DNA from: Marsupella aquatica
Taxonomy: Eukaryota > Plantae > Marchantiophyta
DNA: 64,000 nt
Direction: 5' to 3'
Assembly (NCBI GenBank): GCA_973895155.1
Contig: OZ316891.1
Coordinates: forward strand, 16,891,651 to 16,955,650
Both the position numbers and the translations under genes were made by a program. The notes beneath the pieces were generated by a model. That model saw nothing but the letters and a program-made list of their open reading frames with translations, was not told the origin of the DNA and did not search any database. Positions within the stretch are counted from its first letter, which is position 1. Every line of letters begins with the position of its first letter. Shown piece by piece: positions 1-64,000 of this stretch.

Positions 1-1782
1 TCCGGCTATGGGTCGGACCATCACGTTCCAGGAGTAAGGACCTGTGGCCGGTTTGTCCCCACACTTCCAAGGGTAGTGCGAGGGGACCCCAACCGGCAGA
101 GTAGCCCTGAGTCTCCCCCACCAGATGTTGCTCCCCCGAGCTTCGACGGCATAAAACAGACGGTGCAGGAATTTCAGGAGCGAATCAAGCAGGAGGAAGA
201 GGCCGCCCTGGCTAAGGAAAAGGATTTACCAGGAGGAGATTGGCCGGAGGACATCAGGCGGCTAGCCGAAAAAGGAAGCAAACCTCTAGCCACGATTGAA
301 GAGATCCGCAGGACGGCTTGGGAGCAGAGGCCACGATGGGCGATGCCGATCACTTCTACTTACTCCACCTACGCTAAGAATAGAGCCATGGAGTATGGTG
401 AGATGTGTGGGGAACTTGCGCTCGGCATCTTTGGAGAGGAGTTGGAGATAGGACCCTTTTTCCATAGGGAGCAGTTGGAGAAGCACCAATTAGAAGAAGC
501 GGTGGCTTTAGAGAGAAGCAAGAAGGACGAGGTCATTCGGCGGCTTAGGAGGATGGGAGCCGAGATTGAAGATCTAAGGGCGGCCAAGAAAGCCCAAGAT
601 GAACTGCGGATTAAACGACATGAGCTGAACATCATGCAGGGGCAGTTGGACGCCGCGCAGGCTGATAATCAGAATATCAAGGATAAACTGACTCAGACGC
701 AGGAAGAGTTGGCCGACACGATCAAAGAAAGGGAAAAGTGGAAGCAAGAGCTGAAGAATACAGAGGAGGCCCACATAACAGCCAACAGCCGGGCCATGGC
801 GGAGACCCAAAGAAAGGAATGGGCGTTGAAAGGGGAGCTCGAGAAAATCCGCGGAGCCCTTGAGCAGAAGGAGGTCGAGTTAGGGAAATCCTATCAAGGG
901 ATTATGGCGCTGCAGCAGGAGCTTGCGTCCCTGACGGCCAGCTTCAAGGCCGACCTAAGGGAGAAGGACGAGATGCTCGAACAGACTTACGCCAAGATGA
1001 ACCAGATGGAGTCTGTCATCATTGCAGAGCTCGACAAGGAGCTAAGAGCAACCCAGGAGGAGAGGGCTACCTTGAAGAAGGAATTGGAGGAAGCCCACAG
1101 GGAGCAGGAGGAGGCCAAAAACGAGCTGGAGGGGGCACGTAAGGACCTGGATGAAACCCAAGAGGAGTTGGAGGAAATCACGAGGAAGATGGAGAACCTA
1201 CAGCGGCGGGCCGACAACCAAACAGAGCGGCTGAAGAAACAAGCCGCAGTATTTAAATGCTTAGCTGCAGCAGGTCCATCTCCTGTTGGGACAAACCAGT
1301 TACCAGGGGTGGTAATTGCCGAAGGACAAGCCGCGCCACCTACACCAGTGCCGGAAGTAAGTGGGAAGGGGAAGGGACCAGCTGCCGAGCCACCAACGAA
1401 GAAGAAGCGGAAACCTTCAGGGTCAAGGAGTAATACGACTTCACAGGCCGTGGTGATCAAGGAGGTAGACCCAGCACCGACCCCAGACAGGGTCACGGCT
1501 AAGGATCCAACTACCCTAGGGGAAGGGGAGGCCGAAGCCGTGGGGGTGGCTGAAGCTGAAGCCGAGGGAGTGGCTGAAGCCGAAGCCGTGGGAGTGGCTG
1601 AGGCCGAAGCCGTGGGTATTGCCGAGGCCGGTGTCGAGGCTGAAGCCGAAGGTGGACCCAGTCAGGCCAATGGAGAGTTGACTCGGTCAAGGGCAGGTAA
1701 TCTGTCAGTAGGCGGGCCAACGGCAGTGGCTGAGGAGGAAGTGTTGGGGGCGTCCATTGAGGATCCACCACCGGTGTCGTGA
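1..1782 (+). CDS. C-terminal part of the family A LTR-encoded coiled-coil protein
   Basis: Open in frame from base 1 (SGYGSDHH...). Matches the C-terminal half of ORF 9004-12690. Confidence 0.85.
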   Translation, partial: SGYGSDHHVPGVRTCGRFVPTLPRVVRGDPNRQSSPESPPPDVAPPSFDGIKQTVQEFQERIKQEEEAALAKEKDLPGGDWPEDIRRLAEKGSKPLATIEEIRRTAWEQRPRWAMPITSTYSTYAKNRAMEYGEMCGELALGIFGEELEIGPFFHREQLEKHQLEEAVALERSKKDEVIRRLRRMGAEIEDLRAAKKAQDELRIKRHELNIMQGQLDAAQADNQNIKDKLTQTQEELADTIKEREKWKQELKNTEEAHITANSRAMAETQRKEWALKGELEKIRGALEQKEVELGKSYQGIMALQQELASLTASFKADLREKDEMLEQTYAKMNQMESVIIAELDKELRATQEERATLKKELEEAHREQEEAKNELEGARKDLDETQEELEEITRKMENLQRRADNQTERLKKQAAVFKCLAAAGPSPVGTNQLPGVVIAEGQAAPPTPVPEVSGKGKGPAAEPPTKKKRKPSGSRSNTTSQAVVIKEVDPAPTPDRVTAKDPTTLGEGEAEAVGVAEAEAEGVAEAEAVGVAEAEAVGIAEAGVEAEAEGGPSQANGELTRSRAGNLSVGGPTAVAEEEVLGASIEDPPPVS

Positions 1783-2703
1783 CGGTGCAAGGGCGCCGTT
1801 CCTTTTAGGGAGGGCGGACGTGGAGGGAGGAGGCGTGAGTGGGCAGGGCGGGCGTGGATCTCCACGTTTAGGATTAGGATCAGAACCAGGAGCGGCCCTG
1901 ACACTTAGCTTAGTGGGATTGCGGTCCCACTGGTAGGAGCAACACTTGTGCTCCTGCCTTGCTGTACATAGGTAGATTCGGGCAAGTAGATTACTGTTAA
2001 GTAGATTAGGCTTACGATGCAAAGAATGGCGGATCCACTACCAGGATAAGTACCTGGGCAGCGGGGAGCTCAGGGCCTCTTCTTTAGCAAGTTTTTAGTT
2101 TGCACCAGCCGGGCTGGGATCAAGTAGTACGAGAAGCTCTCGGTTAGTCATACAGTGACCCTTGTGTATATTCATGTTTCCTCATGCCTAAGAGTTGAAT
2201 AGAGTTGGCCTCACGGCTTAGTTCGCAGAACTTGTGTATGAGATGTACTGTTTGTATGGCAAGTGCATGGTATGACTCAGTCAGAATGAGTCATTTTGCT
2301 ATTTGTGTGTCGCATTAACTTGTGTGAAGAGTGCCCACATCAACAGAAGGAAGGAAAGTAAGCAGGGGAGTGAGAGTTGGATGTGTCGAGCTGAGAGAGG
2401 TCTTAGCGGCTTAACCAAGCCTATTGGGGATCATTCCGGCGGCGGAATCCAAACATACCTAACAAGACGGAGGGGAAGACAGGGGAAGACAGGGGAAGGC
2501 CTATATTAGGCCGGCTACGTATCTCATGACCCGATGAAGGATCTGTCCAGTATATGTGTGTAAAATGTTAATAGTAGTAGTAGAAGGTTAGCAGCGTCCC
2601 ATGCCGCTAAGCCGCGGAAACGGCCTCGCCAAGCACGAAACCTGCGGGAATCGGCTTGAGCTGGGGGGTTTCTTGGGTTTAGGGAGCCATGGGACGCACC
2701 ACA
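1..2703 (+). repeat. Family A 5' LTR (3' part only)
   Basis: Near-identical to 10909-13611. Ends ...GACGCACCACA just before the PBS. Confidence 0.95.
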
Positions 2704-2707
2704 TTTT

Positions 2708-2725
2708 TGGCGCTAGATGGAGGGG
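2708..2725 (+). promoter_or_regulatory. Primer binding site, probably tRNA-Asn
   Basis: TGGCGCTAGATGGAGGGG lies 4 nt after the LTR end. It is complementary, with one mismatch, to the plant tRNA-Asn 3' end as I recall it (CCCCTCCTTCTAGCGCCA). Confidence 0.8.
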
Positions 2726-2772
2726 GCATTTCTTAAGCCATGAGATATGAAGTTAGAACGGAAGCGTAGGTA

Positions 2773-5766
2773 ATGACTGACCTTACGCCGAGGGAAGAAA
2801 GAGTGATTCAACGGGAGAGAGCTCGACTGCAGCAGCTCACCGGGTGGCATGATACACATCGACTGAGAGGGGCAGAAAGAGCTGGTAGCTTCGAAACTGG
2901 AAGTGGCGTCGAAGAAGACATACCAGAAGAAGAGTCGGTAAGGAGAAGTGAGTCTCCAACCGACATGGGGGAACCAGAGGCACGGCCAGACGAGAGGCCA
3001 GGGACCAGATTGAGCCAGCGGTCGCGCATACATTACAAGGCATTTCATGGGAGAGGAGATGAGGATCCGGACGAATGGTTGGATGATTTCGAGGGAACCG
3101 CTGCAGCAAATGGAGAATCGGCCATCAAGATGCAGATTCTTCTCGGCCTGTTCAAGGGTGAGGCTAGGCCTTGGTACAGAGCATTAGATGTGGAAGATCA
3201 AGCCATCTGGGATATCTTCAAAACACTCTTTGTTAAGGAGTTTCGACCCATTGGAACTTCAGAACTAGCAGTGCTGAAGTTGGGACAACTTCGGTTCAAG
3301 GAGAACAAATCCTTCAGGAAGTTCTTGCAACGCTTTCAGAAACTGGTAAGACGTACAAAGACCAATGCATCTGAAGGTATGCAACTTCAATGGTTGGTGA
3401 ATGCTTTGCCACAGAAGATGAGTTTTGCAATTAGGAAGGAGAACCCGGAGACTTTAGCCGAAGCAATTAAGGATATTCAATTATACATTAATGCAGATAT
3501 CACAAGCCGGAAGAAACAGCTTAAGTCTGAGAGTTCCTCATCAGAGGAGGGATCACCCCATAAGAAAAAAGATAAGAAGAAGAAACATTCCAAGAAGTCT
3601 AGAAGTGATAAGTCAAGCTCGGATAGTGGGAGTAGCAAGAGTGAGTCATCTTCTAGTTCTGAAGAAGAAAAAACTAGGAAAAGGAAGGGCAGAAGGAGAG
3701 GGAAGACGAAAGTCAAGATGGAGGCTAAGCCACCAGATAACATCGTAGCCCTTACCGAGCAACTTAAGGCTATCATTGCAGAGGTAAAACCAAAGAAGAA
3801 GGTAGTACAGGAGGATAGCTCTGTATGGTGTGCCTTATGTTATAAAACCGGACACCATAAAGATGCGTGTCCTAAGCTTAATACTAATCATGTTCGGCAT
3901 GTGGCCGAGATCAGACCATGTCAGGGAGAAGTAGAGTACTTTTTGGGAGATGCCGCTGATAGTGTTTTCGGCATCAGTGAGACTGGAGCACGAGACCTAT
4001 CCAACAGACCTGCATCTCTGTGGTCAGGGTTAAGGAACAATCCAGGAGAGATGTATCCTCGGATTATTCAGAACCCGTCAGTACCTCCTAGGCCGAATGT
4101 GCAAAGATTTGCGGCGTGCTATAATTGTGGTCAACCTGGCCATTTTGCTAGAGAATGCCCGAATGCACGCAAACAGGGTGATGGACAACCAGCTCAGCTA
4201 TGTATGGGATGCCGACAGGAAGGTCATATGCTAGGGCAATGTCCTACTTGGTTGGCAGGCCTGGCCGCAAATCATAAGCTTTTGCCGATCAAGATCTTAC
4301 CGCCAGGTACTACCCCCGGAGGAGTTCAAATCAACCACATCGAACTAGGATGGCAAGAGGATGCCGAGGCAGAGTTCGTACCATCTGATGATGAGGCCGA
4401 AGCCCTATCAACCTTCTCAGAGGAGGATTTAGATCATGATTGCTACCGGGTCTCTACTCGATCTACCAGAAGGAAGGAAAGGTGGGATGGGCTGGCCAAA
4501 AATAAAGGGAAGGTTACGGAGGAAAGGATCGACTCTTCGTCAACATCAACAGAAGGAGAAGGGAGGGCTCCGGCAATACAGGTAAGCCATGAGCCCACCA
4601 GTGAAACCAATCCTTCACAAGATAGCGACTTCAATCGAGATCATCCTAAGTTGTTCTACCCCTCTGTTACGGCTAGTGTTAAGGAACAACTAAGAGAATT
4701 AGAAACCCTGGAGAATACCGAAGCCATTGCCAAGGATGTAAAACGAGCAAAAGCATTGTTTGCTTCGGAAGACCCAACAGCTGTGGAGACTAGCGTGGCA
4801 AAACTGGCCGAATCCAAGACGGAAACACCACCAGAAGAGAAGCCGATTGTTCCCTATGACCTGGCTAAAGATGTACTAGAATCTAGAGTCTCGGCAACAG
4901 TAGGTCAACTATTGAAAAATAGCCCGTACTTCCGGAAGCAATTAAGGAAGGCTATTCTCGGCAAGCCGAGATTACCCAAGGTAGCAACCAGATCCGACGT
5001 ACTAATGATAGAAGAAGATCAAGGAGCCCCAGCATTACCATTAATGATTCAAGGAGAATTATTACTACGGGTACCCATCGATGGAGGATCAGGGGTATGT
5101 ATTATGATTGATTCAACAGCAAAAGGGTGGGGTCTAACACCGGAGATGACTGGAAGAGTGTTGAACATGGCCAATGGATATCAGGTCATTCCGACGGGAG
5201 TGTTAACCGGCATCAAGACAGAGATAGGAGGTATCTTCTTTAGCATTAACTATGTAGTAATGAAGCCGGTAAATCCTACGTCATTCCGGCTATTGATTGG
5301 TAGGCCATGGCTGTACCTAGCCGAGGTAATAGAAGATTGGGGTAAAAAGCAGTTCACTTTCGGGACCCCCTCTATCACGGTATCCTGGGACACTAAGGAT
5401 GACCGTAGGAAAAGCATAAGGGAAGTAGATGGGTACGATAGTGGACTGGAGTCAGCCGATGAAGTACGTTGGTTAGAATGCCTCACTAACCTAACCGAAG
5501 AAGGTGTCTTTGGACCAGAGGTACCCCCCAGCGGATTATGGCAAGAACCAATGGAAGGTGACTTGGAAGAAGAAGACGAAGAGGTCGAGGACTGCTTTAC
5601 AATAGAATCCACCTTTTTAGCTGCAATTCCGGAGGAAGTTAAGGATGTAGACCAATTGGATGAAACGGCTAAGTGGGGAGCAGTAGCAGGGACAGTGGAT
5701 TTTCTGCAGGCGTTGTGGCAGAGCCGACGGGGTCCACAACGCCATCGATCATCGGCAAGGAATTAA
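2773..5766 (+). CDS. gag: Gag plus aspartic protease, family A
   Basis: Retrotransposon gag core (FHGRGDEDPDEWL), three CX2CX4HX4C zinc knuckles, protease motifs VPIDGGSG and LLIGRPWL. Confidence 0.93.
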   Translation: MTDLTPREERVIQRERARLQQLTGWHDTHRLRGAERAGSFETGSGVEEDIPEEESVRRSESPTDMGEPEARPDERPGTRLSQRSRIHYKAFHGRGDEDPDEWLDDFEGTAAANGESAIKMQILLGLFKGEARPWYRALDVEDQAIWDIFKTLFVKEFRPIGTSELAVLKLGQLRFKENKSFRKFLQRFQKLVRRTKTNASEGMQLQWLVNALPQKMSFAIRKENPETLAEAIKDIQLYINADITSRKKQLKSESSSSEEGSPHKKKDKKKKHSKKSRSDKSSSDSGSSKSESSSSSEEEKTRKRKGRRRGKTKVKMEAKPPDNIVALTEQLKAIIAEVKPKKKVVQEDSSVWCALCYKTGHHKDACPKLNTNHVRHVAEIRPCQGEVEYFLGDAADSVFGISETGARDLSNRPASLWSGLRNNPGEMYPRIIQNPSVPPRPNVQRFAACYNCGQPGHFARECPNARKQGDGQPAQLCMGCRQEGHMLGQCPTWLAGLAANHKLLPIKILPPGTTPGGVQINHIELGWQEDAEAEFVPSDDEAEALSTFSEEDLDHDCYRVSTRSTRRKERWDGLAKNKGKVTEERIDSSSTSTEGEGRAPAIQVSHEPTSETNPSQDSDFNRDHPKLFYPSVTASVKEQLRELETLENTEAIAKDVKRAKALFASEDPTAVETSVAKLAESKTETPPEEKPIVPYDLAKDVLESRVSATVGQLLKNSPYFRKQLRKAILGKPRLPKVATRSDVLMIEEDQGAPALPLMIQGELLLRVPIDGGSGVCIMIDSTAKGWGLTPEMTGRVLNMANGYQVIPTGVLTGIKTEIGGIFFSINYVVMKPVNPTSFRLLIGRPWLYLAEVIEDWGKKQFTFGTPSITVSWDTKDDRRKSIREVDGYDSGLESADEVRWLECLTNLTEEGVFGPEVPPSGLWQEPMEGDLEEEDEEVEDCFTIESTFLAAIPEEVKDVDQLDETAKWGAVAGTVDFLQALWQSRRGPQRHRSSARN

Positions 5767-8700
5767 ATACCAAGGGATCGGCATACAAGCCGATTACGAG
5801 GGCAGAACAAATTGAGGCCCTATTAGAAGCCGAGAGAGCACAGCGGCCTAACTCTCAGGAGCAAGAGGTGGATGAGATGGACAGACACGATCCAGAGCCA
5901 AGGCAGGAAGGGGAGCCGACCACTAATTCAAAACCGAATAGACCGGTAAGGGGACAATCTATGGACACCAAGGAAGGGACTGACTCGGCTAGTCCAACCG
6001 AGATCCTAGTTTATGGAGGTATGAGATTAGAGAGACTGGAAGCCGAACTGGACCCGAATTTGAAGAAGCAGATTAATATGATCCAAGCACGGCAATATCG
6101 AAAGCTCGACTTAGGAGAGGGAAGAGAACTGAACTTAGGGAGAAACCTAGCACCTGAGCTCGAGAAAGAGATCAGTGACTTATTGATTGAATTTCGGGAT
6201 GTGTTTGCATGGAGTCACCAAGATCTAAAGGGAGTAGATCCAACACTAGGGGAACATCGAATTGATCTCATGTTAGGAGCCAAATCATTTCGACAACCAA
6301 TTCGAAGGATGAACCCAAAGTATTCCCTGTTGGTCAAAACAGAAATCGACAAACTAGTGGAAGCTGGATTCATCACTCCAGTCCTGCATTCAGACTGGGT
6401 GTCTCCAATTGTGATAGTTCCCAAGAAAGCTGGACCCGATGGTAAACCGAAGATCCGGGTTTGTCAGGATTACAGGAAGCTGAATGAAGCAACATTAAAA
6501 GACCATTTTCCTTTACCGTTTACTGATATGGTACTAGACATGGTAGCCAGTCATGAACTATATTCATTCATGGATGGATACTCTGGTTATAACCAAATCA
6601 GGATTCGGCAGGAAGACCAAATCAAGACGGCCTTCATCACGGAATGGGGGATCTATGTCTTCAATCGTATGCCGTTTGAACTCTGCAACGCACCAGCTAT
6701 GTTCCAACGATTAATGGTGAACATTTTTCATGATTACTTGAGAAAGTTCATGGAAATCTTCATTGATGACTTTGCAGTATTCGGGAAGGCATCGAAACAT
6801 GCTAAATACCTCAGGAAAACCTTCATGAGATGTAGAGAGGTGGGTCTCAAGTTACACCCAGATAAATGTTTTTTTGCAGTAACCGAGGGGGTGCTACTAG
6901 GTCACAAGGTATCAAGGAAGGGCATTGAGATTGACAAAGGTAAGCTAGCAGTATGGCTAGATATCATGCAACCTAAGAACATAAAGGATGTAAGATCCTT
7001 CTTGGGATGCATTGGTTACTATCGTCGGTTCATCAAGGATTTTGCCAAGCTAGCTTTACCATTAACCAATATGCTCAAGGCAGGAGCAGACTTCGAACCC
7101 ACACCCGAACGAGTCACAGCGGTGGTAGAATTGAAGCAGATGTTAGTAGAGGCCCCAGTCATGATAGCACCGGACTGGAACAAAGATTTTCATGTTTTTG
7201 TAGATGTCTCGGGCTTCTGTATTGGCTCAGTACTAAGTCAGTTGGATGAGAAAGGAAGGGACCATCCCATATACTTCGCAAGCCGTCAGCTTGCCGATGC
7301 CGAACGGAACTACTCTACCACGGAAAGAGAAGCATTAGGAGTCATTTATTCTTGTAAAAAGTTTAGGCATTATTTACTAGGGTACAAGGTAATCTTTCAT
7401 ACTGATCATGAAAGTTTGAAGTACCTAGTCAATAAGCCGGACCTTACAGGCAGAGTAGCAAGATGGATTTTGCTATTACAGGAGTTTGACTATGAGCTGA
7501 GGATCAAGCCAGGAAAGTTACATGCCAATGCCGACTTCTTTTCAAGGATCACAGGTAAACCTGCCACGGATTGCATCGATGATCGATTCCCCGACGAGGA
7601 GCTATTCGTTGTGGAAATAGCTGGTACATGGTACCCTGAGATTTTACAATTTCTCAGCACTTCCAGATTACAGCCAGGATTAAGCCGAGAGCAAGCCGCA
7701 GTCTTTGTGCGGAAGGTCAGACAGTATCAGTGCATTAAAGGCATACTGCACAAGCATGGAATCAACGGCACGATTCAAAGGTGTTTGGAGAAGAGAGAGG
7801 TAAAACGAGTCCTACGGGCCATGCATGGAGAGGAGGCCGAAGAACATTTTGCCCCAGTAACCACGTCTAAGAAGATATTAAATGCCGGTTACTGGTGGCC
7901 CACCTTGCACAAAGATGTCTATCAGTTTATCAAACAATGCGATCCTTGTCAACGAGCGGGAGGACCAAGGGCGTCCACCAGGCATCCACTGCACCCTATT
8001 CTACCTCTGGCACCATTCGAGAAGTGGGGTATTGATTACATTGGACCTCTGAAACCACTGACCCACCCTCGACGGAACAAGTACATAATCCTGGCTACGG
8101 ATTATGCAACTAAATGGGTAGAGGCCAGACCAACAACAAAGGATGATGCAATTACTACGGCTAGATTCATGTATGAGCAGATCTTCACCAGGTATGGAGC
8201 ACCCCTAGAATTAGTTAGTGATAGAGGAACCCATTTTTTGAATGATATAATTAGTCGTTTAAATGAGCAGTATTTAGTTAAACATAGGCCTACTACTCCC
8301 TACCATCCAAAGGCAAACGGGTTGACAGAACGAGCAAACGGAATCATAGGAAAGATATTGAACAAGACAGTAGCTCAGAACAAACTCGATTGGGATGATA
8401 AATTGTTTGCTGCTGTTTTTGCTTACAATCTGGCCTATAAATCCACTACCGGTCATACACCCTTCTTCTTAACCTTTGGACAAGAAGCCCTGGTACCCAT
8501 GCAACTTGAGATACCGACATTTCAAGTTACAATTGAGGAAAGAGCCTCAGCGGAGGAGAGCCTAAAGGAGCGAGAATATAGGTTAGAAGCTTTAGAGGAA
8601 GCGAGAATGATTTCAGCCGAGAGAGTAGAATATAGACAGAATATCATGAAGCAGCAGTATGATAAAAGGTTAAAAGTAGTTAGTATTCATACCGGTGATC

Positions 8701-8939
8701 TTGTGCTACTTTATGACAGTAGGTATAGTAGGTTTCCAGGAAAGCTTTACACTCGCTGGTTAGGACCCTTTAGAGTAACCATGATGTTCCCCAATGGCTC
8801 CGTGCAATTGGCCAACATTACGGGAGAGGTATATCCAGTTCGCATCCATTATGACCGCCTCAAGAAATACTATATGGACGAAGATGAAGTTGTTCGCGAG
8901 GACGCTTCACAATTAAGTGGGGAGCTATGTGATGCCTAG
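5673..8939 (+). CDS. pol: Pol (RT, RNase H, integrase) in the -1 frame relative to gag-PR
   Basis: RT motifs CQDYRKLN, MDGYSGYNQI, FIDD. RNase H motifs VDVS and TDH. Integrase HHCC, WGID/SDRG/LTER and GPF. No chromodomain. The stop codon lies inside the 3' LTR. Confidence 0.96.
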   Translation: MGSSSRDSGFSAGVVAEPTGSTTPSIIGKELNTKGSAYKPITRAEQIEALLEAERAQRPNSQEQEVDEMDRHDPEPRQEGEPTTNSKPNRPVRGQSMDTKEGTDSASPTEILVYGGMRLERLEAELDPNLKKQINMIQARQYRKLDLGEGRELNLGRNLAPELEKEISDLLIEFRDVFAWSHQDLKGVDPTLGEHRIDLMLGAKSFRQPIRRMNPKYSLLVKTEIDKLVEAGFITPVLHSDWVSPIVIVPKKAGPDGKPKIRVCQDYRKLNEATLKDHFPLPFTDMVLDMVASHELYSFMDGYSGYNQIRIRQEDQIKTAFITEWGIYVFNRMPFELCNAPAMFQRLMVNIFHDYLRKFMEIFIDDFAVFGKASKHAKYLRKTFMRCREVGLKLHPDKCFFAVTEGVLLGHKVSRKGIEIDKGKLAVWLDIMQPKNIKDVRSFLGCIGYYRRFIKDFAKLALPLTNMLKAGADFEPTPERVTAVVELKQMLVEAPVMIAPDWNKDFHVFVDVSGFCIGSVLSQLDEKGRDHPIYFASRQLADAERNYSTTEREALGVIYSCKKFRHYLLGYKVIFHTDHESLKYLVNKPDLTGRVARWILLLQEFDYELRIKPGKLHANADFFSRITGKPATDCIDDRFPDEELFVVEIAGTWYPEILQFLSTSRLQPGLSREQAAVFVRKVRQYQCIKGILHKHGINGTIQRCLEKREVKRVLRAMHGEEAEEHFAPVTTSKKILNAGYWWPTLHKDVYQFIKQCDPCQRAGGPRASTRHPLHPILPLAPFEKWGIDYIGPLKPLTHPRRNKYIILATDYATKWVEARPTTKDDAITTARFMYEQIFTRYGAPLELVSDRGTHFLNDIISRLNEQYLVKHRPTTPYHPKANGLTERANGIIGKILNKTVAQNKLDWDDKLFAAVFAYNLAYKSTTGHTPFFLTFGQEALVPMQLEIPTFQVTIEERASAEESLKEREYRLEALEEARMISAERVEYRQNIMKQQYDKRLKVVSIHTGDLVLLYDSRYSRFPGKLYTRWLGPFRVTMMFPNGSVQLANITGEVYPVRIHYDRLKKYYMDEDEVVREDASQLSGELCDA
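5697..5756 (+). promoter_or_regulatory. Candidate -1 programmed ribosomal frameshift signal
   Basis: G_GAT_TTT heptamer in the gag frame (5697-5703), 5-nt spacer, 10-bp stem GGCGTTGTGG/CCACAACGCC. Loop GCCGA is complementary to TCGGC at 5752-5756. Confidence 0.8.
8911..8927 (+). promoter_or_regulatory. Polypurine tract, family A
   Basis: AATTAAGTGGGGAGCTA directly precedes the TG of the 3' LTR. Confidence 0.85.
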
Positions 8940-11900
8940 ACAGGAATCACTCGGCCGGTTAAGTGGGTAAAGCAGGAAGGCACCCTAGGAACACCTTAGT
9001 ATAGTGACAAAACAAGGAAAATATAAACAATTAGGGGCAACCATGGAACCCGGGCAGAGGCCGGAGGTAAGGCTGAGGGTGAAAACCCGATTAGGGTTAG
9101 GGCGCGTTAAGCGTCGGCGGCTAGGAAGGATCAACGGGAAGAAGGACCGGCAGAGGAGAGGGGTAAGGAGCGCTTGCAGGAGATGGTGGCTCATTTGCGA
9201 GCACGAACTAGGTAGACGACTACGGGAGGCCAACTACTGTCAGCTGCTTAGGCAAGCACTCGGGGAGAGAGTAGATACCGACGATCAACCTAAGGAGGGT
9301 ATGAGCAACGTCAATCAAGCGGCACATTTCTGGGGATGCCTGTTCGAACGGGCAACTGAGTACATCAAGACTTACGAGGACGAGGAGTCAGAAAGGGCAG
9401 CTCGAGAACGGCAGGAGCTCGCTCAATTGTGGGAGCTGCAGAACACGGCTTTCTTAGGAGGCGAACTCATCAAGGACGAGTTCCTGTGGACGCCTACTTC
9501 CAATCAACTCGACGATCTTCTGTTTTGCAAAGACAGCGTCGTCGGCATCCGAGAGGCCATCAAGAACTGCAACGACATACATTGGGAATTAAAGGGTAGC
9601 ACAGAAAGGTGGACCCAGGCAACGGTGCTAGGAGAAACCTCCACGGCAGTAGAGATGAAGAGGAAGGGAGCCGTCAACGATGAAGCCACCCCGGCAAAAA
9701 GAACGAGGTCGGCGGCACCAAAGAAGCCAGCCGAGCAGCAGAGCAGGAGGCAGGGAGAAGCCGAAGAGGAGGAGGTCGATCCCATCAAGGCCATTCCAAC
9801 CAGGGATGACACCTGGAAGGGCTGGGCGGCAACCCTACCGGTGGAGGTGCAACTACATTTTGCACGGGAGGAGGATGCATGCTTTACGGCCATGCAGACC
9901 AAGAAGTACCAAGGCTTCATGGCCGGATCCGGCTTGGAGGCCTTTGTAAGATTACCATGGCTGAAGCCGGAGGTACCGGAGTCAGACCTATTAGAATTCG
10001 TGGGGTCATGGGAACCCGAGACCAATTGCACGAGGATATATGGGAAGGATTTCTATCTTACTCCCAAGGTGATTGCCGAAGTGTTTGGCTTGCCGATGGG
10101 CAATAAGACCAAAGTTGATACCAGGAAGACCTTGCCTGACAAGGAGTTCCGGTCGTTCCCCGGGCCATCAACGAAGAATGGCTTCTTCCGGAACACCTGC
10201 ACCAACCCGCACATAGGAGAGATGATCGACTTCTTGCGGGTGACCATGCATTGTAACTTGCCGAGGGCAGAGATCGGCAAGGCACAGGTCTATCTGGCAG
10301 AAAGGCCAAACCCAAGCCGGGACTACAACGGGTACCTCCTCAACCAATTGAAGAAGATCTTAAAGGAGGAGCAGCAGGTAATCGGCATGGGGAGCATGTC
10401 GCGGCTTGGCTATCACATGCCGCTGTTGTGCCGGTATGCCAGAGGTCAGACTTTTGCCCCGGTACTTCCCCTGCAGGTAAGGGCACCCGAGGAAGCTCCA
10501 ACGCCGAGGCCGTTGGCTGAGAAGCCTCAACCACCTGTTAGTCCTACGATCGAGCAGGTGTTTAGGCCCAGGAAGGAAGACTTGCCGATGCAGCAACCAG
10601 GCATGCAGAGTCTGCTGAAACTACTGGAGAAAGAAAAGAAATCGGCATCGGCAACAACAACGGCAACGGCAACAATGCAGGACACTACTACAGAGGTAGG
10701 CCTACACCGGCTCACAAGAGAAAACCCCTTTGCTGGAGACAAGGAGAGAATCAGGCCGGAATCCAAGCCAGGTGTTCGAATGTACGTGGGAACCTCAAGC
10801 TCCGAATCTGAGGCAGAATTGCCTGAAGCTCCTACCAAGGAAGAGGAGAGGGAGAAGCCGGAAATCCAAGAGGTAGAGGAGGCAGTGGAGGACTGCAGCC
10901 ATGATAATTCCGGCTATGGGTCGGACCATCACGTTCCAGGAGTAAGGACCTGTGGCCGGTTTGTCCCCACACTTCCAAGGGTAGTGCGAGGGGACCCCAA
11001 CCAGCAGAGTAGCCCTGAGTCTCCCCCACCAGATGTTGCTCCCCCGAGCTTCGACGGCATAAAACAGACGGTGCAGGAATTTCAGGAGCGAATCAAGCAG
11101 GAGGAAGAGGCCGCCCTGGCTAAGGAAAAGGATTTACCAGGAGGAGATTGGCCGGAGGACATCAGGCGGCTAGCCGAAAAAGGAAGCAAACCTCTAGCCA
11201 CGATTGAAGAGATCCGCAGGACGGCTTGGGAGCAGAGGCCACGATGGGCGATGCCGATCACTTCTACTTACTCCACCTACGCTAAGAATAGAGCCATGGA
11301 GTATGGTGAGATGTGTGGGGAACTTGCGCTCGGCATCTTTGGAGAGGAGTTGGAGATAGGACCCTTTTTCCATAGGGAGCAGTTGGAGAAGCACCAATTA
11401 GAAGAAGCGGTGGCTTTAGAGAGAAGCAAGAAGGATGAGGTCATTCGGCGGCTTAGGAGGATGGAAGCCGAGATTGAAGATCTAAGGGCGGCCAAGAAAG
11501 CCCAAGATGAACTGCGGATTAAACGACATGAGCTGAACATCATGCAGGGGCAGTTGGACGCCGCGCAGGCTGATAATCAGAATATCAAGGATAAACTGAC
11601 TCAGACGCAGGAAGAGTTGGCCGACACGATCAAAGAGAGGGAGAAGTGGAAGCAAGAGCTGAAGAATACAGAGGAGGCCCACATAACAGCCAACAGCCGG
11701 GCTATGGCGGAGACCCAAAGAAAGGAATGGGCGTTGAAAGGGGAGCTCGAGAAAATCCGCGGAGCCCTTGAGCAGAAGGAGGTCGAGTTAGGGAAATCCT
11801 ATCAAGGGATTATGGCGCTGCAGCAGGAGCTTGCGTCCCTGACGGCCAGCTTCAAGGCCGACCTAAGGGAGAAGGACGAGATGCTCGAACAGACTTACGC

Positions 11901-13611
11901 CAAGATGAACCAGATGGAGTCTGTCATCATTGCAGAGCTCGACAAGGAGCTAAGAGCAACCCAGGAGGAGAGGGCTACCTTGAAGAAGGAATTGGAGGAA
12001 GCCCACAGGGAGCAGGAGGAGGCCAAAAACGAGCTGGAGGGGGCACGTAAGGACCTGGATGAAACCCAAGAGGAGTTGGAGGAAATCACGAGGAAGATGG
12101 AGAACCTACAGCGGCGGGCCGACAACCAAACAGAGCGGCTGAAGAAACAAGCTGTAGTATTTAAATGCTTAGCTGCAGCAGGTCCATCTCCCGTTGGGAC
12201 AAACCAGTTACCAGGGGTGGTAATTGCCGAAGGACAAGCCGCGTCAACTGCACCAGTGCCGGAAGTAAGTGGGAAGGGGAAGGGACCAGCTGCCGAGCCA
12301 CCAACGAAGAAGAAGCGGAAACCTTCAGGGTCAAGGAGTAATACGACTTCACAGGCCGTGGTGATCAAGGAGGTAGACCCAGCACCGACCCCAGACAGGG
12401 TCACGGCTAAGGATCCAACTACCCTAGGGGAAGGGGAGGCCGAAGCCGTGGGGGTGGCTGAAGCTGAAGCCGAGGGAGTGGCTGAAGCCGAAGCCGTGGG
12501 AGTGGCTGAGGCCGAAGCCGTGGGTATTGCCGAGGCCGGTGTCGAGGCTGAAGCCGAAGGTGGACCCAGTCAGGCCAATGGAGAGTTGACTCGGTCAAGG
12601 GCAGGTAATCTGTCAGTAGGCGGGCCAACGGCAGTGGCTGAGGAGGAAGTGTTGGGGGCGTCCATTGAGGATCCACCACCGGTGTCGTGACGGTGCAAGG
12701 GCGCCGTTCCTTTTAGGGAGGGCGGACGTGGAGGGAGGAGGCGTGAGTGGGCAGGGCGGGCGTGGATCTCCACGTTTAGGATTAGGATCAGAACCAGGAG
12801 CGGCCCTGACACTTAGCTTAGTGGGATTGCGGTCCCACTGGTAGGAGCAACACTTGTGCTCCTGCCTTGCTGTACATAGGTAGATTCGGGCAAGTAGATT
12901 ACTGTTAAGTAGATTAGGCTTACGATGCAAAGAATGGCGGATCCACTACCAGGATAAGTACCTGGGCAGCGGGGAGCTCAGGGCCTCTTCTTTAGCAAGT
13001 TTTTAGTTTGCACCAGCCGGGCTGGGATCAAGTAGTACGAGAAGCTCTCGGTTAGTCATACAGTGACCCTTGTGTATATTCATGTTTCCTCATGCCTAAG
13101 AGCTGAATAGAGTTGGCCTCACGGCTTAGTTCGCAGAACTTGTGTATGAGATGTACTGTTTGTATGGCAAGTGCATGGTATGACTCAGTCAGAATGAGTC
13201 ATTTTGCTATTTGTGTGTCGCATTAACTTGTGTGAAGAGTGCCCACATCAACAGAAGGAAGGAAAGTAAGCAGGGGAGTGAGAGTTGGATGTGTCGAGCT
13301 GAGAGAGGTCTTAGCGGCTTAACCAAGCCTATTGGGGATCATTCCGGCGGCGGAATCCAAACATACCTAACAAGACGGAGGGGAAGACAGGGGAAGACAG
13401 GGGAAGGCCTATATTAGGCCGGCTACGTATCTCATGACCCGATGAAGGATCTGTCCAGTATATGTGTGTAAAATGTTAATAGTAGTAGTAGAAGGTTAGC
13501 AGCGTCCCATGCCGCTAAGCCGCGGAAATGGCCTCGCCAAGCATGAAACCTGCGGGAATCGGCTTGAGCTGGGGGGTTTCTTGGGTTTAGGGAGCCATGG
13601 GACGCACCACA
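8928..13611 (+). repeat. Family A 3' LTR (4684 bp)
   Basis: TG...CA ends. Boundaries confirmed by the TSD-flanked solo copy at 42175-46829. Followed by GTGTC (predicted TSD). Confidence 0.96.
9004..12690 (+). CDS. LTR-encoded protein of family A, about 1130-1228 aa depending on start (GTG 9004, ATG 9043 or ATG 9301)
   Basis: Uninterrupted 3.7-kb ORF wholly inside the LTR. Globular block (GLEAFVRLPW...EF...LTPKVIAEVFGLP...NGF...C), long coiled coil, basic KKKRK motif, EAEAVGVA repeats. Intact in the solo copy. Confidence 0.88.
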   Translation: MTKQGKYKQLGATMEPGQRPEVRLRVKTRLGLGRVKRRRLGRINGKKDRQRRGVRSACRRWWLICEHELGRRLREANYCQLLRQALGERVDTDDQPKEGMSNVNQAAHFWGCLFERATEYIKTYEDEESERAARERQELAQLWELQNTAFLGGELIKDEFLWTPTSNQLDDLLFCKDSVVGIREAIKNCNDIHWELKGSTERWTQATVLGETSTAVEMKRKGAVNDEATPAKRTRSAAPKKPAEQQSRRQGEAEEEEVDPIKAIPTRDDTWKGWAATLPVEVQLHFAREEDACFTAMQTKKYQGFMAGSGLEAFVRLPWLKPEVPESDLLEFVGSWEPETNCTRIYGKDFYLTPKVIAEVFGLPMGNKTKVDTRKTLPDKEFRSFPGPSTKNGFFRNTCTNPHIGEMIDFLRVTMHCNLPRAEIGKAQVYLAERPNPSRDYNGYLLNQLKKILKEEQQVIGMGSMSRLGYHMPLLCRYARGQTFAPVLPLQVRAPEEAPTPRPLAEKPQPPVSPTIEQVFRPRKEDLPMQQPGMQSLLKLLEKEKKSASATTTATATMQDTTTEVGLHRLTRENPFAGDKERIRPESKPGVRMYVGTSSSESEAELPEAPTKEEEREKPEIQEVEEAVEDCSHDNSGYGSDHHVPGVRTCGRFVPTLPRVVRGDPNQQSSPESPPPDVAPPSFDGIKQTVQEFQERIKQEEEAALAKEKDLPGGDWPEDIRRLAEKGSKPLATIEEIRRTAWEQRPRWAMPITSTYSTYAKNRAMEYGEMCGELALGIFGEELEIGPFFHREQLEKHQLEEAVALERSKKDEVIRRLRRMEAEIEDLRAAKKAQDELRIKRHELNIMQGQLDAAQADNQNIKDKLTQTQEELADTIKEREKWKQELKNTEEAHITANSRAMAETQRKEWALKGELEKIRGALEQKEVELGKSYQGIMALQQELASLTASFKADLREKDEMLEQTYAKMNQMESVIIAELDKELRATQEERATLKKELEEAHREQEEAKNELEGARKDLDETQEELEEITRKMENLQRRADNQTERLKKQAVVFKCLAAAGPSPVGTNQLPGVVIAEGQAASTAPVPEVSGKGKGPAAEPPTKKKRKPSGSRSNTTSQAVVIKEVDPAPTPDRVTAKDPTTLGEGEAEAVGVAEAEAEGVAEAEAVGVAEAEAVGIAEAGVEAEAEGGPSQANGELTRSRAGNLSVGGPTAVAEEEVLGASIEDPPPVS

Positions 13612-14162
13612 GTGTCTACAGGGTGACAAATGACTGTGGGCTCATCACTGTATTTGAGCAAGAGAGCCACAATCACGACAGGGCCTGGATGGAGATGGGA
13701 TATGTGGGAGAATTAGTTGACATATGGGCTCTGGACTATGGGGCGGTGTCCAGTCCTGTGATTCTTATGAAAGGTTCATGGGTGCGGCAGGATTGGCTTG
13801 GTAATAGGGCTACCATGAAGAGAGACAACGACGGTTTCTTGCTGGCCAATTTCATAGGGAAATTGCCCAAATGGTCTGAGCCATTTGTGTTTCCCAATCA
13901 GGTGGAGCAAGCTTTCTTCCTGGATGTGGAAGACTCCCCAGGTTGGCGTGTAGTGTGTCATAAACAGGCCAGGCAACATCGGATGGAAGGATCAAACCTT
14001 GAGTTTCATTTACACTCTCATAGTGCCTTCGATCATCGGCGTTCAGACCAAGTGCCTGTAGTTCATGATAGCGGGGACTTCATTCCTGTGACAAGGGTAG
14101 ATGCATTTGCTGAAGGAGGCGAATTCAGAAATGCAGATACCAATAGTGTGCCTGTGCCATGA
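13612..14162 (+). pseudogene. C-terminus of CACTA transposase (TnpD/Tnp2, DUF4216-like)
   Basis: YVGELVDIWALDY...W...GFLLANF...EPFVFPNQVEQAFF...GWRVV resembles the DUF4216 region. The frame is cut at the LTR junction. Confidence 0.8.
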
Positions 14163-14313
14163 GTAATGTGAATTGTTTGCATGGACAATAGTGAGGGGAT
14201 GTGTAATAAAGTAATTCTGAAGCAACACAGATGTATGGATGGATGCTGGTGATTGTGGTTGCATTGTATTATACGGGGTGACCATAGATGACATGTTTTT
14301 GTGGTCCAGTAGG

Positions 14314-17300
14314 ATGGAACAGAGTGACACAGAGATGTGTGAGTATGAAAGGAAAGCTATGGAACAACGAGCATACGTGAAAGCCAAAATTGTAGAACTG
14401 GATCTGGAAAAGGATGTGGCTGAATTGTAAGGGAACGATTCTCAACTACACCGCTCCGCTGAGTTTATGTGACATGAATAGTTCAATGTGGCATTGAAAC
14501 TGTGACTGTATTCTCATATTGGAATGTCGTAGAGCAGCAGGTTTTTCAAAGAAACAAAAGGAGTACACAAGAAGGGTGACCAGCACTATATCTGGGCCTG
14601 TGCGTCGGAGTGACAGGTTGAGCAAGAAGGTCGTACCTACAATGGCAGAATGTGGAGATGACATGGATGCTGCGCAAGTGGGTGCAGACACTAGACAAGA
14701 AGATGCAGATGATGAGTATTTTCCAGAGGAAATGGATGAGGATGGGGGTTATGAAGATGAATACATTGCAGAGCAGCCCCAAAAGAAACAGGTAAGTAGT
14801 TTTCGCAACAAGCTAGGTTTAGAGTTAAAAACTCTTGTTGAGAGGTTTCATATGTTCAGTACTACACCCTATGTACCTTGCTTAGTTCCTGACATTGTAG
14901 TTGGTGATGTGATGCAAGGTCCTGCCAGTTCTGTTCTGCCTGCAAAGCCTGTGCATGCACCATACCAGTAGGGGGGCTGACCTCTGATCAAGGTTGGCGA
15001 GGTGGTAGTAGTGGTAGATCCCAGGCTGGTGCCCAATACTATGGCAGGGGGCAAGCTCTAGGTTATGCCAGTGGTAGAGGCAGAGCAGGTCCAAACCCAC
15101 AGTCTTGTGGGTATGGACGTCCACCTCAACCATGGGGATGTGAGTATATATCTATATGCCAGTTATTTGTGAAGGCATGGCACTCCTGAATTTTAGACTG
15201 CATATCAATTTTTGACATTGTTTGGGATGTATTGGATTCAGACAACATGAAATTTTGTCCACCTACCATTGCATGCAGATTCTGCCCAACTGATTGGGCA
15301 AATGCTGGTAATGATTAGTTCCAATGTCCACAAGGACAGACATGGGTTGAACCAGGTTGGGAGGATGGTGGTGGGTCGTGGAATGAACAAGGTTGGGAAG
15401 GTAATTGGCAGGGATTTCAAAATACAGTACCTACAAACGCTGGAAGAGGGGCAGGTAATGTCTGATCTTAATTGTCAGCAATGGAAGAACTCATTATATG
15501 TGGAGTCCATTGATGTGGAGGGGATTCTGCACATGTATAATAATAGAAAATGTCTGTGTGCAGGTTGGACAGTCGAACCATCGACTCAAGTATTCACTAA
15601 TGCCCCTATGCAGATGCAGCACGGAAGGGGGCCAGGTATGTTGGTGAATGTTCATATGTTTTCCTATAGTTTGTACTTAGTTTTCAGTACATATGTTTGC
15701 ACACACATACCTAGAAAGTGACATCATCCGGCCCCTGTACTAGGCTGGACAGGTGATCCAGGGTCACAACAATTCCAGAGTGCAGTCCCTGCACAGGCAT
15801 CTACAGGCAGAGCTACAGGTATGTATGTTTGAAGAATTTTTCTTGAAGTGAAGCATTGAATGTTGCTGTCATCCATTCTGCTGTATGTAGTTCTCAAGCA
15901 TGAATGGCATTGTATTTTCCCAGGTGGCTTCAGAACCCCAGGTAGGGTGAATGAAGGGGTGGCCAATACAACGCCCAATACTACCGAGAGCAGTGCACGA
16001 GGGGAGGTGACAAAGAAAGGTAATGTAAAGTTGAATGAGAGACAATGGGTGGATGCTGAGTGTCCTCGTAAGAACCATTGGCATGCTGATTTGAAAGCTT
16101 AAGTATTGCGTTGGTTAGATGTGAGTGTTATTAATTTTAAAAAACAACATCCAAATGATTGGAAGACTGTATGTGAAAATGTTGCTGCCAAATGGAATTA
16201 TGTGGGCAGTGATGATGGCGTGGACATAGGTTGCCTAGAGAGTACAGCAGGTAAAATCATAAAGCAAGAGAGGTGGAGAATGCATAAGGCTTGGAAGGAA
16301 GGTGGGGAGAAGCCAGATATACCTCCACCAGCTAGTTGTGATGATAAAGTGTGGGCAAGGTTAGTAGCTTATTTTGTAACAGATGCTTCAAAAAAGAAGA
16401 GTTCACAGATGACCGAGGCCAGGTTGAGTGTTCAGAACCCTAATCTGACAGGAAGGACTGGAATTGCATCGACAGCAAAACATTTGGTAAGAATCAATGG
16501 CCTAGCTATGTAATTTATGCTACACTATGTATTGTTTTTTAGTGTAAACCCATACATGTAAACTTTGTTTTTTAGTGTACGTTCCCTGAATAATAATGAT
16601 AACTTGTGTTTGCCATGCAGAAGCCCAATTGGGGCAAAGCCCTTCAAAAGAAGAGTTGAGGGCTGAAATTGTGAACACCCGGGCTCAAGAGGGTGCATCT
16701 GAATCCTCCAAGCATGTAAGTTATATGAGTTCTGATTGGTAATTGAATGACCTGCATTGAATTTCAGGTGTACACTGTATATAACATTGATTGTGCATAT
16801 ATTGCCCAACATTTCATATGGAGTGATTGAACCTATACCCTTGTGTCATGTAGGGAGGTGGATCTTCACTTACAGAGATAAGTGGTCGTTTGAAGGCTGT
16901 CAAAACATGTCTTCCAGAGATCAATGAACGTTTGAATTCATTGATTGACTTGTTCCATGTGAACTTCAAGACATTAATGGAAGTTGTTGTGTTGGTGAGA
17001 GATAAAATTGATTCCAATTCTGCAGGAGTTCCACCATCACCACTTGAGGTGGCAAAGTCGATGCACTCTTCTGGCATGCCAACGACATGTAGGCTTGAAG
17101 GTAAGGCCTTTACAACTGTGTGGGATATGATTAGTAAATGTATAGTTTGAATTGACATAGTTTGTTGAATGCGTTATTTTCAGTAACATATATTGTGGTT
17201 GTTGTGTCCATAGAGAATAAGACAGGTGCTGCAGAGAAGAAGTATGAGAACCTGGCAAATACTCGCTGTAATTTAGAGGCAACAAAGTTGCAGTCTGTAC

Positions 17301-18009
17301 AAGCAACTTGTTTGACAAAGGGCAGTCAACCATGTTTGGATAAGGATGACATTGGCAAGGGAGTGGATGATATCAATGTTGGGGCAAATGAGGATATCAG
17401 CAAGCATGACAATGATACCATTGAGCCAGATTCATGCTATGTAGATCTTGACTCCATTGCAGAGATAAATAATTTGCAGAATGTATCATTCTCAATGACA
17501 CATGTGCCTCTTGTTGAGATAAATCCAACCAAAGAGTTAGTTGGTATGACACTCCCAGGTGGTGAACCTGCTGCTGTGACAGTCCTAACAAAGGAACCTA
17601 CTGAGCCTAGCTTCACTACTATGAAGAGAGGAAGCATGCGCACACGAAGCAAGCTGCTGGTGGGAGCAGAGCCACGTCAAAGGTTTCATACAAACCTCCA
17701 AGAACGGTGCTGGCAGAAAGATCTAAGGTGGAAGTAGGGAAAGCACCTAATGCTGAGGGACAAAGTGGCTTGTTAGCTGTTGATGAGAGTGGAACACGAG
17801 TAGGATTTGGCACAGTGCAGGTTGGTTCCACAACGTTCCATGGCAAGCGGATTCCCCCAGGTTATTCAGTAGTGTTAGTCACATTACTAGTGAAACCTAA
17901 AGCTGTCCTTCCCATTCCAAACACAAATGATGATCCTCCTCAAAAGACACTTGGAGATGCTGTAGGTTCTTTGGTATTATGGCCAAGCAAGTTCATAGAG
18001 GATCCATAA
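14314..18009 (+). pseudogene. Multi-exon CACTA TnpA-like gene
   Basis: CEYERKAMEQ N-terminal motif; PPPASCDDKVWARLVAYF...SSQMTEAR...TGRTG (Ptta/En/Spm-like); FHGKRIPPGYSVV...LPIP...TLGDAVGSLVLWP (TNP1-like). GT-AG introns. In-frame TAA at 16100-16102. Exon boundaries not fully resolved. Confidence 0.7.
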
Positions 18010-18509
18010 CAATGTCATGCCATTATTTGTTCGTAGTGTGAGTCATGTTATGTAGATTTTAGATGTCAAGAAGGAGTACAAGAATCATGTCCTCTTGGAG
18101 ATTCATAGTATCATGCATGTGCTTTCAGTTATCTCATCATGCAGTCATCAATTATGAGTTCCTATTTTGTTTGAATTACATTGATCACATTGTAAACTAT
18201 TCCATTGGAATTCAAATGATCTACATTTTTTAGCAAGATTGTGATTCTATTTAATTCTTATTAATGTTTTGTGTAGGATCTCCTTATATGATGCTTTGTT
18301 TCATGTGAATGTCATTCATGCTATGTTCATTTCTTGTATTCAATGTGTTATATTTCTAAAGTTAGAACATCAGGTTTCTATGTATTGTAATGTGGAGTGC
18401 TCTCTCTCCTTATGAACTATACTTTTGTGTTCATTAGTCATGTTACAACTTGCATGTGAACCTTATTAGTTATAAACATGAGTATATAGAGTCCCAAATG
18501 GTTCTGTTG

Positions 18510-18863
18510 TGTGACCCGGGCCAGGGTCTCCATTGGTCTCTCCTGTGACACTAAATGGTCACACGCTAGTCGTTGTTGAATGCGGGTAAGTCATGTATGT
18601 GACTTACCATGTGACTCGTTAAAGTCATATTGCAGTCAAGTAGAAACAAGGCTAGACTCCACACTAAAGTCATAGATCAGTCACAAATGGGTATCAAGCA
18701 AGTCACAAAGCTCAGTATCAATAGTGACTTCCATTTTTTGGTCTCAACTTTTGCAACTCCAAGGGTCACAGCGTGGGTCAAGTCACGTTGAGTCACAATG
18801 AAGTCACATGAGCCAAAATGAGTCACATATTGCGGTCTCAATTCACCTCGGATTCTTCTAGTG
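18510..18863. repeat. CACTA 3' subterminal repeats and terminus
   Basis: Many (A)GTCAC(A)/TGTGAC motifs in both orientations, ending in TTCTAGTG. Confidence 0.7.
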
Positions 18864-20353
18864 CCACTGTCCGTCCAGGACAGCTCCTTCCTTGGGCGCG
18901 GCCCGGGTTCCCCCTCGTACCTATCCATCACCAACTGACCGCCCTGACCTCAGGACATGCTCATGGCCCAAATAGCATAGCTTGTCCTAAAGCTTGTCCC
19001 AAGCTTGTCTCAACACGTCGGGACCAGAACGGCCCCGACTCGAACACCCACTCCCGATTCTCCCCACTGATGGTCTAGGGACCGAGCACCCTTGGGACTC
19101 CTCAGGACTCAGCCTCCATACCTACTTGGCCTTGCCTCCCCAACGCAAGCTCCCTTGGGAGACTGAACGCGGCTTGGCTGTTATTTGGCAGGATTTGGCA
19201 AGCGGGCGAGCTAACACCCGCAAACCACAAGAACCCATGTCACCCCGGACCCAGCTGAGCTGAGGAGGGCGTAGTACTCCTCAAGAGCTTTCCAATGCAC
19301 CTAAGAAGTCCTCCAACGGACTTCCCGTTGGGAAGATATCGTCATTTCCGTTTGGCGGTTTCTTTTAGTGTTGCGACCGCCGCGGCTCACGACTTCGGCT
19401 CGGCCTTAGCCCCCAGAGAGACACCACTCCCCTCATATATGCTTCTAGAGACCTGCTGTCACGTCGTAGGCTTCGGCCTTAACTCAGACTTCAGCTTAGA
19501 CGGGCACATCCCTCGTAAATCTGAGGGTTCGGGCAGGAAGGGAAGCACGTAATGCACCTTATTCTCGTAAACTAGCGCTAAGTGCGCATACTGCTAAATA
19601 CGGACACCTCCTAGGTATGGTTTGTGTTCCGCCGCCGGAACGTACCTTAGTCGATAGCAGGATCGACCCCGGCTTAAGGGCTTCTAAGCCTTCGTGCTGT
19701 CCGCCTTCGATCCGGATTCGATGATACAGGTCCTCAACCCGTGCTCGCAACCACTTACCCGCAGGCTGCACCCTGTGCACGTCTCGGGTAGTGCGTTCGG
19801 CCTGGCGCTGCCACCCATATACGAGAAACCCACACACATATGCGCACACATGCATACAATCTCGATTTACACGAAGGAAAATGATGGGAAAGGATTTTAC
19901 TACAAAGGGAACATATGCGTACACTTAGTTGACACGACAGCCCTGGAATGCACAGGTTCAAGGCCGAGGGTGCACACTACAACGGAGCCCGGCTCCGCAC
20001 TCGCCCGACGAGCTTAGTCCTACCCCCTCCCCTTGGTACTCTGTCATTCCCAGAGGTCGAGACTCCTCGCATGTCCCGCGGATGTCCGACTCTGAAACTA
20101 AAAACCCCCCCTGCCTCTACCAAGGGGTGCACTAAATACTAAGAGCCAAAGAACGGGGTGTCCTCTCGCCGAAGATTCGCTGACTAAGGTCCTAACTAAG
20201 CTGACAGTCAAGCCGGAAAACGGCTGTGTCTTATTAGAAGATCCTAATCTACGCAGGCTGGATAGCAGGGCAGCGCTGCGGTACCTAAGGCAGGTGCCTG
20301 TCCCAAGAGCCTGACTAAGCCAATCCTAATCCTAATCTATTCCTACTTCGCCG

Positions 20354-22201
20354 CTAATACCTGGCACGCTTGCCAGAGCCGCCCGAATGGGAACGGCCAT
20401 CCCGCTGCCTTCGAAGCCTGTCATTGTCCGCCTTGAGGAGCTGGACCTGGTCCAGCAGAGATTCGTTCTCTTGCCTCGCCGCGTCCGTCTCCTCTGCTGC
20501 CTCCTGACATGCCTCCTTCAGCTGCTGGGCGTCGCTCGTCAGTTTACTCGCCAGCTGGTCCTGCTTCTCGGCCTCGGTTTGGAGCCGCGCCATCTCGGCC
20601 TGCAGCGTGGCTATCTTCGTCGCGTCCCGCTGGGCTCGCTCCTCGGCTTTCTCCAGGTCTTTCTGCCAGGTGACAGCTTGTTTCTTCAAACTATCAATCT
20701 GGTTCCGGAGTCGTGTAATCTCGGCCTCGTTCCCAGCTTTGGCCTATTCGGCTAGGGCGGTAAGAGCGTACGCCTTTGCTAACAACTCATCGGCGGCTGC
20801 AACCTTGGGTCGTAGTTGCAGAAGCTCAGCCTCTTGAGCCGCCACTTCGTTCTTTAGGTACACGGACTCCACCCGGTACCGCTCTATCCTCTGAAGGGCC
20901 TCCGACTGGGCCCGACCTGCCTTTACGGCGGCAACCAACTCCTGATTGAAGAAACAGGCTACCTTCCAGGCCATGAACTCCCCGGTATCCCGGGCAATTT
21001 GATGAGAGAAATCTCCCAGAAGCCCGTTCAGAAATGTACCCTGTACGAAGAGTTCCGGGTGGTCCAAGTTGTGCCTGTCCGGATTTGGGCACGGGCAGAC
21101 ATCAACACGCGCAGGGGCCGGGGCAGTGACGTCCAGCCCTGGGGACATAACGTTGGAAGGGGCTGGAGTGTCCTCCTGCAGCGATGTCCGGTTCTCCGGA
21201 ATTGCCACCGGCGGGTCCTTGGGAGACCCGGGTTCGGGTAAGACCTCTGCCGTACCAACTTCTGTACTTAGCCCGGCTAGTTGGGTCGCATCAACGGTTG
21301 CGACGACCGACCCCTCCGGCGCCTCCTCGGTTACGATTACAGCTATTTGTGGAGGTGGGGTGGGTGAAGCTGGCGTGCCCACTGGACTTCGGGCCTCGGG
21401 TTGGGGCCGTCTCTCCAATGCCGGAAAAACCCACCTAGCTGGGACCAGCTTTGTAACGTTGATGCGGGGAAGGGTTCGTCGATCAAACCGGGCGTACCAC
21501 TCAAGAATGATTTCGATATGGCTAGCGAAATACGCCTTCCCGCCAATGTACAGCATCTTCCTTCGCCGCTCCATCTCTTCATGGAATTTCTTAGCGAAGT
21601 ACGACGCCCATTTCCTAGGTCGATAGTTCTCGACCTGGATAACCTGGGCGGCGAAGATCTCCCCCCGGGGTTCCATCATGTGGAGAGCGTACCTCTGGAA
21701 CTCCAGCCGCTCAGCTATCTCGGGCATGAGGCAGGTCCTCATCACGAACCCGTTGTCTACTGATCCCTCTGAGGGAAAACTTGAAGATTGGTACTTGGCC
21801 CCCTTGCCCCCGGGAGCCCGTGATTCGACTCGATGGTCACCTTTGGGTAACCCGAAGATCATCTTGAGCCGTTCTTCTGTGAGGGACATATTCCTTCCCC
21901 GCAGCCGAGTCTGTTGACGTACGTCGTCATAATTCTTGACGAATTCTGTCATGTCCTCCCCGTAGTACCTGCAAGTGTTTCAGGGGAGAGAGGCGAGGTG
22001 CTCAAATCCCTGAGTCTTCAGGTACACCGCATGCTTGGGATGGAGGATGTTGCTGTGAACGTTTTCCCCCATGCGATGCATCGTCACCTTGGCTACGGCT
22101 ACCGTGGCCAACGGTAACCCGGATGCAGTGGCGGATTCCTTCCTCTTCTTTCCCCGTGACTGACTCGGGGAAGGTGATACTTCCCCATCCTCCCGATCGG
22201 G
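20354..22201 (-). pseudogene. C-terminal part of the family D LTR-encoded ORF
   Basis: ORFs 21980-22240 (below 22202), 20744-21952 and 20354-20689 share one frame, separated by single stops. Aligns with the family A LTR protein (EF...LT...IFGLP.G...NGF...C...PR.EI..AQV) and ends in a coiled coil. Confidence 0.8.
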
Positions 22202-23317
22202 CCTGGTGTCACTTGCCTCTCCAACGGTTAATACGTGCAAACCGCACTTTTCTTCGCTTAAACCGTTGGTATCGTATTACGGGGTCGTGGAGGGACGCTA
22301 TTTGGATTCTTTTCACACCAGGATGAGTATTTTGGTTTCCGCTCCCGGAAATGTAGGTTTTGATCAAGTCTACCGACTACCCTCACCCCACAGCTTTTGA
22401 TCAAGTCCTGCCGACTACCCCACTACACCTTCACTCGGAGTCACCCAAAGAGTGCTGTCACCACCCCTACTCACAAGGCCGACTCAAACCAAGCAAGTTT
22501 CTTCAAATCATAGAACGGGAGAACACAATTCGGAAAGCGAAAAAGGGAGAAGGAACACACAACAAAAGCCCATCAAGTCAAATGTACAGATCCATATCTC
22601 TTGGGAAAAACGATACACATTGCATGAGTAACCCGGCCTCCTGCCGTCTACTCAACTCCTGCCTCTCCGGACAATGAGTATGGCTCCCCCTCACTACTCT
22701 GAACACGCTTTCAAACTCCTCAGGCTCCACTCTATCCCTCCTTGCTAACTTCACACTGAGTCCCCCTAACTACTTCGGGGCTATCCCCCTAAATACTGAA
22801 AAATCACACCAAAGCACCCCTCACAGGGTCACAACGGTGGCGGCTACCCTAGCGGCGCCGCTAAAACCTTGCACTAAGAGAAATCCTTAAACTGAAGAGG
22901 AGCATGCGGCACACACATGCTGCTAAAACCCTAAACCCAAAACAAGGGGGCCGACGGTGCCTTCGACGGCGCCCCAACAGTACACGTGAACCCTGAAAGT
23001 GAGAGGCACCCCAAAATGGCCGAAACTAGGTGCCCTTCCAAGTGCACACCTGAGCTCACCCCTGGATAGCTCTTCTTTTCCTGCTTCCGAATCACTAAGT
23101 CGCTCCCTCAACGGACTTCAGACGCCTGAGTTATGGCCATTTCCGTACCGCAAAAACATAAGTTCTCCAGGCCATAACTTGCTCATCCTGGCTCCGTTTG
23201 AGGAGCGCCGCCTCTTGTTGGAATCAGCTCCGCGAGCTCATCCCAACAAGCCCATGAGTGACCCCCCACTAAAATGTTGGAAATCTGGAGGCCGTACACC
23301 CACGTCCGTACGCCTAT

Positions 23318-25174
23318 CTAATCCTCCTCTTCTTCTTCGCTCTCGGTGCCCGGACTTGTGCCCCGTGAGTGGTCCTCCTCCTCATCACTCACGGGAGTGA
23401 GTGCCACCGTACTTTTCTTCTTCTTCGACGGAGTACTCTTAGTGCTGCTGCTCCCGCGCTTCCTCAAAGCAGCCAAGGCCTGCCACGCCTTGATGTACCC
23501 CTCACCAATTGTGTCCTTCCAGAGGGTAGCCTCTTCTCCGGACCGCAACTCCAACGGTAGAACTTGCCCCGTGGCCATGGGAGTCCCGGGGGTGACAGAC
23601 CTGGGTGGCATCCCCGTACTGACCTGAGCCTCCCGTAACGATTTCCGTACCTCCCGGAGCTTCTTCTCCAAGCTCTTACTCTTCTCCTGACTCTTCTTGG
23701 CTCCATCCAACAAGGGTCCATACTTCCCACTAACCTCCTTCACCACCATCTCGATAGCTTGGGAGATCACATCCGGGGAAAGTGTGGAGCCAGGTGTGCC
23801 GGGACTCTTCCGTTTCCCTAGACTCAGGGCCTCACTTCTCTTCGCTCGTGTCTCAAAGGCTGCCACCTGACTCCGTAGTGCTCCCACCTGGTTCCTCCAC
23901 TCCATCACTTCTCCAGAATTTTGCTTCTCTTTGGCCAATGCTTGCCTCAACGCTCCTACTTCTTCTGCTTCCTTGGCCTTGGTGGACAAAGCTCCCTTCA
24001 AGTTGGTGATCTCTACGTGAGCTGCATTGATGTGCCTGACCTTCTCATGAATGGTCTGCTCCTTGGTCTTGATCACCTCCTTCAGTGACAGGATGCTCTG
24101 CTCTAACGTCTCTACTTTGACTGTGGCGTGCTTGAGAGACTCCCTCAATGCGTGGACTAGCTTGAGTCCCTCGTGGACTCCCTCTCTGAAATCCCGTAGC
24201 TCTGCCAAGTAAACATCCGGAATGTTGTATTCCAGAGGCTGTTTCGGATCTCCCACGAGTGATTCAAGCCACTCCAATGTGCAATCATCCTCCTGGTTCT
24301 CTTCTTCTCTATTATCCTCCCCACCAGCAGACAATGATTCCTCCGTGAGCTTCCCTAAAACGGTAGTGGCAATACTCCGGATCTCCGTGGTGAGAGATGA
24401 TCCCGTGTCTTCATGCCCCGGAGAACCAATCAACCCTTCTGCCCTGGCCAATACAAATGACCCCATCAAATGTACAGCCCCACCTGGTTTCACACTCCCG
24501 GGCTCAGCGGCCAATAGCTTCTTCAATCCGTAGCACCACCATCCGTACACATGGGCTGGGTAGTTCTTGATGTCCATAGCTACCACGAAATGCTCCTCAT
24601 TCAGCACTCCGGATTGCACGTTGCCAAGAACCCGTTGATGCACCTTGGCCAGGAAGCCCTTATACTCAACATCCTTGACAGCAGAAAGAGGGATGGCGGT
24701 GGTGGAGGTAGGATTGGTCACCCAAGTGGCCACCATTTTCAACGTGAGTTCTCCCCTGATATTCCGAGGTGTGAATGAGAATTTCTGATTCTCAAGAAAC
24801 AATAGCTTAGCCAACTCCACATGGGGCACTACACGTTTGAGACATTCAAAGTAGATTCCCTCCGTTCGGAACTCCATCCCGGCCTCAATGTCCCAGCTCT
24901 TCCCTGAAGGGATGGTAATCTCCACCTTCATGAATTCTGTAAGCCCGGTGGCTTGGAAAATGTTCCGACAATCCTCCATCACCTTGGTGGAGGTCTTGGG
25001 ATAAATTCGACGAAAAATCTTCCTACCCACCGGTGAGGAACCCGCTGCCAATCCCGTGCTCATCATAACTTCTCTCTCTTCCCTTTCCCGTGTAATCCGA
25101 GTCTCCACGTAGTCACGGTAAGCAGCCTTGTATCTCCGAATGCGTGACGCACTAAACTCTGGTTGATCTAGCAT
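23318..25174 (-). CDS. LTR-encoded 618-aa protein of family B (coiled coil, basic and acidic tail)
   Basis: ORF wholly inside the LTR in sense orientation. Intact in three LTR copies and interrupted by an insertion in the fourth. Confidence 0.85.
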   Translation of the reverse strand: MLDQPEFSASRIRRYKAAYRDYVETRITREREEREVMMSTGLAAGSSPVGRKIFRRIYPKTSTKVMEDCRNIFQATGLTEFMKVEITIPSGKSWDIEAGMEFRTEGIYFECLKRVVPHVELAKLLFLENQKFSFTPRNIRGELTLKMVATWVTNPTSTTAIPLSAVKDVEYKGFLAKVHQRVLGNVQSGVLNEEHFVVAMDIKNYPAHVYGWWCYGLKKLLAAEPGSVKPGGAVHLMGSFVLARAEGLIGSPGHEDTGSSLTTEIRSIATTVLGKLTEESLSAGGEDNREEENQEDDCTLEWLESLVGDPKQPLEYNIPDVYLAELRDFREGVHEGLKLVHALRESLKHATVKVETLEQSILSLKEVIKTKEQTIHEKVRHINAAHVEITNLKGALSTKAKEAEEVGALRQALAKEKQNSGEVMEWRNQVGALRSQVAAFETRAKRSEALSLGKRKSPGTPGSTLSPDVISQAIEMVVKEVSGKYGPLLDGAKKSQEKSKSLEKKLREVRKSLREAQVSTGMPPRSVTPGTPMATGQVLPLELRSGEEATLWKDTIGEGYIKAWQALAALRKRGSSSTKSTPSKKKKSTVALTPVSDEEEDHSRGTSPGTESEEEEED

Positions 25175-25605
25175 CCATGCATCCCGAAATCAATTTCTCA
25201 ATCACCAATCCCGTCACCCGTGGCAATGTCAATTCCCTGGCCCGAAACAGCCCCCGTAGCCCGATCACTTAAATTCTCTCAATTTCCCGTCACCACTCCG
25301 TGCGGCCGCCACTAATGCCTGGAAGAATGACGCCAGCAAGCCCCACTAATCCACCATGAAAGAGAGAGCTTCAAAAATAATTAGAATCTGGAGAGAGCTT
25401 CCGGCAAGAGAGAGAAGAACCCCGTTTTTGCTTTCGGCAATGAGAGGGTCGTGCAAAAGGAAGAGGGAAAGAAAAAGGAAGGAAAAAAAAATAGAACCGA
25501 AAAAACTCCTGGCGCCTTCGCCATGCGCCCCGGCCCATTTCTCGGGCCTTACCCTTGCGTCCTCCTGCGCGCGGCCCTATGCAGGGCGCGCGGCCATTCC
25601 TCCCG

Positions 25606-25922
25606 GCTCGCGGGAGGCCCTTCAACTCCCCCCCGCTCGCGTGATCCTCCCAGCTCGCGGGAGGCCCTTTAACTCCCCCCCGCTCGCGTGATCCTCCCAG
25701 CTCGCGGGAGGCCCTTTAACTCCCCCCCGCTCGCGTGATCCTCCCAGCTCGCGGGAGGCCCTTTAACTCCCCCCCCCCCGCTCGCTTGCGCTCCTTCAGC
25801 TCGCGGAGCCTCATTAATTGCCCGGGCACGCAGCCCTATGGGCTCGCGAGGCAGCCCCTTCAGCTCGCGGAGCCCCATTAATCGCCCGGGCACGCAGCCC
25901 TATGGGCTCGCGAGGCAGCCCC
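25606..25922. repeat. GC-rich tandem repeats in the B LTR (47-bp unit x about 3.7, then 64-bp unit x2)
   Basis: GCTCGCGGGAGGCCCTTTAACTCCCCCCCGCTCGCGTGATCCTCCCA starts at 25606, 25653, 25700 and 25747. CCTTCAGCTCGCGGAGCC... starts at 25793 and 25857. Confidence 0.9.
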
Positions 25923-26249
25923 TCTTTCTCTCGGACGGCCACTAATGGGACTCGCCCTCCTGAGGAGGGATTTATTTAAAAAAAAACCCCCCCCTCTCCT
26001 GACTTTGCAATGGGGGTCTCAACAATAGCTCTTGAAGCAAAACGGTAAGTCCTATGGGGCTGGTCCTGGCTAGTTTCAAGGTCCCAAAATATTTGCCCAC
26101 TTAGGTCGCCGCAAATCTTAGAACTATTATGAGAGAAAGAATATAAAGTCACCTGGGGCATCATCAACCTATAATGACGGAATTAACTAAAAATTAAAAA
26201 ATGGCTTATTTACATTGACTATTAACAAGGTATCGGCCTTTGCAACCAG

Positions 26250-29200
26250 TTATGTGTGACTTCCCGTGACGGGGTACCCGTCACATAGCTCCTCTCTTAA
26301 TTGCGAAGCGCCCCCGCGAGCACCATACTCTTCCTCCGTGTAGTACTTCTTTAGGCGCTCTTGATTGATCCGTGTGTTGAGTAGTTGCCCCTCCAATGTC
26401 TTGAGTTGAACCGAGCCGTTGGAGTAGACGGCATCCACTACGTAGGGTCCCATCCACCGTGTATGCAACTTCCCGGGGAAATGCATGAAGCGGCTATCGT
26501 AGAGGAGCACCAAATCTCCCTCCTCAATGGACACACGACGGAGACGGGAATCGTAATGTGACTTGCGTTTGCCTTGCTCCTGCTCCGTATGTGTCAAAGC
26601 CTCTTCTCGTGTCTCCGTGAGTTGCTCCAACTGTTGGATCCGTGAAGCGACACTTTCTTCTGCCCCTTCCCTTTCCCGTGTTAGGATTCGAATGGTTGGA
26701 ACCTCAAATTCCACCGGCACAAGAGAGTGTTGTCCAAACACAAGGAAATAGGGGCTGTGGCCCGTGGTAGTCTTGTGAGCCAGGTTGTAAGCGTAAGTGG
26801 CAGCCAACAACTTCAAATCCCAATCGGTCTTGTGAGCGGATACCGTTTTGTTGAGGATCTTGCCCATGATCCCGTTGGCTCTCTCAGTGAGCCCGTTGGC
26901 TCGAGGGTGGTACGGAGTGGTCTTCCTATGTGAGATCAAGTAGTTCTCCGTCAAACGTTCAATCGTATGATTGAGGAAGTGAGTACCCCTGTCACTTACC
27001 AACTCCAATGGTGGACCAAATCGTGTAAAAATCTGCTCATACAAAAAACGTGCCGTGGTGTTGGCATCATCCTTGGCAGTAGCTCGGGCCTCCACCCACT
27101 TGGTGGCATAGTCCGTTGCAAGAATGATGTAGCGCTTCCTCCCTCTTCGTGTGATGGGAGTGAAAGGGCCAATGAAGTCCACCCCCCACTTCTCAAAGGG
27201 TGCAAGAGGAAGTATGGGCACCAATGGGTGTCGTGAGGAGGGCCCTGGTTTGCCTTGACGCTGGCACGGATCACATCGCTGGATGTACCGGTGTACATCC
27301 CGAAAGAGAGTTGGCCACCAATATCCAGCATCTAGTATTTTCCTTGCGGTGGTCTCCCGTGCAAAGTGGCCACCAGCTTCCTCCTCATGTAATGCTGCCA
27401 TGACTGTACGTATCTCCGCTTCCTCCAAACAACGACGAAGTCGGCCATCCATGCCGTACTTGTGAAGTACTCCCTTCACAAGCAAGTAGGGACCTGTCTT
27501 ACGCAAAAACACTGCTGCTCTCTCCGGGCCCAAACGTGAGGGAACTCTAGCCGTGCGGAGAAATTCCAAAATTTCTCCATACCAAGTAGTGGCCTCTGTA
27601 TTCATGCTGAACACTTCCTCATCCGGGAACCGATCATCAATCTCCTGGGAGTCAGATGCTCCCTCAATACGGGAGAAGAAGTCTGCATTGCTATGACTCT
27701 TCCCCGATCTTACTCTCACCTCATAGTTGAACTCTTGTAGCAACAAAACCCAACGTGCAATTCTCCCGGACAGATCTGGCTTGTTGACCATGTATTTCAA
27801 GCTGTTGTGATCCGTGTGGAACACAACCTTGTACCCCAACAAATAATGACGATACTTCTTACAAGCGTAGATGATACCAAGTGCCTCCCTATCGGTGGGT
27901 GAGTAGTTTTTCTCTGCCGGGGCCAACTGCCTACTGGCAAAGTAGATGGGATGGTCTCTTCCATCATCATCTAACTGACTCAAAACGGCACCGATGCAAA
28001 ATCCTGATACGTCTACGTAAACATGGAATTCCTTATTCCAATTGGGCGTAATGAGCACGGGGGCCTCTAGCAATCGTTTCTTCAATTCATCAAAAGCAGC
28101 CTGACGGGAAGGAGTAGGTTCAAACTCACTTCCTTTTTTCAACATGGAAGTGAGTGGCATGGCTACCTTGGCAAAGTCTTTGATGAAGCGTCGGTAGTAG
28201 CCAACACACCCCAAGAACCCTCTCACTTCCTTCACATTCTTGGGAAATGAGACTGCTACCCACACGGCGACCTTCTCACGATCAACTTCAATCCCTCGTG
28301 CAGACACTTTGTGGCCCAATAGGATTCCCTCCTCAATTCCAAAGAAACATTTCTCCGGATGCAGCTTCAGGCAAGTCTCCCGGCACCGCTGAAAAGTCAA
28401 CCGTAAGTGTTCCGGATGCTTGACTCGTTTGCCGTAGACAGCAAAGTCATCAATAAAGATCTCCAAGAACCTGCGTAAAAAGTCATGAAATATATTCATC
28501 ATGAGCCGTTGGAACATGCCAGGGGCATTGCACAACCCAAAAGGCATTCTCCGGAATGCAAAAATCCCCCACTCTGTTGTGAAAGCCGTCTTGAGTTGGT
28601 CCTCCTCCCGTATCCAGATTTGGTTGTACCCAGAGTAGCCATCCAAGAAGCTGTATATCTCCCAACCTGCTACCATGTCCAACACGATATCCGTGAACGG
28701 TAGCGGGTAGTGATCCTTCTTGGTCGCATCATTCAACTTTCGAAAATCTTGGCACACCCGTATTTTCACCTTCCCGTCTGGCCCCTTTTTCTTGGGCACG
28801 ATTACGATGGGTGACACCCACTCACTATGCATGACCGGATAAATGAATCCTGCATCCAACAAACGGTCAATCTCCTCCTTCACCATGAGTGAGTATTTGG
28901 GGTTGAGGCGGTATTGGCGTTGCCTCACAGGTCGTGCTCCTGACATCAGGTCAATGCTGTGCTCACCAAACTCAGGTGGCACTCCTTTCAAATCTTGGTG
29001 GCTCCACGCAAATACGTCTTGGTACTCTTTCAACAATTCCTGAATCGTGCGTTGCTCCGTAGCATCCAACTTACTACCAATGTTGAGTGTCTTGCCCTCA
29101 CCCACTTCCACCTTTGTGTACTGCTCCGGCCTGATCACGTCCAACTTGTTGCGTGTCTCCTCATCAAAGGTTTCTTCCAACCGTGCGAGCCTCATCCCTC

Positions 29201-32200
29201 CATACACCGGTGCATCACTCTCCTCCTGGTCTGGTCGGGATGGAGGTGGATCCTTTGTCACATGGGCCATTATTTCTTCAACGTCAGATTCTTTGTAATG
29301 TGACAATAGCTCCTCTCTAAAGTCATCATCCAGGATGTCATTCAAAAACTGCTCTCTTTGCTCATCATCAAACATGATCGTGTGGGCTTGCATTTCCACC
29401 TCCTCGGGGTGATCCTCTGCCTCCCTATCATGAATCTCTAGAGGTTCAGCCTCCACAATTTTGCTTCGCTCGTCTTCCATCTCTTCTAGAACAGCGTGCA
29501 CTTGGCTAACTGATTCCTCTACTGCATGCTCTTGAGTAGCAACTCCGGGGCCAAAAACATCTTCCTCCGTGAGGTGAGAAATCAGTTTCACCATGTATAC
29601 TTCATCCTCGTCTTCATCTGAGGTGACCTCTGAATCATATTCCTCCTCCATAGTCGTAGTCTCCCCGTGAGGTGACTCCGCTGACCATGGAATAGTGATA
29701 GTGGGGATACCAAACCGAAACTGCCGTTTGCCCCAATCACTTGTGACCTTGGCCACATACAACCATGGCCTGCCAATTAAAATGGGAAAACCGTACGGCC
29801 GAACGGGTCGCATCACCAAATAGTTGAGGGGGAAAGATTTTCCCCCAATCATTGTTGGAATCTTGGTGAGACACCCCAACGGCACCACCCGTGCACCATC
29901 AGCCAACCTCATGGCACGTGCCGGTGGTTCTAACTCTGTATACCCCAACCGGTTTGCCGTCTCCTCAGTCATGATGTTGACTCCCGAGCCCCCGTCCACC
30001 GGTACAAACCGTATTGCACATCCATTGATGTCCACCGTGAGTTCTGGGGCACCCAAATCCTCCGTGACCCAGTTGACTTGTATGGGGTCAGCCCCAACTT
30101 TGGGTAACCTTCTTCTACGTCTCCTCCTCATGAGAATCTCCTTGACTTGGCGACGGTATAGGGAGCTATCCCGTAATAGTTGACCAATTGTGGCACTGAC
30201 TGGGCAATCCAGAATGTCTTGAGCAATGTTGTACGCGGTTGCAGGAGGTATGGGTGGGATGACCTCTTCTCCCGGTTTCCAACGAACAACCCTCTCCTCC
30301 GCTTTCTTTCTGGCCTTTGCCTCCTCCATGTCTTTGTCAATGGCCGCTTGCATGGCTTGTGCTTCTAGCTCCTCCAACTGCTTACGTACCTCTTCTCCCA
30401 CCTTCGGATAGAACAACTTGGGGTTGTCCCGATCAAAGTCACTATCCTCCATGGGTGGCACCTCCGGTTCGTGTGAGGTACCCGATGTGGAAGCTTGATG
30501 CACCTCCTTGTACTTCTGCTTGAGCTCGGACTTGCCCTTCTTTTTGCCGGATCGAGTGGAGACTCGGTAACAAGAGTAATGCCTTCTCTCCTCGTCGCTG
30601 TCTTCCTCCGGTAGATTCTCAGCATGAGTCCACTCATGACTTGGGGGTGAGGGGTTAGCAACTTCAACTTCCGTAGATGTTGCAACAACAACCACCGGTA
30701 TCTCAACAACTGGAGATACTACAACGACTAGCGGTACCACCTCCTCCGTTATGGTGGTCATCCTTTGCTTGGGAATGTTCACTACGGTTTCTTCTCTTCT
30801 AGTGATTAGAGGGGTGTCGACTGCTTCCGTGGTGAGAAAGTTGACGCTAGCTTCTTTCAGAGGAGGTGGCGGCCCCTTCTTCTCTTGTGCCCCAATCGGT
30901 TGAGCCTTGAACGCCTCCAAGGTTGGGCAGTGTGGTGCAAGATGACCCTCCCCCTTGCATAGTTGACACAGCCGGGCAAAATCTCCATTGCCTTGACGGG
31001 TGGGCTCTGGGCACACATTAGCGTAGTGGCCCGCCACTCTACAATTGTAACAAATAGGGATCTTCCTCACTCCAGGGTACGGTGGTCGATTCCCTGGGTT
31101 AGCGTTGGGATAGTTGGAGTATGCGGGTGCTCCGGCGTTTGTTGAAACTCCATGAATGCTCCGTGGTCCCGGGTTGAGAGGTTGTACACTATACACGTTG
31201 GCCTCTGGTGGCTCCTCCATGAAGTACTCTATTGGCCCTTCCGCTGCATATGAAGGATTTGAGTAGCTTGCCCCCTCAACATCCTCCTCCCGTACTTGGA
31301 AAACCTTGGCTGGTTCTCCCGCTGGGCACTCCTTCGGGGCATGACCAAACTTCATGCACTTGGTGCACCACACATTGGCTCTCTCCACCGGAACTTTTCT
31401 CCACTCAGGTTTGAGTCCGGCAAAATGTACTTTCAACGCTTTCATTTGCTCCGTCAGCTCATCATATCTGGCCTCTTGCTCCTTCAGGCGTCTTGCCGTA
31501 GACAATGGTGTAACGGCCACCGTGGGTAGTATCACTTCACGGTGAGAGGACTTCTTGACTTTCTTTGACAACTTCTTCTTCTTCCTCCTTCGTCTTTCAG
31601 CTTCTGACTCCGTAGTGTCTGACTCTGTAGTACTCTCAGAATCCTCAGATTCATCACTACTATCTGAATCAGATCCACTCGACTCCTCACTGGAGGAACT
31701 GTCAACCGGCTTCAGCTTCTTTCTTCGGCAACGCTTGCTTGTGGCATCAGCTGCGGTGTATGACTCCGCTGCTGCAATAGCTTCAGCCAATGTGGTTGGC
31801 TTGGCTTGACGTACAAAGAACCCCATCTTGCTTGGTAGGGCAGCCACAAACCAGGCTTGACGCATAGCATCATCGGTACGGGCTTGGATCCGACGTACCA
31901 GCTTTTGGAACCTTTGCAAAAACCTCCGTAATGACTCCTTCTTCTTCATCCTGAGTTGGCCCACCTTTAATAGTGAGGTGGCCTCCACTCCTATGGATCT
32001 GAACTCCTTCAAGAAGGCTTGCTTGAACAGAGCCCAATCAGCTTTCACGTTGGCCAACAACGAAATGAACCATGGACCTGCCTCCCCTCTCATCATTCCA
32101 GGAATGATAGTGAGCTTATGTGCAGACTCCCCATTAGCTTCGGCAATCCCTTCAAACTCCTCAATCCATTCGTCTGGATCATCCTTTGGTCTCCCCTTGA

Positions 32201-32648
32201 AGGGTACGTACTGAACACGGGTACGTTGTGCAGCTGCCATCGGTGCAGCCGGTGCCTGTATCAACACAGGTGGTAATGGCGCTTGTTGGGCCACCGGTAA
32301 CAGCACCGATGATAGGTGTGAGATGATTTGTGGCAATGCAGTGAGCTCTGGGATCAGATTTTGTAACTCAGACTGCACCAACACAAAGGGCTCTCCTTCT
32401 TCTCGCTCGTGATCTATGTCTGGCTCTTCGTCTGGGCATATGGCCTCATTACGTTGAGCCTCTTCCTGTTGCACACCAACTTGTTCTTCCAGCACCAGTG
32501 GCAACCTCCTCTCTTCTGCAAGCCGTAAGCGTTCTTCGGCAGCAACTCGTCGTCTGGTCCCAATCCAAGAGGGCCCCCCTTCTAGCTCTGATCTTGGGGT
32601 ACGTGTGTGTTGGGGACTTCCTCTACCTCCCCTTCTCCCTCTCGGCAT
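26250..32648 (-). CDS. gag-pol: Gag-Pol polyprotein, family B (2132 aa, single frame)
   Basis: Gag, three zinc knuckles, protease VDGGSG, RT FIDD, RNase H, integrase with GPY motif. Stop codon is 36 nt inside the LTR. Confidence 0.97.
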   Translation of the reverse strand: MPRGRRGGRGSPQHTRTPRSELEGGPSWIGTRRRVAAEERLRLAEERRLPLVLEEQVGVQQEEAQRNEAICPDEEPDIDHEREEGEPFVLVQSELQNLIPELTALPQIISHLSSVLLPVAQQAPLPPVLIQAPAAPMAAAQRTRVQYVPFKGRPKDDPDEWIEEFEGIAEANGESAHKLTIIPGMMRGEAGPWFISLLANVKADWALFKQAFLKEFRSIGVEATSLLKVGQLRMKKKESLRRFLQRFQKLVRRIQARTDDAMRQAWFVAALPSKMGFFVRQAKPTTLAEAIAAAESYTAADATSKRCRRKKLKPVDSSSSEESSGSDSDSSDESEDSESTTESDTTESEAERRRRKKKKLSKKVKKSSHREVILPTVAVTPLSTARRLKEQEARYDELTEQMKALKVHFAGLKPEWRKVPVERANVWCTKCMKFGHAPKECPAGEPAKVFQVREEDVEGASYSNPSYAAEGPIEYFMEEPPEANVYSVQPLNPGPRSIHGVSTNAGAPAYSNYPNANPGNRPPYPGVRKIPICYNCRVAGHYANVCPEPTRQGNGDFARLCQLCKGEGHLAPHCPTLEAFKAQPIGAQEKKGPPPPLKEASVNFLTTEAVDTPLITRREETVVNIPKQRMTTITEEVVPLVVVVSPVVEIPVVVVATSTEVEVANPSPPSHEWTHAENLPEEDSDEERRHYSCYRVSTRSGKKKGKSELKQKYKEVHQASTSGTSHEPEVPPMEDSDFDRDNPKLFYPKVGEEVRKQLEELEAQAMQAAIDKDMEEAKARKKAEERVVRWKPGEEVIPPIPPATAYNIAQDILDCPVSATIGQLLRDSSLYRRQVKEILMRRRRRRRLPKVGADPIQVNWVTEDLGAPELTVDINGCAIRFVPVDGGSGVNIMTEETANRLGYTELEPPARAMRLADGARVVPLGCLTKIPTMIGGKSFPLNYLVMRPVRPYGFPILIGRPWLYVAKVTSDWGKRQFRFGIPTITIPWSAESPHGETTTMEEEYDSEVTSDEDEDEVYMVKLISHLTEEDVFGPGVATQEHAVEESVSQVHAVLEEMEDERSKIVEAEPLEIHDREAEDHPEEVEMQAHTIMFDDEQREQFLNDILDDDFREELLSHYKESDVEEIMAHVTKDPPPSRPDQEESDAPVYGGMRLARLEETFDEETRNKLDVIRPEQYTKVEVGEGKTLNIGSKLDATEQRTIQELLKEYQDVFAWSHQDLKGVPPEFGEHSIDLMSGARPVRQRQYRLNPKYSLMVKEEIDRLLDAGFIYPVMHSEWVSPIVIVPKKKGPDGKVKIRVCQDFRKLNDATKKDHYPLPFTDIVLDMVAGWEIYSFLDGYSGYNQIWIREEDQLKTAFTTEWGIFAFRRMPFGLCNAPGMFQRLMMNIFHDFLRRFLEIFIDDFAVYGKRVKHPEHLRLTFQRCRETCLKLHPEKCFFGIEEGILLGHKVSARGIEVDREKVAVWVAVSFPKNVKEVRGFLGCVGYYRRFIKDFAKVAMPLTSMLKKGSEFEPTPSRQAAFDELKKRLLEAPVLITPNWNKEFHVYVDVSGFCIGAVLSQLDDDGRDHPIYFASRQLAPAEKNYSPTDREALGIIYACKKYRHYLLGYKVVFHTDHNSLKYMVNKPDLSGRIARWVLLLQEFNYEVRVRSGKSHSNADFFSRIEGASDSQEIDDRFPDEEVFSMNTEATTWYGEILEFLRTARVPSRLGPERAAVFLRKTGPYLLVKGVLHKYGMDGRLRRCLEEAEIRTVMAALHEEEAGGHFARETTARKILDAGYWWPTLFRDVHRYIQRCDPCQRQGKPGPSSRHPLVPILPLAPFEKWGVDFIGPFTPITRRGRKRYIILATDYATKWVEARATAKDDANTTARFLYEQIFTRFGPPLELVSDRGTHFLNHTIERLTENYLISHRKTTPYHPRANGLTERANGIMGKILNKTVSAHKTDWDLKLLAATYAYNLAHKTTTGHSPYFLVFGQHSLVPVEFEVPTIRILTREREGAEESVASRIQQLEQLTETREEALTHTEQEQGKRKSHYDSRLRRVSIEEGDLVLLYDSRFMHFPGKLHTRWMGPYVVDAVYSNGSVQLKTLEGQLLNTRINQERLKKYYTEEEYGARGGASQLREELCDGYPVTGSHT
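26286..26302 (-). promoter_or_regulatory. Polypurine tract, B1
   Basis: AATTAAGAGAGGAGCTA on the minus strand, adjacent to the LTR TG. Confidence 0.85.
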
Positions 32649-32865
32649 CCCATTGAGACCTGCATTCCAAACTTACACCAATGTCTCAGAAAGCAATATT
32701 TGTAAACATCAACCGTCGCACGATGCGTTGTGGTTGACGTACAATAACAAAGTAACCAACAAACTTCTCACGTATCAACCGTCGCAAGTTGCGTTGTGGT
32801 TGATAGGTTTGAACTCCCAATAGACGTAGCTCCCCTCCTTCGTGTCGTCAAACAAGAAGAAGGAT

Positions 32866-32883
32866 TCCCCGGCAGCGGCGCCA
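32866..32883 (-). promoter_or_regulatory. Primer binding site, tRNA-Asp type (Athila-like), B1
   Basis: TGGCGCCGCTGCCGGGGA on the minus strand, 20 nt from the LTR end. Confidence 0.8.
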
Positions 32884-32903
32884 AAAACAAAAGACCACAC
32901 TTA

Positions 32904-35900
32904 TGTCACTTGCCTCTCCAACGGTTAATACGTGCAAACCGCACTTTTCTTCGCTTAAACCGTTGGTATCGTATTACGGGGTCGTGGAGGGACGCTATTT
33001 GGATTCTTTTCACACCAGGATGAGTATTTTGGTTTCCGCTCCCGGAAATGTAGGTTTTGATCAAGTCTACCGACTACCCTCACCCCACAGCTTTTGATCA
33101 AGTCCTGCCGACTACCCCACTACACCTTCACTCGGAGTCACCCAAAGAGTGCTGTCACCACCCCTACTCACAAGGCCGACTCAAACCAAGCAAGTTTCTT
33201 CAAATCATAGAACGGGAGAACACAATTCGGAAAGCGAAAAAGGGAGAAGGAACACACAACAAAAGCCCATCAAGTCAAATGTACAGATCCATATCTCTTG
33301 GGAAAAACGATACACATTGCATGAGTAACCCGGCCTCCTGCCGTCTACTCAACTCCTGCCTCTCCGGACAATGAGTATGGCTCCCCCTCACTACTCTGAA
33401 CACGCTTTCAAACTCCTCAGGCTCCACTCTATCCCTCCTTGCTAACTTCACACTGAGTCCCCCTAACTACTTCGGGGCTATCCCCCTAAATACTGAAAAA
33501 TCACACCAAAGCACCCCTCACAGGGTCACAACGGTGGCGGCTACCCTAGCGGCGCCGCTAAAACCTTGCACTAAGAGAAATCCTTAAACTGAAGAGGAGC
33601 ATGCGGCACACACATGCTGCTAAAACCCTAAACCCAAAACAAGGGGGCCGACGGTGCCTTCGACGGCGCCCCAACAGTACACGTGAACCCTGAAAGTGAG
33701 AGGCACCCCAAAATGGCCGAAACTAGGTGCCCTTCCAAGTGCACACCTGAGCTCACCCCTGGATAGCTCTTCTTTTCCTGCTTCCGAATCACTAAGTCGC
33801 TCCCTCAACGGACTTCAGACGCCTGAGTTATGGCCGTTTCCGTACCGCAAAAACATAAGTTCTCCAGGCCATAACTTGCTCATCCTGGCTCCGTTTGAGG
33901 AGCGCCGCCTCTTGTTGGAATCAGCTCCGCGAGCTCATCCCAACAAGCCCATGAGTGACCCCCCACTAAAATGTTGGAAATCTGGAGGCCGTACACCCAC
34001 GTCCGTACGCCTATCTAATCCTCCTCTTCTTCTTCGCTCTCGGTGCCCGGACTTGTGCCCCGTGAGTGGTCCTCCTCCTCATCACTCACGGGAGTGAGTG
34101 CCACCGTACTTTTCTTCTTCTTCGACGGAGTACTCTTAGTGCTGCTGCTCCCGCGCTTCCTCAAAGCAGCCAAGGCCTGCCACGCCTTGATGTACCCCTC
34201 ACCAATTGTGTCCTTCCAGAGGGTAGCCTCTTCTCCGGACCGCAACTCCAACGGTAGAACTTGCCCCGTGGCCATGGGAGTCCCGGGGGTGACAGACCTG
34301 GGTGGCATCCCCGTACTGACCTGAGCCTCCCGTAACGATTTCCGTACCTCCCGGAGCTTCTTCTCCAAGCTCTTACTCTTCTCCTGACTCTTCTTGGCTC
34401 CATCCAACAAGGGTCCATACTTCCCACTAACCTCCTTCACCACCATCTCGATAGCTTGGGAGATCACATCCGGGGAAAGTGTGGAGCCAGGTGTGCCGGG
34501 ACTCTTCCGTTTCCCTAGACTCAGGGCCTCACTTCTCTTCGCTCGTGTCTCAAAGGCTGCCACCTGACTCCGTAGTGCTCCCACCTGGTTCCTCCACTCC
34601 ATCACTTCTCCAGAATTTTGCTTCTCTTTGGCCAATGCTTGCCTCAACGCTCCTACTTCTTCTGCTTCCTTGGCCTTGGTGGACAAAGCTCCCTTCAAGT
34701 TGGTGATCTCTACGTGAGCTGCATTGATGTGCCTGACCTTCTCATGAATGGTCTGCTCCTTGGTCTTGATCACCTCCTTCAGTGACAGGATGCTCTGCTC
34801 TAACGTCTCTACTTTGACTGTGGCGTGCTTGAGAGACTCCCTCAATGCGTGGACTAGCTTGAGTCCCTCGTGGACTCCCTCTCTGAAATCCCGTAGCTCT
34901 GCCAAGTAAACATCCGGAATGTTGTATTCCAGAGGCTGTTTCGGATCTCCCACGAGTGATTCAAGCCACTCCAATGTGCAATCATCCTCCTGGTTCTCTT
35001 CTTCTCTATTATCCTCCCCACCAGCAGACAATGATTCCTCCGTGAGCTTCCCTAAAACGGTAGTGGCAATACTCCGGATCTCCGTGGTGAGAGATGATCC
35101 CGTGTCTTCATGCCCCGGAGAACCAATCAACCCTTCTGCCCTGGCCAATACAAATGACCCCATCAAATGTACAGCCCCACCTGGTTTCACACTCCCGGGC
35201 TCAGCGGCCAATAGCTTCTTCAATCCGTAGCACCACCATCCGTACACATGGGCTGGGTAGTTCTTGATGTCCATAGCTACCACGAAATGCTCCTCATTCA
35301 GCACTCCGGATTGCACGTTGCCAAGAACCCGTTGATGCACCTTGGCCAGGAAGCCCTTATACTCAACATCCTTGACAGCAGAAAGAGGGATGGCGGTGGT
35401 GGAGGTAGGATTGGTCACCCAAGTGGCCACCATTTTCAACGTGAGTTCTCCCCTGATATTCCGAGGTGTGAATGAGAATTTCTGATTCTCAAGAAACAAT
35501 AGCTTAGCCAACTCCACATGGGGCACTACACGTTTGAGACATTCAAAGTAGATTCCCTCCGTTCGGAACTCCATCCCGGCCTCAATGTCCCAGCTCTTCC
35601 CTGAAGGGATGGTAATCTCCACCTTCATGAATTCTGTAAGCCCGGTGGCTTGGAAAATGTTCCGACAATCCTCCATCACCTTGGTGGAGGTCTTGGGATA
35701 AATTCGACGAAAAATCTTCCTACCCACCGGTGAGGAACCCGCTGCCAATCCCGTGCTCATCATAACTTCTCTCTCTTCCCTTTCCCGTGTAATCCGAGTC
35801 TCCACGTAGTCACGGTAAGCAGCCTTGTATCTCCGAATGCGTGACGCACTAAACTCTGGTTGATCTAGCATCCATGCATCCCGAAATCAATTTCTCAATC

Positions 35901-36981
35901 ACCAATCCCGTCACCCGTGGCAATGTCAATTCCCTGGCCCGAAACAGCCCCCGTAGCCCGATCACTTAAATTCTCTCAATTTCCCGTCACCACTCCGTGC
36001 GGCCGCCACTAATGCCTGGAAGAATGACGCCAGCAAGCCCCACTAATCCACCATGAAAGAGAGAGCTTCAAAAATAATTAGAATCTAGAGAGAGCTTCCG
36101 GCAAGAGAGAGAAGAACCCCGTTTTTGCTTTCGGCAATGAGAGGGTCGTGCAAAAGGAAGAGGGAAAGAAAAAGGAAGGAAAAAAAAATAGAACCGAAAA
36201 AACTCCTGGCGCCTTCGCCATGCGCCCCGGCCCATTTCTCGGGCCTTACCCTTGCGTCCTCCTGCGCGCGGCCCTATGCAGGGCGCGCGGCCATTCCTCC
36301 CGGCTCGCGGGAGGCCCTTCAACTCCCCCCCGCTCGCGTGATCCTCCCAGCTCGCGGGAGGCCCTTTAACTCCCCCCCGCTCGCGTGATCCTCCCAGCTC
36401 GCGGGAGGCCCTTTAACTCCCCCCCGCTCGCGTGATCCTCCCAGCTCGCGGGAGGCCCTTTAACTCCCCCCCCCCCGCTCGCTTGCGCTCCTTCAGCTCG
36501 CGGAGCCTCATTAATTGCCCGGGCACGCAGCCCTATGGGCTCGCGAGGCAGCCCCTTCAGCTCGCGGAGCCCCATTAATCGCCCGGGCACGCAGCCCTAT
36601 GGGCTCGCGAGGCAGCCCCTCTTTCTCTCGGACGGCCACTAATGGGACTCGCCCTCCTGAGGAGGGATTTATTTAAAAAAAACCCCCCCCTCTCCTGACT
36701 TTGCAATGGGGGTCTCAACAATAGCTCTTGAAGCAAAACGGTAAGTCCTATGGGGCTGGTCCTGGCTAGTTTCAAGGTCCCAAAATATTTGCCCACTTAG
36801 GTCGCCGCAAATCTTAGAACTATTATGAGAGAAAGAATATAAAGTCACCTGGGGCATCATCAACCTATAATGACGGAATTAACTAAAAATTAAAAAATGG
36901 CTTATTTACATTGACTATTAACAAGGTATCGGCCTTTGCAACCAGTTATGTGTGACTTCCCGTGACGGGGTACCCGTCACA
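32904..36981 (-). repeat. B1 5' LTR (4078 bp)
   Basis: Direct repeat of 22207-26285. I saw about 2 substitutions and one homopolymer indel. Confidence 0.96.
34015..35871 (-). CDS. LTR-encoded 618-aa protein (B1 5' LTR copy)
   Basis: Translation identical to 23318-25174. Confidence 0.85.
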   Translation of the reverse strand: MLDQPEFSASRIRRYKAAYRDYVETRITREREEREVMMSTGLAAGSSPVGRKIFRRIYPKTSTKVMEDCRNIFQATGLTEFMKVEITIPSGKSWDIEAGMEFRTEGIYFECLKRVVPHVELAKLLFLENQKFSFTPRNIRGELTLKMVATWVTNPTSTTAIPLSAVKDVEYKGFLAKVHQRVLGNVQSGVLNEEHFVVAMDIKNYPAHVYGWWCYGLKKLLAAEPGSVKPGGAVHLMGSFVLARAEGLIGSPGHEDTGSSLTTEIRSIATTVLGKLTEESLSAGGEDNREEENQEDDCTLEWLESLVGDPKQPLEYNIPDVYLAELRDFREGVHEGLKLVHALRESLKHATVKVETLEQSILSLKEVIKTKEQTIHEKVRHINAAHVEITNLKGALSTKAKEAEEVGALRQALAKEKQNSGEVMEWRNQVGALRSQVAAFETRAKRSEALSLGKRKSPGTPGSTLSPDVISQAIEMVVKEVSGKYGPLLDGAKKSQEKSKSLEKKLREVRKSLREAQVSTGMPPRSVTPGTPMATGQVLPLELRSGEEATLWKDTIGEGYIKAWQALAALRKRGSSSTKSTPSKKKKSTVALTPVSDEEEDHSRGTSPGTESEEEEED

Positions 36982-37782
36982 CCTGGGGAGTGCCACTGCG
37001 GTTGGTAACGGGCCCGGGGCGGCCACGGTCACTATGTTGTCTGCTGGGGCCGCTCCTGGGGTCAGAGCAGGGGGTGGGGACGATATAGTGTCGCCCCCCC
37101 GAGCGCTTGTTCCTCTAGGCCGCCTGGTCAAGGGTGGGGTAGCCTCGTCGTCATCGCTAAGATCCACAGCGTTGATGACGGAGCGTACCTGTGCTGGCTG
37201 GGTGATAGGTGGTGGGGTTTGGCTAGGCTGCGGCTGAGGCTGAAGCTGAAGCTGAGGTTGAGGCTGAGGTTGCATGGGCACGGGTACGGGTACGGGTCCG
37301 GCTGAGTTGGTCATGTTGGTTGATGGCCGAGTTCCCATGAAGCTCTGCAGGTGCTGGTAGAAGTTCTCCGAAGCGAGTGCGGACGCCCTTGTCAAACGGT
37401 TGGTACTGGACTCGCCGTTAATGACAGCCCGAACCTGGGCAGGGATGTGGTCGAAGTGATGTCGCTGCAGGTCGATTGTACCCGGGATATTGAAGACCTC
37501 GTCCGGAAGCCGAAGCAATGCTTCCCAGAACCCGATATATTTGTCTCCGTTGAAGAAGTACCCAGACACCTCAGCTGGTCGGTAAAGCTCGCTCTGAGAC
37601 GGGTAGTCAAAGTTAAGGACGTAGTGGTGTCGTCCTGCTAGGCGGATGGCTCTCTCGTATTCGCGTTCGATCTTGTATCGGCGCGGGTTGGCGTGTTTCA
37701 ATGAATCGGCCAAGTGCCTTCCGGTAGATAGGAACTGCGTCCAGAATTGAATGGCCGAGCTGGAGAGGATCGTGTGCGACAT
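36982..37782 (-). pseudogene. N-terminal part of the family D LTR-encoded ORF
   Basis: MSHTILSSSAIQFW...ALPR joins in frame to PDREDGE... at 22201 when B1 and one TSD copy are removed. Confidence 0.8.
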
Positions 37783-37883
37783 TCAGAGGAGATAGTAGTG
37801 GCGACCTAGAGAGAACGAGAGAGCTGGGGTCGAAGCTGGCGCGCGGACTGATGGACTGGTGCACTACAAAGGGTTGGCTCCCC

Positions 37884-37890
37884 TTTTATA
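37884..37890 (-). promoter_or_regulatory. TATA box candidate for the D LTR ORF
   Basis: TATAAAA on the minus strand, about 100 nt upstream of ATG 37782. Confidence 0.5.
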
Positions 37891-38779
37891 CTTTGAGGGC
37901 TCGTCGATCCCCGACGTCTCCTCGACGCCCATAGGTTGAACCGCTCACGCTTGTGGTGTACCGGCCACTCCGCCGGTCTGAGTCAGCGTGCGTCAGTGGC
38001 CGCTTCCTTAAGTTCGTTATACGGACCCGACGAAGGGGCCCCTCCACGCTCGTAACCCGGGTGTGCGAATAGTGACCCGCCGCCAGCCCGAACCTGAAGT
38101 CCCCCTTATTGCCTAATGATGTCCTACCCCTAATGATTACCTAAATACTGTCGTTATGCTAATAATAGCGGCCTAAGACCCACCTAACGCGCGTGCCGAG
38201 CGCAGTTAGACTGAATCATTCATTAACCGCCGTACCGGCAGCGTCACACCTGCCACCCTCGGACCAACTTTGGTCCCTAAACATTTGGCCCCCAACCCGG
38301 ATCCCATTGCGCATAACATTGGGCGTGTCACTAACTGGCAACGCCCATAACTTTCTTGATAGGCATCCGCAAGCGGAGTACCTTAGCCCGTTGTGACCAG
38401 GCCGACCCAGTGCTCATGCCTAGGCCCTCAGGTCTGATCGCCGCTCGGGGCCCCCGACCGGCCCAACCTGGATCGAACCACAACTTGCGCCCCAAGCGTC
38501 CGTTGCCAATGGCGTCAACTCCATTGGCCTTGGGCCCAAGAGGAGCTCACTCCCAAGCCCTCAGAACTCAAAGCCTCTCCGACGGTCCGGACGGCCATCC
38601 TTGAGCCCGACCCATTTCTCCTTGACCCTACCAGCCATAGGGTAGTCCAAGTCCTTAGTGTGTGTCCCCAGCTTGGCCCCTTGCCTCGCTAGTGCCACGT
38701 CTCATTGCCCACAAGTCTCCCCATGCTAAGTCCTCCCCGGATGGCCTATCCGGGCCTAGACCATAAGGGAGCTCGGCGT

Positions 38780-40649
38780 CGGAGTCAACGATGCCGGAGC
38801 TAAGTGTTAAGGTAGTTGAGTTCCACGACTTGCGATCAACCAGACCGGGCCAAGAGCAGAAGTCAAAGCGGTAGAAGACTTGGCTGAGCCCGAGGGTCCA
38901 GAAGACCCACCGGTGGCTATTCCGGAGGACAGGACGATGATGGAGGAAGACACTCCAGCCCCTTCCAACCCTACATCCTCAGGGCTGGATGTCACTACCC
39001 CGGCCCCCGCCCGAGTTAACGTCTGCCCGTGCCCAAATCTGGACGGGCACAAACTGGACCACCCGGAACTCTTCGTACCAGGTACATTTCTGAACGGGCT
39101 TTTGGGAGATTTCTCCCAACAGATTGCCCGGGATACCGGGGAGTTCATGGCTTGGAAGGTAGCCTACTTCTTCAATCAGGAGTTGGTTACCGCAATAAAG
39201 GCAGGTCGGGCCCAGTCGGAGGCCTCTCAAAGGATAGAGCGGTACTGGGTTGAGTCCGTGTACCTAAAGGACGAAGTTGCAGCTCAAGAGGCTGAGCTGT
39301 TGCAACTACGACCCAAGGTTGCAGCCGCCAATGAGATGTTAGCAAATGCGCACGCCCTTACTGCTCTAGCCAAACAGGCCAAAGCTGGGAAGGAGGCCGA
39401 GATTGCACGGCTTCGGACCCAGGTTGACAGTTTGAAGAACCAAACTGTCATCTGGCAAGAAAGACCTGGAGGAGGCCGAAGAGCGGGCCCAGCGTGACAC
39501 TACGGAGATTGCCACCCTGCAGACCGAAGTGGCATGGCTTCAAGCCGAAGCCGAGAAACAGACCCAGGTGGTGGACAAGCTGACGAGCAACGCCCAGCAA
39601 CTAGAAGAGGCATGCCAGGAGGCAGCTGAGGAGACGGATGCGGCAAAGCAAGAGAACAAATCTCTGCTAGACCAAGTCCAACTCCTCAAGACGGACAACA
39701 ACAGACTCCGTAGGCAGCGGGATGGCCGCTCCCACTCGGATGGCTCTGGCAAGCGCACCAGGCATTAGCGGAGGGTTAGGCTTAGAATAGAACTAGGAGT
39801 AGCTAAAACAGGCTATTAGGACAAGCGCCAGCCAAAAGATAGCGGCGCTGACACATTAGCCAGCCTCTGTAGAATAGGTTAGACTAATAGGACAAGCCGT
39901 AACCAGCTTAGTGAGGATATAAGTTAGTGTAGATTTGGGCACGAGGCCAGGCTGGTCCTTAGCCCTTAGTATTTAGCAACCCCTCGATAGAGGCAAGGGG
40001 GGGGATTTTAGACTCAGAAGTTGGCCATTCGCGGTACGCGTGGGGAGTCCCAAACTCGGTGAAGTACCGGAGTGCCAAGGGGAGGGTATACAACTAAGCT
40101 TGCTGGGCGAGTGCGGAGCCAGGCTCTGTTGTAGTGTATACTCCTCGGCCTTGGGCCCATTCGTTCACGAGGTGTCGGATCAACCAATCGTAAGTGTATG
40201 ATCATAAATGAATGAAATCCTTTCCCCTCAATTCCTTCGTGTAAATTGAGATTTATGTTTATGTGTAAATGCATGTATGAGTCTTGTGTGCAAGTATCAA
40301 TGTCGGGCCGAACACGTTATGCCAAGCATGCACGGGGTGTAGGTTACGGATACGGGGTTGCGAGCCAAGGTTGAGCACTTGTACTAATGGATCCGGATCA
40401 AAGGCGGTAACAGGAAGGCTTAGAAGTCCGTAAGCTGGGGTTGACCCCGTGTCGACTAAGGTACGTTCTGGCGGCGGAACACAAACTATACCTAGGAGGT
40501 GTTTATACATAATAGTAAGCGCACTTAGCGCTAATTTACGTGAGTTAGGAGCATTCAGTGCGTCCCTCCCTGCCCGAATCCTCATATTTACGAAGGATGT
40601 GCATGTCTAAGCCGAAGCCCGGGTTAAGGCCTAGGCTGACAACGTGACA
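38780..40649 (+). mobile_element. Partial LTR E (D-family relative, opposite orientation; 5' boundary unresolved)
   Basis: Colinear with the reverse complement of about 19457-21300. Ends ...AACGTGACA at 40649. Confidence 0.8.
38835..39768 (+). pseudogene. Frameshifted C-terminal part of the D/E LTR ORF
   Basis: PPVAIPE...CPCPN...LDHPELFV...GEFMAWKVA is shared with D. Frameshift near 39460. Confidence 0.75.
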
Positions 40650-40833
40650 ATTCTTGAAGTCCTCGCAAAGTTCTTTAGGCTGAAGGGTAGCCTGAGGCTG
40701 ACTTAAGCGGAGTTTGACAAGATCCCGGGTTACATAAACCAACAGATTGCAGCCAAGAAGCGCGAAGAAGACATCGGCATACAACAGGAAGCGGCGTGTA
40801 ATCTCGTGTTTCTCGGGAAAGCTCCAACACCTT
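40650..40833 (+). pseudogene. Relic G, N-terminal fragment of another LTR-ORF homolog
   Basis: Translates ...FFRLKGSLRLT*AEFDKIPGYINQQI, similar to D VFNIPGTIDLQRHHFDHIPAQVRAVI. Continues after F at 47955. Confidence 0.5.
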
Positions 40834-41217
40834 TGTGACGCCAATGACATGGTCCTTATTTTGTAATCTGATTAAGTAGGTTGCTGTATGCAAGGAGTAG
40901 CTATTGATATTGCATAACAATTAGCAAGATGGCAAGAATAAGGGCAATCATGGCGTTAAGAGTAGGGAAATAAAAACTATATCGCGGGTGGTCGACGACC
41001 ACATCTCTTTCAATATGTCATCAAATCCGGATCTGTAAAGAGCATTGGAAAGATCTGGTCAAGGCGAGTAAAATCGATATAAAACACTCGAGAAACGGAG
41101 GTGTATTAAGAAAGATACGGCCTGATTAGTGTGACGGGTTAACTTGTGGCCGGAATTAGCGGATTCGGCTTCAGTTTCGGGTTAACCCAAGCTCGATCAC
41201 GGCTTAGCTTATGTGAG

Positions 41218-41399
41218 CACGGCTTCAGCATAGCTCAGGTCAGCACGGCTTCAGCTTAGCTTAGGTAAGCACGGCTTCAGCTTAGCTCAGGTAAGAACGG
41301 CTTCAGCTTAGCTCAGATCAGCACGGCTTCAGGTTAGCTCAGGTCAACACGGCTTCAGCTTAGCTCAGGTCAGGGCGGCCTCAGCTTAGCATAGGTAAG
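41218..41399. repeat. 26-bp tandem repeat x7 in LTR F
   Basis: Consensus CACGGCTTCAGCTTAGCTCAGGT(C/A)AG. Confidence 0.9.
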
Positions 41400-42174
41400 C
41401 TCGGATTCTGGCTCAACTTAGGCTAGGTTAGCGGATAGCGGATAGCGGGTAGTGGCCTAACCCGATACCACGGGTTAACTCTACTCGGGTTAGATAGGAT
41501 AGCTAGGTTAGCCAAACTCGGGTTAGCTATGTAACTCGGGTTAGCGCAGCAGTGAGTACCCCCTCTCGGTTGCGGGGGCATAACTCTCTGTGTATTAGAC
41601 CAAATCGGCTATAATTGACCTCGTTGGAAAGAGGAGCTCAAGCCGCTTCCAACGCTGCTATCCACGCAGAAAATGGTTGAATAGAGAAATCGGGAGAGGA
41701 GACGCAAGCTCGCAAAAACCATGGAGGAGGGCCGAATCCGAAGTACATAGCCAATTCGAGATAGAAATAAAGTTGCGAGTTAGGGTTCAGTAGTTAGAGA
41801 TAGTGGCGGCTCTGTTAGGGCTGGGATGGGGCTCCAGCAGCATAGTATCCACCCATTTGGGCTCAGTATGAGAGTATATAGAGCAGCCCCCGGTAGAGGC
41901 AAGGGGGGGGGGACTTCAGTTGTGTGATCTCACTTAGACTGAGCAACAAGGAGGAGCTCTGTGCAAGCAAGGCTGGACTTGGACGCTGCATGTTGGGGAG
42001 AGCTTGGTTGTGCTATTACTCAGGGAGTAATCAGCCAAGCTTCACAGCAACGGGTTGCTAGGTTTGCGAGCTAGATTGTGGCTCTTTCTAGTGGGCAGCA
42101 CAACTGGGTTCTTTTCCCCCGATACAGAGCCTTGGTGATAGGTGATGTATTGGTGATTGTAAACTGTGGGGAGG

Positions 42175-45100
42175 TGTGATGCCTAGACAGGAATCACTCG
42201 GCCGGTTAAGTGGGTAAAGCAGGAAGGCACCCTAGGAACACCTTAGTATAGGGACAAAACAAGGAAAATATAAACAATTAGGGGCAACCATGGAACCCGG
42301 GCCGAGGCTGGAGGTAAGGCTAAGGGTGAAAACCCGATTAGGGTTAGGGCGCGTTAAGCGTCGGCGGCTAGGAAGGATCAACGGGAAGAAGGACCGGCAG
42401 AGGAGAGGGGTAAGGAGCGCTTGCAGGAGATGGTGGCTCATTTGCGAGCACGAACTAGGCAGACGACTACGGGAGGCCAACTACTGTCAGCTGCTTAGGC
42501 AAGCACTCGGGGAGAGAGTAGATACCGACGATCGACCTAAGGAGGGTATGAGCAACGTCAATCAAGCGGCACATTTCTGGGGATGCCTGTTCGAACGGGC
42601 AACTGAGTACATCAAGACTTACGAGGACGAGGAGTCAGAAAGGGCAGCTCGAGAACGGCAGGAGCTCGCTCGATTGTGGGAGCTGCAGAAGACGGCTTTC
42701 TTAGGAGGCGAACTCATCAAGGACGAGTTCCTGTGGACGCCTACTTCCAATCAACTCGACGATCTTCTGTTTTGCAAAGACAGCGTCGTCGGCATCCGAG
42801 AGGCCATCAAGAACTGCAACGACATACACTGGGAATTAAAGGGTAGCACGGAAAGGTGGACCCGGGCAACGGTGCTAGGAGAAACCTCCACGGCAGCAGA
42901 GATGAAGAGGAAGGGAGCCGTCAACGATGAAGCCACCCCGGCAAAAAGAACGAGGTCGGCGGCACCAAAGAAGCCAGCCGAGCAGCAGAGTAGGAGGCAG
43001 GGAGAAGCCGAAGAGGAGGAGGTCGATCCCATCAAGGCCATTCCAACCAGGGATGACACCTGGAAGGGCTGGGCGGCAACCCTACCGGTGGAGGTGCAAC
43101 TACATTTTGCACGGGAGGAGGATGCATGCTTTACGGCCATGCAGACCAAGAAGTACCAAGGCTTCATGGCCGGATCCGGCTTGGAGGCCTTTGTAAGATT
43201 ACCATGGCTGAAGCCGGAGGTACCGGAGTCAGACCTATTAGAATTCGTGGGGTCATGGGAACCCGAGACCAATTGCACGAGGATATATGGGAAGGATTTC
43301 TATCTTACTCCCAAGGTAATTGCCGAAGTGTTTGGCTTGCCGATAGGCAATAAGACCAAAGTTGATACCAGGAAGACCTTGCCTGACAAGGAGTTCCGGT
43401 CGTTCCCCGGGCCATCAACGAAGAATGGCTTCTTCCGGAACACCTGCACCAACCCGCACATAGGAGAGATGATCGACTTCTTGCGGGTGACCATGCATTG
43501 TAACTTGCCGAGGGCAGAGATCGGCAAGGCACAGGTCTATCTGGCAGAAAGGCCAGACCCAAGCCGGGACTACAACGGGTACCTCCTCAACCAATTGAAG
43601 AAGATCTTAAAGGAGGAGCAGCAGGTAATCGGCATGGGGAGCGTGTCGCGGCTTGGCTATCACATGCCGCTGTTGTGCCGGTATGCCAGAGGTCAGACTT
43701 TTGCCCCGGTACTTCCCCTGCAGGTAAGGGCACCCGAGGAAGCTCCAACGCCGAGGCCGTTGGCTGAGAAGCCTCAACCACCTGTTAGTCCTACGATCGA
43801 GCAGGTGTTTAGGCCCAGGAAGGAGGACTTGCCGATGCAGCAACCAGGCATGCAGAGTCTGCTGAAACTACTGGAGAAAGAAAAGAAATCGGCATCGGCA
43901 ACAACAACGGCAACGGCAACAATGCAGGACACTACTACAGAGGTAGGCCTACACCGGCTCACAAGAGAAAACCCCTTTGCTGGAGACAAGGAGAGAATCA
44001 GGCCGGAATCCAAGCCAGGTGTTCGAATGTACGTGGGAACCTCAAGCTCCGAATCTGAGGCAGAATTGCCTGAAGCTCCTACCGACAAAGAGGAGAGGGA
44101 GAAGCCGGACGTCCAAGAGGTAGAGGAGGCAGTGGAGGACTGCAGCCATGATAATTCCGGCTATGGGTCGGACCATCACGTTCCAGGAGTAAGGACCTGT
44201 GGCCGGTTTGTCCCCACACTTCCAAGGGTAGTGCGAGGGGACCCCAACCAGCAGAGTAGCCCTGAGTCTCCCCCACCAGATGTTGCTCCCCCGAGCTTCG
44301 ACGGCATAAAACAGACGGTGCAGGAATTTCAGGAGCGAATCAAGCAGGAGGAAGAGGCCGCCCTGGCTAAGGAAAAGGATTTACCAGGAGGAGATTGGCC
44401 GGAGGACATCAGGCGGCTAGCCGAAAAAGGAAGCAAACCTCTAGCCACGATTGAAGAGATCCGCAGGATGGCGTGGGAGCAGAGGCCACGATGGGCGATG
44501 CCGATCACTTCTACTTACTCCACCTACGCTAAGAATAGAGCCATGGAGTATGGTGAGATGTGTGGGGAACTTGCGCTCGGCATCTTTGGAGAGGAGTTGG
44601 AGGTAGGACCCTTTTTCCATAGGGAGCAGTTGGAGAAGCACCAATTAGAAGAAGCGGTGGCTTTAGAGAGAAGCAAGAAGGATGAGGTCATTCGGCGGCT
44701 TAGGAGGATGGAAGCCGAGATTGAAGATCTAAGGGCGGCCAAGAAAGCCCAAGATGAACTGCGGATTAAACGACATGAGCTGAACATCATGCAGGGGCAG
44801 TTGGACGCCGCGCAGGCTGATAATCAGAATATCAAGGATAAACTGACTCAGACGCAGGAAGAGTTGGCCGACACGATCAAAGAGAGGGAGAAGTGGAAGC
44901 AAGAGCTGAAGAATACAGAGGAGGCCCACATAACAGCCAACAGCCGGGCTATGGCGGAGACCCAAAGAAAGGAATGGGCGTTGAAAGGGGAGCTCGAGAA
45001 AATCCGCGGAGCCCTTGAGCAGAAGGAGGTCGAGTTAGGGAAATCCTATCAAGGGATTATGGCGCTGCAGCAGGAGCTTGCGTCCCTGACGGCCAGCTTC

Positions 45101-46829
45101 AAGGCCGACCTAAGGGAGAAGGACGAGATGCTCGAACAGACTTACGCCAAGATGAACCAGATGGAGTCTGTCATCATTGCAGAGCTCGACAAGGAGCTAA
45201 GAGCAACCCAGGAGGAGAGGGCTACCTTGAAGAAGGAATTGGAGGAAGCCCACAGGGAGCAGGAGGAGGCCAAAAACGAGCTGGAGGGGGCACGTAAGGA
45301 CCTGGATGAAACCCAAGAGGAGTTGGAGGAAATCACGAGGAAGATGGAGAACCTACAGCGGCGGGCCGACAACCAAACAGAGCGGCTGAAGAAACAAGCC
45401 GCAGTATTTAAATGCTTAGCTGCAGCAGGTCCATCTCCCGTTGGGACAAACCAGTTACCAGGGGTGGTAATTGCCGAAGGACAAGCCGCGTCAACTGCAC
45501 CAGTGCCGGAAGTAAGTGGGAAGGGGAAGGGACCAGCTGCCGAGCCACCAACGAAGAAGAAGCGGAAACCTTCAGGGTCAAGGAGTAATACGACTTCACA
45601 GGCCGTGGTGATCAAGGAGGTAGACCCAGCACCGACCCCAGACAGGGTCACGGCTAAGGATCCAACTACCCTAGGGGAAGGGGAGGCCGAAGCCAAGGGA
45701 GTGGCTGAAGCTGAAGCCGATGGAGTGGCTGAGGCCGAAGCCGTGGGTATTGCCGAGGCCGGTGTCGAGGCTGAAGCCGAAGGTGGACCCAATCAGGCCG
45801 ATGGAGAGTTGACTCGGTCAAGGGCAGGTAATCTGTCAGTAGGCGGGCCAACGGCAGTGGCTGAGGAGGAAGTGTTGGGGGCGTCCATTGAGGATCCACC
45901 ACCGGTGTCGTGACGGTGCAAGGGCGCCGTTCCTTTTAGGGAGGGCGGACGTGGAGGGAGGAGGCATGAGTGGGCAGGGCGGGCGCGGATCTCCACGTTT
46001 AGGATTAGGATCAGAACCAGGAGCGGCCCTGACACTTAGCTTAGTGGGATTGCGGTCCCACTGGTAGGAGCAACACTTGTGCTCCTGCCTTGCTGTACAT
46101 AGGTAGATTCGGGCAAGTAGATTACTGTCAGGTAGATTAGGCTTACGATGCAAAGAATGGCGGATCCACTACCAGGATAAGTACCTGGGCAGCGGGGAGC
46201 TCAGGGCCTCTTCTTTAGCAAGTTTTTAGTTTGCACCAGCTGGGCTGGGATCAAGTAGTACGAGAAGCTCTCGGATAGTCATACAGTGACCCTTGTGTAT
46301 ATTCATGTTTCCTCATGCCTAAGAGCTGAATAGAGTTGGCCTCACGGCTTAGTTCGCAGAACTTGTGTATGAGATGTACTGTTTGTATGGCAAGTGCATG
46401 GTATGACTCAGTCAGAATGAGTCATTTTGCTATTTGTGTGTCGCATTAACTTGTGTGAAGAGTGCCCACATCAACTAACAGTAGGAAGGAAAGTAAGCAG
46501 GGGAGTGAGAGTTGGATGTGTCGAGCTGAGAGAGGTCTTAGCGGCTTAACCAAGCCTATTGGGGATCATTCCGGCGGCGGAATCCAAACATACCTAACAA
46601 GAAGACAGGGGAAGACAGGGGAAGGCCTATATTAGGCCGGCTACGTATCTCATGACCCGATGAAGGATCTGTCCAGTATATGTGTGTAAAATGTTAATAG
46701 TAGTAGTAGAAGGTTAGCAGCGTCCCATGCCGCTAAGCCGCGGAAACGGCCTCACCAAGCACGAAACCTGCGGGAATCGGCTTGAGCTGGGGGGTTTCTT
46801 GGGTTTAGGGAGCCATGGGACGCACCACA
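42175..46829 (+). mobile_element. Family A solo LTR (4655 bp)
   Basis: TGTGAT...CACCACA with TSD GGAGG at 42170-42174 and 46830-46834. Confidence 0.96.
42290..45913 (+). CDS. Intact family A LTR-encoded protein (1207 aa) in the solo LTR
   Basis: Open frame. Differs from the A1 copy by a few substitutions and an in-frame 24-bp repeat-unit deletion. Confidence 0.85.
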   Translation: MEPGPRLEVRLRVKTRLGLGRVKRRRLGRINGKKDRQRRGVRSACRRWWLICEHELGRRLREANYCQLLRQALGERVDTDDRPKEGMSNVNQAAHFWGCLFERATEYIKTYEDEESERAARERQELARLWELQKTAFLGGELIKDEFLWTPTSNQLDDLLFCKDSVVGIREAIKNCNDIHWELKGSTERWTRATVLGETSTAAEMKRKGAVNDEATPAKRTRSAAPKKPAEQQSRRQGEAEEEEVDPIKAIPTRDDTWKGWAATLPVEVQLHFAREEDACFTAMQTKKYQGFMAGSGLEAFVRLPWLKPEVPESDLLEFVGSWEPETNCTRIYGKDFYLTPKVIAEVFGLPIGNKTKVDTRKTLPDKEFRSFPGPSTKNGFFRNTCTNPHIGEMIDFLRVTMHCNLPRAEIGKAQVYLAERPDPSRDYNGYLLNQLKKILKEEQQVIGMGSVSRLGYHMPLLCRYARGQTFAPVLPLQVRAPEEAPTPRPLAEKPQPPVSPTIEQVFRPRKEDLPMQQPGMQSLLKLLEKEKKSASATTTATATMQDTTTEVGLHRLTRENPFAGDKERIRPESKPGVRMYVGTSSSESEAELPEAPTDKEEREKPDVQEVEEAVEDCSHDNSGYGSDHHVPGVRTCGRFVPTLPRVVRGDPNQQSSPESPPPDVAPPSFDGIKQTVQEFQERIKQEEEAALAKEKDLPGGDWPEDIRRLAEKGSKPLATIEEIRRMAWEQRPRWAMPITSTYSTYAKNRAMEYGEMCGELALGIFGEELEVGPFFHREQLEKHQLEEAVALERSKKDEVIRRLRRMEAEIEDLRAAKKAQDELRIKRHELNIMQGQLDAAQADNQNIKDKLTQTQEELADTIKEREKWKQELKNTEEAHITANSRAMAETQRKEWALKGELEKIRGALEQKEVELGKSYQGIMALQQELASLTASFKADLREKDEMLEQTYAKMNQMESVIIAELDKELRATQEERATLKKELEEAHREQEEAKNELEGARKDLDETQEELEEITRKMENLQRRADNQTERLKKQAAVFKCLAAAGPSPVGTNQLPGVVIAEGQAASTAPVPEVSGKGKGPAAEPPTKKKRKPSGSRSNTTSQAVVIKEVDPAPTPDRVTAKDPTTLGEGEAEAKGVAEAEADGVAEAEAVGIAEAGVEAEAEGGPNQADGELTRSRAGNLSVGGPTAVAEEEVLGASIEDPPPVS

Positions 46830-47954
46830 GGAGGATTTCAATTCGATTTGCGGTGGGCACATTAGCGAGGCTGAGATATTGATTGAGGGGTAGTAGGAGG
46901 AGCATTTATAGTTCAGTCTGGCAAGGCTACGTGATCCATGGGGAGTCCCGGCCTTTGTCTGGTGGAGAGCACTAAGGGATTTATGGCTAGAGCTGAGCTT
47001 GCAGGGCAAGCGTGAGGCCGGGCCTCATTGCACTCTGGGGTAGATCGCTGTTAGGCCTGGTACCAGCTTTGAAGTCGAGTCAACTGTGCATGCGTACTTG
47101 ACATTCTGAAATGGAGGTGTGAGATCTGTACGTGCCCCCAAGAATGAAGTGCAGTGAAGGAGGTTGAGTTCAGGATTGAGTTTGCAAGGCAAGTACGGGA
47201 TTGGTTCGAGTCCAATCTGCCGTCGCAATCTGGAGTGAGCCGGGCTCAGGTTCAGGATTGAGCTTGCAAGGCAAGCACGGGGCTTGCGGGGCAAGCACGT
47301 CGCAATCTGGAGTAGACAGCCTTCGGGACTATTGTTCGAATCAAGTGTTCTCAGTGAACTATTGTGCACATCTTTGAATCTAATTGAGTTTTCCTCTCAG
47401 GCCTAATTTCTCTCATGGATGTGTGTGTGTGTGAGGCAATCTGAGTGTATGATGGAACTAGCAGCGCCACTGAGAGGTGTACCGGGTGCATTGAAGCGGG
47501 TTGGGTGAGGACTATCATAGCTCTGATTGTTGAGAGTGGAATGGCAGAGTGGTGGGGAAATGGCTTAGAAGTCCCTAAGCCGAGAATCAGTCAGGAGTCA
47601 CTGGTTTATGGGTACATTCTGGCGGCGGAATAGAAACATACCTATGACAGTAAGCATATGTATAGACCTATGCGCACCGTAGCGCTAGGCCTTGTGTGTA
47701 CGGGCCTGATATGAAGACCCCTTCTCACCAGAACTATCATGAGCGCAGATCTGATCCCCAACCTTGGTTCCTTGGGATTGAGCTTGGGTGATGTGTGATA
47801 GAGTCTTGCTATGATAGTCTGGTGTTAAGAGCATAAACTGGTGTTTACCGGCATTCACAACATCCCTTCGTGATCCTCAGGTACAAGGAGATGGTTTTGG
47901 CACCCATAGTGACGTTTTTGGTGTTAAGACCCATGTCAATCGCGTGACAACCTT

Positions 47955-49204
47955 CGACTGGGATATGGCTACTCCAACGGCTACTCGGCCTACGACTACC
48001 GATGTACCGCCAAACCAAACCCAGGTCCGTCCGATGAACAACACCGAGTGCTCTTCAGGTTCCGATGGACAAGTTAGTCCGCAGCTCGAGTAGCGTTCTT
48101 GGAAGCGGGCAAGGACGATGCCGGCCCCCGAACCAACCGCACGGACCAACGCCACCCTTGCACCTGCCTCGACCAACCCGCCAACCAACCAGTCCTAACG
48201 GCCCTCGAATAATCAACAGCCCAACTTATTACATATAATCCGCGTCCCCGAGGTAGTCTAGACAGCAATCAAGAAACCCAACCACGCGGACTATCTCAAA
48301 GAGCATCAGTTAGAGTAGTTTTCTCACTTGCTATGGAGGCCTAGCGCAGTTGGGCCAAAGGAGGTGTATGAGTTCATCTCCAACTTTGACATTGATGCGA
48401 CGACCACCAAAGTTTCAGGGCAGACCCTATTGCTTACGGAGTATTGGTTAGCACATATCTTTTGTCTGCCAACCGGGCCTGTGTTGGTTGAACTTCGAAT
48501 TTGGGATAAGGAGTATACACCCCGGCACTTCAAACCCGAGGGTAAGATAGACAATGGGTACAAGCAGGGGTCATGCACCAACTTAGTCTGCATGGAGCGG
48601 CTTAACTTCATACGGACCACCTTGCACATGATCGAGCCACGATCTGAGATCTCCCTCTGTACGATTGTACAGGTGGAATAGTACAAACGGCAGAACTGGG
48701 CCCAATTCTTTTGCGGCAAGTTCTTGGGGGAGCTTAAGCGGGCTCAAGCAGGTATGTCTATCGGGGGAAGAACCTCCTAGGAAGTCACATCGCCATCATC
48801 CTTGCCTGGTACAAGGCACAGCGGGAGGCTAGGGGAAAGAATATGGCCACCTCAGCCCCGACCAGCGTCGCTCCCGCTCCAAAGGAGGCTACCCCGAGTG
48901 AGCGGACTCCCACGCCTTGGGCAAACCCTGAGCCATTGGCCCCAACTAATACTCCGCCACCTCCTCCCCTTGAAATCCCGCCGCCCCCTTCCGTCGAGCC
49001 TCTGCCACCCCCAGTACAACCACCCCCAATCCCTCCACCACCTGAAGAAACTTTCCCCTCCCCAATGCAAACTATGGAGGAGGTCGCCGCCCCGCTCGAG
49101 GAACCACCGGTGCCCGAGAGGATGGAGGACTACCAAGTAGTCCCAGGGACCATGGCCTACGACCTGGTCCAGCAGTTTAGCCAGACTCTATCAGGGGAGC
49201 TAGC
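47955..49204 (+). pseudogene. Relic G, decayed homolog of the LTR-encoded ORF
   Basis: HADYLKEHQLE*FSHLLW...VYEFISNF...LTEYWLAHIFCLPTG...DNGY...C...MERLNFIRTTLHMIEPRSEI aligns with D and A. Several stops, then a Pro-rich linker. Confidence 0.75.
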
Positions 49205-52200
49205 TGTCACTTGCCTCTCCAACGGTTAATACGTGCAAACCGCACTTTTCTTCGCTTAAACCGTTGGTATCGTATTACGGGGTCGTGGAGGGACGCTATT
49301 TGGATTCTTTTCACACCAGGATGAGTATTTTGGTTTCCGCTCCCGGAAATGTAGGTTTTGATCAAGTCTACCGACTACCCTCACCCCACAGCTTTTGATC
49401 AAGTCCTGCCGACTACCCCACTACACCTTCACTCGGAGTCACCCAAAGAGTGCTGTCACCACCCCTACTCACAAGGCCGACTCAAACCAAGCAAGTTTCT
49501 TCAAATCATAGAACGGGAGAACACAATTCGGAAAGCGAAAAAGGGAGAAGGAACACACAACAAAAGCCCATCAAGTCAAATGTACAGATCCATATCTCTT
49601 GGGAAAAACGATACACATTGCATGAGTAACCCGGCCTCCTGCCGTCTACTCAACTCCTGCCTCTCCGGACAATGAGTATGGCTCCCCCTCACTACTCTGA
49701 ACACGCTTTCAAACTCCTCAGGCTCCACTCTATCCCTCCTTGCTAACTTCACACTGAGTCCCCCTAACTACTTCGGGGCTATCCCCCTAAATACTGAAAA
49801 ATCACACCAAAGCACCCCTCACAGGGTCACAACGGTGGCGGCTACCCTAGCGGCGCCGCTAAAACCTTGCACTAAGAGAAATCCTTAAACTGAAGAGGAG
49901 CATGCGGCACACACATGCTGCTAAAACCCTAAACCCAAAACAAGGGGGCCGACGGTGCCTTCGACGGCGCCCCAACAGTACACGTGAACCCTGAAAGTGA
50001 GAGGCACCCCAAAATGGCCGAAACTAGGTGCCCTTCCAAGTGCACACCTGAGCTCACCCCTGGATAGCTCTTCTTTTCCTGCTTCCGAATCACTAAGTCG
50101 CTCCCTCAACGGACTTCAGACGCCTGAGTTATGGCCGTTTCCGTACCGCAAAAACATAAGTTCTCCAGGCCATAACTTGCTCATCCTGGCTCCGTTTGAG
50201 GAGCGCCGCCTCTTGTTGGAATCAGCTCCGCGAGCTCATCCCAACAAGCCCATGAGTGACCCCCCACTAAAATGTTGGAAATCTGGAGGCCGTACACCCA
50301 CGTCCGTACGCCTATCTAATCCTCCTCTTCTTCTTCGCTCTCGGTGCCCGGACTTGTGCCCCGTGAGTGGTCCTCCTCCTCATCACTCACGGGAGTGAGT
50401 GCCACCGTACTTTTCTTCTTCTTCGACGGAGTACTCTTAGTGCTGCTGCTCCCGCGCTTCCTCAAAGCAGCCAAGGCCTGCCACGCCTTGATGTACCCCT
50501 CACCAATTGTGTCCTTCCAGAGGGTAGCCTCTTCTCCGGACCGCAACTCCAACGGTAGAACTTGCCCCGTGGCCATGGGAGTCCCGGGGGTGACAGACCT
50601 GGGTGGCATCCCCGTACTGACCTGAGCCTCCCGTAACGATTTCCGTACCTCCCGGAGCTTCTTCTCCAAGCTCTTACTCTTCTCCTGACTCTTCTTGGCT
50701 CCATCCAACAAGGGTCCATACTTCCCACTAACCTCCTTCACCACCATCTCGATAGCTTGGGAGATCACATCCGGGGAAAGTGTGGAGCCAGGTGTGCCGG
50801 GACTCTTCCGTTTCCCTAGACTCAGGGCCTCACTTCTCTTCGCTCGTGTCTCAAAGGCTGCCACCTGACTCCGTAGTGCTCCCACCTGGTTCCTCCACTC
50901 CATCACTTCTCCAGAATTTTGCTTCTCTTTGGCCAATGCTTGCCTCAACGCTCCTACTTCTTCTGCTTCCTTGGCCTTGGTGGACAAAGCTCCCTTCAAG
51001 TTGGTGATCTCTACGTGAGTTGCATTGATGTGCCTGACCTTCTCATGAATGGTCTGCTCCTTGGTCTTGATCACCTCCTTCAGTGACAGGATGCTCTGCT
51101 CTAACGTCTCTACTTTGACTGTGGCGTGCTTGAGAGACTCCCTCAATGCGTGGACTAGCTTGAGTCCCTCGTGGACTCCCTCTCTGAAATCCCGTAGCTC
51201 TGCCAAGTAAACATCCGGAATGTTGTATTCCAGAGGCTGTTTCGGATCTCCCACGAGTGATTCAAGCCACTCCAATGTGCAATCATCCTCCTGGTTCTCT
51301 TCTTCTCTATTATCCTCCCCACCAGCAGACAATGATTCCTCCGTGAGCTTCCCTAAAACGGTAGTGGCAATACTCCGGATCTCCGTGGTGAGAGATGATC
51401 CCGTGTCTTCATGCCCCGGAGAACCAATCAACCCTTCTGCCCTGGCCAATACAAATGACCCCATCAAATGTACAGCCCCACCTGGTTTCACACTCCCGGG
51501 CTCAGCGGCCAATAGCTTCTTCAATCCGTAGCACCACCATCCGTACACATGGGCTGGGTAGTTCTTGATGTCCATAGCTACCACGAAATGCTCCTCATTC
51601 AGCACTCCGGATTGCACGTTGCCAAGAACCCGTTGATGCACCTTGGCCAGGAAGCCCTTATACTCAACATCCTTGACAGCAGAAAGAGGGATGGCGGTGG
51701 TGGAGGTAGGATTGGTCACCCAAGTGGCCACCATTTTCAACGTGAGTTCTCCCCTGATATTCCGAGGTGTGAATGAGAATTTCTGATTCTCAAGAAACAA
51801 TAGCTTAGCCAACTCCACATGGGGCACTACACGTTTGAGACATTCAAAGTAGATTCCCTCCGTTCGGAACTCCATCCCGGCCTCAATGTCCCAGCTCTTC
51901 CCTGAAGGGATGGTAATCTCCACCTTCATGAATTCTGTAAGCCCGGTGGCTTGGAAAATGTTCCGACAATCCTCCATCACCTTGGTGGAGGTCTTGGGAT
52001 AAATTCGACGAAAAATCTTCCTACCCACCGGTGAGGAACCCGCTGCCAATCCCGTGCTCATCATAACTTCTCTCTCTTCCCTTTCCCGTGTAATCCGAGT
52101 CTCCACGTAGTCACGGTAAGCAGCCTTGTATCTCCGAATGCGTGACGCACTAAACTCTGGTTGATCTAGCATCCATGCATCCCGAAATCAATTTCTCAAT

Positions 52201-53124
52201 CACCAATCCCGTCACCCGTGGCAATGTCAATTCCCTGGCCCGAAACAGCCCCCGTAGCCCGATCACTTAAATTCTCTCAATTTCCCGTCACTACTCCGTG
52301 CGGCCGCCACTAATGCCTGGAAGAATGACGCCAGCAAGCCCCACTAATCCACCATGAAAGAGAGAGCTTCAAAAATAATTAGAATCTGGAGAGAGCTTCC
52401 GGCAAGAGAGAGAAGAACCCCGTTTTTGCTTTCGGCAATGAGAGGGTCGTGCAAAAGGAAGAGGGAAAGAAAAAGGAAGGAAAAAAAATAGAACCGAAAA
52501 AACTCCTGGCGCCTTCGCCATGCGCCCCGGCCCATTTCTCGGGCCTTACCCTTGCGTCCTCCTGCGCGCGGCCCTATGCAGGGCGCGCGGCCATTCCTCC
52601 CGGCTCGCGGGAGGCCCTTCAACTCCCCCCCGCTCGCGTGATCCTCCCAGCTCGCGGGAGGCCCTTTAACTCCCCCCCCCCCGCTCGCTTGCGCTCCTTC
52701 AGCTCGCGGAGCCTCATTAATTGCCCGGGCACGCAGCCCTATGGGCTCGCGAGGCAGCCCCTCTTTCTCTCGGACGGCCACTAATGGGACTCGCCCTCCT
52801 GAGGAGGGATTTATTTAAAAAAAAACCCCCCCCTCTCCTGACTTTGCAATGGGGGTCTCAACAATAGCTCTTGAAGCAAAACGGTAAGTCCTATGGGGCT
52901 GGTCCTGGCTAGTTTCAAGGTCCCAAAATATTTGCCCACTTAGGTCGCCGCAAATCTTAGAACTATTATGAGAGAAAGAATATAAAGTCACCTGGGGCAT
53001 CATCAACCTATAATGACGGAATTAACTAAAAATTAAAAAATGGCTTATTTACATTGACTATTAACAAGGTATCGGCCTTTGCAACCAGTTATGTGTGACT
53101 TCCCGTGACGGGGTACCCGTCACA
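49205..53124 (-). repeat. B2 3' LTR (3920 bp)
   Basis: As B1, but lacking two 47-bp units and one 64-bp unit. Confidence 0.95.
50316..52172 (-). CDS. LTR-encoded 618-aa protein (B2 3' LTR)
   Basis: Intact, with one visible substitution versus B1 (NAAH to NATH). Confidence 0.85.
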   Translation of the reverse strand: MLDQPEFSASRIRRYKAAYRDYVETRITREREEREVMMSTGLAAGSSPVGRKIFRRIYPKTSTKVMEDCRNIFQATGLTEFMKVEITIPSGKSWDIEAGMEFRTEGIYFECLKRVVPHVELAKLLFLENQKFSFTPRNIRGELTLKMVATWVTNPTSTTAIPLSAVKDVEYKGFLAKVHQRVLGNVQSGVLNEEHFVVAMDIKNYPAHVYGWWCYGLKKLLAAEPGSVKPGGAVHLMGSFVLARAEGLIGSPGHEDTGSSLTTEIRSIATTVLGKLTEESLSAGGEDNREEENQEDDCTLEWLESLVGDPKQPLEYNIPDVYLAELRDFREGVHEGLKLVHALRESLKHATVKVETLEQSILSLKEVIKTKEQTIHEKVRHINATHVEITNLKGALSTKAKEAEEVGALRQALAKEKQNSGEVMEWRNQVGALRSQVAAFETRAKRSEALSLGKRKSPGTPGSTLSPDVISQAIEMVVKEVSGKYGPLLDGAKKSQEKSKSLEKKLREVRKSLREAQVSTGMPPRSVTPGTPMATGQVLPLELRSGEEATLWKDTIGEGYIKAWQALAALRKRGSSSTKSTPSKKKKSTVALTPVSDEEEDHSRGTSPGTESEEEEED

Positions 53125-56100
53125 TAGCTCCTCTCTTAATTGCGAAGCGCCCCCGCGAGCACCATACTCTTCCTCCGTGTAGTACTTCTTTAGGCGCTCT
53201 TGATTGATCCGTGTGTTGAGTAGTTGCCCCTCCAATGTCTTGAGTTGAACCGAGCCGTTGGAGTAGACGGCATCCACTACGTAGGGTCCCATCCACCGTG
53301 TATGCAACTTCCCGGGGAAATGCATGAAGCGGCTATCGTAGAGGAGCACCAAATCTCCCTCCTCAATGGACACACGACGGAGACGGGAATCGTAATGTGA
53401 CTTGCGTTTGCCTTGCTCCTGCTCCGTATGTGTCAAAGCCTCTTCTCGTGTCTCCGTGAGTTGCTCCAACTGTTGGATCCGTGAAGCGACACTTTCTTCT
53501 GCCCCTTCCCTTTCCCGTGTTAGGATTCGAATGGTTGGAACCTCAAATTCCACCGGCACAAGAGAGTGTTGTCCAAACACAAGGAAATAGGGGCTGTGGC
53601 CCGTGGTAGTCTTGTGAGCCAGGTTGTAAGCGTAAGTGGCAGCCAACAACTTCAAATCCCAATCGGTCTTGTGAGCTGATACCGTTTTGTTGAGGATCTT
53701 GCCCATGATCCCGTTGGCTCTCTCAGTGAGCCCGTTGGCTCGAGGGTGGTACGGAGTGGTCTTCCTATGTGAGATCAAGTAGTTCTCCGTCAAACGTTCA
53801 ATCGTATGATTGAGGAAGTGAGTACCCCTGTCACTTACCAACTCCAATGGTGGACCAAATCGTGTAAAAATCTGCTCATACAAAAAACGTGCCGTGGTGT
53901 TGGCATCATCCTTGGCAGTAGCTCGGGCCTCCACCCACTTGGTGGCATAGTCCGTTGCAAGAATGATGTAGCGCTTCCTCCCTCTTCGTGTGATGGGAGT
54001 GAAAGGGCCAATGAAGTCCACCCCCCACTTCTCAAAGGGTGCAAGAGGAAGTATGGGCACCAATGGGTGTCGTGAGGAGGGCCCTGGTTTGCCTTGACGC
54101 TGGCACGGATCACATCGCTGGATGTACCGGTGTACATCCCGAAAGAGAGTTGGCCACCAATATCCAGCATCTAGTATTTTCCTTGCGGTGGTCTCCCGTG
54201 CAAAGTGGCCACCAGCTTCCTCCTCATGTAATGCTGCCATGACTGTACGTATCTCCGCTTCCTCCAAACAACGACGAAGTCGGCCATCCATGCCGTACTT
54301 GTGAAGTACTCCCTTCACAAGCAAGTAGGGACCTGTCTTACGCAAAAACACTGCTGCTCTCTCCGGGCCCAAACGTGAGGGAACTCTAGCCGTGCGGAGA
54401 AATTCCAAAATTTCTCCATACCAAGTAGTGGCCTCTGTATTCACGCTGAACACTTCCTCATCCGGGAACCGATCATCAATCTCCTGGGAGTCAGATGCTC
54501 CCTCAATACGGGAGAAGAAGTCTGCATTGCTATGACTCTTCCCCGATCTTACTCTCACCTCATAGTTGAACTCTTGTAGCAACAAAACCCAACGTGCAAT
54601 TCTCCCGGACAGATCTGGCTTGTTGACCATGTATTTCAAGCTGTTGTGATCCGTGTGGAACACAACCTTGTACCCCAACAAATAATGACGATACTTCTTA
54701 CAAGCGTAGATGATACCAAGTGCCTCCCTATCGGTGGGTGAGTAGTTTTTCTCTGCCGGGGCCAACTGCCTACTGGCAAAGTAGATGGGATGGTCTCTTC
54801 CATCATCATCTAACTGACTCAAAACGGCACCGATGCAAAATCCTGATACGTCTACGTAAACATGGAATTCCTTATTCCAATTGGGCGTAATGAGCACGGG
54901 GGCCTCTAGCAATCGTTTCTTCAATTCATCAAAAGCAGCCTGACGGGAAGGAGTAGGTTCAAACTCACTTCCTTTTTTCAACATGGAAGTGAGTGGCATG
55001 GCTACCTTGGCAAAGTCTTTGATGAAGCGTCGGTAGTAGCCAACACACCCCAAGAACCCTCTCACTTCCTTCACATTCTTGGGAAATGAGACTGCTACCC
55101 ACACGGCGACCTTCTCACGATCAACTTCAATCCCTCGTGCAGACACTTTGTGGCCCAATAGGATTCCCTCCTCAATTCCAAAGAAACATTTCTCCGGATG
55201 CAGCTTCAGGCAAGTCTCCCGGCACCGCTGAAAAGTCAACCGTAAGTGTTCCGGATGCTTGACTCGTTTGCCGTAGACAGCAAAGTCATCAATAAAGATC
55301 TCCAAGAACCTGCGTAAAAAGTCATGAAATATATTCATCATGAGCCGTTGGAACATGCCAGGGGCATTGCACAACCCAAAAGGCATTCTCCGGAATGCAA
55401 AAATCCCCCACTCTGTTGTGAAAGCCGTCTTGAGTTGGTCCTCCTCCCGTATCCAGATTTGGTTGTACCCAGAGTAGCCATCCAAGAAGCTGTATATCTC
55501 CCAACCTGCTACCATGTCCAACACGATATCCGTGAACGGTAGCGGGTAGTGATCCTTCTTGGTCGCATCATTCAACTTTCGAAAATCTTGGCACACCCGT
55601 ATTTTCACCTTCCCGTCTGGCCCCTTTTTCTTGGGCACGATTACGATGGGTGACACCCACTCACTATGCATGACCGGATAAATGAATCCTGCATCCAACA
55701 AACGGTCAATCTCCTCCTTCACCATGAGTGAGTATTTGGGGTTGAGGCGGTATTGGCGTTGCCTCACAGGTCGTGCTCCTGACATCAGGTCAATGCTGTG
55801 CTCACCAAACTCAGGTGGCACTCCTTTCAAATCTTGGTGGCTCCACGCAAATACGTCTTGGTACTCTTTCAACAATTCCTGAATCGTGCGTTGCTCCGTA
55901 GCATCCAACTTACTACCAATGTTGAGTGTCTTGCCCTCACCCACTTCCACCTTTGTGTACTGCTCCGGCCTGATCACGTCCAACTTGTTGCGTGTCTCCT
56001 CATCAAAGGTTTCTTCCAACCGTGCGAGCCTCATCCCTCCATACACCGGTGCATCACTCTCCTCCTGGTCTGGTCGGGATGGAGGTGGATCCTTTGTCAC

Positions 56101-59100
56101 ATGGGCCATCATTTCTTCAACGTCAGATTCTTTGTAATGTGACAATAGCTCCTCTCTAAAGTCATCATCCAGGATGTCATTCAAAAACTGCTCTCTTTGC
56201 TCATCATCAAACATGATCGTGTGGGCTTGCATTTCCACCTCCTCGGGGTGATCCTCTGCCTCCCTATCATGAATCTCTAGAGGTTCAGCCTCCACAATTT
56301 TGCTTCGCTCGTCTTCCATCTCTTCTAGAACAGCGTGCACTTGGCTAACTGATTCCTCTACTGCATGCTCTTGAGTAGCAACTCCGGGGCCAAAAACATC
56401 TTCCTCCGTGAGGTGAGAAATCAGTTTCACCATGTATACTTCATCCTCGTCTTCATCTGAGGTGACCTCTGAATCATATTCCTCCTCCATAGTCGTAGTC
56501 TCCCCGTGAGGTGACTCCGCTGACCATGGAATAGTGATAGTGGGGATACCAAACCGAAACTGCCGTTTGCCCCAATCACTTGTGACCTTGGCCACATACA
56601 ACCATGGCCTGCCAATTAAAATGGGAAAACCGTACGGCCGAACGGGTCGCATCACCAAATAGTTGAGGGGGAAAGATTTTCCCCCAATCATTGTTGGAAT
56701 CTTGGTGAGACACCCCAACGGCACCACCCGTGCACCATCAGCCAACCTCATGGCACGTGCCGGTGGTTCTAACTCTGTATACCCCAACCGGTTTGCCGTC
56801 TCCTCAGTCATGATGTTGACTCCCGAGCCCCCGTCCACCGGTACAAACCGTATTGCACATCCATTGATGTCCACCGTGAGTTCTGGGGCACCCAAATCCT
56901 CCGTGACCCAGTTGACTTGTATGGGGTCAGCCCCAACTTTGGGTAACCTTCTTCTACGTCTCCTCCTCATGAGAATCTCCTTGACTTGGCGACGGTATAG
57001 GGAGCTATCCCGTAATAGTTGACCAATTGTGGCACTGACTGGGCAATCCAGAATGTCTTGAGCAATGTTGTACGCGGTTGCAGGAGGTATGGGTGGGATG
57101 ACCTCTTCTCCCGGTTTCCAACGAACAACCCTCTCCTCCGCTTTCTTTCTGGCCTTTGCCTCCTCCATGTCTTTGTCAATGGCCGCTTGCATGGCTTGTG
57201 CTTCTAGCTCCTCCAACTGCTTACGTACCTCTTCTCCCACCTTCGGATAGAACAACTTGGGGTTGTCCCGATCAAAGTCACTATCCTCCATGGGTGGCAC
57301 CTCCGGTTCGTGTGAGGTACCCGATGTGGAAGCTTGATGCACCTCCTTGTACTTCTGCTTGAGCTCGGACTTGCCCTTCTTTTTGCCGGATCGAGTGGAG
57401 ACTCGGTAACAAGAGTAATGCCTTCTCTCCTCGTCGCTGTCTTCCTCCGGTAGATTCTCAGCATGAGTCCACTCATGACTTGGGGGTGAGGGGTTAGCAA
57501 CTTCAACTTCCGTAGATGTTGCAACAACAACCACCGGTATCTCAACAACTGGAGATACTACAACGACTAGCGGTACCACCTCCTCCGTTACGGTGGTCAT
57601 CCTTTGCTTGGGAATGTTCACTACGGTTTCTTCTCTTCTAGTGATTAGAGGGGTGTCGACTGCTTCCGTGGTGAGAAAGTTGACGCTAGCTTCTTTCAGA
57701 GGAGGTGGCGGCCCCTTCTTCTCTTGTGCCCCAATCGGTTGAGCCTTGAACGCCTCCAAGGTTGGGCAGTGTGGTGCAAGATGACCCTCCCCCTTGCATA
57801 GTTGACACAGCCGGGCAAAATCTCCATTGCCTTGACGGGTGGGCTCTGGGCACACATTAGCGTAGTGGCCCGCCACTCTACAATTGTAACAAATAGGGAT
57901 CTTCCTCACTCCAGGGTACGGTGGTCGATTCCCTGGGTTAGCGTTGGGATAGTTGGAGTATGCGGGTGCTCCGGCGTTTGTTGAAACTCCATGAATGCTC
58001 CGTGGTCCCGGGTTGAGAGGTTGTACACTATACACGTTGGCCTCTGGTGGCTCCTCCATGAAGTACTCTATTGGCCCTTCCGCTGCATATGAAGGATTTG
58101 AGTAGCTTGCCCCCTCAACATCCTCCTCCCGTACTTGGAAAACCTTGGCTGGTTCTCCCGCTGGGCACTCCTTCGGGGCATGACCAAACTTCATGCACTT
58201 GGTGCACCACACATTGGCTCTCTCCACCGGAACTTTTCTCCTCTCAGGTTTGAGTCCGGCAAAATGTACTTTCAACGCTTTCATTTGCTCCGTCAGCTCA
58301 TCATATCTGGCCTCTTGCTCCTTCAGGCGTCTTGCCGTAGACAATGGTGTACCGGCCACCGTGGGTAGTATCACTTCACGGTGAGAGGACTTCTTGACTT
58401 TCTTTGACAACTTCTTCTTCTTCCTCCTTCGTCTTTCAGCTTCTGACTCCGTAGTGTCTGACTCTGTAGTACTCTCAGAATCCTCAGATTCATCACTACT
58501 ATCTGAATCAGATCCACTCGACTCCTCACTGGAGGAACTGTCAACCGGCTTCAGCTTCTTTCTTCGGCAACGCTTGCTTGTGGCATCAGCTGCGGTGTAT
58601 GACTCCGCTGCTGCAATAGCTTCAGCCAATGTGGTTGGCTTGGCTTGACGTACAAAGAACCCCATCTTGCTTGGTAGGGCAGCCACAAACCAGGCTTGAC
58701 GCATAGCATCATCGGTACGGGCTTGGATCCGACGTACCAGCTTTTGGAACCTTTGCAAAAACCTCCGTAATGACTCCTTCTTCTTCATCCTGAGTTGGCC
58801 CACCTTTAATAGTGAGGTGGCCTCCACTCCTATGGATCTGAACTCCTTCAAGAAGGCTTGCTTGAACAGAGCCCAATCAGCTTTCACGTTGGCCAACAAC
58901 GAAATGAACCATGGACCTGCCTCCCCTCTCATCATTCCAGGAATGATAGTGAGCTTATGTGCAGACTCCCCATTAGCTTCGGCAATCCCTTCAAACTCCT
59001 CAATCCATTCGTCTGGATCATCCTTTGGTCTCCCCTTGAAGGGTACGTACTGAACACGGGTACGTTGTGCAGCTGCCATCGGTGCAGCCGGTGCCTGTAT

Positions 59101-59487
59101 CAACACAGGTGGTAATGGCGCTTGTTGGGCCACCGGTAACAGCACCGATGATAGGTGTGAGATGATTTGTGGCAATGCAGTGAGCTCTGGGATCAGATTT
59201 TGTAACTCAGACTGCACCAACACAAAGGGCTCTCCTTCTTCTCGCTCGTGATCTATGTCTGGCTCTTCGTCTGGGCATATGGCCTCATTACGTTGAGCCT
59301 CTTCCTGTTGCACACCAACTTGTTCTTCCAGCACCAGTGGCAACCTCCTCTCTTCTGCAAGCCGTAAGCGTTCTTCGGCAGCAACTCGTCGTCTGGTCCC
59401 AATCCAAGAGGGCCCCCCTTCTAGCTCTGATCTTGGGGTACGTGTGTGTTGGGGACTTCCTCTACCTCCCCTTCTCCCTCTCGGCAT
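53089..59487 (-). CDS. gag-pol: Gag-Pol polyprotein, B2 (2132 aa)
   Basis: Intact, only a few residues different from B1. Confidence 0.97.
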   Translation of the reverse strand: MPRGRRGGRGSPQHTRTPRSELEGGPSWIGTRRRVAAEERLRLAEERRLPLVLEEQVGVQQEEAQRNEAICPDEEPDIDHEREEGEPFVLVQSELQNLIPELTALPQIISHLSSVLLPVAQQAPLPPVLIQAPAAPMAAAQRTRVQYVPFKGRPKDDPDEWIEEFEGIAEANGESAHKLTIIPGMMRGEAGPWFISLLANVKADWALFKQAFLKEFRSIGVEATSLLKVGQLRMKKKESLRRFLQRFQKLVRRIQARTDDAMRQAWFVAALPSKMGFFVRQAKPTTLAEAIAAAESYTAADATSKRCRRKKLKPVDSSSSEESSGSDSDSSDESEDSESTTESDTTESEAERRRRKKKKLSKKVKKSSHREVILPTVAGTPLSTARRLKEQEARYDELTEQMKALKVHFAGLKPERRKVPVERANVWCTKCMKFGHAPKECPAGEPAKVFQVREEDVEGASYSNPSYAAEGPIEYFMEEPPEANVYSVQPLNPGPRSIHGVSTNAGAPAYSNYPNANPGNRPPYPGVRKIPICYNCRVAGHYANVCPEPTRQGNGDFARLCQLCKGEGHLAPHCPTLEAFKAQPIGAQEKKGPPPPLKEASVNFLTTEAVDTPLITRREETVVNIPKQRMTTVTEEVVPLVVVVSPVVEIPVVVVATSTEVEVANPSPPSHEWTHAENLPEEDSDEERRHYSCYRVSTRSGKKKGKSELKQKYKEVHQASTSGTSHEPEVPPMEDSDFDRDNPKLFYPKVGEEVRKQLEELEAQAMQAAIDKDMEEAKARKKAEERVVRWKPGEEVIPPIPPATAYNIAQDILDCPVSATIGQLLRDSSLYRRQVKEILMRRRRRRRLPKVGADPIQVNWVTEDLGAPELTVDINGCAIRFVPVDGGSGVNIMTEETANRLGYTELEPPARAMRLADGARVVPLGCLTKIPTMIGGKSFPLNYLVMRPVRPYGFPILIGRPWLYVAKVTSDWGKRQFRFGIPTITIPWSAESPHGETTTMEEEYDSEVTSDEDEDEVYMVKLISHLTEEDVFGPGVATQEHAVEESVSQVHAVLEEMEDERSKIVEAEPLEIHDREAEDHPEEVEMQAHTIMFDDEQREQFLNDILDDDFREELLSHYKESDVEEMMAHVTKDPPPSRPDQEESDAPVYGGMRLARLEETFDEETRNKLDVIRPEQYTKVEVGEGKTLNIGSKLDATEQRTIQELLKEYQDVFAWSHQDLKGVPPEFGEHSIDLMSGARPVRQRQYRLNPKYSLMVKEEIDRLLDAGFIYPVMHSEWVSPIVIVPKKKGPDGKVKIRVCQDFRKLNDATKKDHYPLPFTDIVLDMVAGWEIYSFLDGYSGYNQIWIREEDQLKTAFTTEWGIFAFRRMPFGLCNAPGMFQRLMMNIFHDFLRRFLEIFIDDFAVYGKRVKHPEHLRLTFQRCRETCLKLHPEKCFFGIEEGILLGHKVSARGIEVDREKVAVWVAVSFPKNVKEVRGFLGCVGYYRRFIKDFAKVAMPLTSMLKKGSEFEPTPSRQAAFDELKKRLLEAPVLITPNWNKEFHVYVDVSGFCIGAVLSQLDDDGRDHPIYFASRQLAPAEKNYSPTDREALGIIYACKKYRHYLLGYKVVFHTDHNSLKYMVNKPDLSGRIARWVLLLQEFNYEVRVRSGKSHSNADFFSRIEGASDSQEIDDRFPDEEVFSVNTEATTWYGEILEFLRTARVPSRLGPERAAVFLRKTGPYLLVKGVLHKYGMDGRLRRCLEEAEIRTVMAALHEEEAGGHFARETTARKILDAGYWWPTLFRDVHRYIQRCDPCQRQGKPGPSSRHPLVPILPLAPFEKWGVDFIGPFTPITRRGRKRYIILATDYATKWVEARATAKDDANTTARFLYEQIFTRFGPPLELVSDRGTHFLNHTIERLTENYLISHRKTTPYHPRANGLTERANGIMGKILNKTVSAHKTDWDLKLLAATYAYNLAHKTTTGHSPYFLVFGQHSLVPVEFEVPTIRILTREREGAEESVASRIQQLEQLTETREEALTHTEQEQGKRKSHYDSRLRRVSIEEGDLVLLYDSRFMHFPGKLHTRWMGPYVVDAVYSNGSVQLKTLEGQLLNTRINQERLKKYYTEEEYGARGGASQLREELCDGYPVTGSHT
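53125..53141 (-). promoter_or_regulatory. Polypurine tract, B2
   Basis: AATTAAGAGAGGAGCTA adjacent to the LTR. Confidence 0.85.
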
Positions 59488-59704
59488 CCCATTGAGACCT
59501 GCATTCCAAACTTACACCAATGTCTCAGAAAGCAATATTTGTAAACATCAACCGTCGCACGATGCGTTGTGGTTGACGTACAATAACAAAGTAACCAACA
59601 AACTTCTCACGTATCAACCGTCGCAAGTTGCGTTGTGGTTGATAGGTTTGAACTCCCAATAGACGTAGCTCCCCTCCTTCGTGTCGTCAAACAAGAAGAA
59701 GGAT

Positions 59705-59722
59705 TCCCCGGCAGCGGCGCCA
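59705..59722 (-). promoter_or_regulatory. Primer binding site (tRNA-Asp type), B2
   Basis: TGGCGCCGCTGCCGGGGA, 20 nt from the LTR end at 59743. Confidence 0.8.
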
Positions 59723-59742
59723 AAAACAAAAGACCACACTTA

Positions 59743-62606
59743 TGTCACTTGCCTCTCCAACGGTTAATACGTGCAAACCGCACTTTTCTTCGCTTAAACC
59801 GTTGGTATCGTATTACGGGGTCGTGGAGGGACGCTATTTGGATTCTTTTCACACCAGGATGAGTATTTTGGTTTCCGCTCCCGGAAATGTAGGTTTTGAT
59901 CAAGTCTACCGACTACCCTCACCCCACAGCTTTTGATCAAGTCCTGCCGACTACCCCACTACACCTTCACTCGGAGTCACCCAAAGAGTGCTGTCACCAC
60001 CCCTACTCACAAGGCCGACTCAAACCAAGCAAGTTTCTTCAAATCATAGAACGGGAGAACACAATTCGGAAAGCGAAAAAGGGAGAAGGAACACACAACA
60101 AAAGCCCATCAAGTCAAATGTACAGATCCATATCTCTTGGGAAAAACGATACACATTGCATGAGTAACCCGGCCTCCTGCCGTCTACTCAACTCCTGCCT
60201 CTCCGGACAATGAGTATGGCTCCCCCTCACTACTCTGAACACGCTTTCAAACTCCTCAGGCTCCACTCTATCCCTCCTTGCTAACTTCACACTGAGTCCC
60301 CCTAACTACTTCGGGGCTATCCCCCTAAATACTGAAAAATCACACCAAAGCACCCCTCACAGGGTCACAACGGTGGCGGCTACCCTAGCGGCGCCGCTAA
60401 AACCTTGCACTAAGAGAAATCCTTAAACTGAAGAGGAGCATGCGGCACACACATGCTGCTAAAACCCTAAACCCAAAACAAGGGGGCCGACGGTGCCTTC
60501 GACGGCGCCCCAACAGTACACGTGAACCCTGAAAGTGAGAGGCACCCCAAAATGGCCGAAACTAGGTGCCCTTCCAAGTGCACACCTGAGCTCACCCCTG
60601 GATAGCTCTTCTTTTCCTGCTTCCGAATCACTAAGTCGCTCCCTCAACGGACTTCAGACGCCTGAGTTATGGCCGTTTCCGTACCGCAAAAACATAAGTT
60701 CTCCAGGCCATAACTTGCTCATCCTGGCTCCGTTTGAGGAGCGCCGCCTCTTGTTGGAATCAGCTCCGCGAGCTCATCCCAACAAGCCCATGAGTGACCC
60801 CCCACTAAAATGTTGGAAATCTGGAGGCCGTACACCCACGTCCGTACGCCTATCTAATCCTCCTCTTCTTCTTCGCTCTCGGTGCCCGGACTTGTGCCCC
60901 GTGAGTGGTCCTCCTCCTCATCACTCACGGGAGTGAGTGCCACCGTACTTTTCTTCTTCTTCGACGGAGTACTCTTAGTGCTGCTGCTCCCGCGCTTCCT
61001 CAAAGCAGCCAAGGCCTGCCACGCCTTGATGTACCCCTCACCAATTGTGTCCTTCCAGAGGGTAGCCTCTTCTCCGGACCGCAACTCCAACGGTAGAACT
61101 TGCCCCGTGGCCATGGGAGTCCCGGGGGTGACAGACCTGGGTGGCATCCCCGTACTGACCTGAGCCTCCCGTAACGATTTCCGTACCTCCCGGAGCTTCT
61201 TCTCCAAGCTCTTACTCTTCTCCTGACTCTTCTTGGCTCCATCCAACAAGGGTCCATACTTCCCACTAACCTCCTTCACCACCATCTCGATAGCTTGGGA
61301 GATCACATCCGGGGAAAGTGTGGAGCCAGGTGTGCCGGGACTCTTCCGTTTCCCTAGACTCAGGGCCTCACTTCTCTTCGCTCGTGTCTCAAAGGCTGCC
61401 ACCTGACTCCGTAGTGCTCCCACCTGGTTCCTCCACTCCATCACTTCTCCAGAATTTTGCTTCTCTTTGGCCAATGCTTGCCTCAACGCTCCTACTTCTT
61501 CTGCTTCCTTGGCCTTGGTGGACAAAGCTCCCTTCAAGTTGGTGATCTCTACGTGAGTTGCATTGATGTGCCTGACCTTCTCATGAATGGTCTGCTCCTT
61601 GGTCTTGATCACCTCCTTCAGTGACAGGATGCTCTGCTCTAACGTCTCTACTTTGACTGTGGCGTGCTTGAGAGACTCCCTCAATGCGTGGACTAGCTTG
61701 AGTCCCTCGTGGACTCCCTCTCTGAAATCCCGTAGCTCTGCCAAGTAAACATCCGGAATGTTGTATTCCAGAGGCTGTTTCGGATCTCCCACGAGTGATT
61801 CAAGCCACTCCAATGTGCAATCATCCTCCTGGTTCTCTTCTTCTCTATTATCCTCCCCACCAGCAGACAATGATTCCTCCGTGAGCTTCCCTAAAACGGT
61901 AGTGGCAATACTCCGGATCTCCGTGGTGAGAGATGATCCCGTGTCTTCATGCCCCGGAGAACCAATCAACCCTTCTGCCCTGGCCAATACAAATGACCCC
62001 ATCAAATGTACAGCCCCACCTGGTTTCACACTCCCGGGCTCAGCGGCCAATAGCTTCTTCAATCCGTAGCACCACCATCCGTACACATGGGCTGGGTAGT
62101 TCTTGATGTCCATAGCTACCACGAAATGCTCCTCATTCAGCACTCCGGATTGCACGTTGCCAAGAACCCGTTGATGCACCTTGGCCAGGAAGCCCTTATA
62201 CTCAACATCCTTGACAGCAGAAAGAGGGATGGCGGTGGTGGAGGTAGGATTGGTCACCCAAGTGGCCACCATTTTCAACGTGAGTTCTCCCCTGATATTC
62301 CGAGGTGTGAATGAGAATTTCTGATTCTCAAGAAACAATAGCTTAGCCAACTCCACATGGGGCACTACACGTTTGAGACATTCAAAGTAGATTCCCTCCG
62401 TTCGGAACTCCATCCCGGCCTCAATGTCCCAGCTCTTCCCTGAAGGGATGGTAATCTCCACCTTCATGAATTCTGTAAGCCCGGTGGCTTGGAAAATGTT
62501 CCGACAATCCTCCATCACCTTGGTGGAGGTCTTGGGATAAATTCGACGAAAAATCTTCCTACCCACCGGTGAGGAACCCGCTGCCAATCCCGTGCTCATC
62601 ATAACT
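59743..62606 (-). repeat. B2 5' LTR, interrupted at 62606
   Basis: Matches the LTR starting at 49205 up to ...CATCATAACT, then unrelated sequence starting TG. Confidence 0.95.
60854..62606 (-). pseudogene. B LTR ORF separated from its N-terminus by the C insertion
   Basis: Matches the 618-aa ORF from VMMSTG onward. Confidence 0.8.
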
Positions 62607-63965
62607 TGTGGTATGGGTGTCCCTGCAATTTTTTCTGGAAACTTGTTTATTTTTAGCATATCACAAGATTTACTTACACTTTAGACACCTTCCGGCCAAC
62701 ATTTACTTGTTCTGGACACTTATAGAAATATTTGACATCTCCGGCTTTCCTGACGATTCCTAGTGTACTTTGCCCGACGCTGTGACCAGCGCCCGTTTCT
62801 TTTACTCATGACGCTTTTGGCAGTGCCCGACCGCCACCAAGACTCTATGAGGATTTCGACCGACGCTGTGGAAAGCGTCAGCTTCAACACACGACGCTGT
62901 GAGCAGCGTCCACCCTAGTATTGACGCTGTGAGCAGTGTGAGCAGCGTCCGTTGGTTTTACTTAAGACGCTTCTAGCAGCGTCCAGATTCTCCCGACGCT
63001 TCTAGCAGCGTCCGCTCAACACTTAGTTTTTGAAGTAGATTACTAGTAAAGTAGTATTCTACCACCCTTGTTGAAGTACTTATGCTGTGCTTCTCCCTTG
63101 TTTAGTTTTAAGCTTGGAAAGGCACGACTGTTCTTACCTCCTCCATTTTAGGATTCCAGCACTTATAAGACAGAGTAGAATGCTCATTTGAAGTAGAGAG
63201 AAATAGAGTTAATACTGTATTCAGAATTGAGTCTTCTGAATAGTTTTCTCCTCCTTCCATTGTAACAAGGCATGCTGTGAGTGTTTTGTATGGAAGTAAA
63301 GCTATATTGATTGAAGTTAAGATTGAATTCAAGAGATTCCTGTGGTGATTGAATTCAGTTGCAGATTTCTGAAACTCGTATTGAATTCACTGCTAGGCTT
63401 GCTTGCAGAGTCGGGATTCGCTAGCCAATTCAAGAATAGTTAATGATAAATGAGAAGTAAATTCTGATTCTCAGAGTAGTTAGTACTGTTGCTTTGATTC
63501 TGGAATATGGTTTAGAGTTTGACTGAATTGCGTATCGCTGATGTCAAACCATGTTGACGGCATTTTAAATCATATCATTCATTTGCAATCAGAAAGCTTC
63601 TGCTTCATCAGATTGAGAATTCCATTATCATTAACCTTTGTGTTTTGAAGAGTGAGATGGATGAATTATGAGATAGATTTCATGTCTATACTGAGCCCAA
63701 ATCCTTTCTGAAGGAGTGGCAGTAGCTTGTAGTCTCTAAATCCTTACTCATTTCTTCTCTAATTCATAAATCAGAAGTTCAGTTACTTTGTTGTTTGTTT
63801 ATTCGATTTTTTTTATTGAGAAGTGAAGTCAACATAGAGCTCAAGACTCTAAATCACTCGGAGTGATAAAAGTTATACAATTCATTCTGAAATCTGTTCT
63901 TAAAGGGATCGAAACCCTGGTTTTAGGTGAGGAGAGTCACTTTTGATACTTAGCACTATACGACA
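62607..63965 (+). mobile_element. 5' LTR (1359 bp) of element C, Athila-like; body outside the window
   Basis: Imperfect terminal inverted repeat TGTGGTAT...ATACGACA, followed by TCTTTT and a PBS. Predicted TSD TAACT. Confidence 0.88.
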
Positions 63966-63971
63966 TCTTTT

Positions 63972-63989
63972 TGGCGCCGCTGCCGGGGA
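63972..63989 (+). promoter_or_regulatory. Primer binding site (tRNA-Asp type), element C
   Basis: TGGCGCCGCTGCCGGGGA, identical to the family B PBS. Confidence 0.88.
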
Positions 63990-64000
63990 ACGAATTTAAG

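Follow-up and report, generated by a model that had tools for sequence, protein, structure and literature searches.

Gypsy retrotransposons in the liverwort Marsupella aquatica carry a long gene between the ends of their LTRs, found in both LTRs of an element and in solo LTRs. The gene was studied in a 64-kb stretch of contig OZ316891.1 (the window). In the preferred reading, given a probability of about 0.55, a Gypsy LTR that starts at the polypurine tract (PPT) after pol holds the gene of a VANC-like DNA-binding protein that keeps its own family unsilenced.

Gene-bearing LTRs in the window

The features of families A to D are as follows, in window positions.

1..2703, + strand: partial 5' LTR, family A; 99.4% identical to 10909-13611 (15 mismatches in 2703); carries the 3' 593 codons of the ORF
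2704..2725, + strand: primer binding site (PBS), family A, of the TGGCGCTAG.. type, based on sequence and the contig joint 13611->2704
2773..5766, + strand: gag-protease ORF, family A; Retrotrans_gag and zf-CCHC (Pfam); a protease-like stretch aligns with the B polyprotein
5673..8939, + strand: pol, family A; RT-RH-IN (Pfam); its final codons extend across the PPT into the LTR start
8892..8927, + strand: hairpin and polypurine-tract cassette marking the LTR start; B and 10 of the 78 retrieved loci have the same cassette
8928..13611, + strand: 3' LTR, family A; 4684 bp, TG..CA
9043..12690, + strand: LTR ORF, family A; 1215 aa from the first ATG
9853..10482, + strand: conserved domain, family A (aa 271-480); Transposase_32/ATHILA-like, predicted VANC21-like fold
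11392..12174, + strand: predicted coiled coil, family A (~aa 784-1044), from a crude heptad scan
12691..13611, + strand: non-coding LTR tail, family A; 921 bp, with a TTCCGGCGGCGGAA..AAACATACC motif at 13342 that is common to D
19457..38248, - strand: solo LTR D1, family D; 4012 bp without the nested B1; TSD CCTGC
22207..36981, - strand: element B1; LTRs 22207-26285 and 32904-36981; TSD CCTGG; single gag-pol ORF
23318..25174, - strand: LTR ORF, family B, 618 aa; other copies at 34015-35871 and 50316-52172, partial copy at 60854-62605
25598..25946, - strand: CGCGAG-rich tandem repeats 5' of the B ORF
38832..40649, + strand: fragment D2, family D; covers the 3' part of the ORF and the tail of the LTR, with 78% identity to D1
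42175..46829, + strand: solo LTR, family A; TSD GGAGG (5 bp); intact 1207-aa ORF at 42290-45913
48229..49204, + strand: decayed family C homolog with the conserved domain at about 48229-48812; cut by B2
49205..62607, - strand: element B2; 5' LTR cut at about 62607; adds two ORF copies, one of them cut

The earlier note had described an uninterrupted sense ORF of about 1200 codons in the family A LTR, and this was borne out. From stop to stop the frame covers 8989-12690 (1233 codons), with its first ATG at 9043; the longest chance ORF in 300 shuffles was 371 codons for A and 299 for B. Translation probably starts at Met87 (nt 9301), giving 1129 aa, because family D and the homologs P0133, P0200, P0135 and P0143 open with 'M..FW', a stretch that A resembles from Met87 by eye (BLAST gave A's N-terminus no score), and because a TATAAA box lies just ~12 nt 5' of the ATG at 9043. 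The NLS-like scan found a basic stretch 3' of the predicted coiled coil, followed by a low-complexity tail. The 921-bp LTR tail likely holds the element promoter, R and U5, and we infer that the ORF is located in U3. Contigs of all four sequencing runs that were compared (4/4) join 13611 to 2704, the LTR end to the PBS. The summed contig depth of the A LTR is ~3.9x that of the internal region in runs X1 and X2, which, depth not being copy number, is a hint of many solo LTRs. Among the 16 sequencing runs listed (14 with all or part of the stretch) there is no RNA run covering it. Among the best 12 of 22 indels in A by support, 11 fall at 12579 or later, with weak support.

The family B claim, a 4.08-kb LTR with a 618-codon ORF and two copies per element, holds for B1, in which LTRs of 4079 and 4078 bp encode an identical 618-aa product. 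In D1 the ORF runs from 37782 to 20354 (882 codons), in frame across the B1 insertion, and is preceded by a TATA box and a CT-rich leader. The length of about 4.0 kb and the codon count given earlier for D thus stand, but the gene is not complete as had been stated, as it contains two in-frame stops and the B1 insertion. TSDs confirm the LTR limits of B1, D1 and the solo A LTR as claimed, but not those of the full A element, whose left end and TSD lie outside the 64-kb window; among A copies, only the solo LTR is so confirmed. Elements within the window are nested in one another. Judged by sequence similarity, the conserved domain is common to A, C and D (family C by tblastn, E 9e-15 with the A query and 5e-29 with the D query).

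Selection on the LTR ORF

The LTR ORF is under purifying selection. Between D1 and D2, dN/dS is 0.29 over 310 codons (Fisher p 3e-12), and identity is 84% with 2 gaps in the coding part versus 73% with 15 gaps in the non-coding tail. In the A domain in public contigs, 31 of the 40 variants listed (of 74) are synonymous, with 10 expected (p 5e-12). The A 3' LTR and the A solo LTR give dN/dS 0.69, with no significance.

Relatives and the history of the layout

The cassette lies at or just 3' of the pol end in 9 of the 78 retrieved loci (L001-L004, L006-L009 and L034), and in L004 and L007 it has an inverted-repeat match to the pre-PBS end. The circular L005 differs: the cassette follows a homologous 745-aa ORF and leads into a ~1-kb LTR, and a purine tract without TG follows pol. 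In L023, PPT and TG come directly 3' of its ORF. The locus ORFs are homologous, as found with non-circular profiles. Both LTR ends are visible in L004 and L007 only, a TSD is visible in no locus, and L005 is the main basis for the internal position of the ORF.

In the RT-RH tree, the pol-proximal group (the gene-in-LTR clade) has support of 92/92, not starred, and its sister is L005/L010/L020. The topology test rejects a grouping of L005/L010/L020 with the metagenome half (p-AU 0.015) and an RT-RH grouping with three seed-plant rows (p-AU 0.004), for which the Athila label is inferred. L050 and L055, apparently with additional RNase H, branch apart from these elements. RT trees were generated under LG+G4 with no mixture model, from subsets of 63 rows and 29 of those 63; the integrase tree cited is a quick tree.

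Given the pol-proximal LTR start in metagenome relatives of the same RT clade and the internal ORF in the sister, a PPT shift likely brought the gene into U3. The earlier proposal of a lineage in which an accessory gene has moved into the LTR is supported by these two observations and by selection. A search directly 3' of the A ORF for a remnant of the former distal PPT gave 2 of 28 comparisons at <=1%, one of them at an unrelated site, and such a remnant is therefore rejected.

Classification

The elements are Ty3/Gypsy non-chromoviruses, and are neither Phygy, Tat nor typical Athila. They have GAG-PR-RT-RH-IN order, TG..CA LTRs, PBS, PPT and TSD, and Pfam found neither an extra RNase H nor a chromodomain in family A pol. 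Phygy, a moss lineage in REXdb, is described in the available part of PMC6317226 with 4-bp NCGN TSDs, a tRNA-Trp PBS, a length of 7.7-10 kb and no extra ORF. The elements here are likewise bryophyte-type non-chromoviruses with a polyprotein occupying nearly all of the internal region; however, they have 5-bp TSDs (GGAGG, CCTGG, CCTGC), another PBS, lengths of 14.8 and about 15.6 kb, and an extra ORF.

With Athila they share a sense ORF 3' of pol with a related domain (ATHILA PF03078, Transposase_32 PF20167), the lack of an extra RNase H, the 5-bp TSD, a size of ~15 kb and, in B, a tRNA-Asp-like PBS (1 base in 18 off the tRNA-Asp PBS printed for FIDEL). Athila may have a second PPT 3' of pol. 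In the elements here, the PPT overlaps the integrase end and the ORF lies 3' of it within the LTR, and is therefore present twice per element and survives in solo LTRs. Athila-type extra ORFs of OTA non-chromoviruses are placed in the internal region in the available parts of PMC6317226 and PMC7264820. Unlike Tat/Ogre/Retand, these elements have only RT_RNaseH, without the additional archaeal-type RNase H.

Genes inside a terminal repeat include MMTV sag and HIV nef (in U3) and the 5S RNA in the LTRs of the Cassandra TRIM. These are much shorter or non-protein and unrelated in sequence, whereas the genes here have 600-1200 codons and take up 45-75% of the LTR. Retrosat2 ORF0 is described, in the part of the source available, as 5' of gag-pol. 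Xenopus 1A11/Xretpos, a possible precedent for an LTR ORF, was set aside as unsupported by the available part of PMC4585706. No description of a plant LTR-encoded gene like this was found in the searched literature, which covered few subscription papers.

The predicted protein

The A domain is predicted to have a VANC21-like fold (AlphaFold model, pLDDT 91.6, pTM 0.88). In VIA-align over 48,161 chains, VANC21 9LNK matched with Z 7.6 and rmsd 4.0 over 196 of 210 residues, and the runner-up had Z 2.2; VANC21 9LNJ gave Z 7.8 (196-197 of 210 residues across 9LNK/9LNJ). Foldseek gave VANC21 a TMq of 0.46 (E 1.8), with the other rows listed at <=0.19. The match is middling (Z < 8, 8% identity), and the fold was compared for family A only.

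The domain has 68 search matches as homologs, and its atlas neighbours are Transposase_32 and ATHILA (0.87-0.88). PF20167 spans it, with scores under its cut-off, in 5 of the 42 proteins scanned, of which 33 came from the 68 search matches and 9 were locus ORFs. Neither DUF1985 nor DUF287 was matched by Pfam in the window ORFs or the 42 scanned homologs, PF10536 (PMD) did not match the LTR-encoded protein, and Pfam returned only coiled-coil noise for the window LTR ORFs. There were no matches in word-indexed protein searches with the A and B domains, nothing significant in PDB sequence searches with queries A4 and A3, no relatives in IMG/VR, and one unnamed match in BFVD (A0A890CAY5, E 5e-3). 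For the B protein, homology with the A domain was not established (1 of 200 shuffles outscored it; hhalign probability 1.4%). Its atlas neighbours, ATHILA/Transposase_32 at 0.83-0.84, are leads only, and its single-sequence structure model has pLDDT 32.

Most of the LTR-encoded protein consists of a long predicted coiled coil and disordered regions, with NLS-like stretches. No transmembrane segment was found in the LTR-encoded proteins (best 19-residue Kyte-Doolittle mean 0.98-1.13). Of the functions suggested in the earlier note, anti-silencing or chromatin targeting is favoured by the predicted VANC21-like fold and by the words described below, and particle trafficking, like an env-like role, is disfavoured by the lack of a transmembrane segment.

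VANC proteins bind short family-specific motifs and demethylate their own element, according to the available part of PMC5735166. The likeness lies in the predicted core fold, a globular domain with a coiled coil, an element-encoded accessory gene and family-specific short words. However, VANC comes from VANDAL/Mutator-like DNA transposons, not Gypsy LTRs, and is described as dicot-specific in the portions available of PMC5735166, PMC10398659 and PMC13547354, whereas the host here is a bryophyte. PMD (PF10536) is structural kin of VANC with known Gypsy-encoded (Ogre/Tat) members (PMC5418596, in part), but is described there from angiosperms. The host PMD proteins MAIN and MAIL1, of the same fold family, act in silencing (PMC5418596, PMC13547354, both in part), so the fold leaves the direction of effect unfixed.

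Family-specific CG words

In an unbiased 6-mer scan of A coding DNA, TGCCGA came top (26 versus 5.4 expected, z 8.8; null maximum 4.9). WWGCCG occurs 73 times in A versus 24.4 expected (gag, pol and LTR ORF; both strands, all frames); in B, in the same window, it shows no enrichment (15 versus 17.4). ACGG is enriched in B (100 versus 65.8) but not in A (54 versus 55.1), and CGCGAG occurs 14 times in B non-coding DNA, with 1.2 expected. The TCCGGA group of words is enriched in L003, L004, L006, L007 and L008, and WCCGGW is also in excess in L012, outside the clade (30 versus 12.7). No clear CG word was found for family D. The patterns WWGCCG, ACGG and WCCGGW were picked after seeing the data, and the signal comes from codon-shuffle tests; in an order-3 Markov scan of 7-9-mers no word was significant after correction (best 0.39).

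The word is dispersed through mostly coding DNA in A, is a tandem CGCGAG array in B, and in L003-L008 occupies both coding and non-coding DNA. The dispersal in A differs from VANC motifs, which lie in non-coding tandem arrays (PMC5735166, available part). Enrichment along the elements is as a VANC-like binder would predict. CG changes between recent A copies are equally frequent inside WWGCCG (4 of 47) and outside it (17 of 188). These elements have CpG observed/expected ratios of 0.58-1.11, against 0.35 for a neighbouring CACTA remnant, which is perhaps just older.

Proposed mechanism and alternatives

In the preferred reading, the ancestral gene would have stood between pol and an LTR of ~1 kb, flanked on either side by a purine tract. 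Plus-strand priming would have shifted to the pol-proximal tract, so that gene and old LTR became a new LTR of 4-5 kb. The gene would have its own promoter at the LTR 5' end and the start of the genomic RNA would lie in the non-coding tail of ~1 kb, which would make the gene U3. Built of an N-domain, a VANC-like domain, a coiled coil and an NLS-like stretch, the protein would form oligomers, move into the nucleus and bind a short CG word particular to its family, so that the element stays free of methylation and transcribed; candidate words are WWGCCG for A, ACGG or CGCGAG for B and WCCGGW for the metagenome group. LTR-LTR recombination would leave one whole gene behind, and solo LTRs would thus act in trans. 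A wider version, tentative and held at somewhat below even odds, is a bryophyte-wide Gypsy clade whose LTR is an anti-silencing cassette: each family would encode a VANC-fold protein that reads a CG word of its own, spread over the whole element with synonymous gag and pol codons included, and solo LTRs would supply the antidote.

The best-surviving alternative, unlikely but of real weight, keeps the layout and a sequence-specific DNA binder but makes it a plain LTR activator, or a tether of cDNA or integrase to chromatin, with silencing marks kept. The fold match and words show DNA recognition at most, and this alternative is also favoured by words spanning the whole element, gag and pol included, by CGs in the word being unprotected between recent A copies, and by the nesting of elements here. 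However, the one match to a solved structure is to an anti-silencing factor, every candidate word contains CG, and CpG is less depleted than in the possibly older CACTA remnant.

Clearly less probable is a functional LTR gene whose product acts through protein or RNA contacts, as a silencing suppressor or particle scaffold, the words coming from mutation bias or a host factor. Mutation bias fits poorly with A and B, which share one genome yet have different words on both strands, and the part common across families is the VANC-like domain; the CCGG excess in the control L012 and the absence of a clear word in D do favour it. It is also favoured by the composition of the protein, mostly long coiled coil and disordered regions, and by models of Athila-domain and VANC proteins as coiled-coil pentamers that make many contacts with the host (PMC13547354, available part).

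An env-like membrane or movement protein, a role once proposed for Athila sense extra ORFs (PMC7264820, in part), would suit the sense position 3' of pol and the kinship with ATHILA-type ORFs, but is very improbable given the lack of a hydrophobic segment, the NLS-like stretches and the predicted soluble VANC-like fold. The reading as a passenger ORF, whether a captured gene, one in decay, or an artefact of assembly or duplication that mimics part of an LTR, is least probable and largely refuted: the D and C copies are broken here, but the ORF lies within TSD-bounded solo LTRs, the LTR-PBS joint recurs in all four runs, and selection is strong, with 68 homologs and the same layout in other contigs.

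Implications

The function of extra ORFs in plant retrotransposons is an open question (PMC6317226 and PMC7264820, in the parts available); for the LTR protein here, the domain model is confident, there is a candidate for the mechanism, and a target word is predicted for each family. Orthogonal pairs of protein and word are possible epigenome tools, as suggested for VANC (PMC5735166, in part). This layout would escape LTR finders that set short length limits, as well as surveys that seek extra ORFs only between the LTRs. In it, a solo LTR holds an entire gene and is not a scar, and even repeats left on their own would likely retain a counter-defence gene specific to their family. If the bryophyte-wide reading is true, an LTR retrotransposon would for the first time be credited with sequence-specific anti-silencing, the extra ORFs of Athila type would gain a role, and retrotransposons would have had the VANC/PMD fold before angiosperms. 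Solo LTRs, which arise by the main route through which the host removes such elements, would then still make the antidote in trans.

Gypsy elements with a gene inside the LTR

By self-comparison and ORF listing, the window holds a nest of Gypsy elements:

1-2703: family A, partial 5' LTR
2704-8927: family A, internal region
8928-13611: family A, 3' LTR
42175-46829: family A, solo LTR, TSD GGAGG
22207-36981: family B, element B1, TSD CCTGG
49205 to about 62607: family B, element B2
19457-38248: family D, solo LTR D1, TSD CCTGC, interrupted by B1
family D, fragment D2, additional to the solo LTR
near 48229-48812: family C, decayed fourth homolog of the conserved domain

A sense ORF lies inside the LTR of each of A, B and D. 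The ORF of about 1200 codons claimed for A in an earlier note is read as 1215 aa in the 3' LTR 8928-13611 (1207 aa in the solo LTR) and that of 618 codons in B as 618 aa; the roughly 880 codons claimed for D are recovered as 882, with two stops and in a copy interrupted by B1. Shuffled sequence gives ORFs of at most 371 codons. TSDs delimit the A solo LTR, B1 and D as had been stated, but that of the full-length A element falls beyond the window. The family A LTR end is joined to the PBS in contigs of all four public runs.

Family A reads gag-pro and pol in two frames that overlap (5673-5766); B has one gag-pol ORF, a PBS 20 bases from the LTR end (32855-32903, 59694-59742) and a two-copy 30-bp repeat in its 5' leader (32708-32737, 32774-32803). 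Element A inserted into a decayed CACTA-like remnant (13612-19456; DUF4216, E 4e-4) with a CpG observed/expected ratio of 0.35. The A solo LTR splits another solo LTR of about 1.07 kb (41131-46863, apparent 4-bp TSD TTAG), which carries tandem repeats (41202-41422) and no long ORF. The B2 5' LTR is cut by an AT-rich stretch (62608-64000) whose end carries a + strand tRNA-Asp-like PBS, near 63968; this stretch is probably an LTR that belongs to a further nested element.

Among named sequences, the closest in RT come from Calypogeia (66-68%) and Riccia (57-58%), which makes a leafy liverwort the likely host. A comparison with reference clades had been proposed earlier; in an RT-RH tree without REXdb references, a grouping with seed-plant sequences is rejected (p-AU 0.004). 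The elements are not Phygy, because TSD length, PBS and element size disagree, nor Tat, because pol carries no extra RNase H. A three-LTR-like layout is seen in metagenome locus L053, whose element appears to have an extra RNase H: a PBS, a gag-like 593-aa ORF and a polypurine tract (PPT) lie between the copies of an internal LTR-like duplication (78%; 1893-2842 and 4587-5494).

Selection on the LTR gene

The LTR ORF is a gene under selection. The earlier note had set a dN/dS near 1 as evidence against this; the value for D1 vs D2 is instead 0.29 (p 3e-12), and their coding part is more conserved than the non-coding tail. Among the best 40 of 74 A-domain variants in contigs of the four runs, 31 are synonymous (10 expected). 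The A 3' LTR vs the A solo LTR gives 0.69, not significant, these near-identical copies being uninformative, as are the family B copies, which differ in 0-1 codons.

The encoded protein

A domain of about 190 residues is common to A and D (E 4e-18) and is also found in C. A profile of the three finds 68 homologs among 1.84 billion representatives; four of ten homolog clusters looked up carry Calypogeia fissa names. Sub-threshold matches to Transposase_32 occur in five weaker homologs, and Transposase_32 and ATHILA are among the A-domain neighbours in the atlas. Comparison of the AlphaFold model of the A domain (pLDDT 91.6, 58-row alignment) with 48,161 solved chains yields one clear match, VANC21 (Z 7.6, 196/210 residues, rmsd 4.0; next chain Z 2.2). 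Foldseek ranks VANC21 third (E 1.8), although with the top TM-score, 0.46. A VANC-like fold is predicted, with a middling score, and fold alone is no proof of function. VANC is reported to be dicot-specific and structurally related to MAIN/PMD (PMC13547354); Gypsy-encoded PMDs are known from angiosperms (PMC5418596).

An N-terminal 'M..FW' domain is common to D and several homologs. A resembles it, by eye, from Met87 onwards, so that 1129 aa is the likelier length of the A protein. C-terminal of these domains come a predicted coiled coil and NLS-like stretches. The B protein has the same outline, but homology to the A/C/D domain could not be demonstrated.

Probable route of the gene into the LTR

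In A and B a cassette of hairpin, PPT and TG forms the LTR start and overlaps the integrase end. The pattern matched 11 of 78 metagenome loci with related elements: nine at the end of pol or shortly beyond it (L001-L004, L006-L009, L034; TGA in place of TGT in L002), L005 alone after the extra ORF, and one poor match. In L004 and L007 this LTR start and the LTR end that precedes the PBS are inverted repeats of each other. In L003, L004, L006 and L008 the cassette is followed by a long ORF, complete in three of them; the 0.2-1.1 kb visible beyond these three ORFs holds no second cassette. Among 1584 ORFs, profiles built without the tested loci recovered those of L005, L046, L020, L006, L008 and L003 (E 4e-9 to 8e-3), and that of L004 at only E 0.7; the reverse profile, from locus ORFs, recovers A.

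Across 11 aligned sequences (window 8892-8927; L001-L009, L034), the GTTCGCGnGGnC hairpin that immediately precedes the PPT is conserved. RNAalifold pairs it, and TCACA with TGTG of the LTR start, with a single compensatory change.

Pol-proximal elements form one group (92/92, RT-RH tree; SH 88, integrase tree); its sister is L005/L010/L020, and L022/L023 branch further out. Circular L005 reads pol, TG-less purine tract, 745-aa ORF, full cassette, LTR of about 1 kb and PBS; in L023, PPT and TG directly follow the extra ORF. The non-coding LTR tails of A, B and D (921, 1111 and 897 bp) are about the size of the whole L005 LTR. A relic PPT was sought after the ORF and not found. The simplest reading, drawn from a small number of loci with no TSD in any of them, is that the gene was ancestrally internal and that plus-strand priming shifted once to the upstream tract. 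The earlier suggestion that an accessory gene moved into the LTR would then hold for a lineage whose sister group includes L005, with the gene still internal.

Family-specific words

VANC proteins bind short family-specific motifs accumulated in their own element (PMC5735166). When A coding DNA is compared with synonymous-codon shuffles, the most enriched 6-mer is TGCCGA (26 vs 5.4 expected, z 8.8, null maximum 4.9), and GCCG words are at or near the top in A gag-pol and, separately, in the A LTR ORF. For two patterns chosen post hoc, WWGCCG occurs 73 times in A vs 24.4 expected, on both strands and in all frames, and 15 vs 17.4 in B, whereas ACGG occurs 100 times in B vs 65.8 and 54 vs 55.1 in A. 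Different words in A and B within one genome argue against host mutation bias. A tandem CGCGAG array lies upstream of the B ORF, and TCCGGA-type words are common to L003, L004, L006, L007 and L008. Such words would fit a DNA-binding LTR protein with sequence preference. Against this, D has no clear word, a Markov word scan gave none significant after correction, CCGG is also in excess in L012, outside the clade, and recent CG changes between copies are no rarer inside the word than outside. In L005, with its internal ORF, the palindrome AGCGCT occurs 8 times vs 0.2, in non-coding DNA only.

A and D, which share no other DNA similarity, both carry a TTCCGGCGGCGGAA..AAACATACC motif 180-270 bp short of the LTR 3' end (13342, 46569 and 2434, +; 19640, -). 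The motif, which may be a promoter or R/U5 signal, recurs at 47617 (+), and a looser form can be made out by eye in B.

Possible function

The LTR gene is duplicated, retained in solo LTRs and selected. With a probability of roughly 0.55, its VANC-like protein shields its own family from silencing, also in trans from solo LTRs. The gene would be driven by its own promoter at the LTR 5' end (a TATA and a CT-rich leader lie upstream of the D ORF), and genomic RNA would start in the LTR tail, which would make the gene U3. A nuclear oligomer would bind the family word, this binding would protect from silencing, and solo LTRs would act in trans. An activator or tether with no demethylating role is a tentative second candidate, and a role without DNA binding is doubtful. 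An env-like protein is very improbable, as no transmembrane segment is found in the LTR-encoded protein, and a passenger gene slightly more so.

PMC6317226, PMC7264820 and PMC11963269 place extra ORFs of plant LTR elements, Athila-type ones included, in the internal region, whereas here the ORF is inside the LTR. A literature search, with poor coverage of subscription journals, found no plant LTR-encoded gene of this kind. This is a real, apparently undescribed layout at the level of a lineage, made of parts of known kinds (Gypsy, an Athila-type extra ORF and a VANC-like fold), and the mechanism proposed for it is directly testable.
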